Part shown: positions 1 to 48,440 of the stretch, piece by piece
How positions within the stretch are numbered: position 1 is the first letter of the stretch
Layout: the number at the start of each line of letters is the position of its first letter
Sequence record: SRR22947725_384
Length of the DNA stretch: 48,440 nt
Reading direction: 5' to 3' (one strand)
Program-made: the position numbers and the translations under genes
The notes under the pieces: generated by a model
What the model saw: the letters and a program-made list of their open reading frames with translations, nothing else
What the model was told of the DNA's origin: nothing
Database searches by the model: none

Positions 1-3000
1 TTCCAATTACTTTTATTTCCTTTGGTTTTGATTAGTGGGAATGTCTTTGGTCAGTTATCACTTGAAATTGATCCGATTACTCAGGTCTTGGTGGGGGGAG
101 GGTTTCAAATATCAGGAAGGATAGTACATGATGCTAATTCATCCAATATTACTGGCGGTACCCCTATTCAATTAGATATTGAAATTCAGGATCCCAGTGG
201 CACGCCCATTATGACAAACCCCACCCTCATTTTCTCCGGAGGTTTCTCCGGGGGAACGGTACAGCCCTATTCCGTTAGTTTTTCCATGCCCTGGAGTGAA
301 GATGATAAATGGAATACCACAGCAAGATGGCGTGCGGTGGCAACAGTGGTTGGAGGGGGAAGCCCCCAGGGAAATATAACTTTCCCGCTGGTTATTCCCG
401 ATCTAACAATTGGATCTGTTACTACCCCAGTTTCTGCCACTCCTGGTTCTTTTGTAAATATCCAAGGTTCCCTTTCTAATTTAAGTGTCGCAGCAACAGA
501 GGCACAAAGGTTCTTTAGAATCGAAGCGAGCATTGTAGGATCGAATGTTACCGAATCAATTATTTTTCCAGATCCAGCAAATTTTCCGGCAAACGCACCT
601 TGGCCAGTCGTAGGGGGTGCTGGTCTGAATTTTATAATCCCCAATTTTTTAATTCCTGCTACATCGAATGGTACGGTCCAAGTTCAAATCCAAGTGGACC
701 CTGCGAATCCACAAATTATTCCAGAATCAAATCTAAATAATAATACATTCAACCACCCCATTACTATTGTCCCCGGCAATGCAGATATTTCCGCAACCGT
801 CTTTTTTGATGCCCTCGGTACATACCAAGGCTTAGATCCTATAAAACTCAAACTGGTTGCCCGAAATACTGGCGATGCACCCATTGTAAACGGGGATAAT
901 TTTGACCTAGTTGTTGCCCTGTCTCAGGATAACAGATTTTCCAATGATGATTACATTCTTCGTGAAATTGATATGGGAGGTGGGGCGAATGCCTTGGGTC
1001 GTGGGTTACTGCCCAATGAGACCATCTCAGTGGACTGGGTTCAAATGTTACCAGATAATTTCGAGGGAGATTTTTATCTTATTGTAACTGAAAACAGAGC
1101 ACAGAATCCACTTTTCTCCTCTTCCACACCTGAGATATCTATCCGGTCCGAAAATTTGGTCAACCTGTCTTCAATTACTGCAAATCAGGCTAATCGTAGT
1201 AGCAGACCATCCACAGATCGAGATGGAAATTATGTGGTATTTGAATCTTTTCAAGCAGGCCAGACGCAGATTTTCGTTCAAAATATCCAAACTGGACAAA
1301 CAGTTCGTGCCTCGAATGGATATGATGGTACGAATCCGGATGGTTCAAGTTATGCCCCTCAAATAAGCTCAGATGGTCGCTATGTTGTGTTTCACTCGCT
1401 GGCCACCAACTTGGTACCGGGAGATAGTAATAACCATTCCGACATATTTTTATATGAAGTATCTTTATTGGATCGGGTTGCAGAGAACAATCCAACGGCA
1501 TCAAAATTAACTAAAATTTCCAACTCCTTTGCCGGAGGAAACTCAAATAGGGGCAGTTTTTATCCCAGTATTAACGCCACCGGAAGCCGGGTAGCATTTG
1601 AGTCAGAGGCTACCAATTTGACAAATGTAGGAAATGTAACAGGGGGAAGGCAGATTTATACCTTTGACCAAAATAACTCGACTGCATCTGGCGTTATTCG
1701 ACAAGTTACTTCCGGAAATAAAGATAGCTTTGACGCTTCAATTGACGGGAATGGAACGCGTATTGTTTTTACAACCTATGCAAATAACTTGGTATCGGGA
1801 GAGCAGGATGTTAATGAAAATTCCGATGTTATTTTGTGGGAAAATAACATTTTTTATTTTGCTGGACGAACGGAATCGGGTGCCCTTCCTGCAGGAGGAG
1901 ATAGCAAAGAACCAGTTATTAGCTTGGATGGAGGTGTCATTGCTTTCCAGTCCGCTGCACCCAACATGGTTTCTGAAAAGGGAATTTCCCATATTGAAAT
2001 TGTGGACGGAGGCCTTGGTTACACCAATAGTGCAACCGTACAAATCACCGATACCGATGGTTTCGGAGCCAGCGTGTCACTGAGCGTAAATACATACGGT
2101 GAGATAAGTGGGTTTACTATTGATACACCAGGTCAGGGTTATGTAGATGCCAACTTAACTGTTGTTCCCGACCCAAACGCACAGGCACCATCCCGTATCG
2201 TGAGTGCGATACCTCGATTAGTGAATCCCCGGGGTGATGTGTTTCGAATTAGCACCGCTGCGGTTAAAGCAGAAGCAGCCTCCACCAGAATCAGTCAGAG
2301 CCAAAGTTTAAATGGAATTGCAAAAGGCGAGACAGGTGGAAATGAAAGGAGCCGGGAGCCTGCAATTAATTCCGATGGCTCCCTAATTGTTTATTCAACT
2401 CGTGCCGGTAATCTACTGGATCTCAATATAACTTCCACGAGCACGAAGATTTTTCCCAACCAAAGTTTTCGTCCCGCATCAGCACAAGCCATTTTACATG
2501 GTGGAATTGGAAAGATTATTGTTGCAAATCCGGGTTCCGGGTATCCCGCTTCCGGTACTTTTCAAATTCAGGACTTGTCGGGTAATGGAAGTGGTGCCGT
2601 GGCAACCTACAAAGTAGATTCAAATGGCGGGATTGGTTCAATTGATATCGTCAATCAAGGATCGGGTTATGATTTAAGCCAGACCATAATATCTATCCAA
2701 AACCCAGGAACGGGAACTGGATTTGTGGTCGGACAAATTTTATTTCCTGCTGTCACAGGCTCCGTTGCAAATCGTACGGGGGGGGCATCTATTCAACGAA
2801 TTGAAATGATCGATCCGGGGATTGGTTATCCCCAGAGTATTCACCAGTCTATGCAAACACCGACTATTATTATCGATGGAGACGGTGTGGATACAGACGG
2901 CGATGGACAGGCAGATTCGAGGATCAATTCCGATCGCCTCCACTTTGGACAAAATGGAGAGGTCTACCTTGAGCAACAATTTAATATTTCTTTAAATAAT

Positions 3001-6000
3001 ATATCATCTCTTTCTTCCACCACGCTAGAAATTACAGATTATTCACGTATAGAAAAAGGCGAGGCTCCATTGGTATTCTCATTTGCAAATAATGCATTTC
3101 CACCTCCTCTTACAATCCGGACAAATGATAACAATATAACCGCGATTCGACAGAGGTTAATTACTGAGATTCGAAATCAATGGTCGAGCCCGCAGGACTT
3201 GTTTGATGGGCCCCAAATTGACAATAACTTAACGGGTGGCAGTTCTTTCAGGCTGAAGGCCCTATCCGGTAGGGTAACCAGCAATAACCCCTCCGCTCTA
3301 GGGGTTCAACATACGACAAATATGCTAATTCAAGGAAGCGGCTTTTCCAGGGCAACTGCTCAAATAATTGCCTCCCCTGTGATTCATGGTTTTTCGGAAG
3401 TATCCTCAGGAATGAATACCACAATTGCAGGAAGCGGAAGGCCCATTTTTCAATTCCAGAATGATACATTAACTGATGACATTTATCTTTACAATCATTC
3501 GAGCCTTCAAAATGAAAGAATCAGTGTTAGTAAGTTTGGCTTTCCGACTAATTATCTAGAAGAGGCCAGTATGCCCTCTCACCGGTTTCCTGCGATTACC
3601 GGGGACGGTCGCTACATTCTATTTAGTTCTGACGCAGGCGGATTAGGCGGAATAGTTTTTGGTAACTCCAACCAATTGCCTTTACCCGCAATCGATAACA
3701 GAAGGCGGGACATTTTTATAAGAGATATGAAATCGCTCAGTTTGCCACAATCAAAGGCCACCATTTCTTTACAAATGGATATTTTTGAAGAAACGAACTT
3801 CACCATAACTCATGGCCAACAAATGCCAATTATCATACATACTCAACTTGAGAAAGGATATGTTGAACGCGCTTCATTGTACGTTGATAACCAGCTTATA
3901 AATTCAATTACACCTAGAAATAACGGTTCAAGTTCAACTCAAATCATTATTCCCTGGCTCAATATCCGCGAAGGAAATTCAAATATTCATGTGTTAGTCG
4001 AAGATAATTTCGGTAATCGTTTTCAAAGCAATAACTATGGAGTAAATGTAACTGCTCAAAATCCAGAAATAATGAGCGGATCATTAAATTTAAATCCCTC
4101 AGTTTTGGGTAAAGATGACATTATGATAATAAATGGAAATGCTTTATCTGGACCATTTACTGAAGGGGATTTAGATGAGGCTTTTGCCTTGGGTCGACCA
4201 GAGGCTAACTTGGCAAATATGGCATTTTTTGAATCGGAGTCTATAAACAACCGGGTACCCCTTTCCAACCTTTATCCATCTCGAGCAAATATCACTCGTA
4301 GTTCATTTTTGAATGCTCATGTGGAGGCGGTAAATTCTCGCGGTAAGAAATCGGACCTAGAAAAAGTAATCTTTTTCTTAAATGGAAAAAAAATTAAAAC
4401 AGACCAAACTCCTCCCTACTCAGTAGATTTTACTCCCCCTGTTTTTTCCGACGACAATAAAACGCTTTTTACGGATTGGGTTTTAAGTGCACAGGCAGTT
4501 CCCCTGAAGGGTGCCTCATTTACTCTAAATGAGTTTGGTGGCATTGATCATGAAGTAGTCTTTCCAGTTTCAGAGTTAAAGATTATTTCCGGAAATTTAA
4601 ATAGTGCTGGTGAGGTATACGAAGGTCAGTCAATCGGACTACAAGTTTCTGTCACTGGTGATTCCAATATTCTATCTACTTCACGGGCACAACACTTTGT
4701 TGTTAACGGAATTCCGCTAGCGAGTGCTTCAGCATCTCCAACTCAGAATGCAAATGGTGAAACTCTCATGGTTGATTTTTATGCTACACTTATCGCAGAT
4801 TTTGCTAAGTATGCAGAACCGGATGGAACAATCGAAATTACGGCTTTTGGAGAATTAGATGTTAGAAATAATTATACTCCAGTTTATCGATCTAATTCGA
4901 TAAAATTAAAAATCGCTCCGCCTATTCCATGGATCGATTCGACAAGTACAGCGGTATCCCTATTCTCAGACCTATCTGACGATAACCTTAGCAGTAATCA
5001 ACTACAAATTTTTCAAAATATTAATAAAACAAGTTCCAGTCCAATTGCCGACTGGACTGAGTATTTGGTTGCATTGGGAGATTTTCAAAACCGAATTGAT
5101 ATCCATACAGCACATCATATTACAATGGGTGCATGGCATGAATCATTTGTAGATTACAAAACCGAAACCGATTCTTTTGTTCCAGCGGATTCTAATTCTT
5201 CCATTTTGTGGCTTAAATCTTATATAAATACTTTATTATCAGGCTCTAGTTATGTTTCAAAATTTGGACAAGTTCCCTATCTTGTTGGATCCGCATCAAT
5301 GGGTACAGTTTACAATTTTGGACTTAATCGAAGAATGTTTGCCGAGCAATGTTTACGAAACAAATTTTCTTATAATCCATCTTTTTTACAAATGAATCAA
5401 GCGTCTGTAAAAATGCTAAATTTTTGGAGTCAATTTGAGCCAAACTATTGGGAATTAGGGTCAAGGGTAGACGAAAATGCACCGACTGACTCACCTCCGC
5501 GTCGAGACTCTCTAACAGGCAATAATTACGGTGCAGGAGAATGTGCAGTTGATTTAATTTACCGGTTGGCAGTGGAAGAAAAAATTAATGGATTTCCTTA
5601 TATTTCTTATACCGAAGACTACAGGGAAAGTTATTATAAAGTTGGGGCAATAATGGTTTCCCTTTGGAAACAAAAGGCATACCCTATGGATCTTTCGTTT
5701 ATTCAGTCTATCCAAGCCAAACCCTTAAAAAATATAATTGAGACAATTCTTGCCGATCGTCGCTACACCTCGAAATTTAATCTTATTTGGTCCGAGTCTG
5801 ATGAAGTTCAGGACGCACCCGATTGGAAAAGTGAAAGCTGGTTTGGCTACTTTATGGATTCTCATTTCCCCTGGGTATACCATGAGGATTTAGGTTGGGT
5901 TTATATTGCCGGTGTATCAACTAGTCAATTTTGGTTTTACAGTGAAAAATTGGGTTGGGTCTGGACTGGATTAACCCATTACCCCGCACTTTATAGCAGT

Positions 6001-6081
6001 AATGAGAAAGGATGGATCTATTTTGACAAAGTAAGGTCCGCTTATTATTCCTATGTAACTAATTCCTGGAATTCATTTTAG
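1..6081 (+). CDS. Giant exported/surface protein, 5'-partial: CARDB-like Ig domains, TolB-like (PD40) beta-propeller repeats, GxGY beta repeats, Trp/Tyr-rich C-terminal domain
   Basis: Frame is open from base 1 (FQLLLFPLVLISGNVFG-Q looks like the end of a signal peptide), so the true start lies upstream of the window. CARDB-like 'VDPANPQIIPESNLNNN'; repeated 'P.IS.DGRYVVF.S.A.NLV.GD.N..SDIF' blades; C-terminal 'WFGYF..FPWVYHEDLGWVY..LGWVWT..GWIYF'. Confidence 0.8.
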   Translation, partial: FQLLLFPLVLISGNVFGQLSLEIDPITQVLVGGGFQISGRIVHDANSSNITGGTPIQLDIEIQDPSGTPIMTNPTLIFSGGFSGGTVQPYSVSFSMPWSEDDKWNTTARWRAVATVVGGGSPQGNITFPLVIPDLTIGSVTTPVSATPGSFVNIQGSLSNLSVAATEAQRFFRIEASIVGSNVTESIIFPDPANFPANAPWPVVGGAGLNFIIPNFLIPATSNGTVQVQIQVDPANPQIIPESNLNNNTFNHPITIVPGNADISATVFFDALGTYQGLDPIKLKLVARNTGDAPIVNGDNFDLVVALSQDNRFSNDDYILREIDMGGGANALGRGLLPNETISVDWVQMLPDNFEGDFYLIVTENRAQNPLFSSSTPEISIRSENLVNLSSITANQANRSSRPSTDRDGNYVVFESFQAGQTQIFVQNIQTGQTVRASNGYDGTNPDGSSYAPQISSDGRYVVFHSLATNLVPGDSNNHSDIFLYEVSLLDRVAENNPTASKLTKISNSFAGGNSNRGSFYPSINATGSRVAFESEATNLTNVGNVTGGRQIYTFDQNNSTASGVIRQVTSGNKDSFDASIDGNGTRIVFTTYANNLVSGEQDVNENSDVILWENNIFYFAGRTESGALPAGGDSKEPVISLDGGVIAFQSAAPNMVSEKGISHIEIVDGGLGYTNSATVQITDTDGFGASVSLSVNTYGEISGFTIDTPGQGYVDANLTVVPDPNAQAPSRIVSAIPRLVNPRGDVFRISTAAVKAEAASTRISQSQSLNGIAKGETGGNERSREPAINSDGSLIVYSTRAGNLLDLNITSTSTKIFPNQSFRPASAQAILHGGIGKIIVANPGSGYPASGTFQIQDLSGNGSGAVATYKVDSNGGIGSIDIVNQGSGYDLSQTIISIQNPGTGTGFVVGQILFPAVTGSVANRTGGASIQRIEMIDPGIGYPQSIHQSMQTPTIIIDGDGVDTDGDGQADSRINSDRLHFGQNGEVYLEQQFNISLNNISSLSSTTLEITDYSRIEKGEAPLVFSFANNAFPPPLTIRTNDNNITAIRQRLITEIRNQWSSPQDLFDGPQIDNNLTGGSSFRLKALSGRVTSNNPSALGVQHTTNMLIQGSGFSRATAQIIASPVIHGFSEVSSGMNTTIAGSGRPIFQFQNDTLTDDIYLYNHSSLQNERISVSKFGFPTNYLEEASMPSHRFPAITGDGRYILFSSDAGGLGGIVFGNSNQLPLPAIDNRRRDIFIRDMKSLSLPQSKATISLQMDIFEETNFTITHGQQMPIIIHTQLEKGYVERASLYVDNQLINSITPRNNGSSSTQIIIPWLNIREGNSNIHVLVEDNFGNRFQSNNYGVNVTAQNPEIMSGSLNLNPSVLGKDDIMIINGNALSGPFTEGDLDEAFALGRPEANLANMAFFESESINNRVPLSNLYPSRANITRSSFLNAHVEAVNSRGKKSDLEKVIFFLNGKKIKTDQTPPYSVDFTPPVFSDDNKTLFTDWVLSAQAVPLKGASFTLNEFGGIDHEVVFPVSELKIISGNLNSAGEVYEGQSIGLQVSVTGDSNILSTSRAQHFVVNGIPLASASASPTQNANGETLMVDFYATLIADFAKYAEPDGTIEITAFGELDVRNNYTPVYRSNSIKLKIAPPIPWIDSTSTAVSLFSDLSDDNLSSNQLQIFQNINKTSSSPIADWTEYLVALGDFQNRIDIHTAHHITMGAWHESFVDYKTETDSFVPADSNSSILWLKSYINTLLSGSSYVSKFGQVPYLVGSASMGTVYNFGLNRRMFAEQCLRNKFSYNPSFLQMNQASVKMLNFWSQFEPNYWELGSRVDENAPTDSPPRRDSLTGNNYGAGECAVDLIYRLAVEEKINGFPYISYTEDYRESYYKVGAIMVSLWKQKAYPMDLSFIQSIQAKPLKNIIETILADRRYTSKFNLIWSESDEVQDAPDWKSESWFGYFMDSHFPWVYHEDLGWVYIAGVSTSQFWFYSEKLGWVWTGLTHYPALYSSNEKGWIYFDKVRSAYYSYVTNSWNSF

Positions 6082-6101
6082 TAGACTACTACTAATTTAA
6101 T

Positions 6102-7139
6102 GTGACTAGATTTGTGCACTTAATTCATTCTCTTGATCCACAAGGAGGGGGAGTTTCAGAAGCAGTGGTTCGATTGGATAGTGAATTTAATAAGTGTGTA
6201 GAAAAATCATCGATTCTATCGAATCGATTCTCTATTCCTGAAAAATGTTCAGCAGTTCTGGCCCATGGCCTTTGGCAATGGCCAAGTTATATGGCATGGA
6301 AAAACTACAAGAAGAACGGAATTCCCTATTTAGTGTTTCCTCATGGTATGCTGGATCCATGGTTTAAAAAAACCTACCCATTAAAGCATATTAAAAAACA
6401 AGTTTATTGGTGGTATCGTCAGGGTACAATCCTTCGCGATGCTTATGCGGTTTGTTTTACCACGGAGGAAGAGCGTTTACTGGCTCAAAAAACTTTTTCG
6501 CCTTATCAGTGCAGGGAAATTGTAACTGGCCTCGGAGTGGGGGACCCACCTGGTGATTTAGAAGAGCAAAGTGCGTTGCTATATTCTCAATTTCCTCAAT
6601 TAAAAAATAAAAGAGTTCTTCTTTATCTCGGTCGTTTTCATCCAAAAAAAGGAGTCGATTTATTAATTAATGCATTCGTCAAATACAGTAACGACGATGA
6701 TATCCTGGTGTTAGCCGGACCTTCTAATAAACAAGATTCTTACCTCAGAACCTTACAGAAATTAACTGCAAAAAATGAGAAGCAAATTCTATGGACCGGT
6801 ATGCTGGAGGGAGATTTAAAATGGGGAGCGTTGCGAGTAGCCGATGCCTTAATTCTTCCTTCCCACCAGGAAAACTTTGGAATGGTGATTGCCGAGGCTT
6901 TATCGGTTGGAACTCCTGTTTTTCTTACCAATAAAGTGAATTTATGGAGAGAGGTAGTTGATTTTGGTGCTGGCATTGTGTCGAATGATCACCAGGAAGG
7001 AATTTTAGAACTTGTTCATAAATGGAGCAGGGGAGAGCATGATCAATTGGTAGAAAACACAGTGTCATGTTTTCGTGAGAAGTTTAATATTTCCAAAACA
7101 GCAGAAAATATTATGTCTCTTTTTTCAAAGAACGAATAG
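6102..7139 (+). CDS. Glycosyltransferase family 4 (GT-B)
   Basis: 'PHGMLDPW', 'LYLGRFHPKKG', 'LPSHQENFGMVIAEALSVGTPV' (E-x7-E motif). Confidence 0.92.
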   Translation: MTRFVHLIHSLDPQGGGVSEAVVRLDSEFNKCVEKSSILSNRFSIPEKCSAVLAHGLWQWPSYMAWKNYKKNGIPYLVFPHGMLDPWFKKTYPLKHIKKQVYWWYRQGTILRDAYAVCFTTEEERLLAQKTFSPYQCREIVTGLGVGDPPGDLEEQSALLYSQFPQLKNKRVLLYLGRFHPKKGVDLLINAFVKYSNDDDILVLAGPSNKQDSYLRTLQKLTAKNEKQILWTGMLEGDLKWGALRVADALILPSHQENFGMVIAEALSVGTPVFLTNKVNLWREVVDFGAGIVSNDHQEGILELVHKWSRGEHDQLVENTVSCFREKFNISKTAENIMSLFSKNE

Positions 7140-7162
7140 ATTCATCTTCCAATAACCGGATT

Positions 7163-8293
7163 ATGAAAATAACAATCTTACAGGGTGCTTTTTTCCCAGT
7201 ACCAGCAATTCAGGGGGGTGCGATTGAGAAAGCATGGGAGGTGCTAGGGCAAGCTTTTGCTGCAGTTGGTCACAATGTCACCCATATTTCAAAAAGACAC
7301 CCAGAGCTTCCGGATAATGAGTATATCGGAGCGGTTCATCATTTGAGGGTGAGGGGCTTTAAAAGTGTACAGAATCCATACCTTTTAAAATTAAAGGAGT
7401 TACTTTATGTTTTAAAAGTAAGGAGTGTTTTACCACCTGCTGATATTTTGGTGACCCATACTTTTTGGGCCCCACTGTTATTACCGCAAAAGAAATATGG
7501 AAAATTATTCGTGCATGTGGGTCGATACCCCAAGGGTCAATTGAAATTTTATACCAAAGCAAGTCGCTTTCAGGTTCCGACTAGCGCGATTGCCCGGGCG
7601 GTAGAAAATGAAGTACCAATGCGCTTCGATGATATCTGTATTTTACCGTACCCTTTAAGTTGGAATATCGACTGCAATTATGAGTATTCCAAACGGCCTA
7701 AAACAGTTTTATATCTTGGTAGAATACATGCGGAGAAAGGAATTCTCGAGCTAGTTAATGCTTTCAAGAATATTCCATTAGCTGATCGTAAGGACTGGAA
7801 ATTATTGATCCGTGGACCATGGCGAACAGAGCAAGGGGGTGGAGGGGAAAACTATTTATCTAAAGTAACCAATGCGATTCAAGACTGTGGTCCTCAAATT
7901 GAAATCCTGGAGCCTACTTTTTCATCAGTGGAATTAAAAAAAGAATTAGAAAAAGCGAGGCTTTTTGTATATCCTTCGCTTGCGGAAAAGGGAGAAACCT
8001 TTGGTCTCGCTGTCTTGGAAGCAATGAGTTGTGGATGTGTTCCCTTGGTCTCTTCATTGGAGTGTTTCCAGGATCTGGTCGAAGAAAACGAGAATGGGTA
8101 CATTTTTGACCATCGATCGAAAGATTTAGTTCGTAGTCTTTCTCTAACTCTCCTTAAGTCTATACAGGCAACCAATCAGAATATGGTTTTTTCTTCCCGT
8201 TGTTTAATAAAGGCGAAAGAGTTCGAATTAGATCGATTAGCACTCCAGTATATTGGAGATTTTAGTAATTTACTTTCAAAAAAAGATTCTTGA
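7163..8293 (+). CDS. Glycosyltransferase family 4 (GT-B)
   Basis: 'FPVPAIQGGAIE', 'LYLGRIHAEKG', 'ETFGLAVLEAMSCG'. Confidence 0.92.
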   Translation: MKITILQGAFFPVPAIQGGAIEKAWEVLGQAFAAVGHNVTHISKRHPELPDNEYIGAVHHLRVRGFKSVQNPYLLKLKELLYVLKVRSVLPPADILVTHTFWAPLLLPQKKYGKLFVHVGRYPKGQLKFYTKASRFQVPTSAIARAVENEVPMRFDDICILPYPLSWNIDCNYEYSKRPKTVLYLGRIHAEKGILELVNAFKNIPLADRKDWKLLIRGPWRTEQGGGGENYLSKVTNAIQDCGPQIEILEPTFSSVELKKELEKARLFVYPSLAEKGETFGLAVLEAMSCGCVPLVSSLECFQDLVEENENGYIFDHRSKDLVRSLSLTLLKSIQATNQNMVFSSRCLIKAKEFELDRLALQYIGDFSNLLSKKDS

Positions 8294-8345
8294 TATTCAT
8301 TTATAAATGCTTGGAGTCCAACTCAATTCATTCTATTATAAAATC

Positions 8346-8882
8346 ATGAAAAATCCCTTACGACTTCTTCTGACCCTCGGGTTTATTGGAGTACTTACTT
8401 ATGGAATCCACTTGTTCTCGCAGTCACAGGAAGTGGCAAAAGAAACAACGGTATCTGGAAAGAAAGTAACCTTACCAAGCGAGTTATTGGATACCGATGG
8501 AAATGAAGTATTCTTAGATGAATTAAAAGGAAAGTATATTGGACTCTATTTTTCAGCGAGCTGGTGTGGTCCATGCCGTACATTCACTCCAAAATTAGTT
8601 CAATTTCGAGACCAGAACGAAGAAAATTTTGAGGTGGTCTTAGTAGGTTCAGATGGGAGTGCGAAAGCACAGGCAAATTACATGAAGAAGTATAAGATGC
8701 CTTGGCTTGCATTAAAAAATCAATCAGAGGAAGCTCGGGAACTTAGTCTTTCTCTCGATGTGGAGTATATTCCTTACCTGATTGTACTGGATCCAGATGG
8801 AAATGTTGTTACTACGAGTGGGAAGCAAGATATTTCTCGACTTGGTTCAGAGGCATTTTCCTCTTGGGTAAAGAAGAAATAA
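8346..8882 (+). CDS. Membrane-anchored thioredoxin-like protein (nucleoredoxin/tryparedoxin-like)
   Basis: 'LYFSASWCGPCRTFTP' active site, 'MPWLA', cis-Pro 'YIPYL', N-terminal hydrophobic anchor. ATG 8346 preferred over 8307. Confidence 0.88.
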   Translation: MKNPLRLLLTLGFIGVLTYGIHLFSQSQEVAKETTVSGKKVTLPSELLDTDGNEVFLDELKGKYIGLYFSASWCGPCRTFTPKLVQFRDQNEENFEVVLVGSDGSAKAQANYMKKYKMPWLALKNQSEEARELSLSLDVEYIPYLIVLDPDGNVVTTSGKQDISRLGSEAFSSWVKKK

Positions 8883-8889
8883 CAAATTT

Positions 8890-9651
8890 TTACAGACGAA
8901 CGGGAATTCCCGCTGCTTCCATCACTTTCTTAGTTTGGGGTATTGTACATTCCCCAAAGTGGAAAATACTCGCTACTAAAACGGCACTAGCCTTACCTTT
9001 TATGATTCCGTCAGCCATATGACTCGGATTTCCCACTCCACCAGATGCGATTACTGGGACTGGAACGGCATCACTAATTGTTCTGGTTAATTCCAAATCA
9101 TATCCTGCTTTAGTTCCATCCTGGTCCATACTGGTAAGGAGAATTTCTCCTGCTCCTCGCTGAACTACTTCTTTTGCCCATTCTACTGCATCAAGGGGCG
9201 TAATTTTTCTTCCTCCATGTGTATAGACACTCCAAGTTTTAGAATCAGTATTTCTTTTGGCATCGATTGCCACCACAATACATTGATTGCCAAAAGTTTT
9301 GGAAGCTTCGTTAATAAGAGAGGGCTTGAGTATCGCTGCCGTATTCAGGCTTACTTTATCTGCGCCAGAAAGAAGCATGTCTCGAATATTAGTTACATTT
9401 CGAATGCCTCCCCCCACAGTTAAGGGCATAAAGCAGGTGGCTGCGGTTTTTTCGACCACATCTCGCATAGTATTTCGTTCATCACTGGAAGCAGTAATAT
9501 CAAGGAAAACAAGTTCATCTGCCCCCTGTTCTTCGTAGGCTTGAGCAACTAGGACGGGGTCTCCAGCATCCCGTAATTCTTTGAACTTTATTCCTTTTAC
9601 CACACGACCGTTGTCGACATCAAGACAGGGGATGACTCGGGCGGATAGCAT
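8890..9651 (-). CDS. hisF: Imidazole glycerol phosphate synthase cyclase subunit
   Basis: '[14 protein letters not shown]', '[13 protein letters not shown]', '[20 protein letters not shown]', 'ASIFHFG'. Confidence 0.98.
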
Positions 9652-9710
9652 AAATTAAGATAATCTTATTACGTGAATCGTCATGGATTGCGATTCAAAG
9701 TAAATTGAAA

Positions 9711-11471
9711 TTATTCGTCTGCGAATGCAATGTCAGGCTGGTAAGAAAGTACCAACTTATATTGCTGGCCCGGACGCATAACTAGAGGGTGATCGCGTAC
9801 CAGGTATTGTACATAATGGATATTTCCAGCATACCCTCTGTAATCTGGATCATCAGTAAGTGTTTCAAAGGAACCCCATGTTGCATGAAAATCATCCACT
9901 TCCACATTCGCACGAAGCCCTTCTGCACCTTGCCGAAGAGTAGTTCCGAGACGGTAAGTTGAGTGAGGAGAACCTATAACGAGTGCAAGCCTCATTTTAT
10001 CCATGGTGACTTGATTTTTAACCTTGAATGAAAATTCGGACTGTACTCGGCCTTCACTAAAAGACCATTGTACCTGACAACTTCCGATGCCATAGGCAAA
10101 GGTTCCGTCTGTCTTAATGAGGTCGGGTTGGTCAAATCGAAGATAAAATGATTTCTTGAGTCCAATTCCAGTCACGCAATTCTTACCGTAATAGGAGGGG
10201 ATAATGACAGAGTCACCAAAAGTGAGTTCTGGCATCATGACAGGTAGGTATTTATTTACGGGCCAATCGAAAATGCCAGAGCAATGCGGGAAAGCCAAGT
10301 TGTCACTGGTCACATTTTCTCCTGGGCCTATCAATGGAAGCTGGTATTGAAGGCCGTTATTTTCATCTCTGAAAAGGAAGGCTCCGTGTTCTTTCTTGTG
10401 GGACTTATCGAAAATAACAAAACGTCCAGCCGTTTTGGAGCGGTTAGAGGGTGGCACTGCCAATGAGCCTCCAATCACTTTTGCCAACCGTGACCATTGG
10501 CAAAGATTTCGTGCGGCATCAAAGTTTGCCATCCTTGTGGTGTGATTAGGTACGGTGTTCCGCTCACTATCGCGTATAACAAGATCGCCTTTTTCTTGGT
10601 CTAAGTAAGTAACAAAGAAATATTGAAAAAGCCTGCGTAATGTATCTAAATAGAGAGGCATTTTTTCGGAACTAATCCACTGATCTCTCATGGATTGAAG
10701 GATCATACTGATCGAATGAATCTGCCCATAAGCACCCACCGACCGTCCATAGTTCCAACCTAATCCGTCTTGACGAACCATATCGGGAATCATTTTAAGA
10801 TACTTCTCGGCAAAAGTTCTGAGTTTAGGAAGTTTTCTGTCCTTCAGGTGAACATTAGCATGTAGTTGAAGTGCCTGGCGGATAAAAATAAAAGAGAGCA
10901 AGCCGTACACATCGTATACGCCACCAGTTCCTTTTGTATTGTCGTCAAAAAAACCACTGGAACTACTACCTTCAATTCGTTCAACAAATCGGTCAATTAC
11001 TTTACCGGTATCATCTTTTTTGGTAAGTCCAAAACTGAATCGAGCTACTGATTTAGCCACATTGAATGCTTGGTAATGATTCTCATGATCCGAGCGATCT
11101 AACAAGCATTGGTCTAATTGTTCTCTTGTTGGATCAAGCAAGCGTTCCCACACCGCATTTCTTTCTTTTGATGCCCCGAAGGAGAGAAGCCCAAGTGAAG
11201 CGTAGGCCATACCATTTTCATTGGCATCTTCATTGAAAGCCTGTTGAGTTACGCAACGTGCCGCTAAGTCATGAAGATCGAACTCACCAAGTTCCACCTC
11301 GCCAGTTGCACGGAAGAACTCTCCAATGGCAAGAGCGGCGTGCCCAGGTTCATCTACCCGAGGTTCTTCGCCGGCTGCTGGTGTGACAGTACCGTCTTCG
11401 TTGATGTGCTGAAGGTTGTTGCCCAGAAGAGAACGGGCTAAATCCAAGCATTGATCGGAAAAATTGTGCAT
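9711..11471 (-). CDS. Hypothetical cytoplasmic protein (586 aa), helical N-terminal half and beta-rich C-terminal half
   Basis: Long ORF co-oriented with rho and hisF; no signal peptide; no family recognised with confidence. Confidence 0.75.
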   Translation of the reverse strand: MHNFSDQCLDLARSLLGNNLQHINEDGTVTPAAGEEPRVDEPGHAALAIGEFFRATGEVELGEFDLHDLAARCVTQQAFNEDANENGMAYASLGLLSFGASKERNAVWERLLDPTREQLDQCLLDRSDHENHYQAFNVAKSVARFSFGLTKKDDTGKVIDRFVERIEGSSSSGFFDDNTKGTGGVYDVYGLLSFIFIRQALQLHANVHLKDRKLPKLRTFAEKYLKMIPDMVRQDGLGWNYGRSVGAYGQIHSISMILQSMRDQWISSEKMPLYLDTLRRLFQYFFVTYLDQEKGDLVIRDSERNTVPNHTTRMANFDAARNLCQWSRLAKVIGGSLAVPPSNRSKTAGRFVIFDKSHKKEHGAFLFRDENNGLQYQLPLIGPGENVTSDNLAFPHCSGIFDWPVNKYLPVMMPELTFGDSVIIPSYYGKNCVTGIGLKKSFYLRFDQPDLIKTDGTFAYGIGSCQVQWSFSEGRVQSEFSFKVKNQVTMDKMRLALVIGSPHSTYRLGTTLRQGAEGLRANVEVDDFHATWGSFETLTDDPDYRGYAGNIHYVQYLVRDHPLVMRPGQQYKLVLSYQPDIAFADE

Positions 11472-11538
11472 AAGGGGGCTTGAAAGGTAAAAAGAAGAAA
11501 GTCAAAAATTGTCGAAAAAATGGGGTTTTGTCAACGAG

Positions 11539-12675
11539 TTAAGGGGTTTGAATTAGGTCTAAAAATTCTTTGTTCGATTTTGTGGTGGTCATTCGATCGA
11601 GGAGGCTCTCTGCTGCGTCAATAATTTTCATTGGTGACATGGCACGACGAAGAAAAGATGTTTTTTCCAAAACCTTAGGATCGACTAACTCTTCCTCCTT
11701 GCGCGTACCCGAGGAAGCGAGGTTAATTGCTGGCCATAATCGAAGTTCTGCCACTTTTCGATCGAGTATAATTTCACAGTTTCCGGTCCCTTTAAATTCT
11801 TGAAAAATTAGTTCGTCCATTTTGGAACCCGTTTCAACTAATGCAGTTGCAATTATAGTAAGGGAACCGGCTTCTTCAGAATTTCTTGCTGCGGAGAAAA
11901 TCTGACGAGGCTTTTCGAGTGCACGAACATCCAATCCTCCTGTCATTGTTCTGCCACTTTTACCAGATGCGGCGTTGTAAGCCCGGGAAAGTCGGGTAAT
12001 TGAATCCAAGAGTAAGACAACATCCTTTTTACTCTCCACTAATCTTTTGGCACGCTCAATTGCGAGTTCTGCGATCCGAAGATGGCTTTTTACTTCTTCA
12101 TCATTGGAGGAAGCGTACATCTCCGCTGGTACAGATCGGGAGAAGTCGGTGACCTCTTCGGGTCTTTCGTCTATTAGTAAAACCATTAAGTGACATTCGG
12201 GATGATTTTCCACCACTCCTTTTGCAATGTCGTGAAGTATGGTGGTTTTTCCGGCACGGGGTGGTGCTACAATCAGACTGCGCTGACCCTTGCCAATCGG
12301 GCAAAACAGGTCGATAACACGAGTGGTCATTGTTCCATCTTTAGTTTCTAAATTGATCTTTTCTTTTGGTTGGATCGTGGTGAGTTGATCGAAGCGAAAC
12401 TGTTGCTTTCGGTCATTTAGACTCATGCCGTCCACCTTATGAATGAAACGTACTTTAGGGTTCGGGCGATTTTTATCCGGGATTGAATCGGCGGTTATGA
12501 TTGAGCCCTTTTTTAATTTGAAACGTCGAATTAATTCTTTTGAAACAAAGGGATCCGTGGGAGTTGTTTTCCCACCTCTTTTAGGATCAAGAAGAACTCC
12601 AGTTTTATTTTCGTTTAGTTCAAGAATACCTTCCACTTCAAGGTAATTTTGACTAGTCTGTTCGTTTTCACTCAT
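11539..12675 (-). CDS. rho: Transcription termination factor Rho (short form, 378 aa)
   Basis: 'PIGKGQRSLIVAPPRAGKTT' Walker A, 'LLIDERPEEVTD', 'LLDSITRL', 'EFKGTGNCE', 'SGTRKEE'. Confidence 0.96.
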   Translation of the reverse strand: MSENEQTSQNYLEVEGILELNENKTGVLLDPKRGGKTTPTDPFVSKELIRRFKLKKGSIITADSIPDKNRPNPKVRFIHKVDGMSLNDRKQQFRFDQLTTIQPKEKINLETKDGTMTTRVIDLFCPIGKGQRSLIVAPPRAGKTTILHDIAKGVVENHPECHLMVLLIDERPEEVTDFSRSVPAEMYASSNDEEVKSHLRIAELAIERAKRLVESKKDVVLLLDSITRLSRAYNAASGKSGRTMTGGLDVRALEKPRQIFSAARNSEEAGSLTIIATALVETGSKMDELIFQEFKGTGNCEIILDRKVAELRLWPAINLASSGTRKEEELVDPKVLEKTSFLRRAMSPMKIIDAAESLLDRMTTTKSNKEFLDLIQTP

Positions 12676-12803
12676 TTAAAATGATACAATTTTGAGGCAA
12701 TGATTGCCTTAAGGAAATCCGAAAAATCGGAAAGGATTAAAAAACCAAATAAGAAATTCTTTGCGTAGGGATAGAAACCAAAGGAATTTTTATTTAAGTA
12801 ATA

Positions 12804-12832
12804 ATTACATAATTTCCTAATCTGTAAGTCAA
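12804..12832 (-). promoter_or_regulatory. Putative sigma-70 promoter of rho
   Basis: Minus strand TTGACT-N17-TGTAAT about 130 nt upstream of the rho ATG. Confidence 0.35.
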
Positions 12833-12901
12833 CCATGTAAAAATTGAAATCACAATATGGGTTTGTCCTTCTTCTTTTATCGTTTAATAAATGATCGTTA
12901 C

Positions 12902-14428
12902 ATGAATAAAACCTTTTATCTAACTACTGCCATTGATTACGCGAACGGTTCTCCGCACCTTGGACATGCGTATGAAAAAATTTTGGCGGACGTAATTATT
13001 CGAACTAAACAGTTAAATGGAGTGCGAACCCATTTTGTAACTGGACTGGATGAACATGGGCAAAAAGTACAACAAGGCGCGGAGAGCGAGGGAATTTCTC
13101 CACAGGAAAGATGTGATCGAATTGCGGGGGAATTTAAAAATTTACTCGTTCAGTTAGATATCTCACATAATGACTATATTCGAACAACGGAGTCGCGTCA
13201 CAAAAAAGTAGTTTCTAGCTTATTACAGGATTTATTCGATCGGGGAGAAATTTATCAGGCGGAGTATCAGGGCTTTTATTCAACCCGTGCAGAACAATTT
13301 CTTCAGGAAAAAGATAAGGTGGATGGAAAATGGCCTGAAATTTATGGAGAGGTCACAGAAATTACTGAAAGTAATTACTTTTTCAAGCTGAGTAAATACC
13401 AAGATTGGTTGGTTGAGTATTTGAATAATAATGAGAGCTTCATAGTACCCAATTTTCGGCGTAGTCAAGTGCAGGAGTTTTTAAAAGAGCCCTTAAATGA
13501 TCTATGTATTTCAAGGCCGAAAGAAAGGTTATCTTGGGGCATTCCTCTCCCTTTTGATGAAAATTATGTAACCTATGTTTGGTTCGATGCTTTAGTGAAT
13601 TATGTAACTGCCGCAGGGTACGGGGAGGAAGGGTTTGCCAATTTATGGCCCGCTGATTTGCATGTTATCGGAAAAGATATTTTAGCACCTCCCCATGCGG
13701 TTTACTGGCCAATTATGCTGAAGGCATCAAACTTACCTTTGCCAAAGCAAATACTGGCTCATGGGTGGTGGATGAGTTCAGGCGAAAAAATGTCGAAGAG
13801 TACTGGAGAAGTTGTTGATCCATTAAGCTTAGTAGAGAAACGCGGCGTGGATGCTTTTCGTTATTTTGTGATGAGGGAAATGACTGTGGGGCAGGATGCC
13901 GACTTTTCATTGGAACGCTTCGAATCACGCTACAAAACTGATTTGGGGAATGACTTGGGGAATTTACTTAGTCGTTTATTTCACATGATCACCACTTACG
14001 AAAACAGCAAGGTTCCCCGGGTTATTCTTAATGAAGAATTTGAGCAAAAGCTCAGGCTCAGCTTTGAGACTGCTAAACAAAATGCAATGGAACATTTTGA
14101 TAGGTTCCAATTTAATCAAGGATTGGAGCAGATTTTTGTATTTATTCGTTCCATTAATAAGTACGCAGACGAAAGAACCCCATGGAAGCTGGCGAAGTCA
14201 GATTTAAAAGAAGACCAAGAGAAACTAAAAACTTGCTTAGGAGAAATGGTAGAATCTCTTCGATTAGCGATTCAGATGCTCGCCCCTGTTATGCCAGGTG
14301 TGCATAAAAAAGTGAATGAATTATTAGGCTTACCCGAGTGTGAAAATTGGGAAACAGATTTACACTGGGATTACAGACTGGAAGGACAGTCTTTAGGAGA
14401 AAAAACGATTTTATTTCCTCGAGATTAA
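12902..14428 (+). CDS. metG: Methionine--tRNA ligase (short form, no C-terminal tRNA-binding domain)
   Basis: 'YLTTAIDYANGSPHLGH', 'GLDEHGQK', 'YVWFDAL', 'KMSKS', 'NDLGNL'. ATG 12902 preferred over 12857. Confidence 0.97.
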   Translation: MNKTFYLTTAIDYANGSPHLGHAYEKILADVIIRTKQLNGVRTHFVTGLDEHGQKVQQGAESEGISPQERCDRIAGEFKNLLVQLDISHNDYIRTTESRHKKVVSSLLQDLFDRGEIYQAEYQGFYSTRAEQFLQEKDKVDGKWPEIYGEVTEITESNYFFKLSKYQDWLVEYLNNNESFIVPNFRRSQVQEFLKEPLNDLCISRPKERLSWGIPLPFDENYVTYVWFDALVNYVTAAGYGEEGFANLWPADLHVIGKDILAPPHAVYWPIMLKASNLPLPKQILAHGWWMSSGEKMSKSTGEVVDPLSLVEKRGVDAFRYFVMREMTVGQDADFSLERFESRYKTDLGNDLGNLLSRLFHMITTYENSKVPRVILNEEFEQKLRLSFETAKQNAMEHFDRFQFNQGLEQIFVFIRSINKYADERTPWKLAKSDLKEDQEKLKTCLGEMVESLRLAIQMLAPVMPGVHKKVNELLGLPECENWETDLHWDYRLEGQSLGEKTILFPRD

Positions 14429-15723
14429 TTTTCTTTTTCTGCGGTGAGGAGAGTTACCTCTGTAAGTAAAACCCTAGTCTCATCTGCTTCGAGAATTTTA
14501 ATGTGCATATTGTAAAGGGTTAGGCTTTCCCCCACTTCCGGAATTCTCCCCAATTCTTTGGTAATTAGTCCGCCAAAGCTGGATAGTTCCTCTTCCTCCA
14601 CAACAGCTAATTCTTTGGGTAGTTCATGCACCGGACTTAATCCAGAAACTTTCCATTTTCCATTACCGGATGACTGAACTGTATTCTCTTCGGCATCAAA
14701 TTCATCTTGAATTTCCCCCACCACTTCCTCGAGGATATCCTCAAGAGTTATCACTCCATCAATTCCGCCAAATTCATCTCTTACCAGGGCCATGTGAACT
14801 TTCCAGCGCATCATTTTTCGTAGTGCTACGGGGAGTGGATCCTCGGTAGAAAGTATTGCGGGAGACTTACTTAAAGATCGTAAATCGATTGGCTTGCCTT
14901 CGCTTAAGATTCGAAATGCATACTTAACATGGATAATACCGATGCATTGGTCTAAATCACCTTCACAGATTGGCAATCTTGTGTGACCACAATCTCGTGC
15001 AATTTGCAGGTTTTCTTCGATCGAGTCCTGGCAGTCTAATACCTGCACTTGATTCCGAGGAACGAGGACATCACGAACGTGCAAATGTCCCATTTCTAAA
15101 GTGTTTCCCACGATTTCAAAAATCTCGGGATCAAGGGTGGAACTTTCTCTGCTTAAGGTTCGAATATGATCGGCCAGTTCACTCTTTTCATCCTTCACGA
15201 CAATTTGAGGATCGGACCATGATTTCATGACTTTCTCAATTTGTTTGAGTAAAAAGCTGAGAGGAAAACAAAGCAGTTTGATCAGAATCATAAAAGGCTT
15301 TCCCAGCTTTAAATGCAAAGATATGAACGCACTTGCTGCAATTGAATGGGAGGCAATGCCGGTCCACGCTCTTTCCCAAATAAATGCCAATCCAACTGAA
15401 ATTAAAAAGTAAAAACCGAGCCTGATCGAAAAAGTATCCTCGCCGTGTCTTAAAAAAGAATAAAATGCAATCGTACCTAAAATTACTTGAAGGGCAGAGA
15501 GTAGGGCGGCTTCTATGTGGAAGGGTCTTTCGTGATTGGGAGCGGCGAGGAGAGAACTTAATAGTTTATTAGAATTTTTATTGTCGGGAACTGGGGAAAT
15601 TCCAGCACGCACACGATCAATTAGTGCACGGTAGGTATTTACATTAAGTCCCCACAAGCTCAAAAGAAACCATGCGAAGAGAATAAAAAAGCGAAAATCG
15701 TACAGAAAAAGAGCTTCGTTCAT
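14425..15723 (-). CDS. Hemolysin/CorC-family membrane protein (TM region, CBS pair, CorC_HlyC domain)
   Basis: 'VRDVLVPR', 'GHTRLP', 'DEFGGIDGVITLEDILEEVVGEIQDEFD'; hydrophobic N-terminus. Confidence 0.9.
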   Translation of the reverse strand: MNEALFLYDFRFFILFAWFLLSLWGLNVNTYRALIDRVRAGISPVPDNKNSNKLLSSLLAAPNHERPFHIEAALLSALQVILGTIAFYSFLRHGEDTFSIRLGFYFLISVGLAFIWERAWTGIASHSIAASAFISLHLKLGKPFMILIKLLCFPLSFLLKQIEKVMKSWSDPQIVVKDEKSELADHIRTLSRESSTLDPEIFEIVGNTLEMGHLHVRDVLVPRNQVQVLDCQDSIEENLQIARDCGHTRLPICEGDLDQCIGIIHVKYAFRILSEGKPIDLRSLSKSPAILSTEDPLPVALRKMMRWKVHMALVRDEFGGIDGVITLEDILEEVVGEIQDEFDAEENTVQSSGNGKWKVSGLSPVHELPKELAVVEEEELSSFGGLITKELGRIPEVGESLTLYNMHIKILEADETRVLLTEVTLLTAEKEN

Positions 15724-15737
15724 TATCTAGCCTTAAC

Positions 15738-16826
15738 CTAATTAAGCACTTGCTTTAAGGCAGTTAGGGCTTTTCTGTTCTCCTCTTCCGTCCCAATGGA
15801 TATGCGGACAAATGAATTTAAACTTTCAGGCATTGGTCTTGTTATAATACCTTTTTCTTGTAGTGACTCAAAGGTGGCCTGTCCATCCCCAACCTTGACC
15901 AATAAAAAGTTAGCTTTACTGGGAACATATTCTAAATGCAAATTTTCCAAACCAGATGCCATTTGTTCGAGCCCGTCTGTGTTACGTTTTCGGCACTGAG
16001 TGACCCAATCTTTATCTTCAATTGCGGCGATTGCAGAAGCTTGCGCGATTGCGTTTACATTAAATGGCTGCCTTGCTTTTTGCAAAAGTTTTACCAATGT
16101 TTCACTTCCGTATCCATAGCCAATTCGAAGGCCCGCTAATCCATGAATTTTTGAAAAAGTGCGCATCGCCAAAATTTTCCTTCCTTCCTCTATCAATGGC
16201 CTTAGGTCAGGTGGATCCTCTAAATATTCTGTGTAGGCTTCGTCCAGGCAAAAGATTACATGATCGGGAAGAGATTGAATAAAAGCAAAAATTTCTTCGG
16301 ATGAATTCGCGGTACCTGTAGGGTTGTTTGGGCTGGGAAGAAATATTAGCTTGGTCTTGTCGGTAATAGCTTGTCGCATTTCATTGAGGTCGTGCACAAG
16401 GTTGGGCATGGCTATGGGAACCGGTTTCGCACCCATTAGTAATGCCATTAATTTATATACCACAAATGCGTGTTCTCCGACAATTACCTCGTCTCCCTCT
16501 TCCAGAAAAACATGACCCAGTAATTCGATAATTTCATTGGAACCATTGCCCAAAATAACTTGCTCGGCCTGGAGTCCGAGATTCCTCGAAATCGCACTTC
16601 TCAATTCTGTACCACTACCTTCTGGGTAAAGGTGAATGTGGTTTAGCGCTTCTTTTCCAGCAGCGATCGCGTGTGGAGATGCTCCCCAGGGATTTTCATT
16701 GGAGGCAAGTTTGCAAATATCCTTTGGGTTTAACTTATACTCGCGTGCTACTTCCTCAATAGGCTTGCCGGGTTGATAAACGGGTTGTTCCAGAATGCGA
16801 GGATTCGCAAGTTGGGGTAAATTCAT
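15738..16826 (-). CDS. hisC: Histidinol-phosphate aminotransferase
   Basis: 'YQPGKP', 'KLASNENP', 'GNGSNE', 'PNNPTG', 'DEAY', 'RTFSKIHGLAGLRIGY'. ATG 16826 preferred. Confidence 0.96.
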   Translation of the reverse strand: MNLPQLANPRILEQPVYQPGKPIEEVAREYKLNPKDICKLASNENPWGASPHAIAAGKEALNHIHLYPEGSGTELRSAISRNLGLQAEQVILGNGSNEIIELLGHVFLEEGDEVIVGEHAFVVYKLMALLMGAKPVPIAMPNLVHDLNEMRQAITDKTKLIFLPSPNNPTGTANSSEEIFAFIQSLPDHVIFCLDEAYTEYLEDPPDLRPLIEEGRKILAMRTFSKIHGLAGLRIGYGYGSETLVKLLQKARQPFNVNAIAQASAIAAIEDKDWVTQCRKRNTDGLEQMASGLENLHLEYVPSKANFLLVKVGDGQATFESLQEKGIITRPMPESLNSFVRISIGTEEENRKALTALKQVLN

Positions 16827-16921
16827 AGAATAAATCCTATTCAAACGAATCGATGGACTCAAGTAAAAGGAACGATAAACCTGTAGTTGTTTAAAGCCAA
16901 ATTTTCTTGTACTCTAGTTCT

Positions 16922-17872
16922 GTGAAAATTGCTGTTTTAGGGGCATCGGGTTTATTGGGATCTGCGGTTTGCAGGTCTGTAATTCATCGTGGATACTCTC
17001 TTTTGGCATATTCAAATCGTGAAACTATTTCCTTTTCAGATCAATACCACAGTAAGCAACTGCCATTTTCTGATGATAATCAACTCACCCGAGAGTTTTT
17101 TGATCAATGGCCGGATGCGGTGGTTAATTGTGCGGCGATTTCTTCGCCCGACACTGTCGATCAATCTCCTGAGTTGGCCCATTTAGTTAATGTAGAGGGT
17201 GCCTCCCGGCTTGCGAGTATCTCTGCCCATATTGGAGCCCGTTTCATTCATATTTCAACCGATATGGTTTTTGATGGTTCAACATCACCCTATCGTTCAA
17301 CAGATATGCCTAACCCGCTTAGTGAATATGGTAGACAAAAACTTGAGTCAGAAAAACGGGTTTTATCGGTAACCGATGAAAATTTAGCGGTATTACGAAT
17401 TACTTTACTCAATGGAAATAGTCCATTAGGCAGAAGAAGTCAGCATGAGAAAATTCTTCGCGCCCTGATGTCGGGTAAAAAATTAACCCTTTTCGACGAT
17501 GAAATCCGACAACCATGTTCTGTAGAAAATCTTTCTGATGTAATAGTCGAACTTATCGAGAGACCAAACTTGAATGGTCTTTTTCATTGGGCAGGAAATG
17601 AAGAAATATCTCGTTATGAATTGGGGATTCGAATATTAAAACGATTTGGAATAAATCCCGAAAATATTATTCGGGGAAGTATAAAAAATCCCGAAAATCA
17701 AGGGCATCGCCCACAGCAATTGTCCTTTATTTTGGAACCCCTGGTATCCAAGGTTCGAAGCGTGCCCTTATCAATTGAGGAACAATTAAAAGAACTTCAA
17801 ATCCCAAAGGATATGTATACATGGTATCGAAAATTTGCAGATAGTCCTAATTGTTACATTCCCCGATTTTAG
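16922..17872 (+). CDS. SDR oxidoreductase, RmlD (dTDP-4-dehydrorhamnose reductase)-like
   Basis: 'GASGLLG', 'NCAA', 'HISTDMVFDG', 'YGRQK' (YxxxK). GTG 16922 preferred. Confidence 0.85.
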   Translation: MKIAVLGASGLLGSAVCRSVIHRGYSLLAYSNRETISFSDQYHSKQLPFSDDNQLTREFFDQWPDAVVNCAAISSPDTVDQSPELAHLVNVEGASRLASISAHIGARFIHISTDMVFDGSTSPYRSTDMPNPLSEYGRQKLESEKRVLSVTDENLAVLRITLLNGNSPLGRRSQHEKILRALMSGKKLTLFDDEIRQPCSVENLSDVIVELIERPNLNGLFHWAGNEEISRYELGIRILKRFGINPENIIRGSIKNPENQGHRPQQLSFILEPLVSKVRSVPLSIEEQLKELQIPKDMYTWYRKFADSPNCYIPRF

Positions 17873-17877
17873 TTTTT

Positions 17878-18591
17878 ATGTCTCTTATTATTTACCCATA
17901 CATAGAAGAATCTGGCCCTGAAAATATGGCAAGTGACTTCTATTTATTTCAGCAAACTATTCAAAGTGATCCAATCTTTAGACATTATGGGTGGCATCAA
18001 AATGAAGTCACTTTTGGGTATGGTCAAAAGTGGACATGGGTAAGTAAACAGGAAGTAATTAAGTCCAGGGAAATTACCAGAAGACCGACCGGCGGGGGAA
18101 TTGTATCCCATGGTAATGATTGGACATACATGTTTATTCTGCCACAGGGTCACATGTCTTTTTCAATTCCCGCACTTGACCTGTATGAAACGATTCATAG
18201 TTCTATTGGCGAGGTGTTACTCAATTTAGGACATGAGACTAGCTTGAAGCCTTGCCCGCAAACTGGTGAGAAAAAAGCAGGCATACCGGGGAATTGTTTT
18301 CTAGAACCAGTCGGACGTGACCTGATGTCAAAAAACGGAAACAAAAAACTTGCCGGTGCCGCGATGAAAAGAACCAAAAAGGGAATTTTGATACAAGGCA
18401 CAATTGATCTTTCAGGATTTCTGAATTTGGACTTAAAACAATTTGGAACCTCGTTTATTAACGAAATGGAAGACCTTGTTTGTGAAGGTGTAAAAGAGAC
18501 GGAGTGGCCTGACAGTTTTATAACAGGACGAAGTCCATATGTGGAACAATTCTCCTCTATTTCGTGGAGAGAACAAAGAAAATATCCTTAA
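17878..18591 (+). CDS. Lipoate--protein ligase A / octanoyltransferase family protein
   Basis: 'ENMASD', 'RRPTGGGIVSH', 'CF', 'KKLAGAAM', 'IQGTI'. Confidence 0.85.
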   Translation: MSLIIYPYIEESGPENMASDFYLFQQTIQSDPIFRHYGWHQNEVTFGYGQKWTWVSKQEVIKSREITRRPTGGGIVSHGNDWTYMFILPQGHMSFSIPALDLYETIHSSIGEVLLNLGHETSLKPCPQTGEKKAGIPGNCFLEPVGRDLMSKNGNKKLAGAAMKRTKKGILIQGTIDLSGFLNLDLKQFGTSFINEMEDLVCEGVKETEWPDSFITGRSPYVEQFSSISWREQRKYP

Positions 18592-19799
18592 CGGATAAAG
18601 GTAACAATATTTTCTACATGCCTGGTTTGTGGAAAAAGGTCAAATGGTTGAACATCGGTAATGTTGTATCCACCCTCTACTAATATTTTAGCATCCCGAG
18701 CTTGCGTAGCCGGATCGCAAGAAACATAAATTATTTTCTTTGGTTTGAATGCGAGTGTTTGTTGCAAGAAATCTTCGTCACATCCCCTCCTCGGGGGATC
18801 AATCACCAAGGAAAAATCTTCATCATGGCTTTCTAATTCATCAAAAATTGTGGATGCAGTACCGAGGAAAAAGTCTGCATTTTCAATTCGATTAATTGAC
18901 GCGTTTGCTCGTGCCCATTCAAAACCTTCACGGCTTATTTCGATTCCGATTACTTTTTCAAAATGCTTTGCCGCTGAGAGACTGAACAGACCACCCCCAC
19001 AATATGCATCTACTAATAGACTGGAACTACCGACCTTTGCCTGTCCGACAACATAGTCAACAAGTGTGGGCAGGATAAACGGATTATTTTGAAAAAATTC
19101 TCCTGCCTTAAATTGAAAAATGAGGTCTCCCACTTTTTCGGTCACTACTTCTTTCGGGTTTGTGACCACCCCTTCCAGCGTGTCTCGAAGTAAGAGGGTT
19201 CCCCCTTTATTCTTTTTTGTGTGAAGGGGTAGTTCTTCGCGGGCACGCGGGAGTTCCTGGTTAATCTTATCGGTGGCAATGGGGCATTGGGGGACATCGA
19301 TAATTACTTTTCGCGAACCATATCTTAGAAAACCAATCTTTCTAGGATCGGATGATCTTGCTTTTTCATAATGGGGGGTAAGCTTTGAGCGATAACCATA
19401 TTGCTTAGGGGAAGGGATGACTGGAAGCACTTCAATTTGTAATCCACTGATTCGTTCAAAATTATCAATTACCTGATTCCTTTTCCATTCAAGTTGGGTT
19501 GAATATTGAACCGATTGATATTGGCAACCACCACAGGATCCAAAAAGCGTGCATTGTGGATCCACTCGATCGGGAGACTTTTCAATTACTTGAATACAAT
19601 CTGCTTCTGAATAATTCTTATGATTCCGAAAAATTCGAACTTTTACCCGTTCACCGGGTAAAACAAATGCGATTTGAACTACCCATCCATTGTCTCTTGC
19701 AATGCCAAAACCCAGGTTGGTTACATTTTCCACATCAAGAGTTAACTCATGATGATAAGGGTAGGGGTGTTCGTTAAAACCTTTTGGTGGTGTATTCAT
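18588..19799 (-). CDS. RNA m5U methyltransferase, RlmD/TrmA family with TRAM domain
   Basis: 'CTLFGSCGGCQYQ' Fe-S motif, 'FFQNN', 'DAYCGGGLF', 'DPPRRG', 'YVSCDPATQARD', 'DLFPQTRHVE'. Confidence 0.93.
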   Translation of the reverse strand: MNTPPKGFNEHPYPYHHELTLDVENVTNLGFGIARDNGWVVQIAFVLPGERVKVRIFRNHKNYSEADCIQVIEKSPDRVDPQCTLFGSCGGCQYQSVQYSTQLEWKRNQVIDNFERISGLQIEVLPVIPSPKQYGYRSKLTPHYEKARSSDPRKIGFLRYGSRKVIIDVPQCPIATDKINQELPRAREELPLHTKKNKGGTLLLRDTLEGVVTNPKEVVTEKVGDLIFQFKAGEFFQNNPFILPTLVDYVVGQAKVGSSSLLVDAYCGGGLFSLSAAKHFEKVIGIEISREGFEWARANASINRIENADFFLGTASTIFDELESHDEDFSLVIDPPRRGCDEDFLQQTLAFKPKKIIYVSCDPATQARDAKILVEGGYNITDVQPFDLFPQTRHVENIVTFIR

Positions 19800-19856
19800 G
19801 TCATGAAGTTTCGTAACGGGCTCGCCCTCTTCATGCAAAACCCTTTTTTTAAAGTG

Positions 19857-20660
19857 ATGTCAGACATAATCTTCAGTTTAAGTAATTCCAAGGTTAAGGA
19901 ATTGATCAAATTACGGGAATCCGCGAGGCGAAGAAGGGAGCAGAACCATTTTGTGATCGAAGGTTACCCCGATTTGAAATGTATTTTTGAAGCCGGACGA
20001 AAGGTGGAGGAAATATTTTTCTGTTGGGATTTAATTAAAAAAGCTAGATTAGAGAATGAATTCGAAGAATTTGAAAAGACTGGACTTTTATTTACGGAGC
20101 TTAGTAAGGAGGCATTTACAAAAGCATCTTATCGAAAAAATTCGGATGGATTTATATCAGTTGCCCATTCCTGGCCTTTACTACTGGAAAACAGTATTGG
20201 TGAAAAAACTCAGATTTGTATTGTATTGGATGAAATAGAAAAACCTGGCAATTTAGGGGCGATTATTCGAACGGCAGAAGCTTTCGGGGTAAAGTCGATA
20301 TTATTGTCTGATGCCGTGATTGACTGTTTTAACCCTAACGTAATTCGTTCGTCGAGGGGTTTGATGTCAGGTGTTAATATTGGAATGGGAAGCAAAGAAG
20401 AAATTCACGATTTTTTGCAGAACAAAAAATTTATGCTGGTTGGAACGAGTGGTGGTGCTCAAAATCCTTATTGGGAACAGGAGATTACTTCCAAAACGGC
20501 CTTTGTATTTGGAAGTGAAAAACACGGGCTAGGAAATTTTTGGTTAGATCAACTGAACTGTACGGTTAATATTCCAATGAAAGGAAATGCCGACTCCCTT
20601 AATCTTCATGCAAGTGTGGCCTGTATTCTTGCAGAGAGTAACCGTAGAGTACTAAGTTAA
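19857..20660 (+). CDS. TrmH/SpoU-family RNA 2'-O-methyltransferase
   Basis: 'EKPGNLGAIIRTA', 'FGSEKHGL', 'IPMKGNADSLN'. Start at 19854/19857 avoids overlap with the divergent gene. Confidence 0.93.
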   Translation: MSDIIFSLSNSKVKELIKLRESARRRREQNHFVIEGYPDLKCIFEAGRKVEEIFFCWDLIKKARLENEFEEFEKTGLLFTELSKEAFTKASYRKNSDGFISVAHSWPLLLENSIGEKTQICIVLDEIEKPGNLGAIIRTAEAFGVKSILLSDAVIDCFNPNVIRSSRGLMSGVNIGMGSKEEIHDFLQNKKFMLVGTSGGAQNPYWEQEITSKTAFVFGSEKHGLGNFWLDQLNCTVNIPMKGNADSLNLHASVACILAESNRRVLS

Positions 20661-21652
20661 ATTGATTTAAGCCAAGGAATCGAATCCTCCAAGGCTTGTT
20701 TCATATTTTTGATAGGATAATATCCTAAATCAATTTGGGCCGATTGTGCGGAAAACCAATGGTCATGCGCAAGTTGACAAGCAACGAAACGAGTCATTGG
20801 TGGTTCTTTTTTGATCAGTAATAACTTGAAAGTACTTTCCAGTGTGGCACCTAAAAGAAACGCATTTCGAAAGCTCAATTTTTGGGTAAGTGGCGGCAGG
20901 TTAATTAACTGAAATAATTCGTTTAGCCATTTCCATAATTGTATTGGTTCGTCCTGGCCTATGAAATACGGCTTTCCACCCAGGTTGCTATTTTTTTGCA
21001 TCGCGACCATTGCACAAACATGAGCGTGAGTTACATTATCGATATGAGTTAGATCGACTTGGTTTTCACCCGAACCGATAATTCTTAATTTTCCTTCTCT
21101 GTGGCGAGAGATAACGCGAGGTAATAGGTGGGGGTCCTTTTTTCCCCATACTAAATGGGGTCGAAGTGCCAAAGTTTGAAAACGGCCAGGTTCATTTGCA
21201 CGAAGTACTTTCCGTTCCGCAATGGATTTAGTTTTTGCATAGGCAGAAAGACTGGAATTTCCATACTGAAGCGATTCGTCGCCATTGTTAATTGAGTTTC
21301 CTGAAAATACAACACTGGGCGTGCTCGTGTAAATCAATCGAGGGATATTAGATAACTGACAGGCGGCGATTATATTTTCAGTTGCTCGAACATTTGCATC
21401 ATAAAATTCAGAGTACTTTCCCCAAACCCCAGCCTTGGCTGCAACATGAAAAAAGACATCTGTTTTACTGAGAAGAGATTGGGGCAATGCTTCTTGAGTA
21501 AGATCGAATGTATGGTGAAAGGAATAACCCTCAAGGTCGCTAGATGGTAAAGGGTGCCTCGAAATGGTATGCACTTCGTGACCATCTGTGCGCAATTTAT
21601 GAGTAAGAGAAGAGCCAAGAAACCCGGTTCCTCCTGTAATAATAATTTTCAT
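20657..21652 (-). CDS. oleD: 2-alkyl-3-oxoalkanoate reductase OleD-like (extended SDR)
   Basis: 'TGGTGFLG', 'HVAAKAGVWG', 'YTSTPSVV', 'YAKTK', 'LRPHLVWG..DPHLLPR', 'EPPMTRFVA'; directly downstream of the oleC-like gene. Confidence 0.82.
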   Translation of the reverse strand: MKIIITGGTGFLGSSLTHKLRTDGHEVHTISRHPLPSSDLEGYSFHHTFDLTQEALPQSLLSKTDVFFHVAAKAGVWGKYSEFYDANVRATENIIAACQLSNIPRLIYTSTPSVVFSGNSINNGDESLQYGNSSLSAYAKTKSIAERKVLRANEPGRFQTLALRPHLVWGKKDPHLLPRVISRHREGKLRIIGSGENQVDLTHIDNVTHAHVCAMVAMQKNSNLGGKPYFIGQDEPIQLWKWLNELFQLINLPPLTQKLSFRNAFLLGATLESTFKLLLIKKEPPMTRFVACQLAHDHWFSAQSAQIDLGYYPIKNMKQALEDSIPWLKSI

Positions 21653-21654
21653 TA

Positions 21655-23301
21655 TTATGAATACTTTGATGGGTTCTTTCGCACCAAGCGGGTCCATTTT
21701 TTCGCCAGAGATAGCCGGTGAATTTTTGCATTGTGCCGAGAATCCACAGGAAGCGATTTTTCAAATACGATATAAGGAAAAGAAAACGAAGGCAGGTGAA
21801 TCTTCAATGTGGAAAAAACCTGTTTTTTTAAAGCGGCCAAATCTGTTTGTTTTATATGGGGGTAAGGCTCTACCACCAAGCATGGTTGCTTGACCGGGTT
21901 TTCACCAATTCCGATTAGTGCAGATTTGGATATTTCCTTTATTCCATTTATTAAAGGTTCGCATCGCTCGGTTTCTAATGGGCCATCTTGGGTAATAATT
22001 CTCTCAACTTTTCGTCCAAGAAACCGAAGGAATCCCTCCGAGTCAAAATAGCCTAGATCGCCCATCCTATGATAATTTAGTTGCCCGTCATGAAATTTCG
22101 AATCCACTGTGGCACCGGGCATCCTAAAATACTCCTGACTTACTACAGGTCCGGAAACACAAATTTCACCTACCTCACCTTGGGGTAGTTCTTGGGGGCA
22201 ATTGAGTCCTGATTCAAAGGGAGAAAAGCTAATGGGTGCGATGCGCACTGTATTTCCTTGTAGTGGTCGACCTAGGCATGAACCCTGTCCAAGGGAAATA
22301 TCTCGGGATAGCTTGTTAACCTCAATATGATCAGCGGCAGAAATAGGAAGTGCTTCGGTTGCTCCATACGGAAGAATTACTTTTCCATTTGAAATTACTT
22401 TGGAAAGATCGTGCACTAGGGAAGGATGTGCTGGTGCACCGGCCAATAAAAACCGTTTAATTTTGGGGAGCTTAATTTTTTGTGAAGAACAAGAGGCGAC
22501 AATTTTTTCCCCAATAATGGGGGATGTGAACGCAGTGGTTATTTCAAACTCCTGAATGGATCGGGTGAGTTTTTTGGGGTCTGCAGTGCTGGGCTTTCTA
22601 GGATTCATATCTGGAATTACAGAAGTAACTCCCAGGGCAGGATTAAAAAGGGCAAAGATCGGAAGAGTTGCTAAATCTTTTTCTCCTTTTTCAATCCCGA
22701 AATCATTTTGTAAGTGATTAATTTGCGCCTCAAAAACTTGGTGGGAATAGCACACCCCCTTGGGAGTACCAGTGGATCCAGAAGTAAATACGATTGCGGC
22801 CAAGTCTTGGGGTAGGGTGGTGGCTGGTAGTGTCGTGTGGTTACTTTCCCCCTTTTTAATTTCCTTCGAAAAATGATTGGATTGAATCAACACCTTTTTC
22901 TCGATTGAACGAAATGGACGGGGTATGAATTTGCTCAATACATGGATCAATGAAATTCCAATTAATGCGGTGGGTTTGGTATTTTTAATACACTTGAGAA
23001 ATGGCCTTAAGCCCATACCGGGATCAATAATTATGGGAACTGCCCCTAGGTAAAACAGTGCGAAGGCAATAAGAATTAACTGATAGCCCGGTTTCACCGC
23101 CAGCAGCACATGATCATTTTTAGAAATGCCTTTGGCTTTTAAAAAGTCCGCACAGATCTGAACTTCCCGATAGAGTTCTTTAAACGAACGTGGTTCGAAA
23201 AAACCACTTCTTGCTGAAACGATTGCTAATTGGTCTGGGGCAAGAACAGATGCATTGGCCAAGTGAGTGGCAATATTATCATCTTTTCCTGATCCGACCA
23301 C
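21655..23301 (-). CDS. oleC: Olefin beta-lactone synthetase OleC-like (ANL/AMP-binding family)
   Basis: 'NIATHL', 'IDPGMG', 'FTSGSTGTPKG', 'PYGATEALP', 'HRMGDLGY', 'LPVDSRHNAKI'. Confidence 0.85.
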   Translation of the reverse strand: MVGSGKDDNIATHLANASVLAPDQLAIVSARSGFFEPRSFKELYREVQICADFLKAKGISKNDHVLLAVKPGYQLILIAFALFYLGAVPIIIDPGMGLRPFLKCIKNTKPTALIGISLIHVLSKFIPRPFRSIEKKVLIQSNHFSKEIKKGESNHTTLPATTLPQDLAAIVFTSGSTGTPKGVCYSHQVFEAQINHLQNDFGIEKGEKDLATLPIFALFNPALGVTSVIPDMNPRKPSTADPKKLTRSIQEFEITTAFTSPIIGEKIVASCSSQKIKLPKIKRFLLAGAPAHPSLVHDLSKVISNGKVILPYGATEALPISAADHIEVNKLSRDISLGQGSCLGRPLQGNTVRIAPISFSPFESGLNCPQELPQGEVGEICVSGPVVSQEYFRMPGATVDSKFHDGQLNYHRMGDLGYFDSEGFLRFLGRKVERIITQDGPLETERCEPLINGIKEISKSALIGIGENPVKQPCLVVEPYPHIKQTDLAALKKQVFSTLKIHLPSFSFPYIVFEKSLPVDSRHNAKIHRLSLAKKWTRLVRKNPSKYS

Positions 23302-23304
23302 CGA

Positions 23305-24234
23305 CTATTTTTGTTCCGCGAGCCATCTTTCCACATCAATGGCAGCCTGACAGCCCATTCCCGCTGCAGTAATTGCCTGTCGGTACACATGATCGGCACA
23401 ATCTCCTGCCACATAAACTCCGGGGATTTGAGTTTGCACCTGACTACCTTGGTCAGGAATTAGATAACCGTTTGAATCAAGGGGCAATATATCCTTAAAT
23501 GGTTGCGTATTGGGAACATGTCCAATGGCGATAAATACGCCTTTGCAGGAGATTTCAGAAAGTTCGTTCGTTTTGAGATTTTCAACCGTGATGGCTCTTG
23601 TTTTCCCAGCTTCATCAGGTAGAATTTCTTGGATCCCAGAATCCCAAACAACCTCAATTTTTTCATGGGCCAGAGTTCTTTCTGCCATTATCTGTGAAGC
23701 ACGTAGTTCGTCTCTCCTGTGTACAAGAGTTACCTTGGAGCAAAAGCGGGTTAAAAAGAGAGCTTCTTCGCATGCAGAATCTCCCCCTCCGACAACAATG
23801 ACATCCATGTTTCGGTAAAAAGCACCATCACAGGTTGCACAAGTGGTTACCCCTTTTCCTCCGTACATTTCTTTTTCACCTGGAATGCCCAAAAGCCTTG
23901 GTGCTGCACCGGTTGCTATAATAACGGCTTTAGACTCAAATTTTTTATTTCCAGAAAAGAGAATTTTTGTGTCTCCGCTAAAGTCGACTTTATCAATAAA
24001 GGCATTTTCAACTCTCGCTCCAAACCGGGTCGCCTGTTTTCGTAATTGATCCATCAGTGAATATCCGTCCACTCCCTCGGGAAACCCGGGAAAGTTTTCG
24101 ACTTCTGAAGTAGTGGTAAGTTGACCACCAGGCTGCCTACCTTCGAGAATAAGTGGATTTAAGTTTGCCCGGGCAGTATATATTCCTGCAGTGAATCCTG
24201 CACAGCCAGTTCCAAGAATGATTATGTTTTCCAT
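23305..24234 (-). CDS. trxB: Thioredoxin-disulfide reductase
   Basis: '[16 protein letters not shown]', 'CATCDG', '[10 protein letters not shown]', 'HRRDELRAS', '[12 protein letters not shown]'. Confidence 0.97.
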
Positions 24235-24327
24235 ATAAAGTATATTAAATAGTAGCTATTTTGTGGTAACAAAGAAGAAAGAAATTATAGTGTGAGAGAT
24301 GATAGGTTTTTTGAATGGGTCGAGTAT

Positions 24328-25158
24328 ATGAATTGGTTTGATAGTCACTGTCACCTTAAAGGTTTTAAGAATAAGGGTAATTTAGAAGAAATTCTTAGGC
24401 GAGCCGAGGAAAATGGAGTTTCCCGAATGACCGCGGTTGGAACATCAAATGACGATTGGGAAATTTATAAGAATTTATCGGAGCAATATCGAGACAAAAT
24501 CTTTTATTCTGTTGGATTACATCCCTGTTATGTAAATGAAGGTTATGAGAGTGTGATAGAAAAAATAGAATTTTATTTAGGTTCTGGGTCTCCACCGGTT
24601 GCTCTTGGGGAGATCGGTTTAGATTATTTTCACCTCCCCAAGAATCATAATGAAGCACTCTCGATTATAAAAAATCAAAAAATTGCTTTTCTGGAACAAC
24701 TCAAAATTGCTGCTCAGTATAATTTGCCAACGATTGTTCATTCTAGAAATGCGTTTAGTGATTGTATTGCAATTATTGAACAATCCGGACTCCCCTGGGA
24801 GAAGGTTTTATTTCATTGTTTCTCAGAAGGAGTGAAGGAAATAAAGGAACTCAATGACCGGGGTGGTTATGCTTCGTTTACAGGAATTATAACTTTTAAG
24901 AATAATGAATTTTTACGGGAAGCACTAAAAGGGCAAGGTATTGCGAAATTAATTCTGGAAACAGATAGTCCCTACCTTGCACCTGAGCCAAAAAGAGGAA
25001 AGGAAAACGAACCAAGTTATCTACCTTTTATTGGTGAATTTCTTTCAGGGTACCTGGAAGTACCTTTGGAAGAAATAGCACAACAAAGTTATTGTAACGC
25101 CAGTAAATTTTATGGCCTTGAATTTGATTACTTTGATGGGAAGCAAAGCGGAGAGTAG
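24328..25158 (+). CDS. TatD-family metal-dependent hydrolase/DNase
   Basis: 'DSHCHL', 'GLHP', 'GEIGLDY', 'VHSR', 'HCFS', 'ETDSPYLAP'. Confidence 0.94.
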   Translation: MNWFDSHCHLKGFKNKGNLEEILRRAEENGVSRMTAVGTSNDDWEIYKNLSEQYRDKIFYSVGLHPCYVNEGYESVIEKIEFYLGSGSPPVALGEIGLDYFHLPKNHNEALSIIKNQKIAFLEQLKIAAQYNLPTIVHSRNAFSDCIAIIEQSGLPWEKVLFHCFSEGVKEIKELNDRGGYASFTGIITFKNNEFLREALKGQGIAKLILETDSPYLAPEPKRGKENEPSYLPFIGEFLSGYLEVPLEEIAQQSYCNASKFYGLEFDYFDGKQSGE

Positions 25159-25210
25159 TAAAAATAGTTTGCAAAAATAATTTACAGCTAAAGGCTAACT
25201 AATAATTAGA

Positions 25211-25405
25211 TCAAAACTTTCGGATAAAGACCGCATTCATCGATCTAAAGTTCGTATGAAAATGGTAAAACTAAGGACCTAATTAAAAGAATTACTGCAA
25301 GAGGAAGGACAGCAATCTGACATAGATTCATGCAAGGGTGAAATTAAAGTTTTAAGAAAAGAACTTCAATCTCTTCTTGGAGAATGTAGAATCGATGAAG
25401 GTTAA
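25211..25405 (+). pseudogene. Possible degraded small coiled-coil ORF with an internal TAA
   Basis: One frame reads SKLSDKDRIHRSKVRMKMVKLRT*LKELLQEEGQQSDIDSCKGEIKVLRKELQSLLGECRIDEG*, with the stop at 25280-25282. Confidence 0.25.
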
Positions 25406-25430
25406 GCGGAGAAGTGAATTGCGATAAAGG

Positions 25431-27290
25431 TTATTTTGTTTCTTTTCCCATTTGCTCTGCATAGATCGTTACTTTTGTTTCCTCTCCCGAGGTTAGATAC
25501 TTTGCTCTTTTAATCGCTTTTGCAGTCGATAATGTTGGATTACTTACAATGTGAGGAAATATATTTTTTCGATTCATTCGTGAAAGTACTCCTGCATTTT
25601 TTAGAATTCTTAAAATATCCCGCCTAACTCCGCAAAGAAGGACATGGCAATTTTTCTCTTTTAAATAATCCAGTAATTCTTCTAGTGCCATTACGGAAGT
25701 AGCATCTAAATGATGGGCGTTCAGAAGTTTTAATACTAGAACCCGTAAGTTTGGGTCTTCACCAACCCGCCTTATTTGCTCATAAAATAAATCTGCGGCC
25801 GCAAAAAATATTTCACCCTCCACATGGACAATAGAAACCTCCGGTTCAGGACGTCGAGCCTTTCCAGACAACGCCGCAAGTTCACCCTCTTCATTATATC
25901 CATATTCAACCATTTCAGGTACAGCTACTTTCCTTAAAAATAAAAGAATTGAAGTAATAACACCGGCAAAAATTGCCATTTGTAGTGAAATAATAAGCCC
26001 GACTACCAGTGTCACCGTAAAAGTAATTGCGTCCGATCGGGTAGCTCGGGAAACAGCTTGAATCTGCCTACCTTTAATTAAGGAAGCACCGATGAAGATT
26101 ACTAATGTGGCCAGGGCAGGAATTGGAATATAAGAGACCAGTGAGCCGAGTGAGAAGTATCCAATTACCACGAAAATTCCTGCATAAAGATTAGAGGCAC
26201 TAGTCTTCGCACCCGATTGGATATTCAAAGAGGAGCGGGTAAGTGAGCCCGAGGCGGGCATGCCAGAAAGAAGGGAGCAGCCCATATTGCCCATTCCAAT
26301 AGCAAAGGTTTCCCGATTGGTTTGAATTCGTTCACCAGCTCTTGCTGCGAGTGATTTACCGATGGAGAGTCCTTCGAGGAGGCAGAGCAAAGAAATTGCA
26401 ATTGATGCCCAAAGAATGGTTCCGCTAGAATGAGATAAAGATTCAAAGTCTATGGAGGAAAGTATTCCGAGCGATGAATCGAATGTAGCAAGTGTATTTA
26501 CCGAACCAATAGTATCTTGGAGGAGAAAATGAAAAACAGACCCGAGAATTAGAGTAATTGCCACATTGGGCAAAGACTTTAGTTTATACTGTAAAATGAT
26601 ATAACTGAGGGCGGTAAATCCACTGACTATCAATGCAGGGGTAGAAAAACCAGCTAATGCTTTGGTAGATGCATATATAATTTGCCAAAAAGTAGCGATA
26701 GTGTCCCGGGAGTCTAACTCTAAGCCCAAAACATGTTTAGTCTGGTTTGCAATAATCAGGCATGCCGCGGCGGTTACATAAGCAGTAATAACCGTTCTTG
26801 ATACGAATTGAATCATGAAGGAAACTCGAAGCATCGAAGCAAGAATAAGGAAGCAGGCAGAGAAAAGTAGAATCCAGGGTAGTATCTTAATTGCCTCAAT
26901 TGTTCCCATTCCGTCCTGATTAATCATTCCTAAACTGGCAAAAACGCCAAACAGTAAGACTGATGTGGCATTAGTCGGCCCAAGCGTAATAAAGCGGGAA
27001 TTTGAAAATAAACAGCCCAGGATTGCTGCTACAGCGGAGCCTAATAAGCCATATTGAATAGGCAATCCAGAGACCAATGCATAGGCCATTCCTTGTGGAA
27101 TCGCTAAAAGTGCAACATTGAGTGCGGCTCTACAATCTGCATTAAGTAAATCGAAAGAATAGTTCTTAAAAACCAAGAGAAGAGGAAAGAACTGCTCAAA
27201 AGCAAAAGGGTGGAATCCTTCTTTTACAATATTTTTTTGGGGGGTCACAAATAAAAATGGTATTTCAGTTACTATGAACTTTCTAGGCAT
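25431..27290 (-). CDS. SulP-family anion transporter with C-terminal STAS domain
   Basis: 'AIPQGMAYA', 'GPTNA', 'SGSLTRS', STAS 'EGEIFFAAA..HLDAT'. True start may lie slightly downstream of 27290. Confidence 0.94.
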   Translation of the reverse strand: MPRKFIVTEIPFLFVTPQKNIVKEGFHPFAFEQFFPLLLVFKNYSFDLLNADCRAALNVALLAIPQGMAYALVSGLPIQYGLLGSAVAAILGCLFSNSRFITLGPTNATSVLLFGVFASLGMINQDGMGTIEAIKILPWILLFSACFLILASMLRVSFMIQFVSRTVITAYVTAAACLIIANQTKHVLGLELDSRDTIATFWQIIYASTKALAGFSTPALIVSGFTALSYIILQYKLKSLPNVAITLILGSVFHFLLQDTIGSVNTLATFDSSLGILSSIDFESLSHSSGTILWASIAISLLCLLEGLSIGKSLAARAGERIQTNRETFAIGMGNMGCSLLSGMPASGSLTRSSLNIQSGAKTSASNLYAGIFVVIGYFSLGSLVSYIPIPALATLVIFIGASLIKGRQIQAVSRATRSDAITFTVTLVVGLIISLQMAIFAGVITSILLFLRKVAVPEMVEYGYNEEGELAALSGKARRPEPEVSIVHVEGEIFFAAADLFYEQIRRVGEDPNLRVLVLKLLNAHHLDATSVMALEELLDYLKEKNCHVLLCGVRRDILRILKNAGVLSRMNRKNIFPHIVSNPTLSTAKAIKRAKYLTSGEETKVTIYAEQMGKETK

Positions 27291-27315
27291 GCGAGTAAAA
27301 GAAAAAGAAAAAATC

Positions 27316-27342
27316 TAAAGCTTTTAAGAATCGATCCGACTA
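27316..27342 (+). promoter_or_regulatory. Putative sigma-28 (FliA/SigD) promoter
   Basis: TAAA(27316-19)-N15-TCCGACTA(27335-42) versus consensus TAAA-N15-GCCGATAA, oriented toward the flagellin. Confidence 0.55.
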
Positions 27343-27350
27343 TAATAAAT

Positions 27351-27366
27351 GTCACAAGGATGTGAC
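27351..27366 (+). promoter_or_regulatory. CsrA/RsmA-type binding hairpin 1
   Basis: GTCAC-AAGGAT-GTGAC: perfect 5-bp stem with a GGA loop; contains ACAAGGATGT, the core of the CsrA consensus RUACARGGAUGU. Confidence 0.7.
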
Positions 27367-27384
27367 CGTTATAAAATTTGGTTT

Positions 27385-27406
27385 CGACAAAACAGGAGGT
27401 TAGTCG
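27385..27406 (+). promoter_or_regulatory. CsrA-type hairpin 2 overlapping an AGGAGG Shine-Dalgarno
   Basis: CGAC-AA-AAC-AGGAG-GTT-A-GTCG; SD at 27394-27399, 6 nt before GTG 27406. Confidence 0.55.
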
Positions 27407-27622
27407 TGGTCGCTCTCTTTTTATCTTTAGATAGATAAAAGCGTATTTCACAACATTTAATTCCTACCTTTATAATTTATCCTTCATGGACTCGATTTGT
27501 ACTCCTTAGAGATTACATCTCGATTACATTCTATTGGCATTAATTTCGATTAATTCAGAAATTATTGCACAAGCATATAAACCCAAAAGACCCAGTATTA
27601 TGAACTAATATAAACTTTCGGA

Positions 27623-27644
27623 GCATGATCAGGACGATACATGC
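27623..27644 (+). promoter_or_regulatory. CsrA-type hairpin 3
   Basis: GCATG-ATC-AGGAC-GAT-A-CATGC: 8-bp stem with one bulge and a GGA loop. Confidence 0.5.
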
Positions 27645-27672
27645 CCAAAATTGATTATTATCAAATTATAGC

Positions 27673-27684
27673 GACAAGGATGTC
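27673..27684 (+). promoter_or_regulatory. CsrA-type hairpin 4
   Basis: GAC-AAGGAT-GTC; second exact copy of ACAAGGATGT, about 110 nt upstream of the flagellin ATG. Confidence 0.65.
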
Positions 27685-27792
27685 ATTGTATCATTTTGTA
27701 CTCGTATATACCCGGGTGCTTAATTCCTAATTTTATTCTTTCGTTAGATTTATATTAATTACCATATTTTATATCTAACTAATTAACTAATT

Positions 27793-29097
27793 ATGATTGT
27801 ATCAGATGCCCATAACTTTGCATCTCGTTTATCTCGTAACATGGAAGAAATCCAACGAGAAAGACAGATGTACATCGAAAAACTATCCTCAGGCAAAAAA
27901 GTTGAGAAATCAACTGATGACGCCGGTGCTTTGTCTAACAAGATAAAGCAGGTGAGCGAACAAAAGAGACTCAAAGCGGTTAATCGAAATTTACAAAATG
28001 CCAAATCATACCTCGAGGTCCGAGATAGTGCACTTACAAGCGTGCATAAAATTTATGACCGAATGGCACAGCTTTCTACAATGGCTATGGATGTTACAAA
28101 GAATGATTCCGATCGTGAAAATTATGAAAAGGAATTTCAGGAGCTTCGTGACGCTGCTTTAAAATTAAGTCGTGAGAAGTTTAATGGAATTAATTTGTTC
28201 AGGGATAAGTCCTACACCTTGGTGAATAAGAATGGGGCCATTAACTGGACTGACTCAAAAGCAGAAGTGGACGCATTGAATGCTTCTGATTCAAAAAATG
28301 AACATTATTTAGCAACAATTACCACAGAGCTAGAGCAGATTGAAATTGCATTCCAAATTGGCGATGTAGGAATCAATGCCTGGTTGGGTGGTCAAGACAT
28401 CGTGGAAAATGATTGGAGGTGGACGGAAGGCCCTGAAGGAAAAGCAAATGGTGGAACAGGTACCCCTTTTTGGAATGGTAAATTCATAGGCCATCCAACT
28501 GATGATGGGACTTTTGGTCCCGTTGATGGAATGTTTGAAAATTGGGGCAACCGAGAGCCAAATGGTGATTCGGAAGATTACCTGCAGATTAGTCAAGCTC
28601 CGCAACTCGACGGGACCAGAGGCGCTTGGAACGATTTAGGAAATACATCTTCCTCAAATCCAACTTATCAACCACTTGGTTACGTCCGGGAAACCGATCA
28701 AGGAAATCTAGTAGTAAATGATGATGTTGAAGGAGGTGGTTTTGAAATTGGAAACGCACTTTTTCAAAAATTTATCTTTAGTTCTATGATCAGTGTGGAT
28801 TCAATCGAAAATGCGAAAAAAGCATTAGGATCATTGGAAAATATTTTAACAGGAGTTTCTAACGCGAGAGCGATAGGAGGAGCCTCTTTATCAAGATTGG
28901 AAAAAGAAATAACAGCCAATGAAAACCTTTCCATGGAAACAGAAAAATCCCTATCCCGTATCGAGGATGTTGATATGGCAATCACGGCAAGCAGGCTGGC
29001 CCGGGCGGAAATAAAGATGCAGTCCACAACCGCTATATTTGCACAGGCTAACAAATTATTTAACCAAAGAAATTATGTGGATGAGTTACTATCTTAA
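27793..29097 (+). CDS. Flagellin-family protein with a C-type lectin domain in the variable region
   Basis: Flagellin N-terminus 'EKLSSGKKV..STDDAGAL..NRNLQNAKSYLEVRDSAL..RMAQL..KFNGINLF'; C-terminus 'RAIGGASLSRLE..SRIEDVDMA..AQAN'; central 'W..LATIT..EQ..AWLGG.D..WRW..NW..EPN..EDY..WND'. Confidence 0.9.
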   Translation: MIVSDAHNFASRLSRNMEEIQRERQMYIEKLSSGKKVEKSTDDAGALSNKIKQVSEQKRLKAVNRNLQNAKSYLEVRDSALTSVHKIYDRMAQLSTMAMDVTKNDSDRENYEKEFQELRDAALKLSREKFNGINLFRDKSYTLVNKNGAINWTDSKAEVDALNASDSKNEHYLATITTELEQIEIAFQIGDVGINAWLGGQDIVENDWRWTEGPEGKANGGTGTPFWNGKFIGHPTDDGTFGPVDGMFENWGNREPNGDSEDYLQISQAPQLDGTRGAWNDLGNTSSSNPTYQPLGYVRETDQGNLVVNDDVEGGGFEIGNALFQKFIFSSMISVDSIENAKKALGSLENILTGVSNARAIGGASLSRLEKEITANENLSMETEKSLSRIEDVDMAITASRLARAEIKMQSTTAIFAQANKLFNQRNYVDELLS

Positions 29098-30308
29098 GGA
29101 ACTATTGTAAAGACTACCCCTTGTTTCACATTTTGCCATCTTTGAAAATCGGCTGAAAAGATAGCTCTTTTTTCATCGAGTTGACTTTTTACAGATTTTA
29201 ATAATTTGAAGCGTGGATGAAGCGAGTGAATATCGTTTTTCATCATTTCTAAATCCAAAAGTTTTTTTTGTAGTTGTATTTTTTGCTCCAAAGCAGTTCT
29301 CGATAATTCTTTAATATGCTCTATTCCCATTGCGAGTTCTTGATTAAGTGAGGCTTTTAATTTTGTCAGATTTTTAGTAACTTCTTTTTTCAAAATCGGT
29401 TCCAAATCTTGATTAACAAGCATTCTTTGTAATCGATCAATACTGGTAAGAAATTCTTCTACAGATCCAAAAGTAGATAGTTCGTTGATGGTAAGATATT
29501 CATTTGGATCTTTCTTACTGAGATGAATTTTTTCGATTTCTAAGAGTGCGGCAACATACGAATTAATTTCGTTTGTGGTCTGTATGAGTTCAGAACGGAT
29601 CGCGATTTCTTCGATCGATTGGCTTGAGCTGTTTTCATTTTCCTCTTGTATTTGTTCGGCCAATTGTAATTGATTTTGCTCCAACATTGTAATTTCCTTT
29701 CGTTGCTTGAGTAACTTATTCACAAGTGGTTTATCTCTTGATTCTTGTCCTAGATCTCTCTTGTAGGTGTCAATAATCGCTTTAGCGAGGAGAGTGGATG
29801 CTTTGCTCGAGTGCCCCCGGACTGTTAATAACAACTGATTCTTGGCCTTAATCTCTAAAGCAATTGAGTAGAGTGATTGCAAAATTGCAGATTCGGGTTC
29901 TGAAAAAAAATCATTTATAAAAGGACTAAAAATTAGTTCCTTTGCTGTTGGGTTTTTATCTAGAGTTTCCAAAAGCGAGGCAATAAAAGTATCCCCCTTA
30001 ATGGCTTCTTTGTGCATATGGGCGAGATTGGAATTCTTATGCAATACCTCAAGGATTATTTTTGTTTCTGCCCAGGCGTTTGATTTTTCCAAATGGGCAC
30101 TTTCTTGCAGGAACGGGGTGGAAGAGTTCATCTCATTCTTTTCCGTAATCTGCTCTTTTAATGCGATGAAGGAATCTTCATATGCAAGGGCAGAATCTTT
30201 TTCGATTTGGTCGTAATAAAAGCCAACCCCAAAAACAGTTAAAGTAATCAATATAAGCAATACGCTTTGCCACGGATGCATGAGAATAGTAAAAAAAACA
30301 TTTAGCAT
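29094..30308 (-). CDS. Membrane-anchored coiled-coil protein, GumC/Wzz-like periplasmic region, no kinase domain
   Basis: N-terminal TM helix; 'NQLLLTVRGHSSKASTLLAKAIIDTY' resembles the Wzz/GumC strand-helix motif; long coiled coil. Confidence 0.5.
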   Translation of the reverse strand: MLNVFFTILMHPWQSVLLILITLTVFGVGFYYDQIEKDSALAYEDSFIALKEQITEKNEMNSSTPFLQESAHLEKSNAWAETKIILEVLHKNSNLAHMHKEAIKGDTFIASLLETLDKNPTAKELIFSPFINDFFSEPESAILQSLYSIALEIKAKNQLLLTVRGHSSKASTLLAKAIIDTYKRDLGQESRDKPLVNKLLKQRKEITMLEQNQLQLAEQIQEENENSSSQSIEEIAIRSELIQTTNEINSYVAALLEIEKIHLSKKDPNEYLTINELSTFGSVEEFLTSIDRLQRMLVNQDLEPILKKEVTKNLTKLKASLNQELAMGIEHIKELSRTALEQKIQLQKKLLDLEMMKNDIHSLHPRFKLLKSVKSQLDEKRAIFSADFQRWQNVKQGVVFTIVP

Positions 30309-30309
30309 T

Positions 30310-30379
30310 AATGCAACAAGTTATCACACCTCCAATGAAAGCCATCCTGGGTGGTTGCATTCGGTGGGGAGGTTGCATT
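30310..30379. repeat. Three copies of the 8-mer AATGCAAC/GTTGCATT between divergent genes
   Basis: AATGCAAC at 30310-17; GTTGCATT at 30354-61 and 30372-79 (direct pair with 18-nt period). Confidence 0.5.
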
Positions 30380-30420
30380 AGGTTGACAAAAGAATTTATT
30401 CAATTTTCCATGTAGTTGTT

Positions 30421-30954
30421 TTGGAAGAAGATCCTATCCCTTTTGACTTTTCAAGAAAGTTAACTGCATTGCAGAGACCCCTGTACGCCTACATACTTAC
30501 GCTTCTTCCGAATCGGACGGAGGCAGAGGATGTTTTACAGGAGACAAACCTCATTCTTTGTCGAAAAGCAAAAGAATATGACCCGGATGGGCATTTTCAA
30601 GGATGGGCATTTAACATCGCTCGGTATCAAGTGATGGGCCATATGTCAAAATTCAAGCGCAGTAAATTATACTTCAGCCCCGACTTGATCGAAAATCTCG
30701 CAGAGGAATCGGCTGATATAATACAGATGGACTTATCCCGGAAGGCACTGCAAATTTGCTATGAACTACTGCCAAAGCACATGAAAGCAATGGCGCAGTT
30801 ACGGTTTAGAGAGGATAAAAGTTTAAGTGAAATATCCGAGGCATTGAAACGACCTATGGGTTCTGTTTCGGCCACATTACATCGAATTCGTATCAATTTA
30901 ATTGCCTGCGTAAAAGAAAAAATTCCCTCCATAGAGGCAGAAATGGATTCATAA
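30421..30954 (+). CDS. ECF sigma-70 factor (Rhodopirellula/Verrucomicrobium type)
   Basis: 'LYAYILTLLP...AEDVLQETNLIL', 'FQGWAFNIARYQV', region 4 'SLSEISEAL...GSVSATLHRIR'; TTGACA at 30383. Confidence 0.92.
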   Translation: MEEDPIPFDFSRKLTALQRPLYAYILTLLPNRTEAEDVLQETNLILCRKAKEYDPDGHFQGWAFNIARYQVMGHMSKFKRSKLYFSPDLIENLAEESADIIQMDLSRKALQICYELLPKHMKAMAQLRFREDKSLSEISEALKRPMGSVSATLHRIRINLIACVKEKIPSIEAEMDS

Positions 30955-31038
30955 AAAGTCTTCTGCAAAAAGAAAGTCGAATTTTTTTGTAAGAAAATTC
31001 CGGTTGGTGCTAAGTACTTGTATACCAACTTTTATCCT

Positions 31039-32139
31039 ATGAGAACTTACCCCAATAAATTATCTGAGGTTGAATTGTTAACATCCAAGATTTTGGATGA
31101 TAATTTTACCGAAGAAGAACTACACCGATTAACTAGGCTGTTGAAGGAGAGTAAATCGGCACGAACGAGGTATTCAGAATTAACGATTCAAGATTCATTA
31201 TTGCATTGGGAGTCAGTAGATTATTTGGAAACCGCAAATTCGGGGAACGGTCGATCTTCAATTATTACTTTTCCCGTTATCACTTCAATTGCGGCAGCAA
31301 TAGTCGCATTATTTGGAGTATGGCGTTTTCACACGACCGATGTAAATCCTGGTCTGGATGCAAAAGAAGTCGCACTTTACACAAACCAAGCTTCTCCCGG
31401 CAAAAGTAATTTTCCGGATCTCACTTCTTTTCCAAACTTAACTTTTGAGCAATCTGACACCGCACAATCTTCCCCATCACTTAATTTACCGTTTAATTCC
31501 CAACTCGCCAGGTCGGTAGTCGCTCGAAATGATGCTGCATATGGAATAGAAATTCTGAGAAAAAATAAAAGTTTCGGAGTGGGAGGAGTCGTTGAATTTG
31601 CGAATGATATTTCCAGTTGGAAAAGAACGGAACATCTTTCAGTGCCTGCAGAGAATGGTATTTTACCAATGGAGGGGGAAGAAATGATAAAATTCTCCTC
31701 GATGAATGTAGATGTGCATGCACAAGTTGCTGAAATTTCGGAGACTTTACAAATCCTAGATGTAAGGGAGGTAAGCCAAGAAGACAAAGACATGACTGCC
31801 TATCTCCAGACCAGTTTGTATTTCAACAAAGGCGTGAGCATTGCCGGCGACTCCACAGAATTTGCACTCTCTTTCCATGCGATTGCAAGTGACGCGAATA
31901 ATGAAAATACTTCGATTGGGTATCAGGACTATTTACTAGATAGCGATGTGAATCCCTCCACTTGGGAGGAACTGAAAAAAGACTTCATGCTACCATCCGG
32001 AACCGAATTTGTAATCGTTTCTATGACTGCAAAAAAAGAAGGTCCTAATGCACTGCTTCCTGATATTGGAGGACACTATGCAGATGGGCTTTCGATCAAT
32101 CTCTTGATTGATCGAAAAGATACAATCGGACCGCTCTGA
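31039..32139 (+). CDS. Putative membrane anti-sigma factor with an extracytoplasmic beta-sandwich domain
   Basis: Directly downstream of the ECF sigma; 'EELHRLTRLL...ARTRY.....DSLLHW' N-terminus; single TM 'SIAAAIVALFGVW'. Confidence 0.75.
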   Translation: MRTYPNKLSEVELLTSKILDDNFTEEELHRLTRLLKESKSARTRYSELTIQDSLLHWESVDYLETANSGNGRSSIITFPVITSIAAAIVALFGVWRFHTTDVNPGLDAKEVALYTNQASPGKSNFPDLTSFPNLTFEQSDTAQSSPSLNLPFNSQLARSVVARNDAAYGIEILRKNKSFGVGGVVEFANDISSWKRTEHLSVPAENGILPMEGEEMIKFSSMNVDVHAQVAEISETLQILDVREVSQEDKDMTAYLQTSLYFNKGVSIAGDSTEFALSFHAIASDANNENTSIGYQDYLLDSDVNPSTWEELKKDFMLPSGTEFVIVSMTAKKEGPNALLPDIGGHYADGLSINLLIDRKDTIGPL

Positions 32140-32201
32140 TAAAAGCATAAAAATATTCGGTTGTTCTTGACAACGAACATGCCTGAGGAATGGTGAGGGG
32201 C

Positions 32202-33404
32202 ATGAAATTTCTTCTTTTTTTTCTCTTTTTGACCCAAGCATATGGGGGTACATGGCCAAATTTTGGCGGTCCTCTACGTAATCAAATTTCGGATGAGAAA
32301 GGATTAAAAACAGATTGGGAGGAGGAAGAGCCAAAAAGATTATGGGAACTTAATATTGGCCTCGGTTATTCTTCAGTAATAGAGGTGGGTGGGTTCGCTT
32401 ACACGCAGGGTCATTCAGAGGGTCGAAATACATTATATTGCGTTGAAGCGTTGACCGGTAAAGAAATTTGGCAACACAGTTATCCCTGTGAAAAAGCACC
32501 AAAGTTTTTTGACGGTGGGAGCCGTGCCACTCCCACAATAGCAAATGGAATTTTATACCTAGGTAGTCACGAGGGAGACTTTTATGCCTTAGATGCCAAG
32601 AGTGGCCAAATTTTATGGACAAAAAATTTGATAAAGGATTTTGATGGAAGGCGACCAATGTGGGGGTATTCTGGCTCTCCATTAGTAGTTAAAAGTAAGC
32701 TAATTCTAGAGACGGGTTCGGCGAATGGCTCATTAGTCTGCTTAGATGCCCAAAAGGGTGATGTGATTTGGAGGAGTGGGGAAAATGAGGCGGGATATGC
32801 TTCGCCCATGCTTAATTCAAAAAATGAAATTCTTATTTTTAATGAATTTGGGATTGTCAGTCACGAAATTCTCACAGGAAAAGTAATAAAATCGTATCAG
32901 CATAAGACCCGTTATGGAATCAACGCAGCACAACCAATGCTTTATGGAGATCGTATCCTGATCAGTTCTGCATATGGAAAAGGAGCTGCTTTGGTTGATT
33001 TTACAAAACGGGTTCCTACTGCAATATGGGAATCAGAATCTTTCTCATGTCAAATGGCGAGTTTGGTGAAAAAAGGGCAGTATGGCTTTGGAATACATGG
33101 GCAAGCGGGTGGGCGCTCTGAACAGTCAAAACTTTTTTGCATAGACCTGGCGACCGGTAAAGAGAAATGGAGTGAAAAAGGCTTCGGACTTGGTACAGTA
33201 CTTCTTGTACGGGATACGCTGGTCATTCTCAGTGATCGCGGAGAATTGTGTTTGGCGGAGGCAAATAACAGGCAATTTATCGAATTGGCTCGATTCCAAG
33301 TTTTATCAGGAAAAAATAATTGGACTCCTCCCACTTATCTAAATGGAAAGATGCATTGTCGAAATTCCAAAGGAAATTGGGTTTGTTTGAAGATGGGGGA
33401 ATAA
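32202..33404 (+). CDS. Secreted PQQ-binding-like beta-propeller protein
   Basis: Signal peptide, 'WPNFGGPLRN', repeated 'C/A-x-D-A-x-T/S-G-x-x-x-W' Trp-docking blades, 'WTPP'. Confidence 0.9.
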   Translation: MKFLLFFLFLTQAYGGTWPNFGGPLRNQISDEKGLKTDWEEEEPKRLWELNIGLGYSSVIEVGGFAYTQGHSEGRNTLYCVEALTGKEIWQHSYPCEKAPKFFDGGSRATPTIANGILYLGSHEGDFYALDAKSGQILWTKNLIKDFDGRRPMWGYSGSPLVVKSKLILETGSANGSLVCLDAQKGDVIWRSGENEAGYASPMLNSKNEILIFNEFGIVSHEILTGKVIKSYQHKTRYGINAAQPMLYGDRILISSAYGKGAALVDFTKRVPTAIWESESFSCQMASLVKKGQYGFGIHGQAGGRSEQSKLFCIDLATGKEKWSEKGFGLGTVLLVRDTLVILSDRGELCLAEANNRQFIELARFQVLSGKNNWTPPTYLNGKMHCRNSKGNWVCLKMGE

Positions 33405-33405
33405 A

Positions 33406-33873
33406 TTATGTATGATCGATCGGTAGATTTCTTTCTTCATTGATTCGCTCCGACAATCGAGTAAGCAATTCAAGGAAATGTTCTTTTTCATTGGAAGAAA
33501 GACAAGAAAGAGCCTCCGACTCCAATTTCTCCGCAATTTTTTTCCCTTTGTGGAATAAGGAACTCCCAAGTTTAGTTTGAAAAATATTTTTTTTCCTGTG
33601 GTCCGTTGCATTGGCTTTTCTTCGAACTAAATTTAATTGCTCCATTCTCTTCATTAAGCCGGCAATGTTATTCGAGTCAGTAAACATCAACTCGGCAAGT
33701 TTTACCTGCGATATTTGCCCCGCAGGAAATTCATGAAGCCAACGAAGGGCAATGTATTGATCGGGGGTAAGTCCTACCGTTTTTACCCGTTTCATAAAAG
33801 TACTGTTTAACTTATTCCAGCACTCTCTAAGAAGCGGAGGTAATCTTTTGGGTGTGTGAATGAGCGGTTTCAC
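33406..33873 (-). CDS. MarR-family transcriptional regulator
   Basis: 'GLTPDQYIAL', 'SQVKLAELM', 'RMEQLNLVRR....DHRK....T..G'; divergent from the 34-48 kb operon. Confidence 0.92.
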   Translation of the reverse strand: MKPLIHTPKRLPPLLRECWNKLNSTFMKRVKTVGLTPDQYIALRWLHEFPAGQISQVKLAELMFTDSNNIAGLMKRMEQLNLVRRKANATDHRKKNIFQTKLGSSLFHKGKKIAEKLESEALSCLSSNEKEHFLELLTRLSERINEERNLPIDHT

Positions 33874-33910
33874 CTTGAATTATAAAATAGTGTTTTTAGA
33901 CCTTCGGTAT

Positions 33911-33939
33911 TTGACAATATAGTACATACAAGTACTAAT
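33911..33939 (+). promoter_or_regulatory. Sigma-70 promoter of the operon with an overlapping palindromic (MarR-type) operator
   Basis: TTGACA at 33911-16; inverted repeat TAGTAC-N6-GTACTA at 33920-33937 covers the spacer and -10 region (TACTAAT). Confidence 0.65.
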
Positions 33940-33972
33940 TTAAAATAAATCCACATTAATCTGAATTATCCA

Positions 33973-36288
33973 ATGATTTATCAAATATTTACCACTTGCT
34001 TGATCTTTACTTTTCTTTCCAGTTGTTCTCCGGTTAGCAGTTCCAAGAGGGTTTCTAAGGAAGAGGTCAAAAAAACACTCACCATGGACCAGGATTGGCT
34101 TTTTTGGCGTGGGCCGGACGGAAGCGGAGTCTCTGAGCAGACCAATTTGCCTGATATTCTTAGTTTAGATGATGAATCTCTTTTGTGGAGCCACGAAATA
34201 CAAGGCGGTGGAGTACCCGTAATTGCTGGGGGTAGGGCATACCAATTCGGTTATTATGGGGTAGAAGAGGAGTTGAAGGAGGCCTTGGTTTGCTTTGATG
34301 CGGCATCCGGTGAAATTCTTTGGGAGCGTACTCATAGTGATTTCATAAGTGATATTGTTTATAATAGATATGGAGTAGGAGCCGCTTCGGTCGATCCTGC
34401 TACTGGAAATGTTTACTTCCAAACTAGTCCGGGATTATTAATTGGGTATGACTCGGATGGAAATAAGCTATGGGAGCGTTCATTAATGGAGGAGTTTGCC
34501 CGACTAACATTTCCTAATGGGCGGACAGGTGGGCCTTGCGTAGATGGAGATTTAGTGATCATTCACGCAATTACCGCTAATTGGGGCAAACAAGGACCTG
34601 CGCGGGATCGATTTTATGCATTTGATAAAAATACTGGAGATTTAGTTTGGTCATCGACTCCTGGAATTACCCCGAAAGACAGTTCTTTTTCGCCTTTAAC
34701 ATTTGAAGATTTGCCAAGTGGAAGAAGAGTCTTTTACAGTGGAACGGGTTGCGGACATGTGGTTTGCATCGATGCACGTACTGGACAGCCTTTGTGGCGA
34801 TTTCAGATGTCGTACGGAGGAGTCAATTCCGGAGTAGTGATTCACGAAAACTCTGTAATTGCGGTTCACGGTAAGGAAAATATTGATTCTTCCACCATTG
34901 GCAGAATGGTCGCGATTAAAAAACCCAAAAAACTTCCCTTGTTAAATGAAGAAATTCTAATTCTTGGAAAAGAGGATGAGGTTTGGAGGAATAATTCAAT
35001 GGAAGCATTTACGAGCACTCCAGTTTATAAAGATGATCGAGTCTATTCTACGATTAAACGGGGCGAACTCATTTGTTTAGATGCTGGTACAGGAGAAGAA
35101 ATCTGGACTTTAAAATTGGCACCCGATCAGGTTCATGCCTCCCCCGTTTGGGCGGATGGAAAACTTTTTGTTCCCATGTTTGACGGTCAAGTTTCAGTAG
35201 TGAAGGATACGGGTCAGGAAGGCGTTATATTAAGTCAGGTTCAACTTGATGGTTCGTGTTTAGCGGGTCCGGCAGTGGCGCACGGGCGAGTATTTGTTCA
35301 ATCCAAAAAAAGACTTTATTGCTTTGGTTCTAATAAAGTCGCTCCTGCATTTATTTCCCATCAATCAGAAAAAGAACTCAGCAGTCAAAAAGCCGTTTCC
35401 TTGCAAGTAATTCCTGCAGAGTTTGCGCTTAAGTCAGGAGATTCACTCGCCTTTAAGGTTTTTTCTTTGAATGAGAATGGCCAAAGAATTGCTGAAATCA
35501 AAGAGGGCTTAAGTTGGGCAAAATGGATACCGCCAACTGCAAAAGTTCAATCTAAAGTAGATGCAGAAATAAGGCCTAACGGAATCTTGGTAGCCGAAAA
35601 GGATGCCACGCTTTCTGCAGGTGCTATTCGGGTAAGTAAGGGTGACTTGCACGGGGTTACTCGAGGCCGGATCCTACAGGACTTACCCTATGAAGAAAAT
35701 TTTGAGGAAGGATTTTCATTAACCCAGAAAAGTTCGGACCAAATCCCATTTTCTTATGCTCCCCTTGCCTGGCTTGGAGCAAGAATGAGATGGCAGGTAC
35801 AGGAGCTATCAGGAAATTTAGTGGCCGGTAATACTTTGGATCGAATTTTATTTCAACGGGCTATTAATTTTGTTGGGCATAAGGATATGAATAATTATAC
35901 TGCTGAAGCCGATGTTATGACAGATGGGGATCGTCGTATAAAATCAAATATTGGGTTAATTAATCAGCGTTATATATTTGCATTGATTGGAAATGGGCAA
36001 AAGTTAGAAATTATTTCAAACTACGATCGATTTAGGCATTCCGTCCCGTTTTCTTTTAAGACAAATATTTGGTATACACTAAAAACCCGGGTTGACATTC
36101 TCGAGGATGGAACGGGCATGATTCGGGCTAAAGCTTGGCCAAAATCGGCCGAAGAACCAGACCAATGGACTATCGAGGTGGCACATGAAACTCCCCACTT
36201 ACAAGGTGCTCCAGGTGTTTATGCAATGTCACCTCAGAGTAAGAAGAAGGTATATTTCGATAATTTGTCTATCCGCTATAACAATTAA
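33973..36288 (+). CDS. Lipoprotein: PQQ-like beta-propeller plus Ig-like and ConA/LamG-like C-terminal domains
   Basis: Lipobox 'FLSS-C'; 'WLFWRGPDGSG'; Trp-docking blades; beta-rich C-terminus ending 'VYFDNLSI'. Confidence 0.85.
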   Translation: MIYQIFTTCLIFTFLSSCSPVSSSKRVSKEEVKKTLTMDQDWLFWRGPDGSGVSEQTNLPDILSLDDESLLWSHEIQGGGVPVIAGGRAYQFGYYGVEEELKEALVCFDAASGEILWERTHSDFISDIVYNRYGVGAASVDPATGNVYFQTSPGLLIGYDSDGNKLWERSLMEEFARLTFPNGRTGGPCVDGDLVIIHAITANWGKQGPARDRFYAFDKNTGDLVWSSTPGITPKDSSFSPLTFEDLPSGRRVFYSGTGCGHVVCIDARTGQPLWRFQMSYGGVNSGVVIHENSVIAVHGKENIDSSTIGRMVAIKKPKKLPLLNEEILILGKEDEVWRNNSMEAFTSTPVYKDDRVYSTIKRGELICLDAGTGEEIWTLKLAPDQVHASPVWADGKLFVPMFDGQVSVVKDTGQEGVILSQVQLDGSCLAGPAVAHGRVFVQSKKRLYCFGSNKVAPAFISHQSEKELSSQKAVSLQVIPAEFALKSGDSLAFKVFSLNENGQRIAEIKEGLSWAKWIPPTAKVQSKVDAEIRPNGILVAEKDATLSAGAIRVSKGDLHGVTRGRILQDLPYEENFEEGFSLTQKSSDQIPFSYAPLAWLGARMRWQVQELSGNLVAGNTLDRILFQRAINFVGHKDMNNYTAEADVMTDGDRRIKSNIGLINQRYIFALIGNGQKLEIISNYDRFRHSVPFSFKTNIWYTLKTRVDILEDGTGMIRAKAWPKSAEEPDQWTIEVAHETPHLQGAPGVYAMSPQSKKKVYFDNLSIRYNN

Positions 36289-36299
36289 TTTAAATCTCT

Positions 36300-37826
36300 A
36301 TGAAATTACACATGATCAATAAATCAACAGTCCCACTCGTTATATTCCTTTTTTCGATGTCCAGTTTGCTCGGCGCAGATTGGCCCATGTGGGGAAAAGA
36401 TGGAAGTAGAAATATGGTCTCCGATGAAAAGAAAATTACTTTCGATTTCGTGGCGGGTGAAATGAGTGACGATGAAGTGGTGGATATGAAAACCACGAAA
36501 AACCTTAGATGGGTGGCGAAATTGGGATCTCAGGCATATGGAAATGTAACCATTGGAAACGGTTGTGTATTTGTCGGAACCAATAATGAGTCGCCCCGCG
36601 ATCCAGGAAAAAAAGGAGACCGAGGAGTAGTGATGTGCTTGGATGAAAAATCGGGCGAATTAAAGTGGCAATTAGTTATACCCAAGCTCGGTGCAGGAAA
36701 GGTGAGTGATTGGGAGTATATTGGCATTTGTTCCTCTACCGCAATAGACGGCGATAAAGTTTATGTTGTTACAAATCGCTGTGAGGTAGTCTGTTTGGAC
36801 ATTCATGGTTTAACTAATGGAAATGACGGTCCCTTTAAAGACGAGGCATCCTATATCAAACCAAAGGGGATGTCAGATGCTCTGAATGAAAAATTAGATG
36901 CTGATATTCTTTGGATGTATGACATGCGGGACGAATTGGGAGTTTTTCCACACAATGTAACGAGTTCTTCTCCGGTAATTATTGGTGATACAGTATATGT
37001 TGCGACTTCTAACGGGGTGGATTGGTCACATACGAACATACCCAGCCCACTTTCACCGAGTTGGATTGCCCTCAACAAGACCACGGGTGAATTAATTGGG
37101 GAAGATGGTTCCGGAGCAAGTGAAAATGCACTACATGCGGCTTGGTCTTCATTAACCTATGGTAATGTCGATGGGGCTGAAATTTTGATATGGGGCGGAA
37201 CGGATGGATTTTGTTATGGTTATAATAACAAAACAGAGAAAGATGCCGATGGGTATGATTTGTTTCAACCCATTTGGAAGGTTGATTGTAATGAACCCAA
37301 TTACCGTAAAGATTCAGACGGAAAGAAAATTCCTTATGCCACTCCTCCTGGACCAAGTGAATTAATTGGGACGCCAGTTTTGTATGAAGGAAAAGTGTAC
37401 TGTGCGATCGGTCAGGATCCAGAGCATGGAGATGGGGTCGGGAGACTCTCCTGTATCGATGCAAAGACGGGCAAAATAGTCTGGAAATACACAGAGGTGG
37501 GTCGAACCATATCCACGGTATCTATTGCCGATGATTTGGTCTACATCGCAGAATATGCCGGGCTAATCCATTGTGTAGATGCAAACACTGGAAAAGTATA
37601 CTGGACCCACGATTCATTTAGCCGGATTTGGGGTTCCACTCTCATTGCCGATGGAAAACTCATTTTAGGAAATGAGGATGGCGATTTATTGGTAATGGAT
37701 CATGGAAAATCGAAACCGAAAGTGAAGACAATAAACATGGGTGCTCCTGTTTATAGTTCCCCTGTCGTTGCAAACGGCGTTCTTTATATCGGTACGCAAA
37801 CACATCTATACGCAATCGGAAAATAG
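36300..37826 (+). CDS. Secreted PQQ-binding-like beta-propeller protein
   Basis: Signal peptide '..LLG-ADWPMWG..SRN'; blades 'CLDEKSGELKW', 'CIDAKTGKIVW', 'CVDANTGKVYW'. Confidence 0.9.
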   Translation: MKLHMINKSTVPLVIFLFSMSSLLGADWPMWGKDGSRNMVSDEKKITFDFVAGEMSDDEVVDMKTTKNLRWVAKLGSQAYGNVTIGNGCVFVGTNNESPRDPGKKGDRGVVMCLDEKSGELKWQLVIPKLGAGKVSDWEYIGICSSTAIDGDKVYVVTNRCEVVCLDIHGLTNGNDGPFKDEASYIKPKGMSDALNEKLDADILWMYDMRDELGVFPHNVTSSSPVIIGDTVYVATSNGVDWSHTNIPSPLSPSWIALNKTTGELIGEDGSGASENALHAAWSSLTYGNVDGAEILIWGGTDGFCYGYNNKTEKDADGYDLFQPIWKVDCNEPNYRKDSDGKKIPYATPPGPSELIGTPVLYEGKVYCAIGQDPEHGDGVGRLSCIDAKTGKIVWKYTEVGRTISTVSIADDLVYIAEYAGLIHCVDANTGKVYWTHDSFSRIWGSTLIADGKLILGNEDGDLLVMDHGKSKPKVKTINMGAPVYSSPVVANGVLYIGTQTHLYAIGK

Positions 37827-37849
37827 AGGTGAATTCTTTATCCAGCCCA

Positions 37850-38083
37850 ATGAAAAAAAGAGTTATTTGGTTCCTTTTCCTACTTCTTTTCATTGTGCAC
37901 CAAGATTTTTGGTGGTGGGATGATGCCTTTCTTGTTTTTGATTTCCTACCAATAGGATTAGCTTTCCATGCCGGTTTTTCAATCGTGTGTGCAATTTTAG
38001 GTTGGGCAGCAATTAAGTATGCATGGCCGCACGATTTGGAACGATTTGCCGAAGAAAATAACGACGAGGAGAATGCCATATAA
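37850..38083 (+). CDS. Small two-TM partner of a sodium:solute symporter (DUF3311-like)
   Basis: 'HQDFWWW....LVFDFLPIGLAFH', acidic tail; stop overlaps the symporter start (TAATG). Confidence 0.8.
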   Translation: MKKRVIWFLFLLLFIVHQDFWWWDDAFLVFDFLPIGLAFHAGFSIVCAILGWAAIKYAWPHDLERFAEENNDEENAI

Positions 38084-39792
38084 TGACTACCCTAATTGTA
38101 ATAATTCTTTACCTGTGCTTACTACTTGGACTAGGTTTTTTTAGTAGTCGTTTATTTAGGGGTACGAGCAAAGACTACTTCGTTGCAAGCCATAGTATTG
38201 GGCCTTTTTTACTGTTAATGAGTGTTTTTGGTACAACTATGACCGCCTTTGCATTAGTTGGCTCGACTGGAAAATCTTTTGAAAGAGGGATCGGAACTTA
38301 TGGTTTAATGGCTTCGATCAGTGGTCTTGTACATGCTGGTATATTTTTTCTTATTGGGATTCGATTGTGGGCTTTTGGGAAAAAGTATGGATATATTACT
38401 CAAATCCAATTTTTTCGGGCACGGTTTGAATCAGATGGGTTGGGCTATTTACTTTTTCCAATTCTTGTATTGCTCGTTGTTCCTTATCTTTTGATAGGAA
38501 TAATTGGAGCCGGTAAGACGATCGAGCCGGTTACCGCGGGTGCATTTACAGAAATTTTTACCAACCCTACCGCTCCCCAATGGCTGGGGGGGATACCTCC
38601 CTGGCTAACCGGCTTAGTTGTTTCCCTTGTCGTTCTGACTTATGTCTTTATGGGGGGGTCCAGGGGGGCCGCGTATGCGAATACATTTCAGACAATAGTT
38701 TTCATGGTGATGGGAGTAGTCGCTTTTGTATATATTATTAATGGATTAGGGGGAATGGAGCAGGCGGGTAAGGTGCCGGCACGAATAACCGAGAAGGGAA
38801 TAATTGTACAAGATTATCAATTTGATAAAACCACAAAGGAGTTGGTAAAGAATGAAAAACCAAAACCGATTGGACGGGTTACCGATTCAACCACTGTTGA
38901 TTTATCAAATAAGCAACCTCACTTAGCCCGTACCCCAATCCAGGTGGAATTCAAAAAGAAGAACCCAAAAACAGGAGTAATTTCTTCGTTTGAAAGAGAG
39001 CTCGGAATTCCTTTCATTACCTTTTTATCCTACTTCTTTATACCGCTAAGCGTGGGAATGTTTCCCCACCTCTTTCAACATTGGCTTACTGCGAAAAGTG
39101 CCAAAGCATTTCGTTTAACCGTAATTGCTCACCCTCTGTGTATTATGGTGGTTTGGGTGCCATGCGTGTTAGTCGGAGTGTGGGCATCGGGAGTGCTTCC
39201 GCCCGGTATTCCTCCTCCCGCAGTGTTATCCGCCATGCTTAATTTATTAGTTGGAGATCCCGTGCTAACTGGGCTTTTAACGGCAGGAGTTTTGGCTGCA
39301 ATCATGTCGTCATTGGATTCTCAATTTCTTTGTCTTGGAACCATATTTACCAATGATATTGTGATCCACCGAGCGGGAAAAAATAAGTACAGTGATAAAC
39401 AGGTGATATTGATCGCCCGTGTATTTATTGTGGTCATTGTTGCCCTGACTTATGTCCTCGCCATGTGGGCAAAAAATGCCAACGTCTTCGATCTCGCGAT
39501 TTGGTGTTTTAGCGGATTCTCAGCTCTTTTTCCGGTCGTTTTTGCAGCTTTATATTGGAAGCGGGCAACAAAAGAAGGTGCATTTGCCAGTATCATTGCA
39601 GCTCTTATTTCTTGGCTTTATTTCTTTCACCTTTCTGGGTATGGAGGTGAATTGGTGATTGGCCCAGGTATTATTCCAGCCGCAGTTTGTTTTGCCGTGG
39701 CAGCAATCGCAATGGTTCTTGTTTCTCTGCTGACAAAACCACCAACGGAAGAAACATTACAAAAATTTTTCCCCTCGGCCAAAAAATTGTAA
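38083..39792 (+). CDS. Sodium:solute symporter family protein
   Basis: 'DYFVAS', 'YGYITQ', 'YVFMGG.RG', 'LAAIMSSLDSQ', 'LYWKRATKEGA'; many TM helices. Confidence 0.94.
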   Translation: MTTLIVIILYLCLLLGLGFFSSRLFRGTSKDYFVASHSIGPFLLLMSVFGTTMTAFALVGSTGKSFERGIGTYGLMASISGLVHAGIFFLIGIRLWAFGKKYGYITQIQFFRARFESDGLGYLLFPILVLLVVPYLLIGIIGAGKTIEPVTAGAFTEIFTNPTAPQWLGGIPPWLTGLVVSLVVLTYVFMGGSRGAAYANTFQTIVFMVMGVVAFVYIINGLGGMEQAGKVPARITEKGIIVQDYQFDKTTKELVKNEKPKPIGRVTDSTTVDLSNKQPHLARTPIQVEFKKKNPKTGVISSFERELGIPFITFLSYFFIPLSVGMFPHLFQHWLTAKSAKAFRLTVIAHPLCIMVVWVPCVLVGVWASGVLPPGIPPPAVLSAMLNLLVGDPVLTGLLTAGVLAAIMSSLDSQFLCLGTIFTNDIVIHRAGKNKYSDKQVILIARVFIVVIVALTYVLAMWAKNANVFDLAIWCFSGFSALFPVVFAALYWKRATKEGAFASIIAALISWLYFFHLSGYGGELVIGPGIIPAAVCFAVAAIAMVLVSLLTKPPTEETLQKFFPSAKKL

Positions 39793-39823
39793 ATTTATTA
39801 AATCCTTTTTTAATGGAAACATT

Positions 39824-40900
39824 ATGAGTATAGATGAAAAAGTTAAACATGCGGCAGACGAGCTTGATGCTCATGTTGTAGAAATGATCAAGTGGCATTT
39901 TTCGCCAGATACAGGATCTCCCTTTTGGCTTGATTGGGCGAAAGAGCAAAATTGGGATCCCTTGAATGAAATCAAGAACTTTGAGGATATTTGTCAGAAA
40001 TTCCCTAATTTTGAAGATGAATGGTTGAGGGATCTGCCCAATGAAGTATGGGTTCCCCAACCTTACAAGGGAAAACCTTTTAATATATTTGAAACAGGTG
40101 GGACTACAGGTATGCCCAAGCAAAGAATTGGTTGGGACGATTTTCGTATTGATTACACTGCATTCTCCGAAACATTAAAAGACGAGCATTTCCCGCGTGA
40201 TGATTATTGGATGATGGTCGGTCCTACTGGGCCGCGTCGCTTACGACTCTCGATAGAGCACCTAGCCAATGAGCGAGGTTGTTCGTGTTACTTTGTTGAT
40301 TTAGACCCGCGATGGGTGAAGAGATTGATTGCGAGTAAGCAATTTGATCAGGCCCGGGCCTACATGGACCATGCCGTGGATCAGGCCTTAACAATTCTGA
40401 AGCATCGAAAAGTAAGTGCATTATTCACCACACCGAAATTACTCGAAGCCCTGGCGGAGAGAAAGGATTTGATAAAAGCAGGAATTAAGGGCGTTTTTTG
40501 TGGAGGTACTACCATGGACAAGCAATATGCCCGGTTTTTAGTCGAGGAAGTATGTGAAGGCGGAAAAATCGGATTTGTACCCACTTATGGAAATACCTTA
40601 ATGGGTCTTGCCAGGCACCATCCATTTGGTGCAGAAAATGACTACTCAATCGCGTACTATGCTCCACAGCCAAGGGCCGTTCTTCGTGTCATTAACCCGG
40701 ATACAAATAATACAGTCGACTACGATTCTTGGGGTCGGGTCGAATTAACAACTTTAACGAAAGAATTTTTTATGCCCCGATTTTTGGAGCGTGATGAAGC
40801 TTTACGTCGAAAACCTTGGAGCGAGGCTCCATGGGACGGGGTCGCAGAAGTTCGCCCTTTCGGTGCAATGGAAAAAAATATTGTAGAAGGAGTATATTAA
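39824..40900 (+). CDS. Short ANL-superfamily adenylating enzyme, EhpF/PaaK-like
   Basis: 'WHFSPDTGSPFWL', P-loop 'ETGGTTGMPK', 'GPTGP', 'DLDPRWVK', 'YGNT', 'LERD'; 358 aa without a normal C-terminal domain. Confidence 0.78.
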   Translation: MSIDEKVKHAADELDAHVVEMIKWHFSPDTGSPFWLDWAKEQNWDPLNEIKNFEDICQKFPNFEDEWLRDLPNEVWVPQPYKGKPFNIFETGGTTGMPKQRIGWDDFRIDYTAFSETLKDEHFPRDDYWMMVGPTGPRRLRLSIEHLANERGCSCYFVDLDPRWVKRLIASKQFDQARAYMDHAVDQALTILKHRKVSALFTTPKLLEALAERKDLIKAGIKGVFCGGTTMDKQYARFLVEEVCEGGKIGFVPTYGNTLMGLARHHPFGAENDYSIAYYAPQPRAVLRVINPDTNNTVDYDSWGRVELTTLTKEFFMPRFLERDEALRRKPWSEAPWDGVAEVRPFGAMEKNIVEGVY

Positions 40901-40901
40901 T

Positions 40902-42335
40902 ATGAATACACCCCATATACCGTGCTTACGTCTTGGAAAAGAGTATCGTAGCTTTAACGAATCAGAAGTAAAAGATTACCGTAACGGTGCGGTAAAAGCT
41001 ACTATGAGCCAAGTCAATGCCGGCGTAATTCGAAGAGATCTATTAAAGATCGATCAAGCACGTGAGGCACTGCAAAAGTTTACTACCCGAGAATTAATTG
41101 ATATTAGTGCAAAGGCTGGTGAGTTATTTCTGAATGGAACTCTTCCGCTGGGAGAAGGGGGAAGGTCACAAAGTGGGCAAGATTATCTGGAAACGCTTTC
41201 AGCCACCAGTGGTTTACCCCATGTGATGGTAAAAAGAAATATGGATAAAATTCATTATGCTCTTACCCATGTGGAATTAATTTTGAATGGGTTGACCCGC
41301 GGGATTGATCCTTCGATTCTAGATCGAGGTTTTGGAGAACAGGCAGGATCTCCCGTATGTTTTTATCCCACAACCAATGCATTGGGCTTAGTTATGCCAA
41401 GTAATTCGCCGGCAGTAAACTCACTATGGTTGCCCTCAATTGCACTAAAAATTCCCATTATTATGAAACCGGGTCGGGATGAACCATGGACCCCTTTCAG
41501 GCTTATTCAGTCATTTATTGCCGCAGGTTGCCCACGGGAAGCCTTTGGTTTTTATCCCACTGACCATGAGGGTGCGGCGGATATTCTTCGACTTTGCAAT
41601 CGAGCATTGATTTTTGGAGATAAAAGCACCACTGATTTATATGCGGGCAATCCCGGAGTACAAGTACATGGTCCAGGTTTTAGTAAAGTACTGATTGGGG
41701 AAGACGAAATTGAAAATTGGCCTGACTTTATTGATGTTATGGCATCCTCTATTTCAGATAATGGTGGTAGAAGTTGCGTAAATGCATCCGCTATCATTGT
41801 TCCCAAATATGCAAAGGAAATTGCGGACGCTCTTGGTAAAAGGTTGGGTTCCCTAAAACCGCTACCTGTCGATGACCCGAACGCGGTACTTTCTGGATTT
41901 GCAAATCCTAAAATGGGCGAATGGATAGATGGTGCAATCGATGCTGATTTATGCCAGAAAGGGGCGATCGACACTACCGCGATTTATCGTACCGGACCCC
42001 GTCTATTACAAGCGGAGGGTGGAACCTATTTATGTCCCACAATTGTCTATTGTGAATCGATGGATCACCCGCTTTCTAACCGCGAGTTCCTATGTCCCTA
42101 TGCGAGTGTAGTTGAAGTTCCTCAACCAGATATGCTCAATGCAATAGGGCCTACCTTAGTTGTTTCTGCTATCACAAAAGATGAAACATTTAAGAGACAA
42201 TTACTTTCTGCATCGAATATCGAACGATTAAACCTTGGCCCAATCTCCACAATGAAAATATCTTGGGATCAGCCTCACGAAGGAAATATGTTTGAGTTTC
42301 TCTACAAGCGCAGATCAATCGGAATGGCAGCATAA
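40902..42335 (+). CDS. Aldehyde dehydrogenase superfamily, EhpG/LuxC-like acyl reductase
   Basis: 'PSNSP', 'MKPG', catalytic Cys in 'NGGRSCVNAS'; 'HGPGFSK' replaces the canonical ELGGK. Confidence 0.82.
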   Translation: MNTPHIPCLRLGKEYRSFNESEVKDYRNGAVKATMSQVNAGVIRRDLLKIDQAREALQKFTTRELIDISAKAGELFLNGTLPLGEGGRSQSGQDYLETLSATSGLPHVMVKRNMDKIHYALTHVELILNGLTRGIDPSILDRGFGEQAGSPVCFYPTTNALGLVMPSNSPAVNSLWLPSIALKIPIIMKPGRDEPWTPFRLIQSFIAAGCPREAFGFYPTDHEGAADILRLCNRALIFGDKSTTDLYAGNPGVQVHGPGFSKVLIGEDEIENWPDFIDVMASSISDNGGRSCVNASAIIVPKYAKEIADALGKRLGSLKPLPVDDPNAVLSGFANPKMGEWIDGAIDADLCQKGAIDTTAIYRTGPRLLQAEGGTYLCPTIVYCESMDHPLSNREFLCPYASVVEVPQPDMLNAIGPTLVVSAITKDETFKRQLLSASNIERLNLGPISTMKISWDQPHEGNMFEFLYKRRSIGMAA

Positions 42336-42352
42336 TTGACTTTCCATTGCCA

Positions 42353-43585
42353 ATGATAGATTCACACGCAGATGATGTAAAAGGAGATTCTTTTTTTATT
42401 GATGGCGAGAAGGCTACTCAAAAAATTATTTATGGAAATGGGGTAATTAATAAGGCGGGGGAAGTAGCTAAGGAATGTGGAAGCAATCTCTTACTTGTTA
42501 CTGACTCCGGTTTATCTTCTGCGGGGCACCCTCAAAAACTAAAAGAGATTTTCGAACAATCGAATTTGAATGTTACTCTTTTTGACAAGTCTATCGAGAA
42601 TCCAACTGAATCAAGTGTGCAAAGTTGCGTGCAGGTAGCAAGTGAAGCACATGTTGACTTAATAGTGGGACTGGGAGGAGGAAGTTCTATGGATACTGCA
42701 AAAGGATGTAACTTCATTCTTAGTAATGGAGGCAGGATGTCAGACTACTGGGGTATTGGCAAAGCCAGCCAACCAATGCTCCCATTTATTGCAATTCCAA
42801 CTACCGCGGGCACTGGAAGCGAATGCCAGTCGTTTGCTTTAATTTCAGAGGATCAAACTAATAAAAAAATGGCTTGTGGGGATAAGAAAGCACTTCCTAA
42901 AATTACCATTCTGGATCCAGAATTAACTCTTTCTTTACCGAGTTCGGTAACAGCCTGTACTGGAGTTGATGCACTGGCCCATTCGCTTGAATCTTTAGTT
43001 ACAACTAAAAGAAATCCCAGTTCCAATCGACACGCTCAACTTGCTTTTGATTTAATTCAGAAAAACCTACCATTAGTTTTTGAAAACCCTCAAGATTTAA
43101 AAAGTAGGGGAGCGGTATTGCTGGGTGCTTCCCATGCGGGTGCCGCAATTGAAAGAAGTATGCTTGGTGCTGCCCATTCAATGGCGAATCCATTAACCGC
43201 AAGCCGTGGAGTGATCCATGGAATTGCGGTGGGCATGGTACTGCCTCAAGTTATGAAATTTAATGCAGAACAAGAGGAGACTAATCGTATTTATGCGGAG
43301 GTTGCAAGAAAGTCGGGACTGGCAGGGCCGAATAGTCAAGATTCTGAGGCAACAAGAAATCTCATTGCCCGGGTATGTGAAATCTTGAAGTTAGCTAATA
43401 TTTCATCCTCGTTAGAGGATTATGGTTTTGTACCTTCAGAGATAAACTCTTTAGCCGCTGCCGCTCAAGAGCAATGGACAGCCAGTTTTAATCCACGATC
43501 CATTAATTCAAGTGATTTCAAAAATCTTTATTCTCTTCTTTTCCCGACTGCTTTTTGTGAAAATCAGGTCGCTCAGGCAAATTGA
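42353..43585 (+). CDS. Iron-containing alcohol dehydrogenase
   Basis: 'GLGGGSSMDTAK', 'IPTTAGTGSE', 'DALAH', 'AHSMANPL', 'HG'. Confidence 0.93.
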   Translation: MIDSHADDVKGDSFFIDGEKATQKIIYGNGVINKAGEVAKECGSNLLLVTDSGLSSAGHPQKLKEIFEQSNLNVTLFDKSIENPTESSVQSCVQVASEAHVDLIVGLGGGSSMDTAKGCNFILSNGGRMSDYWGIGKASQPMLPFIAIPTTAGTGSECQSFALISEDQTNKKMACGDKKALPKITILDPELTLSLPSSVTACTGVDALAHSLESLVTTKRNPSSNRHAQLAFDLIQKNLPLVFENPQDLKSRGAVLLGASHAGAAIERSMLGAAHSMANPLTASRGVIHGIAVGMVLPQVMKFNAEQEETNRIYAEVARKSGLAGPNSQDSEATRNLIARVCEILKLANISSSLEDYGFVPSEINSLAAAAQEQWTASFNPRSINSSDFKNLYSLLFPTAFCENQVAQAN

Positions 43586-43590
43586 TTCCA

Positions 43591-44736
43591 ATGAGGAATA
43601 ATATACTAGTACTCTTTTACGCTCTCTTGTTCATTGTAAGTGGTTCAATTATAGCAAAAAATAAACAAGCTGGAATTGATTGGCCCCGCCATCGGGGTGG
43701 AGCTGAATTGAAAGGAATATCACAAGCTAAAATCGGAAAAACTCTTGAGCTTGATTGGGAGTTTAAAACAGGCGATTTTCTTAAATCATCCGTCGTTGTT
43801 TCTGGGAACCTTGCTTTCATAGGTGCCGAAACGGGTACCCTTTTTGCGCTATCTTTAGATAATGGAAAGGAAGTGTGGAAATACAAAACGAGTCTTGGGA
43901 TTGACGCTCCTCCCTTGGTTCATGAGGGCGTCGTTTACACTGGGTCAACAGATGGCTTTCTTTATGCGCTTGATGCTAAAAGTGGGAAGTTAATTTGGAA
44001 ATATGAAACGGGGGGTGAAATTATGGGGGCGGCCAATCAGGGAATTCGCCCTACTACAAAGGACTCTGTTCTGGTGGTTGGGAGTTATGATAATTTTGTT
44101 CATTGCGTAAATGCTAAAACAGGTAAGGTGGTTTGGACATTTGAAACGCAAAACTATGTAAATGGAGTACCGACTATTTCGGAGGGCAAATATGTGGTTA
44201 TCGGGGGATGTGATTCCGTGCTTTATGTGATAGGGCTAGAGGATGGGAAATTAGTTCGGTCCGTAGAAGTGGAGGCCCCAATTGCGGCTTCAGTCTCGGT
44301 TTCCGACGGAATTGGTTATGTGGGAAATATGGACAGAGCGGTCATGGCTTTTGACCTAAAAACGGGAGACATCGTATGGAATTATCGGCAGAAAAGTTTC
44401 CCCTACTTTTCATCCCCTGCGGTAACTAAAACCCAAGTTATAATTGGTGGACGGGATAAAGGACTTCATTGCATTAACCGAATTACGGGAAAGCAGGATT
44501 GGCGCTTCTCGGCACGGGGCCGAATTGATAGTTCGCCAGTTGTTTCGGGCGATAAAGTAGTATTTGGCTCAATGGATGGAAAACTATATCTTCTTTCAAT
44601 GAAAGACGGAAAAGAAATTTCATCTTATGAAGTGGGAGAGCCAATTTCATCAACTCCAGCGGTAGTAAATGAAAGAATTCTAGTAAGCTGTGAAGATGGA
44701 AATGTGTATGCCTTTAAAGTAAAATTAATCAAATGA
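43591..44736 (+). CDS. Secreted PQQ-like/BamB-like beta-propeller protein
   Basis: Signal peptide, 'DWPRHRG', about eight regular 'S.P.V..G.V..GS.DG.LYAL...G...W' blades. Confidence 0.9.
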   Translation: MRNNILVLFYALLFIVSGSIIAKNKQAGIDWPRHRGGAELKGISQAKIGKTLELDWEFKTGDFLKSSVVVSGNLAFIGAETGTLFALSLDNGKEVWKYKTSLGIDAPPLVHEGVVYTGSTDGFLYALDAKSGKLIWKYETGGEIMGAANQGIRPTTKDSVLVVGSYDNFVHCVNAKTGKVVWTFETQNYVNGVPTISEGKYVVIGGCDSVLYVIGLEDGKLVRSVEVEAPIAASVSVSDGIGYVGNMDRAVMAFDLKTGDIVWNYRQKSFPYFSSPAVTKTQVIIGGRDKGLHCINRITGKQDWRFSARGRIDSSPVVSGDKVVFGSMDGKLYLLSMKDGKEISSYEVGEPISSTPAVVNERILVSCEDGNVYAFKVKLIK

Positions 44737-46070
44737 GCGATTCAACTTTTATTAAACCTGACTATCAGACTGAAGATGAAACAAAGGCAGGGAATTATTT
44801 TGTTTCAAATTACCCTCCTTTTTCTTTTTGGAATGATGAGGATGTTCCCTGCGTAAACAGCATGATTAATAGTCCCTCCCAGGGAACTGCACCATTGGGA
44901 ATTTATTATCATGTTCCCTTCTGTCGAAAGCGCTGTCATTTTTGCTATTTTAAAGTATATACAGATAAAAACTCGAATGATGTTCGCCGCTACCTCTCGG
45001 CCACGATTGAGGAATTGAGGACGTATTCTGAGTCACCTTACTTGCAGGGGCGTAAGCCTAAATTTGTTTATTTTGGTGGTGGTACACCATCCTATTTATC
45101 GGCCCAGCAACTTACCGAATTAACCGATCAAATGAAGGCAATCTTGCCATGGGATGAAGCTGAGGAAGTCACCTTTGAGTGCGAACCGGGAACGCTTTCG
45201 GAGAAGAAGCTTAGTGTAATCAAAGAATTTGGAGTGACCCGATTAAGTTTAGGGGTCGAGAATTTTAATGATCATATCTTAGGAATTAATGGACGGGCCC
45301 ATCGCTCGAAAGAAGTTTTTCGAGCTTATGAATTCGCTCGGGGACTTGGTTTTGATAATATTAACATCGATTTGATTGCAGGCATGCTCGAAGAGACTGA
45401 TGAAAATTGGTCTGATTGTGTGGATCAGGTGGTAGATTTATCTCCGGACTGTGTCACCATTTATCAAATGGAAGTACCATTTAATACCGGGATTTTTAAA
45501 AATATGAAGGAGGGGGGCAAGTTAAGTGCTCCTGTAGCAGACTGGCCAACTAAGCGCCGCTGGGTTGCAGAAGCGTATGAAAAATTGGAAAAAGCAGGTT
45601 ATACGATAACCAGTGCTTACACCGCAGTTAAAAATCCAGAAACTACAAAATTTATTTACCGTGATCGATTATGGTCGGGTGCTGATATGGTTGGCCTGGG
45701 GGTATCTTCTTTTGGACATTTGGGTGGTATTCATTATCAAAATATTACCAATATCGATCATTATTGCGACTCCGTGGAAGCTAAAAAAGCTCCCGTTCGA
45801 CGGGCACTAATGACTCAGGAAGAAGAACGTTTTATCAGGGAACTTATTCTGCAATGGAAATTGGGCCGGGTGGACAAAAAATATTTTCAAAAAAAGTTTG
45901 GTATATCTGTAACCGAGCGATTTTCATTAATTATTACGAAGTGGAAAGAAAATGGTGACCTGATAGAAGAAGGAGACTATCTTGTTCTTATACGCGATGC
46001 ACTTTTACGAGTAGATTCTTTACTCCATCAGTTTTTCTTACCTCACCATCAAGATGCTCGGTATGTGTAA
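44733..46070 (+). CDS. HemN-like radical SAM enzyme (coproporphyrinogen III oxidase family, function unassigned)
   Basis: 'HVPFCRKRCHFC' CxxxCxxC, 'YFGGGTPS', 'RLSLGVE', 'NIDLIAG', 'GLGVSS'. Confidence 0.9.
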   Translation: MSDSTFIKPDYQTEDETKAGNYFVSNYPPFSFWNDEDVPCVNSMINSPSQGTAPLGIYYHVPFCRKRCHFCYFKVYTDKNSNDVRRYLSATIEELRTYSESPYLQGRKPKFVYFGGGTPSYLSAQQLTELTDQMKAILPWDEAEEVTFECEPGTLSEKKLSVIKEFGVTRLSLGVENFNDHILGINGRAHRSKEVFRAYEFARGLGFDNINIDLIAGMLEETDENWSDCVDQVVDLSPDCVTIYQMEVPFNTGIFKNMKEGGKLSAPVADWPTKRRWVAEAYEKLEKAGYTITSAYTAVKNPETTKFIYRDRLWSGADMVGLGVSSFGHLGGIHYQNITNIDHYCDSVEAKKAPVRRALMTQEEERFIRELILQWKLGRVDKKYFQKKFGISVTERFSLIITKWKENGDLIEEGDYLVLIRDALLRVDSLLHQFFLPHHQDARYV

Positions 46071-46079
46071 GCGATTGTA

Positions 46080-46631
46080 ATGGCAAATTTATCAAATTTT
46101 TCTCCTGACCTTCTTTATCCCTTGAGCTTTATTCGTCGGGCTCGCGGGATTCCGAAATTATCTTTTGAGGAAGTGGACCCCCAGGAAATACCAGATCCCT
46201 ATTATTCTTTATTAGTACATGAGGGAGACATGACATCCCGGTTGGAAGCATTTCATGAGGATGAAATTAAGGTCCGAAAGTTAAGTTCTTCCAGTGATGG
46301 AAAAGCTTATTTTCGAGAAGTTGTACTGCACGCGGAAAACGCTCAGAAAGCGACAGAATATGGTGCAATTGAAATTACCCTGCAGAACTTGGAGGAAGAA
46401 CTGAGAACAGCAGTAATCGAGGCTCAACGACCCTTGGGGGCGATTCTAAATGAAGCCCGCATTCCCTACTCCAGTGCGCCTCGGGCGTTCCTAAAAATAG
46501 TTCCCGACAATGCAATTGTCGACGCATTTGGCTCTGTGGAAGCGGATTATTTATATGGTAGAAGTAATGAAATTACTTCTTACAATGGCGATATAATAGC
46601 TCGCATTGTAGAAATATTACCCTCTCTTTAA
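46080..46631 (+). CDS. Chorismate pyruvate-lyase (UbiC/DUF98)-like protein
   Basis: 'H.GDMTSRLE', 'YFREVVL', 'RPLGAIL', 'YGRS', 'IVEIL' follow the UbiC/UTRA-fold motif order. Confidence 0.62.
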   Translation: MANLSNFSPDLLYPLSFIRRARGIPKLSFEEVDPQEIPDPYYSLLVHEGDMTSRLEAFHEDEIKVRKLSSSSDGKAYFREVVLHAENAQKATEYGAIEITLQNLEEELRTAVIEAQRPLGAILNEARIPYSSAPRAFLKIVPDNAIVDAFGSVEADYLYGRSNEITSYNGDIIARIVEILPSL

Positions 46632-46682
46632 TTAGTTTCTATATTTGTAAAAACAGAAAACCTGACTTGAATAAATACTATC

Positions 46683-47948
46683 ATGATATCCCTTAAAAAA
46701 AATTATGATGCAATCGTTGTGGGAGCAGGACCTGCTGGTTCCACAACCGGTGCATTGCTTGCAGAAAAAGGTCGCGATGTATTGATCGTGGAAAAAGAAA
46801 AATTCCCCCGATACCATGTGGGAGAATCATTAATGCCATTTTGTTACTTTCCGCTGGAAAGACTGGGCTTGATTGATACCTTGATGGATTCTGCAAATCC
46901 CCGAAAATACTGTGTCCAATTTGTTCGACAAGACGGCTTTCTTTCGCAGCCCTTTTATTTTTTCCAGCACTTCGACCATCCATCCTCTACCACTTGGCAG
47001 GTTTGGCGTTCTGAATTCGATAAAATGATTCTCGACAAAGCACGATCAAATGGTGCTACAGTCATGGAGGAAACGAAAGCCAAAAATTTGATTAAATCGG
47101 GCGATCGAGTGGAAGGTATTACAGTCGAGTCCGAAGAGTTTGGATCATTAGAATTACGGGCACCAATTGTAGTAGATGCTTCGGGCCGGGATTGCTTTGC
47201 TGCACATAAACAAAAATGGAAGATTCGTGACCCGGAGCTTAAAAAGATTGCACTGTGGACATATTATAAGGGTGCTAAGCGCGACCCCGGGTTGGATGAA
47301 GGCGCAACCACGGTTGCTTACCTGCCCAACAAGGGATGGTTTTGGTATATTCCATTGAGCGGTGATATGGTCAGCGTCGGGATTGTGGCGGAGCGGGATT
47401 ATCTTTTTAATGGATCGACCAAGGATCACGAGGAAATTTTTCAGCGTGAAGTATTGAATAATGAATGGATTAAGGAACATTTGGCCGAAGCCGAACAAAC
47501 CGGGGAATATCGTATTACCGGAGAATACTCTTACCGTAATCGTTACTGTGCAAGTGAGGGCCTTGTATTAGCTGGTGATGCACTAGGATTTTTAGATCCA
47601 GTTTTTTCTTCAGGCGTTTTCCTGGCCTTGAAAAGCGGTGTCATGCTTGCCGATGAAATTGATCTGGCTTTGGATGCCGGCGATCTTTCTGCCAAAAGTT
47701 TTGATCGATACGGAAAACGAATGCAATCCTCTATCGAGACGATGAGAAAAATTGTCTATGCATTCTACGATCAGGATTTTAGTTTTGGAGACCTTGCCAA
47801 AAGAGGTGATCATTTACGTGCTGCCCTTACTGATTGTTTGATTGGCAATGTGGACGATAATGAATTCCGGGAACTCTTCGATGCCATGTCTGACCTTGCC
47901 GACCTTCCCGAGCCAGTGGAGCATGGTTTGACGACTGCTTCCTCGTGA
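46683..47948 (+). CDS. FAD-dependent oxidoreductase, flavin-dependent halogenase-like
   Basis: 'GAGPAG', 'FPRYHVGESL', Lys in 'PRKYC', 'DASGR', 'GWFWYIPL' (WxWxIP), 'GDALGFLDPVFSSG'. Confidence 0.8.
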   Translation: MISLKKNYDAIVVGAGPAGSTTGALLAEKGRDVLIVEKEKFPRYHVGESLMPFCYFPLERLGLIDTLMDSANPRKYCVQFVRQDGFLSQPFYFFQHFDHPSSTTWQVWRSEFDKMILDKARSNGATVMEETKAKNLIKSGDRVEGITVESEEFGSLELRAPIVVDASGRDCFAAHKQKWKIRDPELKKIALWTYYKGAKRDPGLDEGATTVAYLPNKGWFWYIPLSGDMVSVGIVAERDYLFNGSTKDHEEIFQREVLNNEWIKEHLAEAEQTGEYRITGEYSYRNRYCASEGLVLAGDALGFLDPVFSSGVFLALKSGVMLADEIDLALDAGDLSAKSFDRYGKRMQSSIETMRKIVYAFYDQDFSFGDLAKRGDHLRAALTDCLIGNVDDNEFRELFDAMSDLADLPEPVEHGLTTASS

Positions 47949-48440
47949 AGCTTGCTTTCCTTACCCCGGGAACGGGGAATTACTACTGCGGTGTTTGCAT
48001 GCGTGATAATTCCCTCGCCCGTTGCTTGATTGATGCTGGGCATGAGGTTACCATGCTTCCCACTTACCTGCCTCATTTTTTGGATGAAGAACCTGCCGCC
48101 GATGAGTTACCTATTTTCTTTGGTGGAATTAATGTCTACTTACAACACAAGTTCTCTCTCTTTCGCCATACCCCCGCCTGGATGGACAAGGCACTTGACA
48201 GTAAGTGGCTGCTAAAGAAAGCCGCAGCGAAAAGCGGTATGACATCCAGTAAAGATTTGGGTGAAATTACGCTCTCTACTTTTCGGGGAGAGGATGGTCC
48301 TCTTGTTAAAGAAGTACGCAAGGTGGTGGACTGGTTTCACGCTCACGGAAAACCAGATGTTATTCTTCTCTCCACGATCATGCTTGCCGGGATTGGTAAG
48401 GTTCTACGTAGGGAACTAAACATTCCCGTTTTTGGATTTT
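47945..48440 (+). CDS. Glycosyltransferase family 4, 3'-partial, with N-terminal CxxC (absent from the ORF track)
   Basis: GTG overlaps the upstream TGA (GTGA) and the frame is open to the window end: MKLAFLTPGTGNYYCGVCMRDNSLARCLIDAGHEVTMLPTYLP...FFGGINVYLQ...KPDVILLS. Confidence 0.8.
   Translation, partial: MKLAFLTPGTGNYYCGVCMRDNSLARCLIDAGHEVTMLPTYLPHFLDEEPAADELPIFFGGINVYLQHKFSLFRHTPAWMDKALDSKWLLKKAAAKSGMTSSKDLGEITLSTFRGEDGPLVKEVRKVVDWFHAHGKPDVILLSTIMLAGIGKVLRRELNIPVFGF

Follow-up and report, generated by a model that had tools for sequence, protein, structure and literature searches.

The window, the whole stretch of 48,440 nucleotides that was analysed, contains an open reading frame on the plus strand (27793-29097) encoding a protein of 434 amino acids. 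Pfam scans placed Flagellin_N at residues 10-138 (E 1.2e-19, 71.2 bits against a cut-off of 26.6) and Flagellin_C at residues 348-422 (E 2.9e-11, 44 bits against a cut-off of 23), both above cut-off and on either side of a variable region. This bears out a preliminary description of the DNA, which proposed that flagellin termini flank a lectin-like insert in a protein lacking cysteine (0 Cys in 434 residues). The full-length model (pLDDT 86) has D0/D1 helices at residues 2-33, 44-98, 105-126 and 338-425, retains both D0 helices, and finds flagellar filaments as its top fold matches. The open reading frame is confirmed as a flagellin paralogue, distinct from FlgL, in which residues 139-303 form a C-type lectin domain lacking cysteine. 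Flagellinolysin was rejected, as the window protein (P0001) displayed no peptidase family match (HExxH gluzincin). The location is isolated, as had been claimed, with no flagellar gene among the 34 other window ORFs scanned. The features of the locus are listed below.

27316..27342, plus strand: sigma-28 (FliA)-like promoter, comprising a TAAA box, a 15-nt spacer and a CCGA box; boxes conserved in 9/9 sequences
27351..27366, plus strand: leader hairpin 1, GGA loop, CsrA-type site; 2 pairs with both-side changes
27385..27406, plus strand: leader hairpin 2, GGA loop, also SD-like; 96.8% of cells paired, no both-side change
27623..27644, plus strand: leader hairpin 3, GGA loop; 3 pairs with both-side changes
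27668..27689, plus strand: leader hairpin 4, GGA loop, CsrA consensus; core invariant in 9/9
27793..29097, plus strand: lectin-flagellin gene, 434 amino acids, no cysteine
27793..27891, plus strand: N-terminal D0 helix, divergent, charged and without the INTN motif (residue conservation)
27892..28206, plus strand: spoke and N-terminal D1 helices (residue conservation, identity to canonical flagellin)
27953..28941, plus strand: exchangeable core, residues 54-383, spanning part of D1, the lectin domain, the linker and part of C-terminal D1 (allele comparison)
28207..28701, plus strand: cysteine-free C-type lectin domain, residues 139-303, at the D2/D3 position (profile, fold)
28396..28407, plus strand: D202 and E205, which probably act as auxiliary ligands at Ca2+ site 1; invariant in 114/114 homologues
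28548..28664, plus strand: sugar-binding loop region, with an EPD-type variant in the same samples (loose contig ends, translated by eye)
28555..28578, plus strand: EPN (E255, N257) with E261/D262, predicted main Ca2+/sugar site (homologue conservation)
28627..28635, plus strand: WND (N280, D281), predicted main Ca2+/sugar site; invariant in 114/114 homologues
28804..29094, plus strand: C-terminal D1/D0 helices, a 3-residue insertion lying close to the end (Pfam Flagellin_C, alignment)

A C-type lectin domain without cysteine

Pfam Lectin_C matched neither the whole protein nor the insert alone, even at E 10, and a phmmer search of the PDB with the single protein returned no match, so the lectin identity rests on profile and fold evidence. 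Of the three Pfam families anticipated by the preliminary description, Flagellin_N and Flagellin_C were thus recovered and Lectin_C was not. The window copy is, however, the exception, as Lectin_C was matched at E<=1 by 23 of the 24 members of the insert alignment; a precomputed PF00059 assignment is present in 20/120 homologues. The family profile matched 130 PDB sequences at E<=1, and all 60 of the 60 matches listed (of 130) are C-type lectin domains, with E values of 1.8e-9 for CEL-I and 4e-7 for MBP-A. Modelled with AlphaFold (pLDDT 94.3, pTM 0.91), the insert aligned with the collectin CL-K1 (4yli) at a Z score of 15.6 and an rmsd of 1.6 Å over 115 residues, with codakine at Z 15.5 and with SP-D at Z 15.3. 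All 50 rows listed in the structural alignment are CTLDs, Foldseek is in accord, and the insert contains the two helices, the antiparallel N/C strands and the long-loop region of the fold. The model and the profile matches therefore uphold the C-type lectin fold that had been suggested from motifs alone. These motifs lie where they were originally placed (YTLV at 28213, LATI at 28309, WLGG at 28381, WRW at 28414, EPN at 28555-28563, ED at 28573-28578 and WND at 28627-28635), and the ordered motif EPN/QPD..E[DN]..WND arose in 20 of 200,000 shuffles of the insert. In the ESM Atlas the insert found Lectin_C clusters at 0.82, with all matches below 0.9.

C-type lectin domains have four conserved cysteines that form two disulfides (PMC9630629). 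These are absent here, and 111/114 homologues likewise contain no cysteine. Among the best representative matches, 171 of 260 near-full-length lectin domains lack cysteine, mostly within very large proteins. Lectin-flagellins also occur in one Burkholderiaceae genome and one Pedosphaera genome. Among 301 genomes of the phylum, 10 gave a match to the lectin profile at E<=1e-8, and none of the 9 ORFs listed from these matches was flagellin-like.

The intact appearance of the EPN/WND site, reported earlier, extends across the family. The five main positions (E255, N257, E261, N280 and D281) are kept in 114/114 full-length homologues when the QPD pair is allowed. E261 is invariant; position 255 is Glu in 108 and Gln in 6, position 257 is Asn in 108 and Asp in 6, and the two changes always occur together. 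This coupled EPN-to-QPD switch is the sole site substitution among the 114, and has at least two independent origins on a quick tree. By comparison with MBP-A, D202 and E205 are putative Ca2+ site-1 ligands. In the window's subtype the D202/E205 loop is one residue shorter, the EPN-to-E loop has only 3 residues (49/114 homologues), shorter than in the solved lectins of the profile alignments, and EPN is followed by Gly, a position that is Asn/Asp in most other homologues. Across homologues the loops neighbouring the site range from 3 to 10 residues, with the site positions invariant. The EPN-to-QPD change is a known switch between mannose-type and galactose-type lectins (PMC9630629), and EPN is not always predictive of ligand in invertebrate lectins (PMC12842671). 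The conserved site suggests that the domain binds terminal sugars of the mannose, glucose, GlcNAc or fucose type via one Ca2+.

Leader, promoter and host genus

The promoter boxes TAAA and CCGA are conserved in 9/9 aligned orthologous upstream regions, and the corresponding regular expression matched in 10/12 loci; the strict enteric sigma-28 consensus matched 0/96 loci. The promoter is presumed to be of the sigma-28 type from its likeness to the sigma-28 consensus. The leader, of about 445 nt, contains four hairpins with GGA loops, none of which overlaps an obvious SD beside the start codon. Covariation is seen in the hairpins: 93.5% of cells are paired, and in 5 pairs both sides have changed. 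The structure used was derived from the window sequence, which biases this result in its favour. Folded on their own, the leader hairpins did not do better than shuffled sequences (z -0.35 and -0.02); their support is the covariation. Rfam gave only a chance IMES-3 match in the leader (15.7 bits against a cut-off of 55). Hairpin 1 fits the CsrA SELEX consensus RUACARGGAUGU (PMC7652899), and ACARGGATGT matches 3 times in the window (chance mean 0.2 per window), with 2 of these matches inside the leader. The CsrA-type motif is found on the sense strand upstream of 25/100 flagellin ORFs versus 2/171 other ORFs, and on the antisense strand upstream of 1/100 flagellin ORFs; it also precedes canonical flagellins, at about -50 nt. 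GGA-loop leader hairpins thus occur in a genus whose searched genomes encode csrA and fliW, the combination by which a CsrA/FliW-controlled flagellin gene is recognized, and the motifs suggest that the lectin-flagellin gene is under such control and has sigma-28-type transcription. Thirteen RNA-labelled runs contain part of the stretch, and the assembled contigs of the four examined cover the neighbouring genes just as well; as this flat cover may reflect DNA, transcription is not claimed.

The host is a flagellated marine Opitutales genus, probably MB11C04. The nearest genome (G001) contains a flagellar operon encoding basal body, export gate, FliI, MotAB, rod/hook, L/P ring, FlgN and FlgK, so the export genes expected of a flagellin host are present there. 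A FlhA-family match was found in 33/37 genus genomes, and CsrA and FliW, whose genes adjoin the flagellar operon, in 5/5 genomes searched; the MotA family search was uninformative, as it also matches ExbB/TolQ. FliS and FliD were found in 4/5 genomes searched, namely in the 4/4 high-quality relatives. G001 (86% complete) yielded neither of them and no cluster of canonical flagellins, and FliD_N occurs in 14/41 genus genomes (8/12 of high quality). By FISH, cells of MB11C04, the likely host family, are mostly single and unattached (PMC8857213); algal surfaces or particles, the targets named in the preliminary description, are a possible ligand.

Flagellin-domain matches number up to 33 per genome. 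Many canonical flagellins lie alongside the lectin-flagellin in relatives, in keeping with the accessory status first assigned to it, and payload-bearing paralogues of the genus include lectin, peptidase, vWA-like and beta-sandwich types. The G001 peptidase paralogue has a Peptidase_M9 match and scores 195 for flagella_HExxH, against a cut-off of 205. The ESM Atlas returned nothing informative for the beta-sandwich payload, all matches being below 0.9.

Filament display, alternatives and core exchange

Residues 2-144 share 42% identity with canonical flagellin (E 4e-31), and N-terminal D1 keeps 26/32 near-invariant flagellin residues. Divergence of the termini, noted in the preliminary description, is concentrated elsewhere: of the residues that are near-invariant in canonical flagellins, ND0 keeps 2/10 (as many as FlgL does), CD1 keeps 3/7, and CD0 keeps 11/17 with a 3-residue insertion. 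Another lectin-flagellin, P0302, has fully canonical termini (10/10 and 16/17). A vWA-like payload paralogue of the genus has D0 counts of 1/10 and 1/17. Prediction of a complex with canonical flagellin gave a score of 0.28 against a mark of 0.32, which counts neither for nor against assembly.

Strong divergence of ND0, in a protein whose D1 and CD0 are conserved, is consistent with a flagellin-homologous secreted lectin, co-regulated with the flagellum and exported through it without polymerizing, which would bind or cross-link exopolysaccharide or cell-surface glycans. This is a serious rival, less probable than filament display. It has a precedent in Vibrio FlaE/F, which are produced, leave the cell by the flagellar channel, do not occur in filaments and bind EPS (PMC6692518); apart from three Vibrio positions, that paper offers no sequence signature that could be applied to other proteins. 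Several other payload paralogues of the genus have equally or more degenerate D0 regions, and the regulatory evidence fits a secreted product equally well. Conversely, most syntenic homologues share 92-100% identity over their last 51 residues even where the core differs, suggesting a constrained role for D0, although chaperone binding alone could explain this identity. Retention of both D0 helices in the full-length model and the presence of the same kind of insert on the canonical backbone of P0302 also argue against a protein that is only secreted.

Alternatively, the lectin fold may serve mainly as a variable surface coat, or as a protein- or mineral-binding module, sugar binding being lost or incidental; evasion of phage or grazers and serotype-like switching would be included here. 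Swapping of the variable region between conserved flagellin termini is the H-antigen pattern (PMC7018530), a large number of C-type lectin-like domains no longer bind sugar (PMC12842671), and the Ca2+ loops are shortened in the window's subtype. Such a role is unlikely. A purely antigenic surface would not keep five invariant positions beside loops of such variable length, nor would it confine substitution to a coupled pair gained repeatedly.

The cores of lectin-flagellins are exchanged between strains by a swap between conserved termini. P0085 and P0088 are 100% identical at residues 1-53 and 384-434, and 32-57% identical between these segments. The G001 assembly breaks exactly at the core boundaries, and alternative core versions occur side by side in single samples, between identical termini. 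It is improbable that these mosaic alleles are assembly chimeras, a reading that would touch the swapping only and not the fusion. Although every source is a metagenomic assembly, and a single mis-join could produce the pattern of G014 (99% identity to the window over 27121-27952 only, and about 70% elsewhere), the type-B core with window-identical termini forms a 33-member cluster, single members of which lie on 14 and 61 contigs. Furthermore, the alternative core joins at the identical position, 28942, in two marine samples (two runs), G013 carries a type-B core between flanks that are about 90% identical, and G009 and G022 contain both cores in tandem, providing a natural source of the alternative core. 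Within the core, contigs with the EPD-type loop end after 28547 (two runs) or before 28665 (one run), possibly on separate molecules. Core exchange may vary sugar specificity or surface identity within the population. The occurrence of a lectin domain in a flagellin, together with exchange of its versions between strains, makes it probable that the flagellum, or its secreted product, grips specific sugars.

Very improbably, the protein is a hook-filament junction (FlgL-like) or other special-position subunit, given that its best NCBIfam match, TIGR02550 FlgL, reached 96.6 bits, under the 127.2 cut-off, that the genus has a distinct FlgL after flgK (G007), that BLASTP to genus FlgL gave E 0.007 with 20-24% identity over short pieces compared with E 4e-31 for canonical flagellin, which led us to reject FlgL identity, and that FlgL keeps only 13/32 of the D1 residues, even though the name 'flagellin-like hook-associated protein FlgL' is attached to several homologues in databases and ND0 is as divergent as that of FlgL.

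The best explanation, to which we assign a probability of roughly 0.5, is a minor 'payload' flagellin that displays a sugar-binding lectin domain on the filament, is controlled by CsrA/FliW and swaps its core. This estimate takes into account the divergent termini, the short EPN-to-E loop with its Gly, the imperfect predictive value of EPN, the distribution of FliD, FliS and canonical flagellins, the flat cover of RNA-labelled runs and the mostly unattached cells. The sigma-28-type promoter would transcribe the gene, as for structural flagellins, and CsrA would hold it back until release by FliW during filament assembly. The protein would then be exported via the flagellar type III apparatus and co-assemble at low stoichiometry with canonical flagellins, the lectin domain at the D2/D3 position binding sugars with an avidity conferred by repetition along the filament. 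The domain may have been acquired from cysteine-free lectin modules of large bacterial surface proteins, and homologous recombination between the conserved termini would swap whole cores and binding loops (EPN, QPD and EPD types).

If displayed, the domain would equip an abundant, bloom-associated marine bacterium with a multivalent lectin of very large size and would, within the ocean carbon cycle, tie motility to the recognition of glycans. More speculatively, and doubtful at present, the toolkit of up to about 30 flagellin paralogues may constitute a multifunctional flagellum, in which the lectin subunit acts as a micrometre-long multivalent glycan catcher with specificity retuned by core and loop recombination (EPN mannose-type, QPD galactose-type, EPD). 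Free-swimming cells could then capture dissolved algal polysaccharides or glycoproteins, and the peptidase subunit could process captured material on the same filament. Were the protein secreted and not part of the filament, it would still be a flagellin-routed lectin. With EPN, QPD and EPD alleles occurring naturally on a single scaffold, the family offers a ready test of animal C-type lectin specificity rules in a disulfide-free bacterial version, and the genus a test of how 10-30 flagellin paralogues are managed under one CsrA/FliW circuit.

Comparison with known systems

One supplementary table (Fields et al. 2024, PMC11532411, Supplementary Data 1) already lists the architecture and makes no comment on it. 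Cluster 213 of flagellin outer domains contains five Opitutae flagellins of 421-460 amino acids, one annotated Flagellin_N + Flagellin_C + Lectin_C, and is very probably the lectin-flagellin family, matched by description and not by alignment. The cluster appears as table rows only, with no analysis of site, regulation, allele exchange or function, and the body of the article uses 'lectin' 0 times. No paper describing a flagellin with a dedicated sugar-binding domain was found in the literature searched; Fig. 1a (61 domains) or Supplementary Table 1 of Eckhard et al. 2017 may list a lectin domain. New here are the sigma-28-like promoter and four covarying CsrA-type hairpins upstream of the gene, and the alternative cores between identical termini. 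The preliminary description had not noted the exchangeable core, the EPN/QPD alternation in nature or the range of payload-bearing flagellins, nor did it have the support given by the flagellin-type leader.

In flagellinolysin a gluzincin peptidase occupies the flagellin hypervariable region, and its display on the filament was demonstrated (Eckhard et al. 2017, PMC5595980). In both proteins a functional domain of foreign kind sits between flagellin N and C regions that are intact, and both are encoded by accessory genes beside structural flagellins, scattered across lineages. In the lectin-flagellin, however, the payload is a lectin rather than a protease, divergence of D0 is much greater, versions of the core are exchanged, and filament display is inferred. 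Vibrio FlaE/FlaF (Jung et al. 2019, PMC6692518) are likewise additional flagellin paralogues whose assembly surfaces are altered; they bind glycans and are exported by the flagellum, as is predicted for the lectin-flagellin, but have no recognisable carbohydrate-binding motif, in contrast to the dedicated domain found here.

The EPN-type CRDs (MBP-A, CL-K1, SP-D, codakine and DC-SIGN) share the fold (Z 15.3-15.6, rmsd 1.4-1.6 Å), the WLGG/WxW core and the EPN...E...WND site. The lectin-flagellin domain differs in being bacterial and without disulfides, in its shorter EPN-to-E loop, and in having about 25-30 extra residues between WxW and EPN; multivalency would here be supplied by the filament and not by a coiled-coil neck. 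Finally, the Hag-FliW-CsrA switch (B. subtilis hag and C. jejuni flaA) is paralleled by the CsrA/FliW genes beside the flagellar operon and by the GGA-loop leader hairpins, although in the lectin-flagellin leader the predicted hairpins number four, are spread over about 445 nt and do not overlap any obvious SD beside the start codon.

The lectin domain and its putative sugar site

The 434-aa product of the gene at 27793-29097 (+) lacks cysteine and carries its lectin motifs at the positions where the preliminary description had placed them. Pfam recovered the two flagellin domains anticipated there (Flagellin_N, aa 10-138; Flagellin_C, aa 348-422) but not the third, Lectin_C, which was unmatched even at E 10, and the protein alone had no match among PDB sequences. 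A homologue search gave 274 proteins at E≤0.001, the best 120 of which were analysed; among the matches listed, 20 of these 120 carry a precomputed PF00059 assignment and two bear the name 'flagellin [Opitutales bacterium]'. With a profile built from 24 inserts (aa 139-303 in the window protein), 130 PDB sequences were retrieved at E≤1, the best 60 of which are all C-type lectin domains, and the profile's EPN..ED..WND stretch aligns with its counterpart in the EPNH mutant of CEL-I and in a lectin from a mosquito; 23 of the 24 inserts matched Lectin_C at E≤1. The AlphaFold model of the insert (pLDDT 94.3) superposes on CL-K1 with Z 15.6 (1.6 Å, 115 aa), in agreement with Foldseek, and on codakine and SP-D with Z 15.5 and 15.3, respectively. 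Thus, single-sequence searches fail, but the relatives' profile and the predicted fold identify the insert as a C-type lectin domain, bearing out the original assignment. The full-length model (pLDDT 86) contains the four D0/D1 helices, and its best structural matches are flagellar filament subunits.

Among the homologues listed, the 114 with 400 aa or more (six shorter ones left out) were aligned: E261, W279, N280 and D281 are invariant, and the E255/N257 pair occurs as EPN in 108 and QPD in 6, with no mixed forms. On a tree from which the binding loop was left out, QPD requires two changes, and well-supported branches force each of them. From these alignments the sugar site looks to be under selection. 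In five of the six QPD alleles (P0017, P0024, P0042, P0047 and P0048) a Trp and a Gly-rich loop follow QPD, an arrangement that we take to be reminiscent of galactose-type animal lectins. Three features of the window's subtype count against a fully canonical site: just three residues separate EPN from the next Glu (49/114 homologues), a Gly directly follows EPN (42/114), and the loop bearing D202 and E205, probable auxiliary Ca2+ ligands, is shorter by one residue. This subtype may lack the auxiliary Ca2+ site, by analogy with codakine, for which such a loss is described (PMC12842671). EPN versus QPD is a known mannose-type to galactose-type switch according to PMC9630629, and invertebrate lectins often violate this rule according to PMC12842671. 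We consider it likely that the domain binds sugar.

Core exchange and spread of the module

In homologues P0085 and P0088, aa 1-53 and aa 384-434 match the window protein with 100% identity, against only 57, 49-51 and 32% in the three intervening segments. Contigs of the nearest genome of the host's marine Opitutales genus (G001) stop at 27952 and resume at 28942, exactly these identity boundaries. G013 holds an alternative core within ~90% identical flanks, and G009 and G022 hold both cores in tandem, the first copy in G022 being QPD. In two marine runs from one study, a contig runs from the shared 3' end across 28942 into a loose end that matches the alternative (type-B) core at 29/30 bases; other contigs in those runs diverge at 28547 and continue with another binding loop, EPD (translated by eye). 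The P0049 group shares an 80% identical lectin domain, yet its backbone at aa 1-53 is just 34-40% identical. Across 113 homologues, identity at aa 1-53 tracks that at aa 384-434 (Spearman 0.90) versus 0.07 for the lectin domain.

Against representative proteins the insert profile found 11,533 matches at E≤0.001, the best 150 mostly of 1,000-7,000 aa. The 147 newly listed among these contain 260 near-full-length domains, 171 without Cys, with EPN/WND in 120 and QPD/WND in 16; one protein is named as cadherin-like, from a Flavobacteriia bacterium. In the host genus the module also occurs in large non-flagellins. Some large proteins that are not flagellins (L039, L041, L049 and P0174; 1,166 to ~2,270 aa) combine FG-GAP repeats with this lectin domain and with a degenerate flagellinolysin-like domain that lacks HExxH, uniting both payload types in a single surface protein.

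Insert matches occur in 20/37 genus genomes versus 0/24 from the order's other families, and in 17 of the 20 the lectin lies within a flagellin (ORFs read manually; one stop-interrupted). Lectin-flagellins were also seen in a Burkholderiaceae MAG, a Pedosphaera MAG and one short contig of doubtful binning. The Burkholderiaceae protein (L052:3932-6448), P0250 and L054 are long flagellins of betaproteobacterial type that bear one or two lectin domains; L054, a contig of 1 kb whose bin carries the label Bifidobacterium, is probably misbinned. The Pedosphaera protein (L057:3575-4861) and P0294-P0301 form a separate family whose compact lectin domain, QPD in one member, is inserted earlier, not at D2 but between the two D1 helices of the N-terminal part. 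The lectin label requires five changes on a quick tree of 114 N-domains, three of them forced by well-supported branches, which argues that the fusion originated or was transferred on several occasions.

Host, flagellin repertoire and regulation

The Pfam scan places a SulP transporter gene upstream of the lectin-flagellin gene and, downstream of it, a 404-aa gene without annotation, and the reported isolation of the lectin-flagellin gene was upheld, with no flagellar genes among the 34 other window ORFs scanned. Elsewhere the window encodes:

22-6081: surface-type protein of 2,019 aa with PD40 beta-propeller repeats and an Ig-like domain
33973-48440: cluster with PQQ-type beta-propeller proteins, a sodium:solute symporter, an AMP-binding protein, aldehyde and alcohol dehydrogenases, a radical SAM enzyme and a flavin halogenase-like gene

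G001 has 74% of sampled words in common with the window, and both ends of the gene are 99.7% identical. A genome devoid of flagellar export genes would have counted against the preliminary description; G001 instead has them in a contiguous operon encoding FlgB, FliF, FliG, FliI, FlgE, FliM, FliP, FlhB and FlhA, together with a sigma factor at the FliA position, MotA, MotB, FlgG, FlgH, FlgI, FlgN and FlgK. FlhA-family matches occur in 33/37 genus genomes. FliS, FliD and the canonical flagellin cluster are present in four relatives (93-96% complete) and were not found in G001 (86% complete), a gap we tentatively read as a poorly assembled repetitive island; FliD_N matches 14/41 genus genomes and 8/12 high-quality ones. 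Judged by the gene content of these genomes, the host is flagellated. MB11C04 is the probable genus, given its Opitutales names, one-genus family and GC content; PMC8857213 describes flagellar genes in all MB11C04 MAGs, flagellar proteins in metaproteomes, and cells that are mostly single and unattached.

Flagellin_N matches (not copy numbers, and with FlgL counted in) occur in 37/37 genus genomes at 1 to 33 per genome. Beside short canonical flagellins, the paralogues carry Peptidase_M9, a vWA-like DxSGS motif (our reading) or beta-rich inserts, or are giants of 950-1,150 aa. The largest repertoires (21-33 matches; G013, G009, G015, G024, G012 and G007; loci L015, L016, L019 and L020) have canonical tandem arrays adjoining fliD and an MptE/Maf-like gene, with payload paralogues interspersed. 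Flagellinolysin-like flagellins with HExxH and Peptidase_M9 (L023:2170-3882 on G001 C68; L078, L084, L085, L090 and L019) form two backbone clades; the G001 protein scores 195 bits against a 205 cut-off, and Fields 2024 already includes Opitutae examples in its cluster 15. The DxSGS insert (MIDAS-like, in our reading) of L022:183-1703 (G001 C98) and L089, Flagellin-N proteins with very degenerate C-termini and no Flagellin_C match, is possibly a vWA payload. The commonest payload in the genus is a set of related beta-rich inserts of ~150-220 aa (L024:8717-9982; L077, L079, L081, L082, L085, L086, L088 and L090-L093); Pfam gave no match for three that were scanned, and the ESM Atlas nothing informative. 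Unusually long FliD (to ~1,950 aa), FlgK (~1,040 aa) and FlgL (~1,280-1,400 aa; L015:2-1957, L073-L075, L018:12853-19841) suggest payloads on cap and junction proteins as well. Also conserved between genomes are short flagellin-N-like proteins (L080:1191-1925, L094:1192-1953; L015:9502-10305, L083, L096) that are highly degenerate and lack the C-terminal flagellin region.

The leader of the lectin-flagellin gene contains four GGA-loop hairpins downstream of a promoter-like feature:

27316-27342: conserved TAAA-N15-CCGA element, upstream of the gene

We liken this element to the sigma-28 consensus. In nine orthologous leaders 93.5% of hairpin cells are paired and five pairs changed on both sides, values reached by 1 and 2 of 500 shuffles, respectively, in a test that favours this structure, which was derived from the window sequence. 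Two of the four hairpins fit the consensus found for CsrA by SELEX (PMC7652899; chance expectation 0.2 per window). The CsrA-type motif lies upstream of 25/100 flagellin versus 2/171 other ORFs on the sense strand, and of 1/100 and 14/171 antisense, the ORFs stemming from related, non-independent genomes; in canonical flagellins it sits at ~-50 nt. csrA and fliW are adjacent in 5/5 genomes, directly after flgL in G007. Together, these features make the gene look wired into the flagellin circuit. The leader with its four hairpins might additionally be a CsrA sponge. At 27393-27438 an SD-like GGAGG in hairpin 2 precedes a 10-codon GTG ORF, whose GTG is unconserved in the aligned orthologues, so it is probably not a genuine leader peptide.

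Possible filament display and known systems

The window protein keeps 26 of 32 near-invariant canonical flagellin residues in D1, 11 of 17 in the C-terminal D0, which has a 3-residue insertion, and 2 of 10 in the N-terminal D0. Flagellinolysin is a precedent for payload flagellins as minor constituents of the filament (PMC5595980), and Vibrio FlaE/F are one for flagellin paralogues that are instead secreted and bind exopolysaccharide (PMC6692518). We put display on the filament combined with sugar binding at about even odds (roughly 0.5). A secreted lectin, as the FlaE/F precedent would allow, is a less likely but serious alternative. Sequence comparison ruled out FlgL; the protein is a flagellin paralogue.

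The literature searched yielded no description of a lectin-flagellin, and 'lectin' does not occur in the main text of Fields 2024. In Supplementary Data 1 of that paper, cluster 213 comprises five flagellins from Opitutae, of which one has a Lectin_C annotation. The architecture is thus on record yet, within the literature searched, unexamined; Fields 2024 contains no account of the conserved site and its natural specificity switches, of the leader, of core exchange or of the payload toolkit. The core exchange resembles H-antigen switching as described in PMC7018530, except that a binding domain is exchanged. The lectin-flagellin would work like flagellinolysin, with a lectin replacing the protease, and is not a member of that family.
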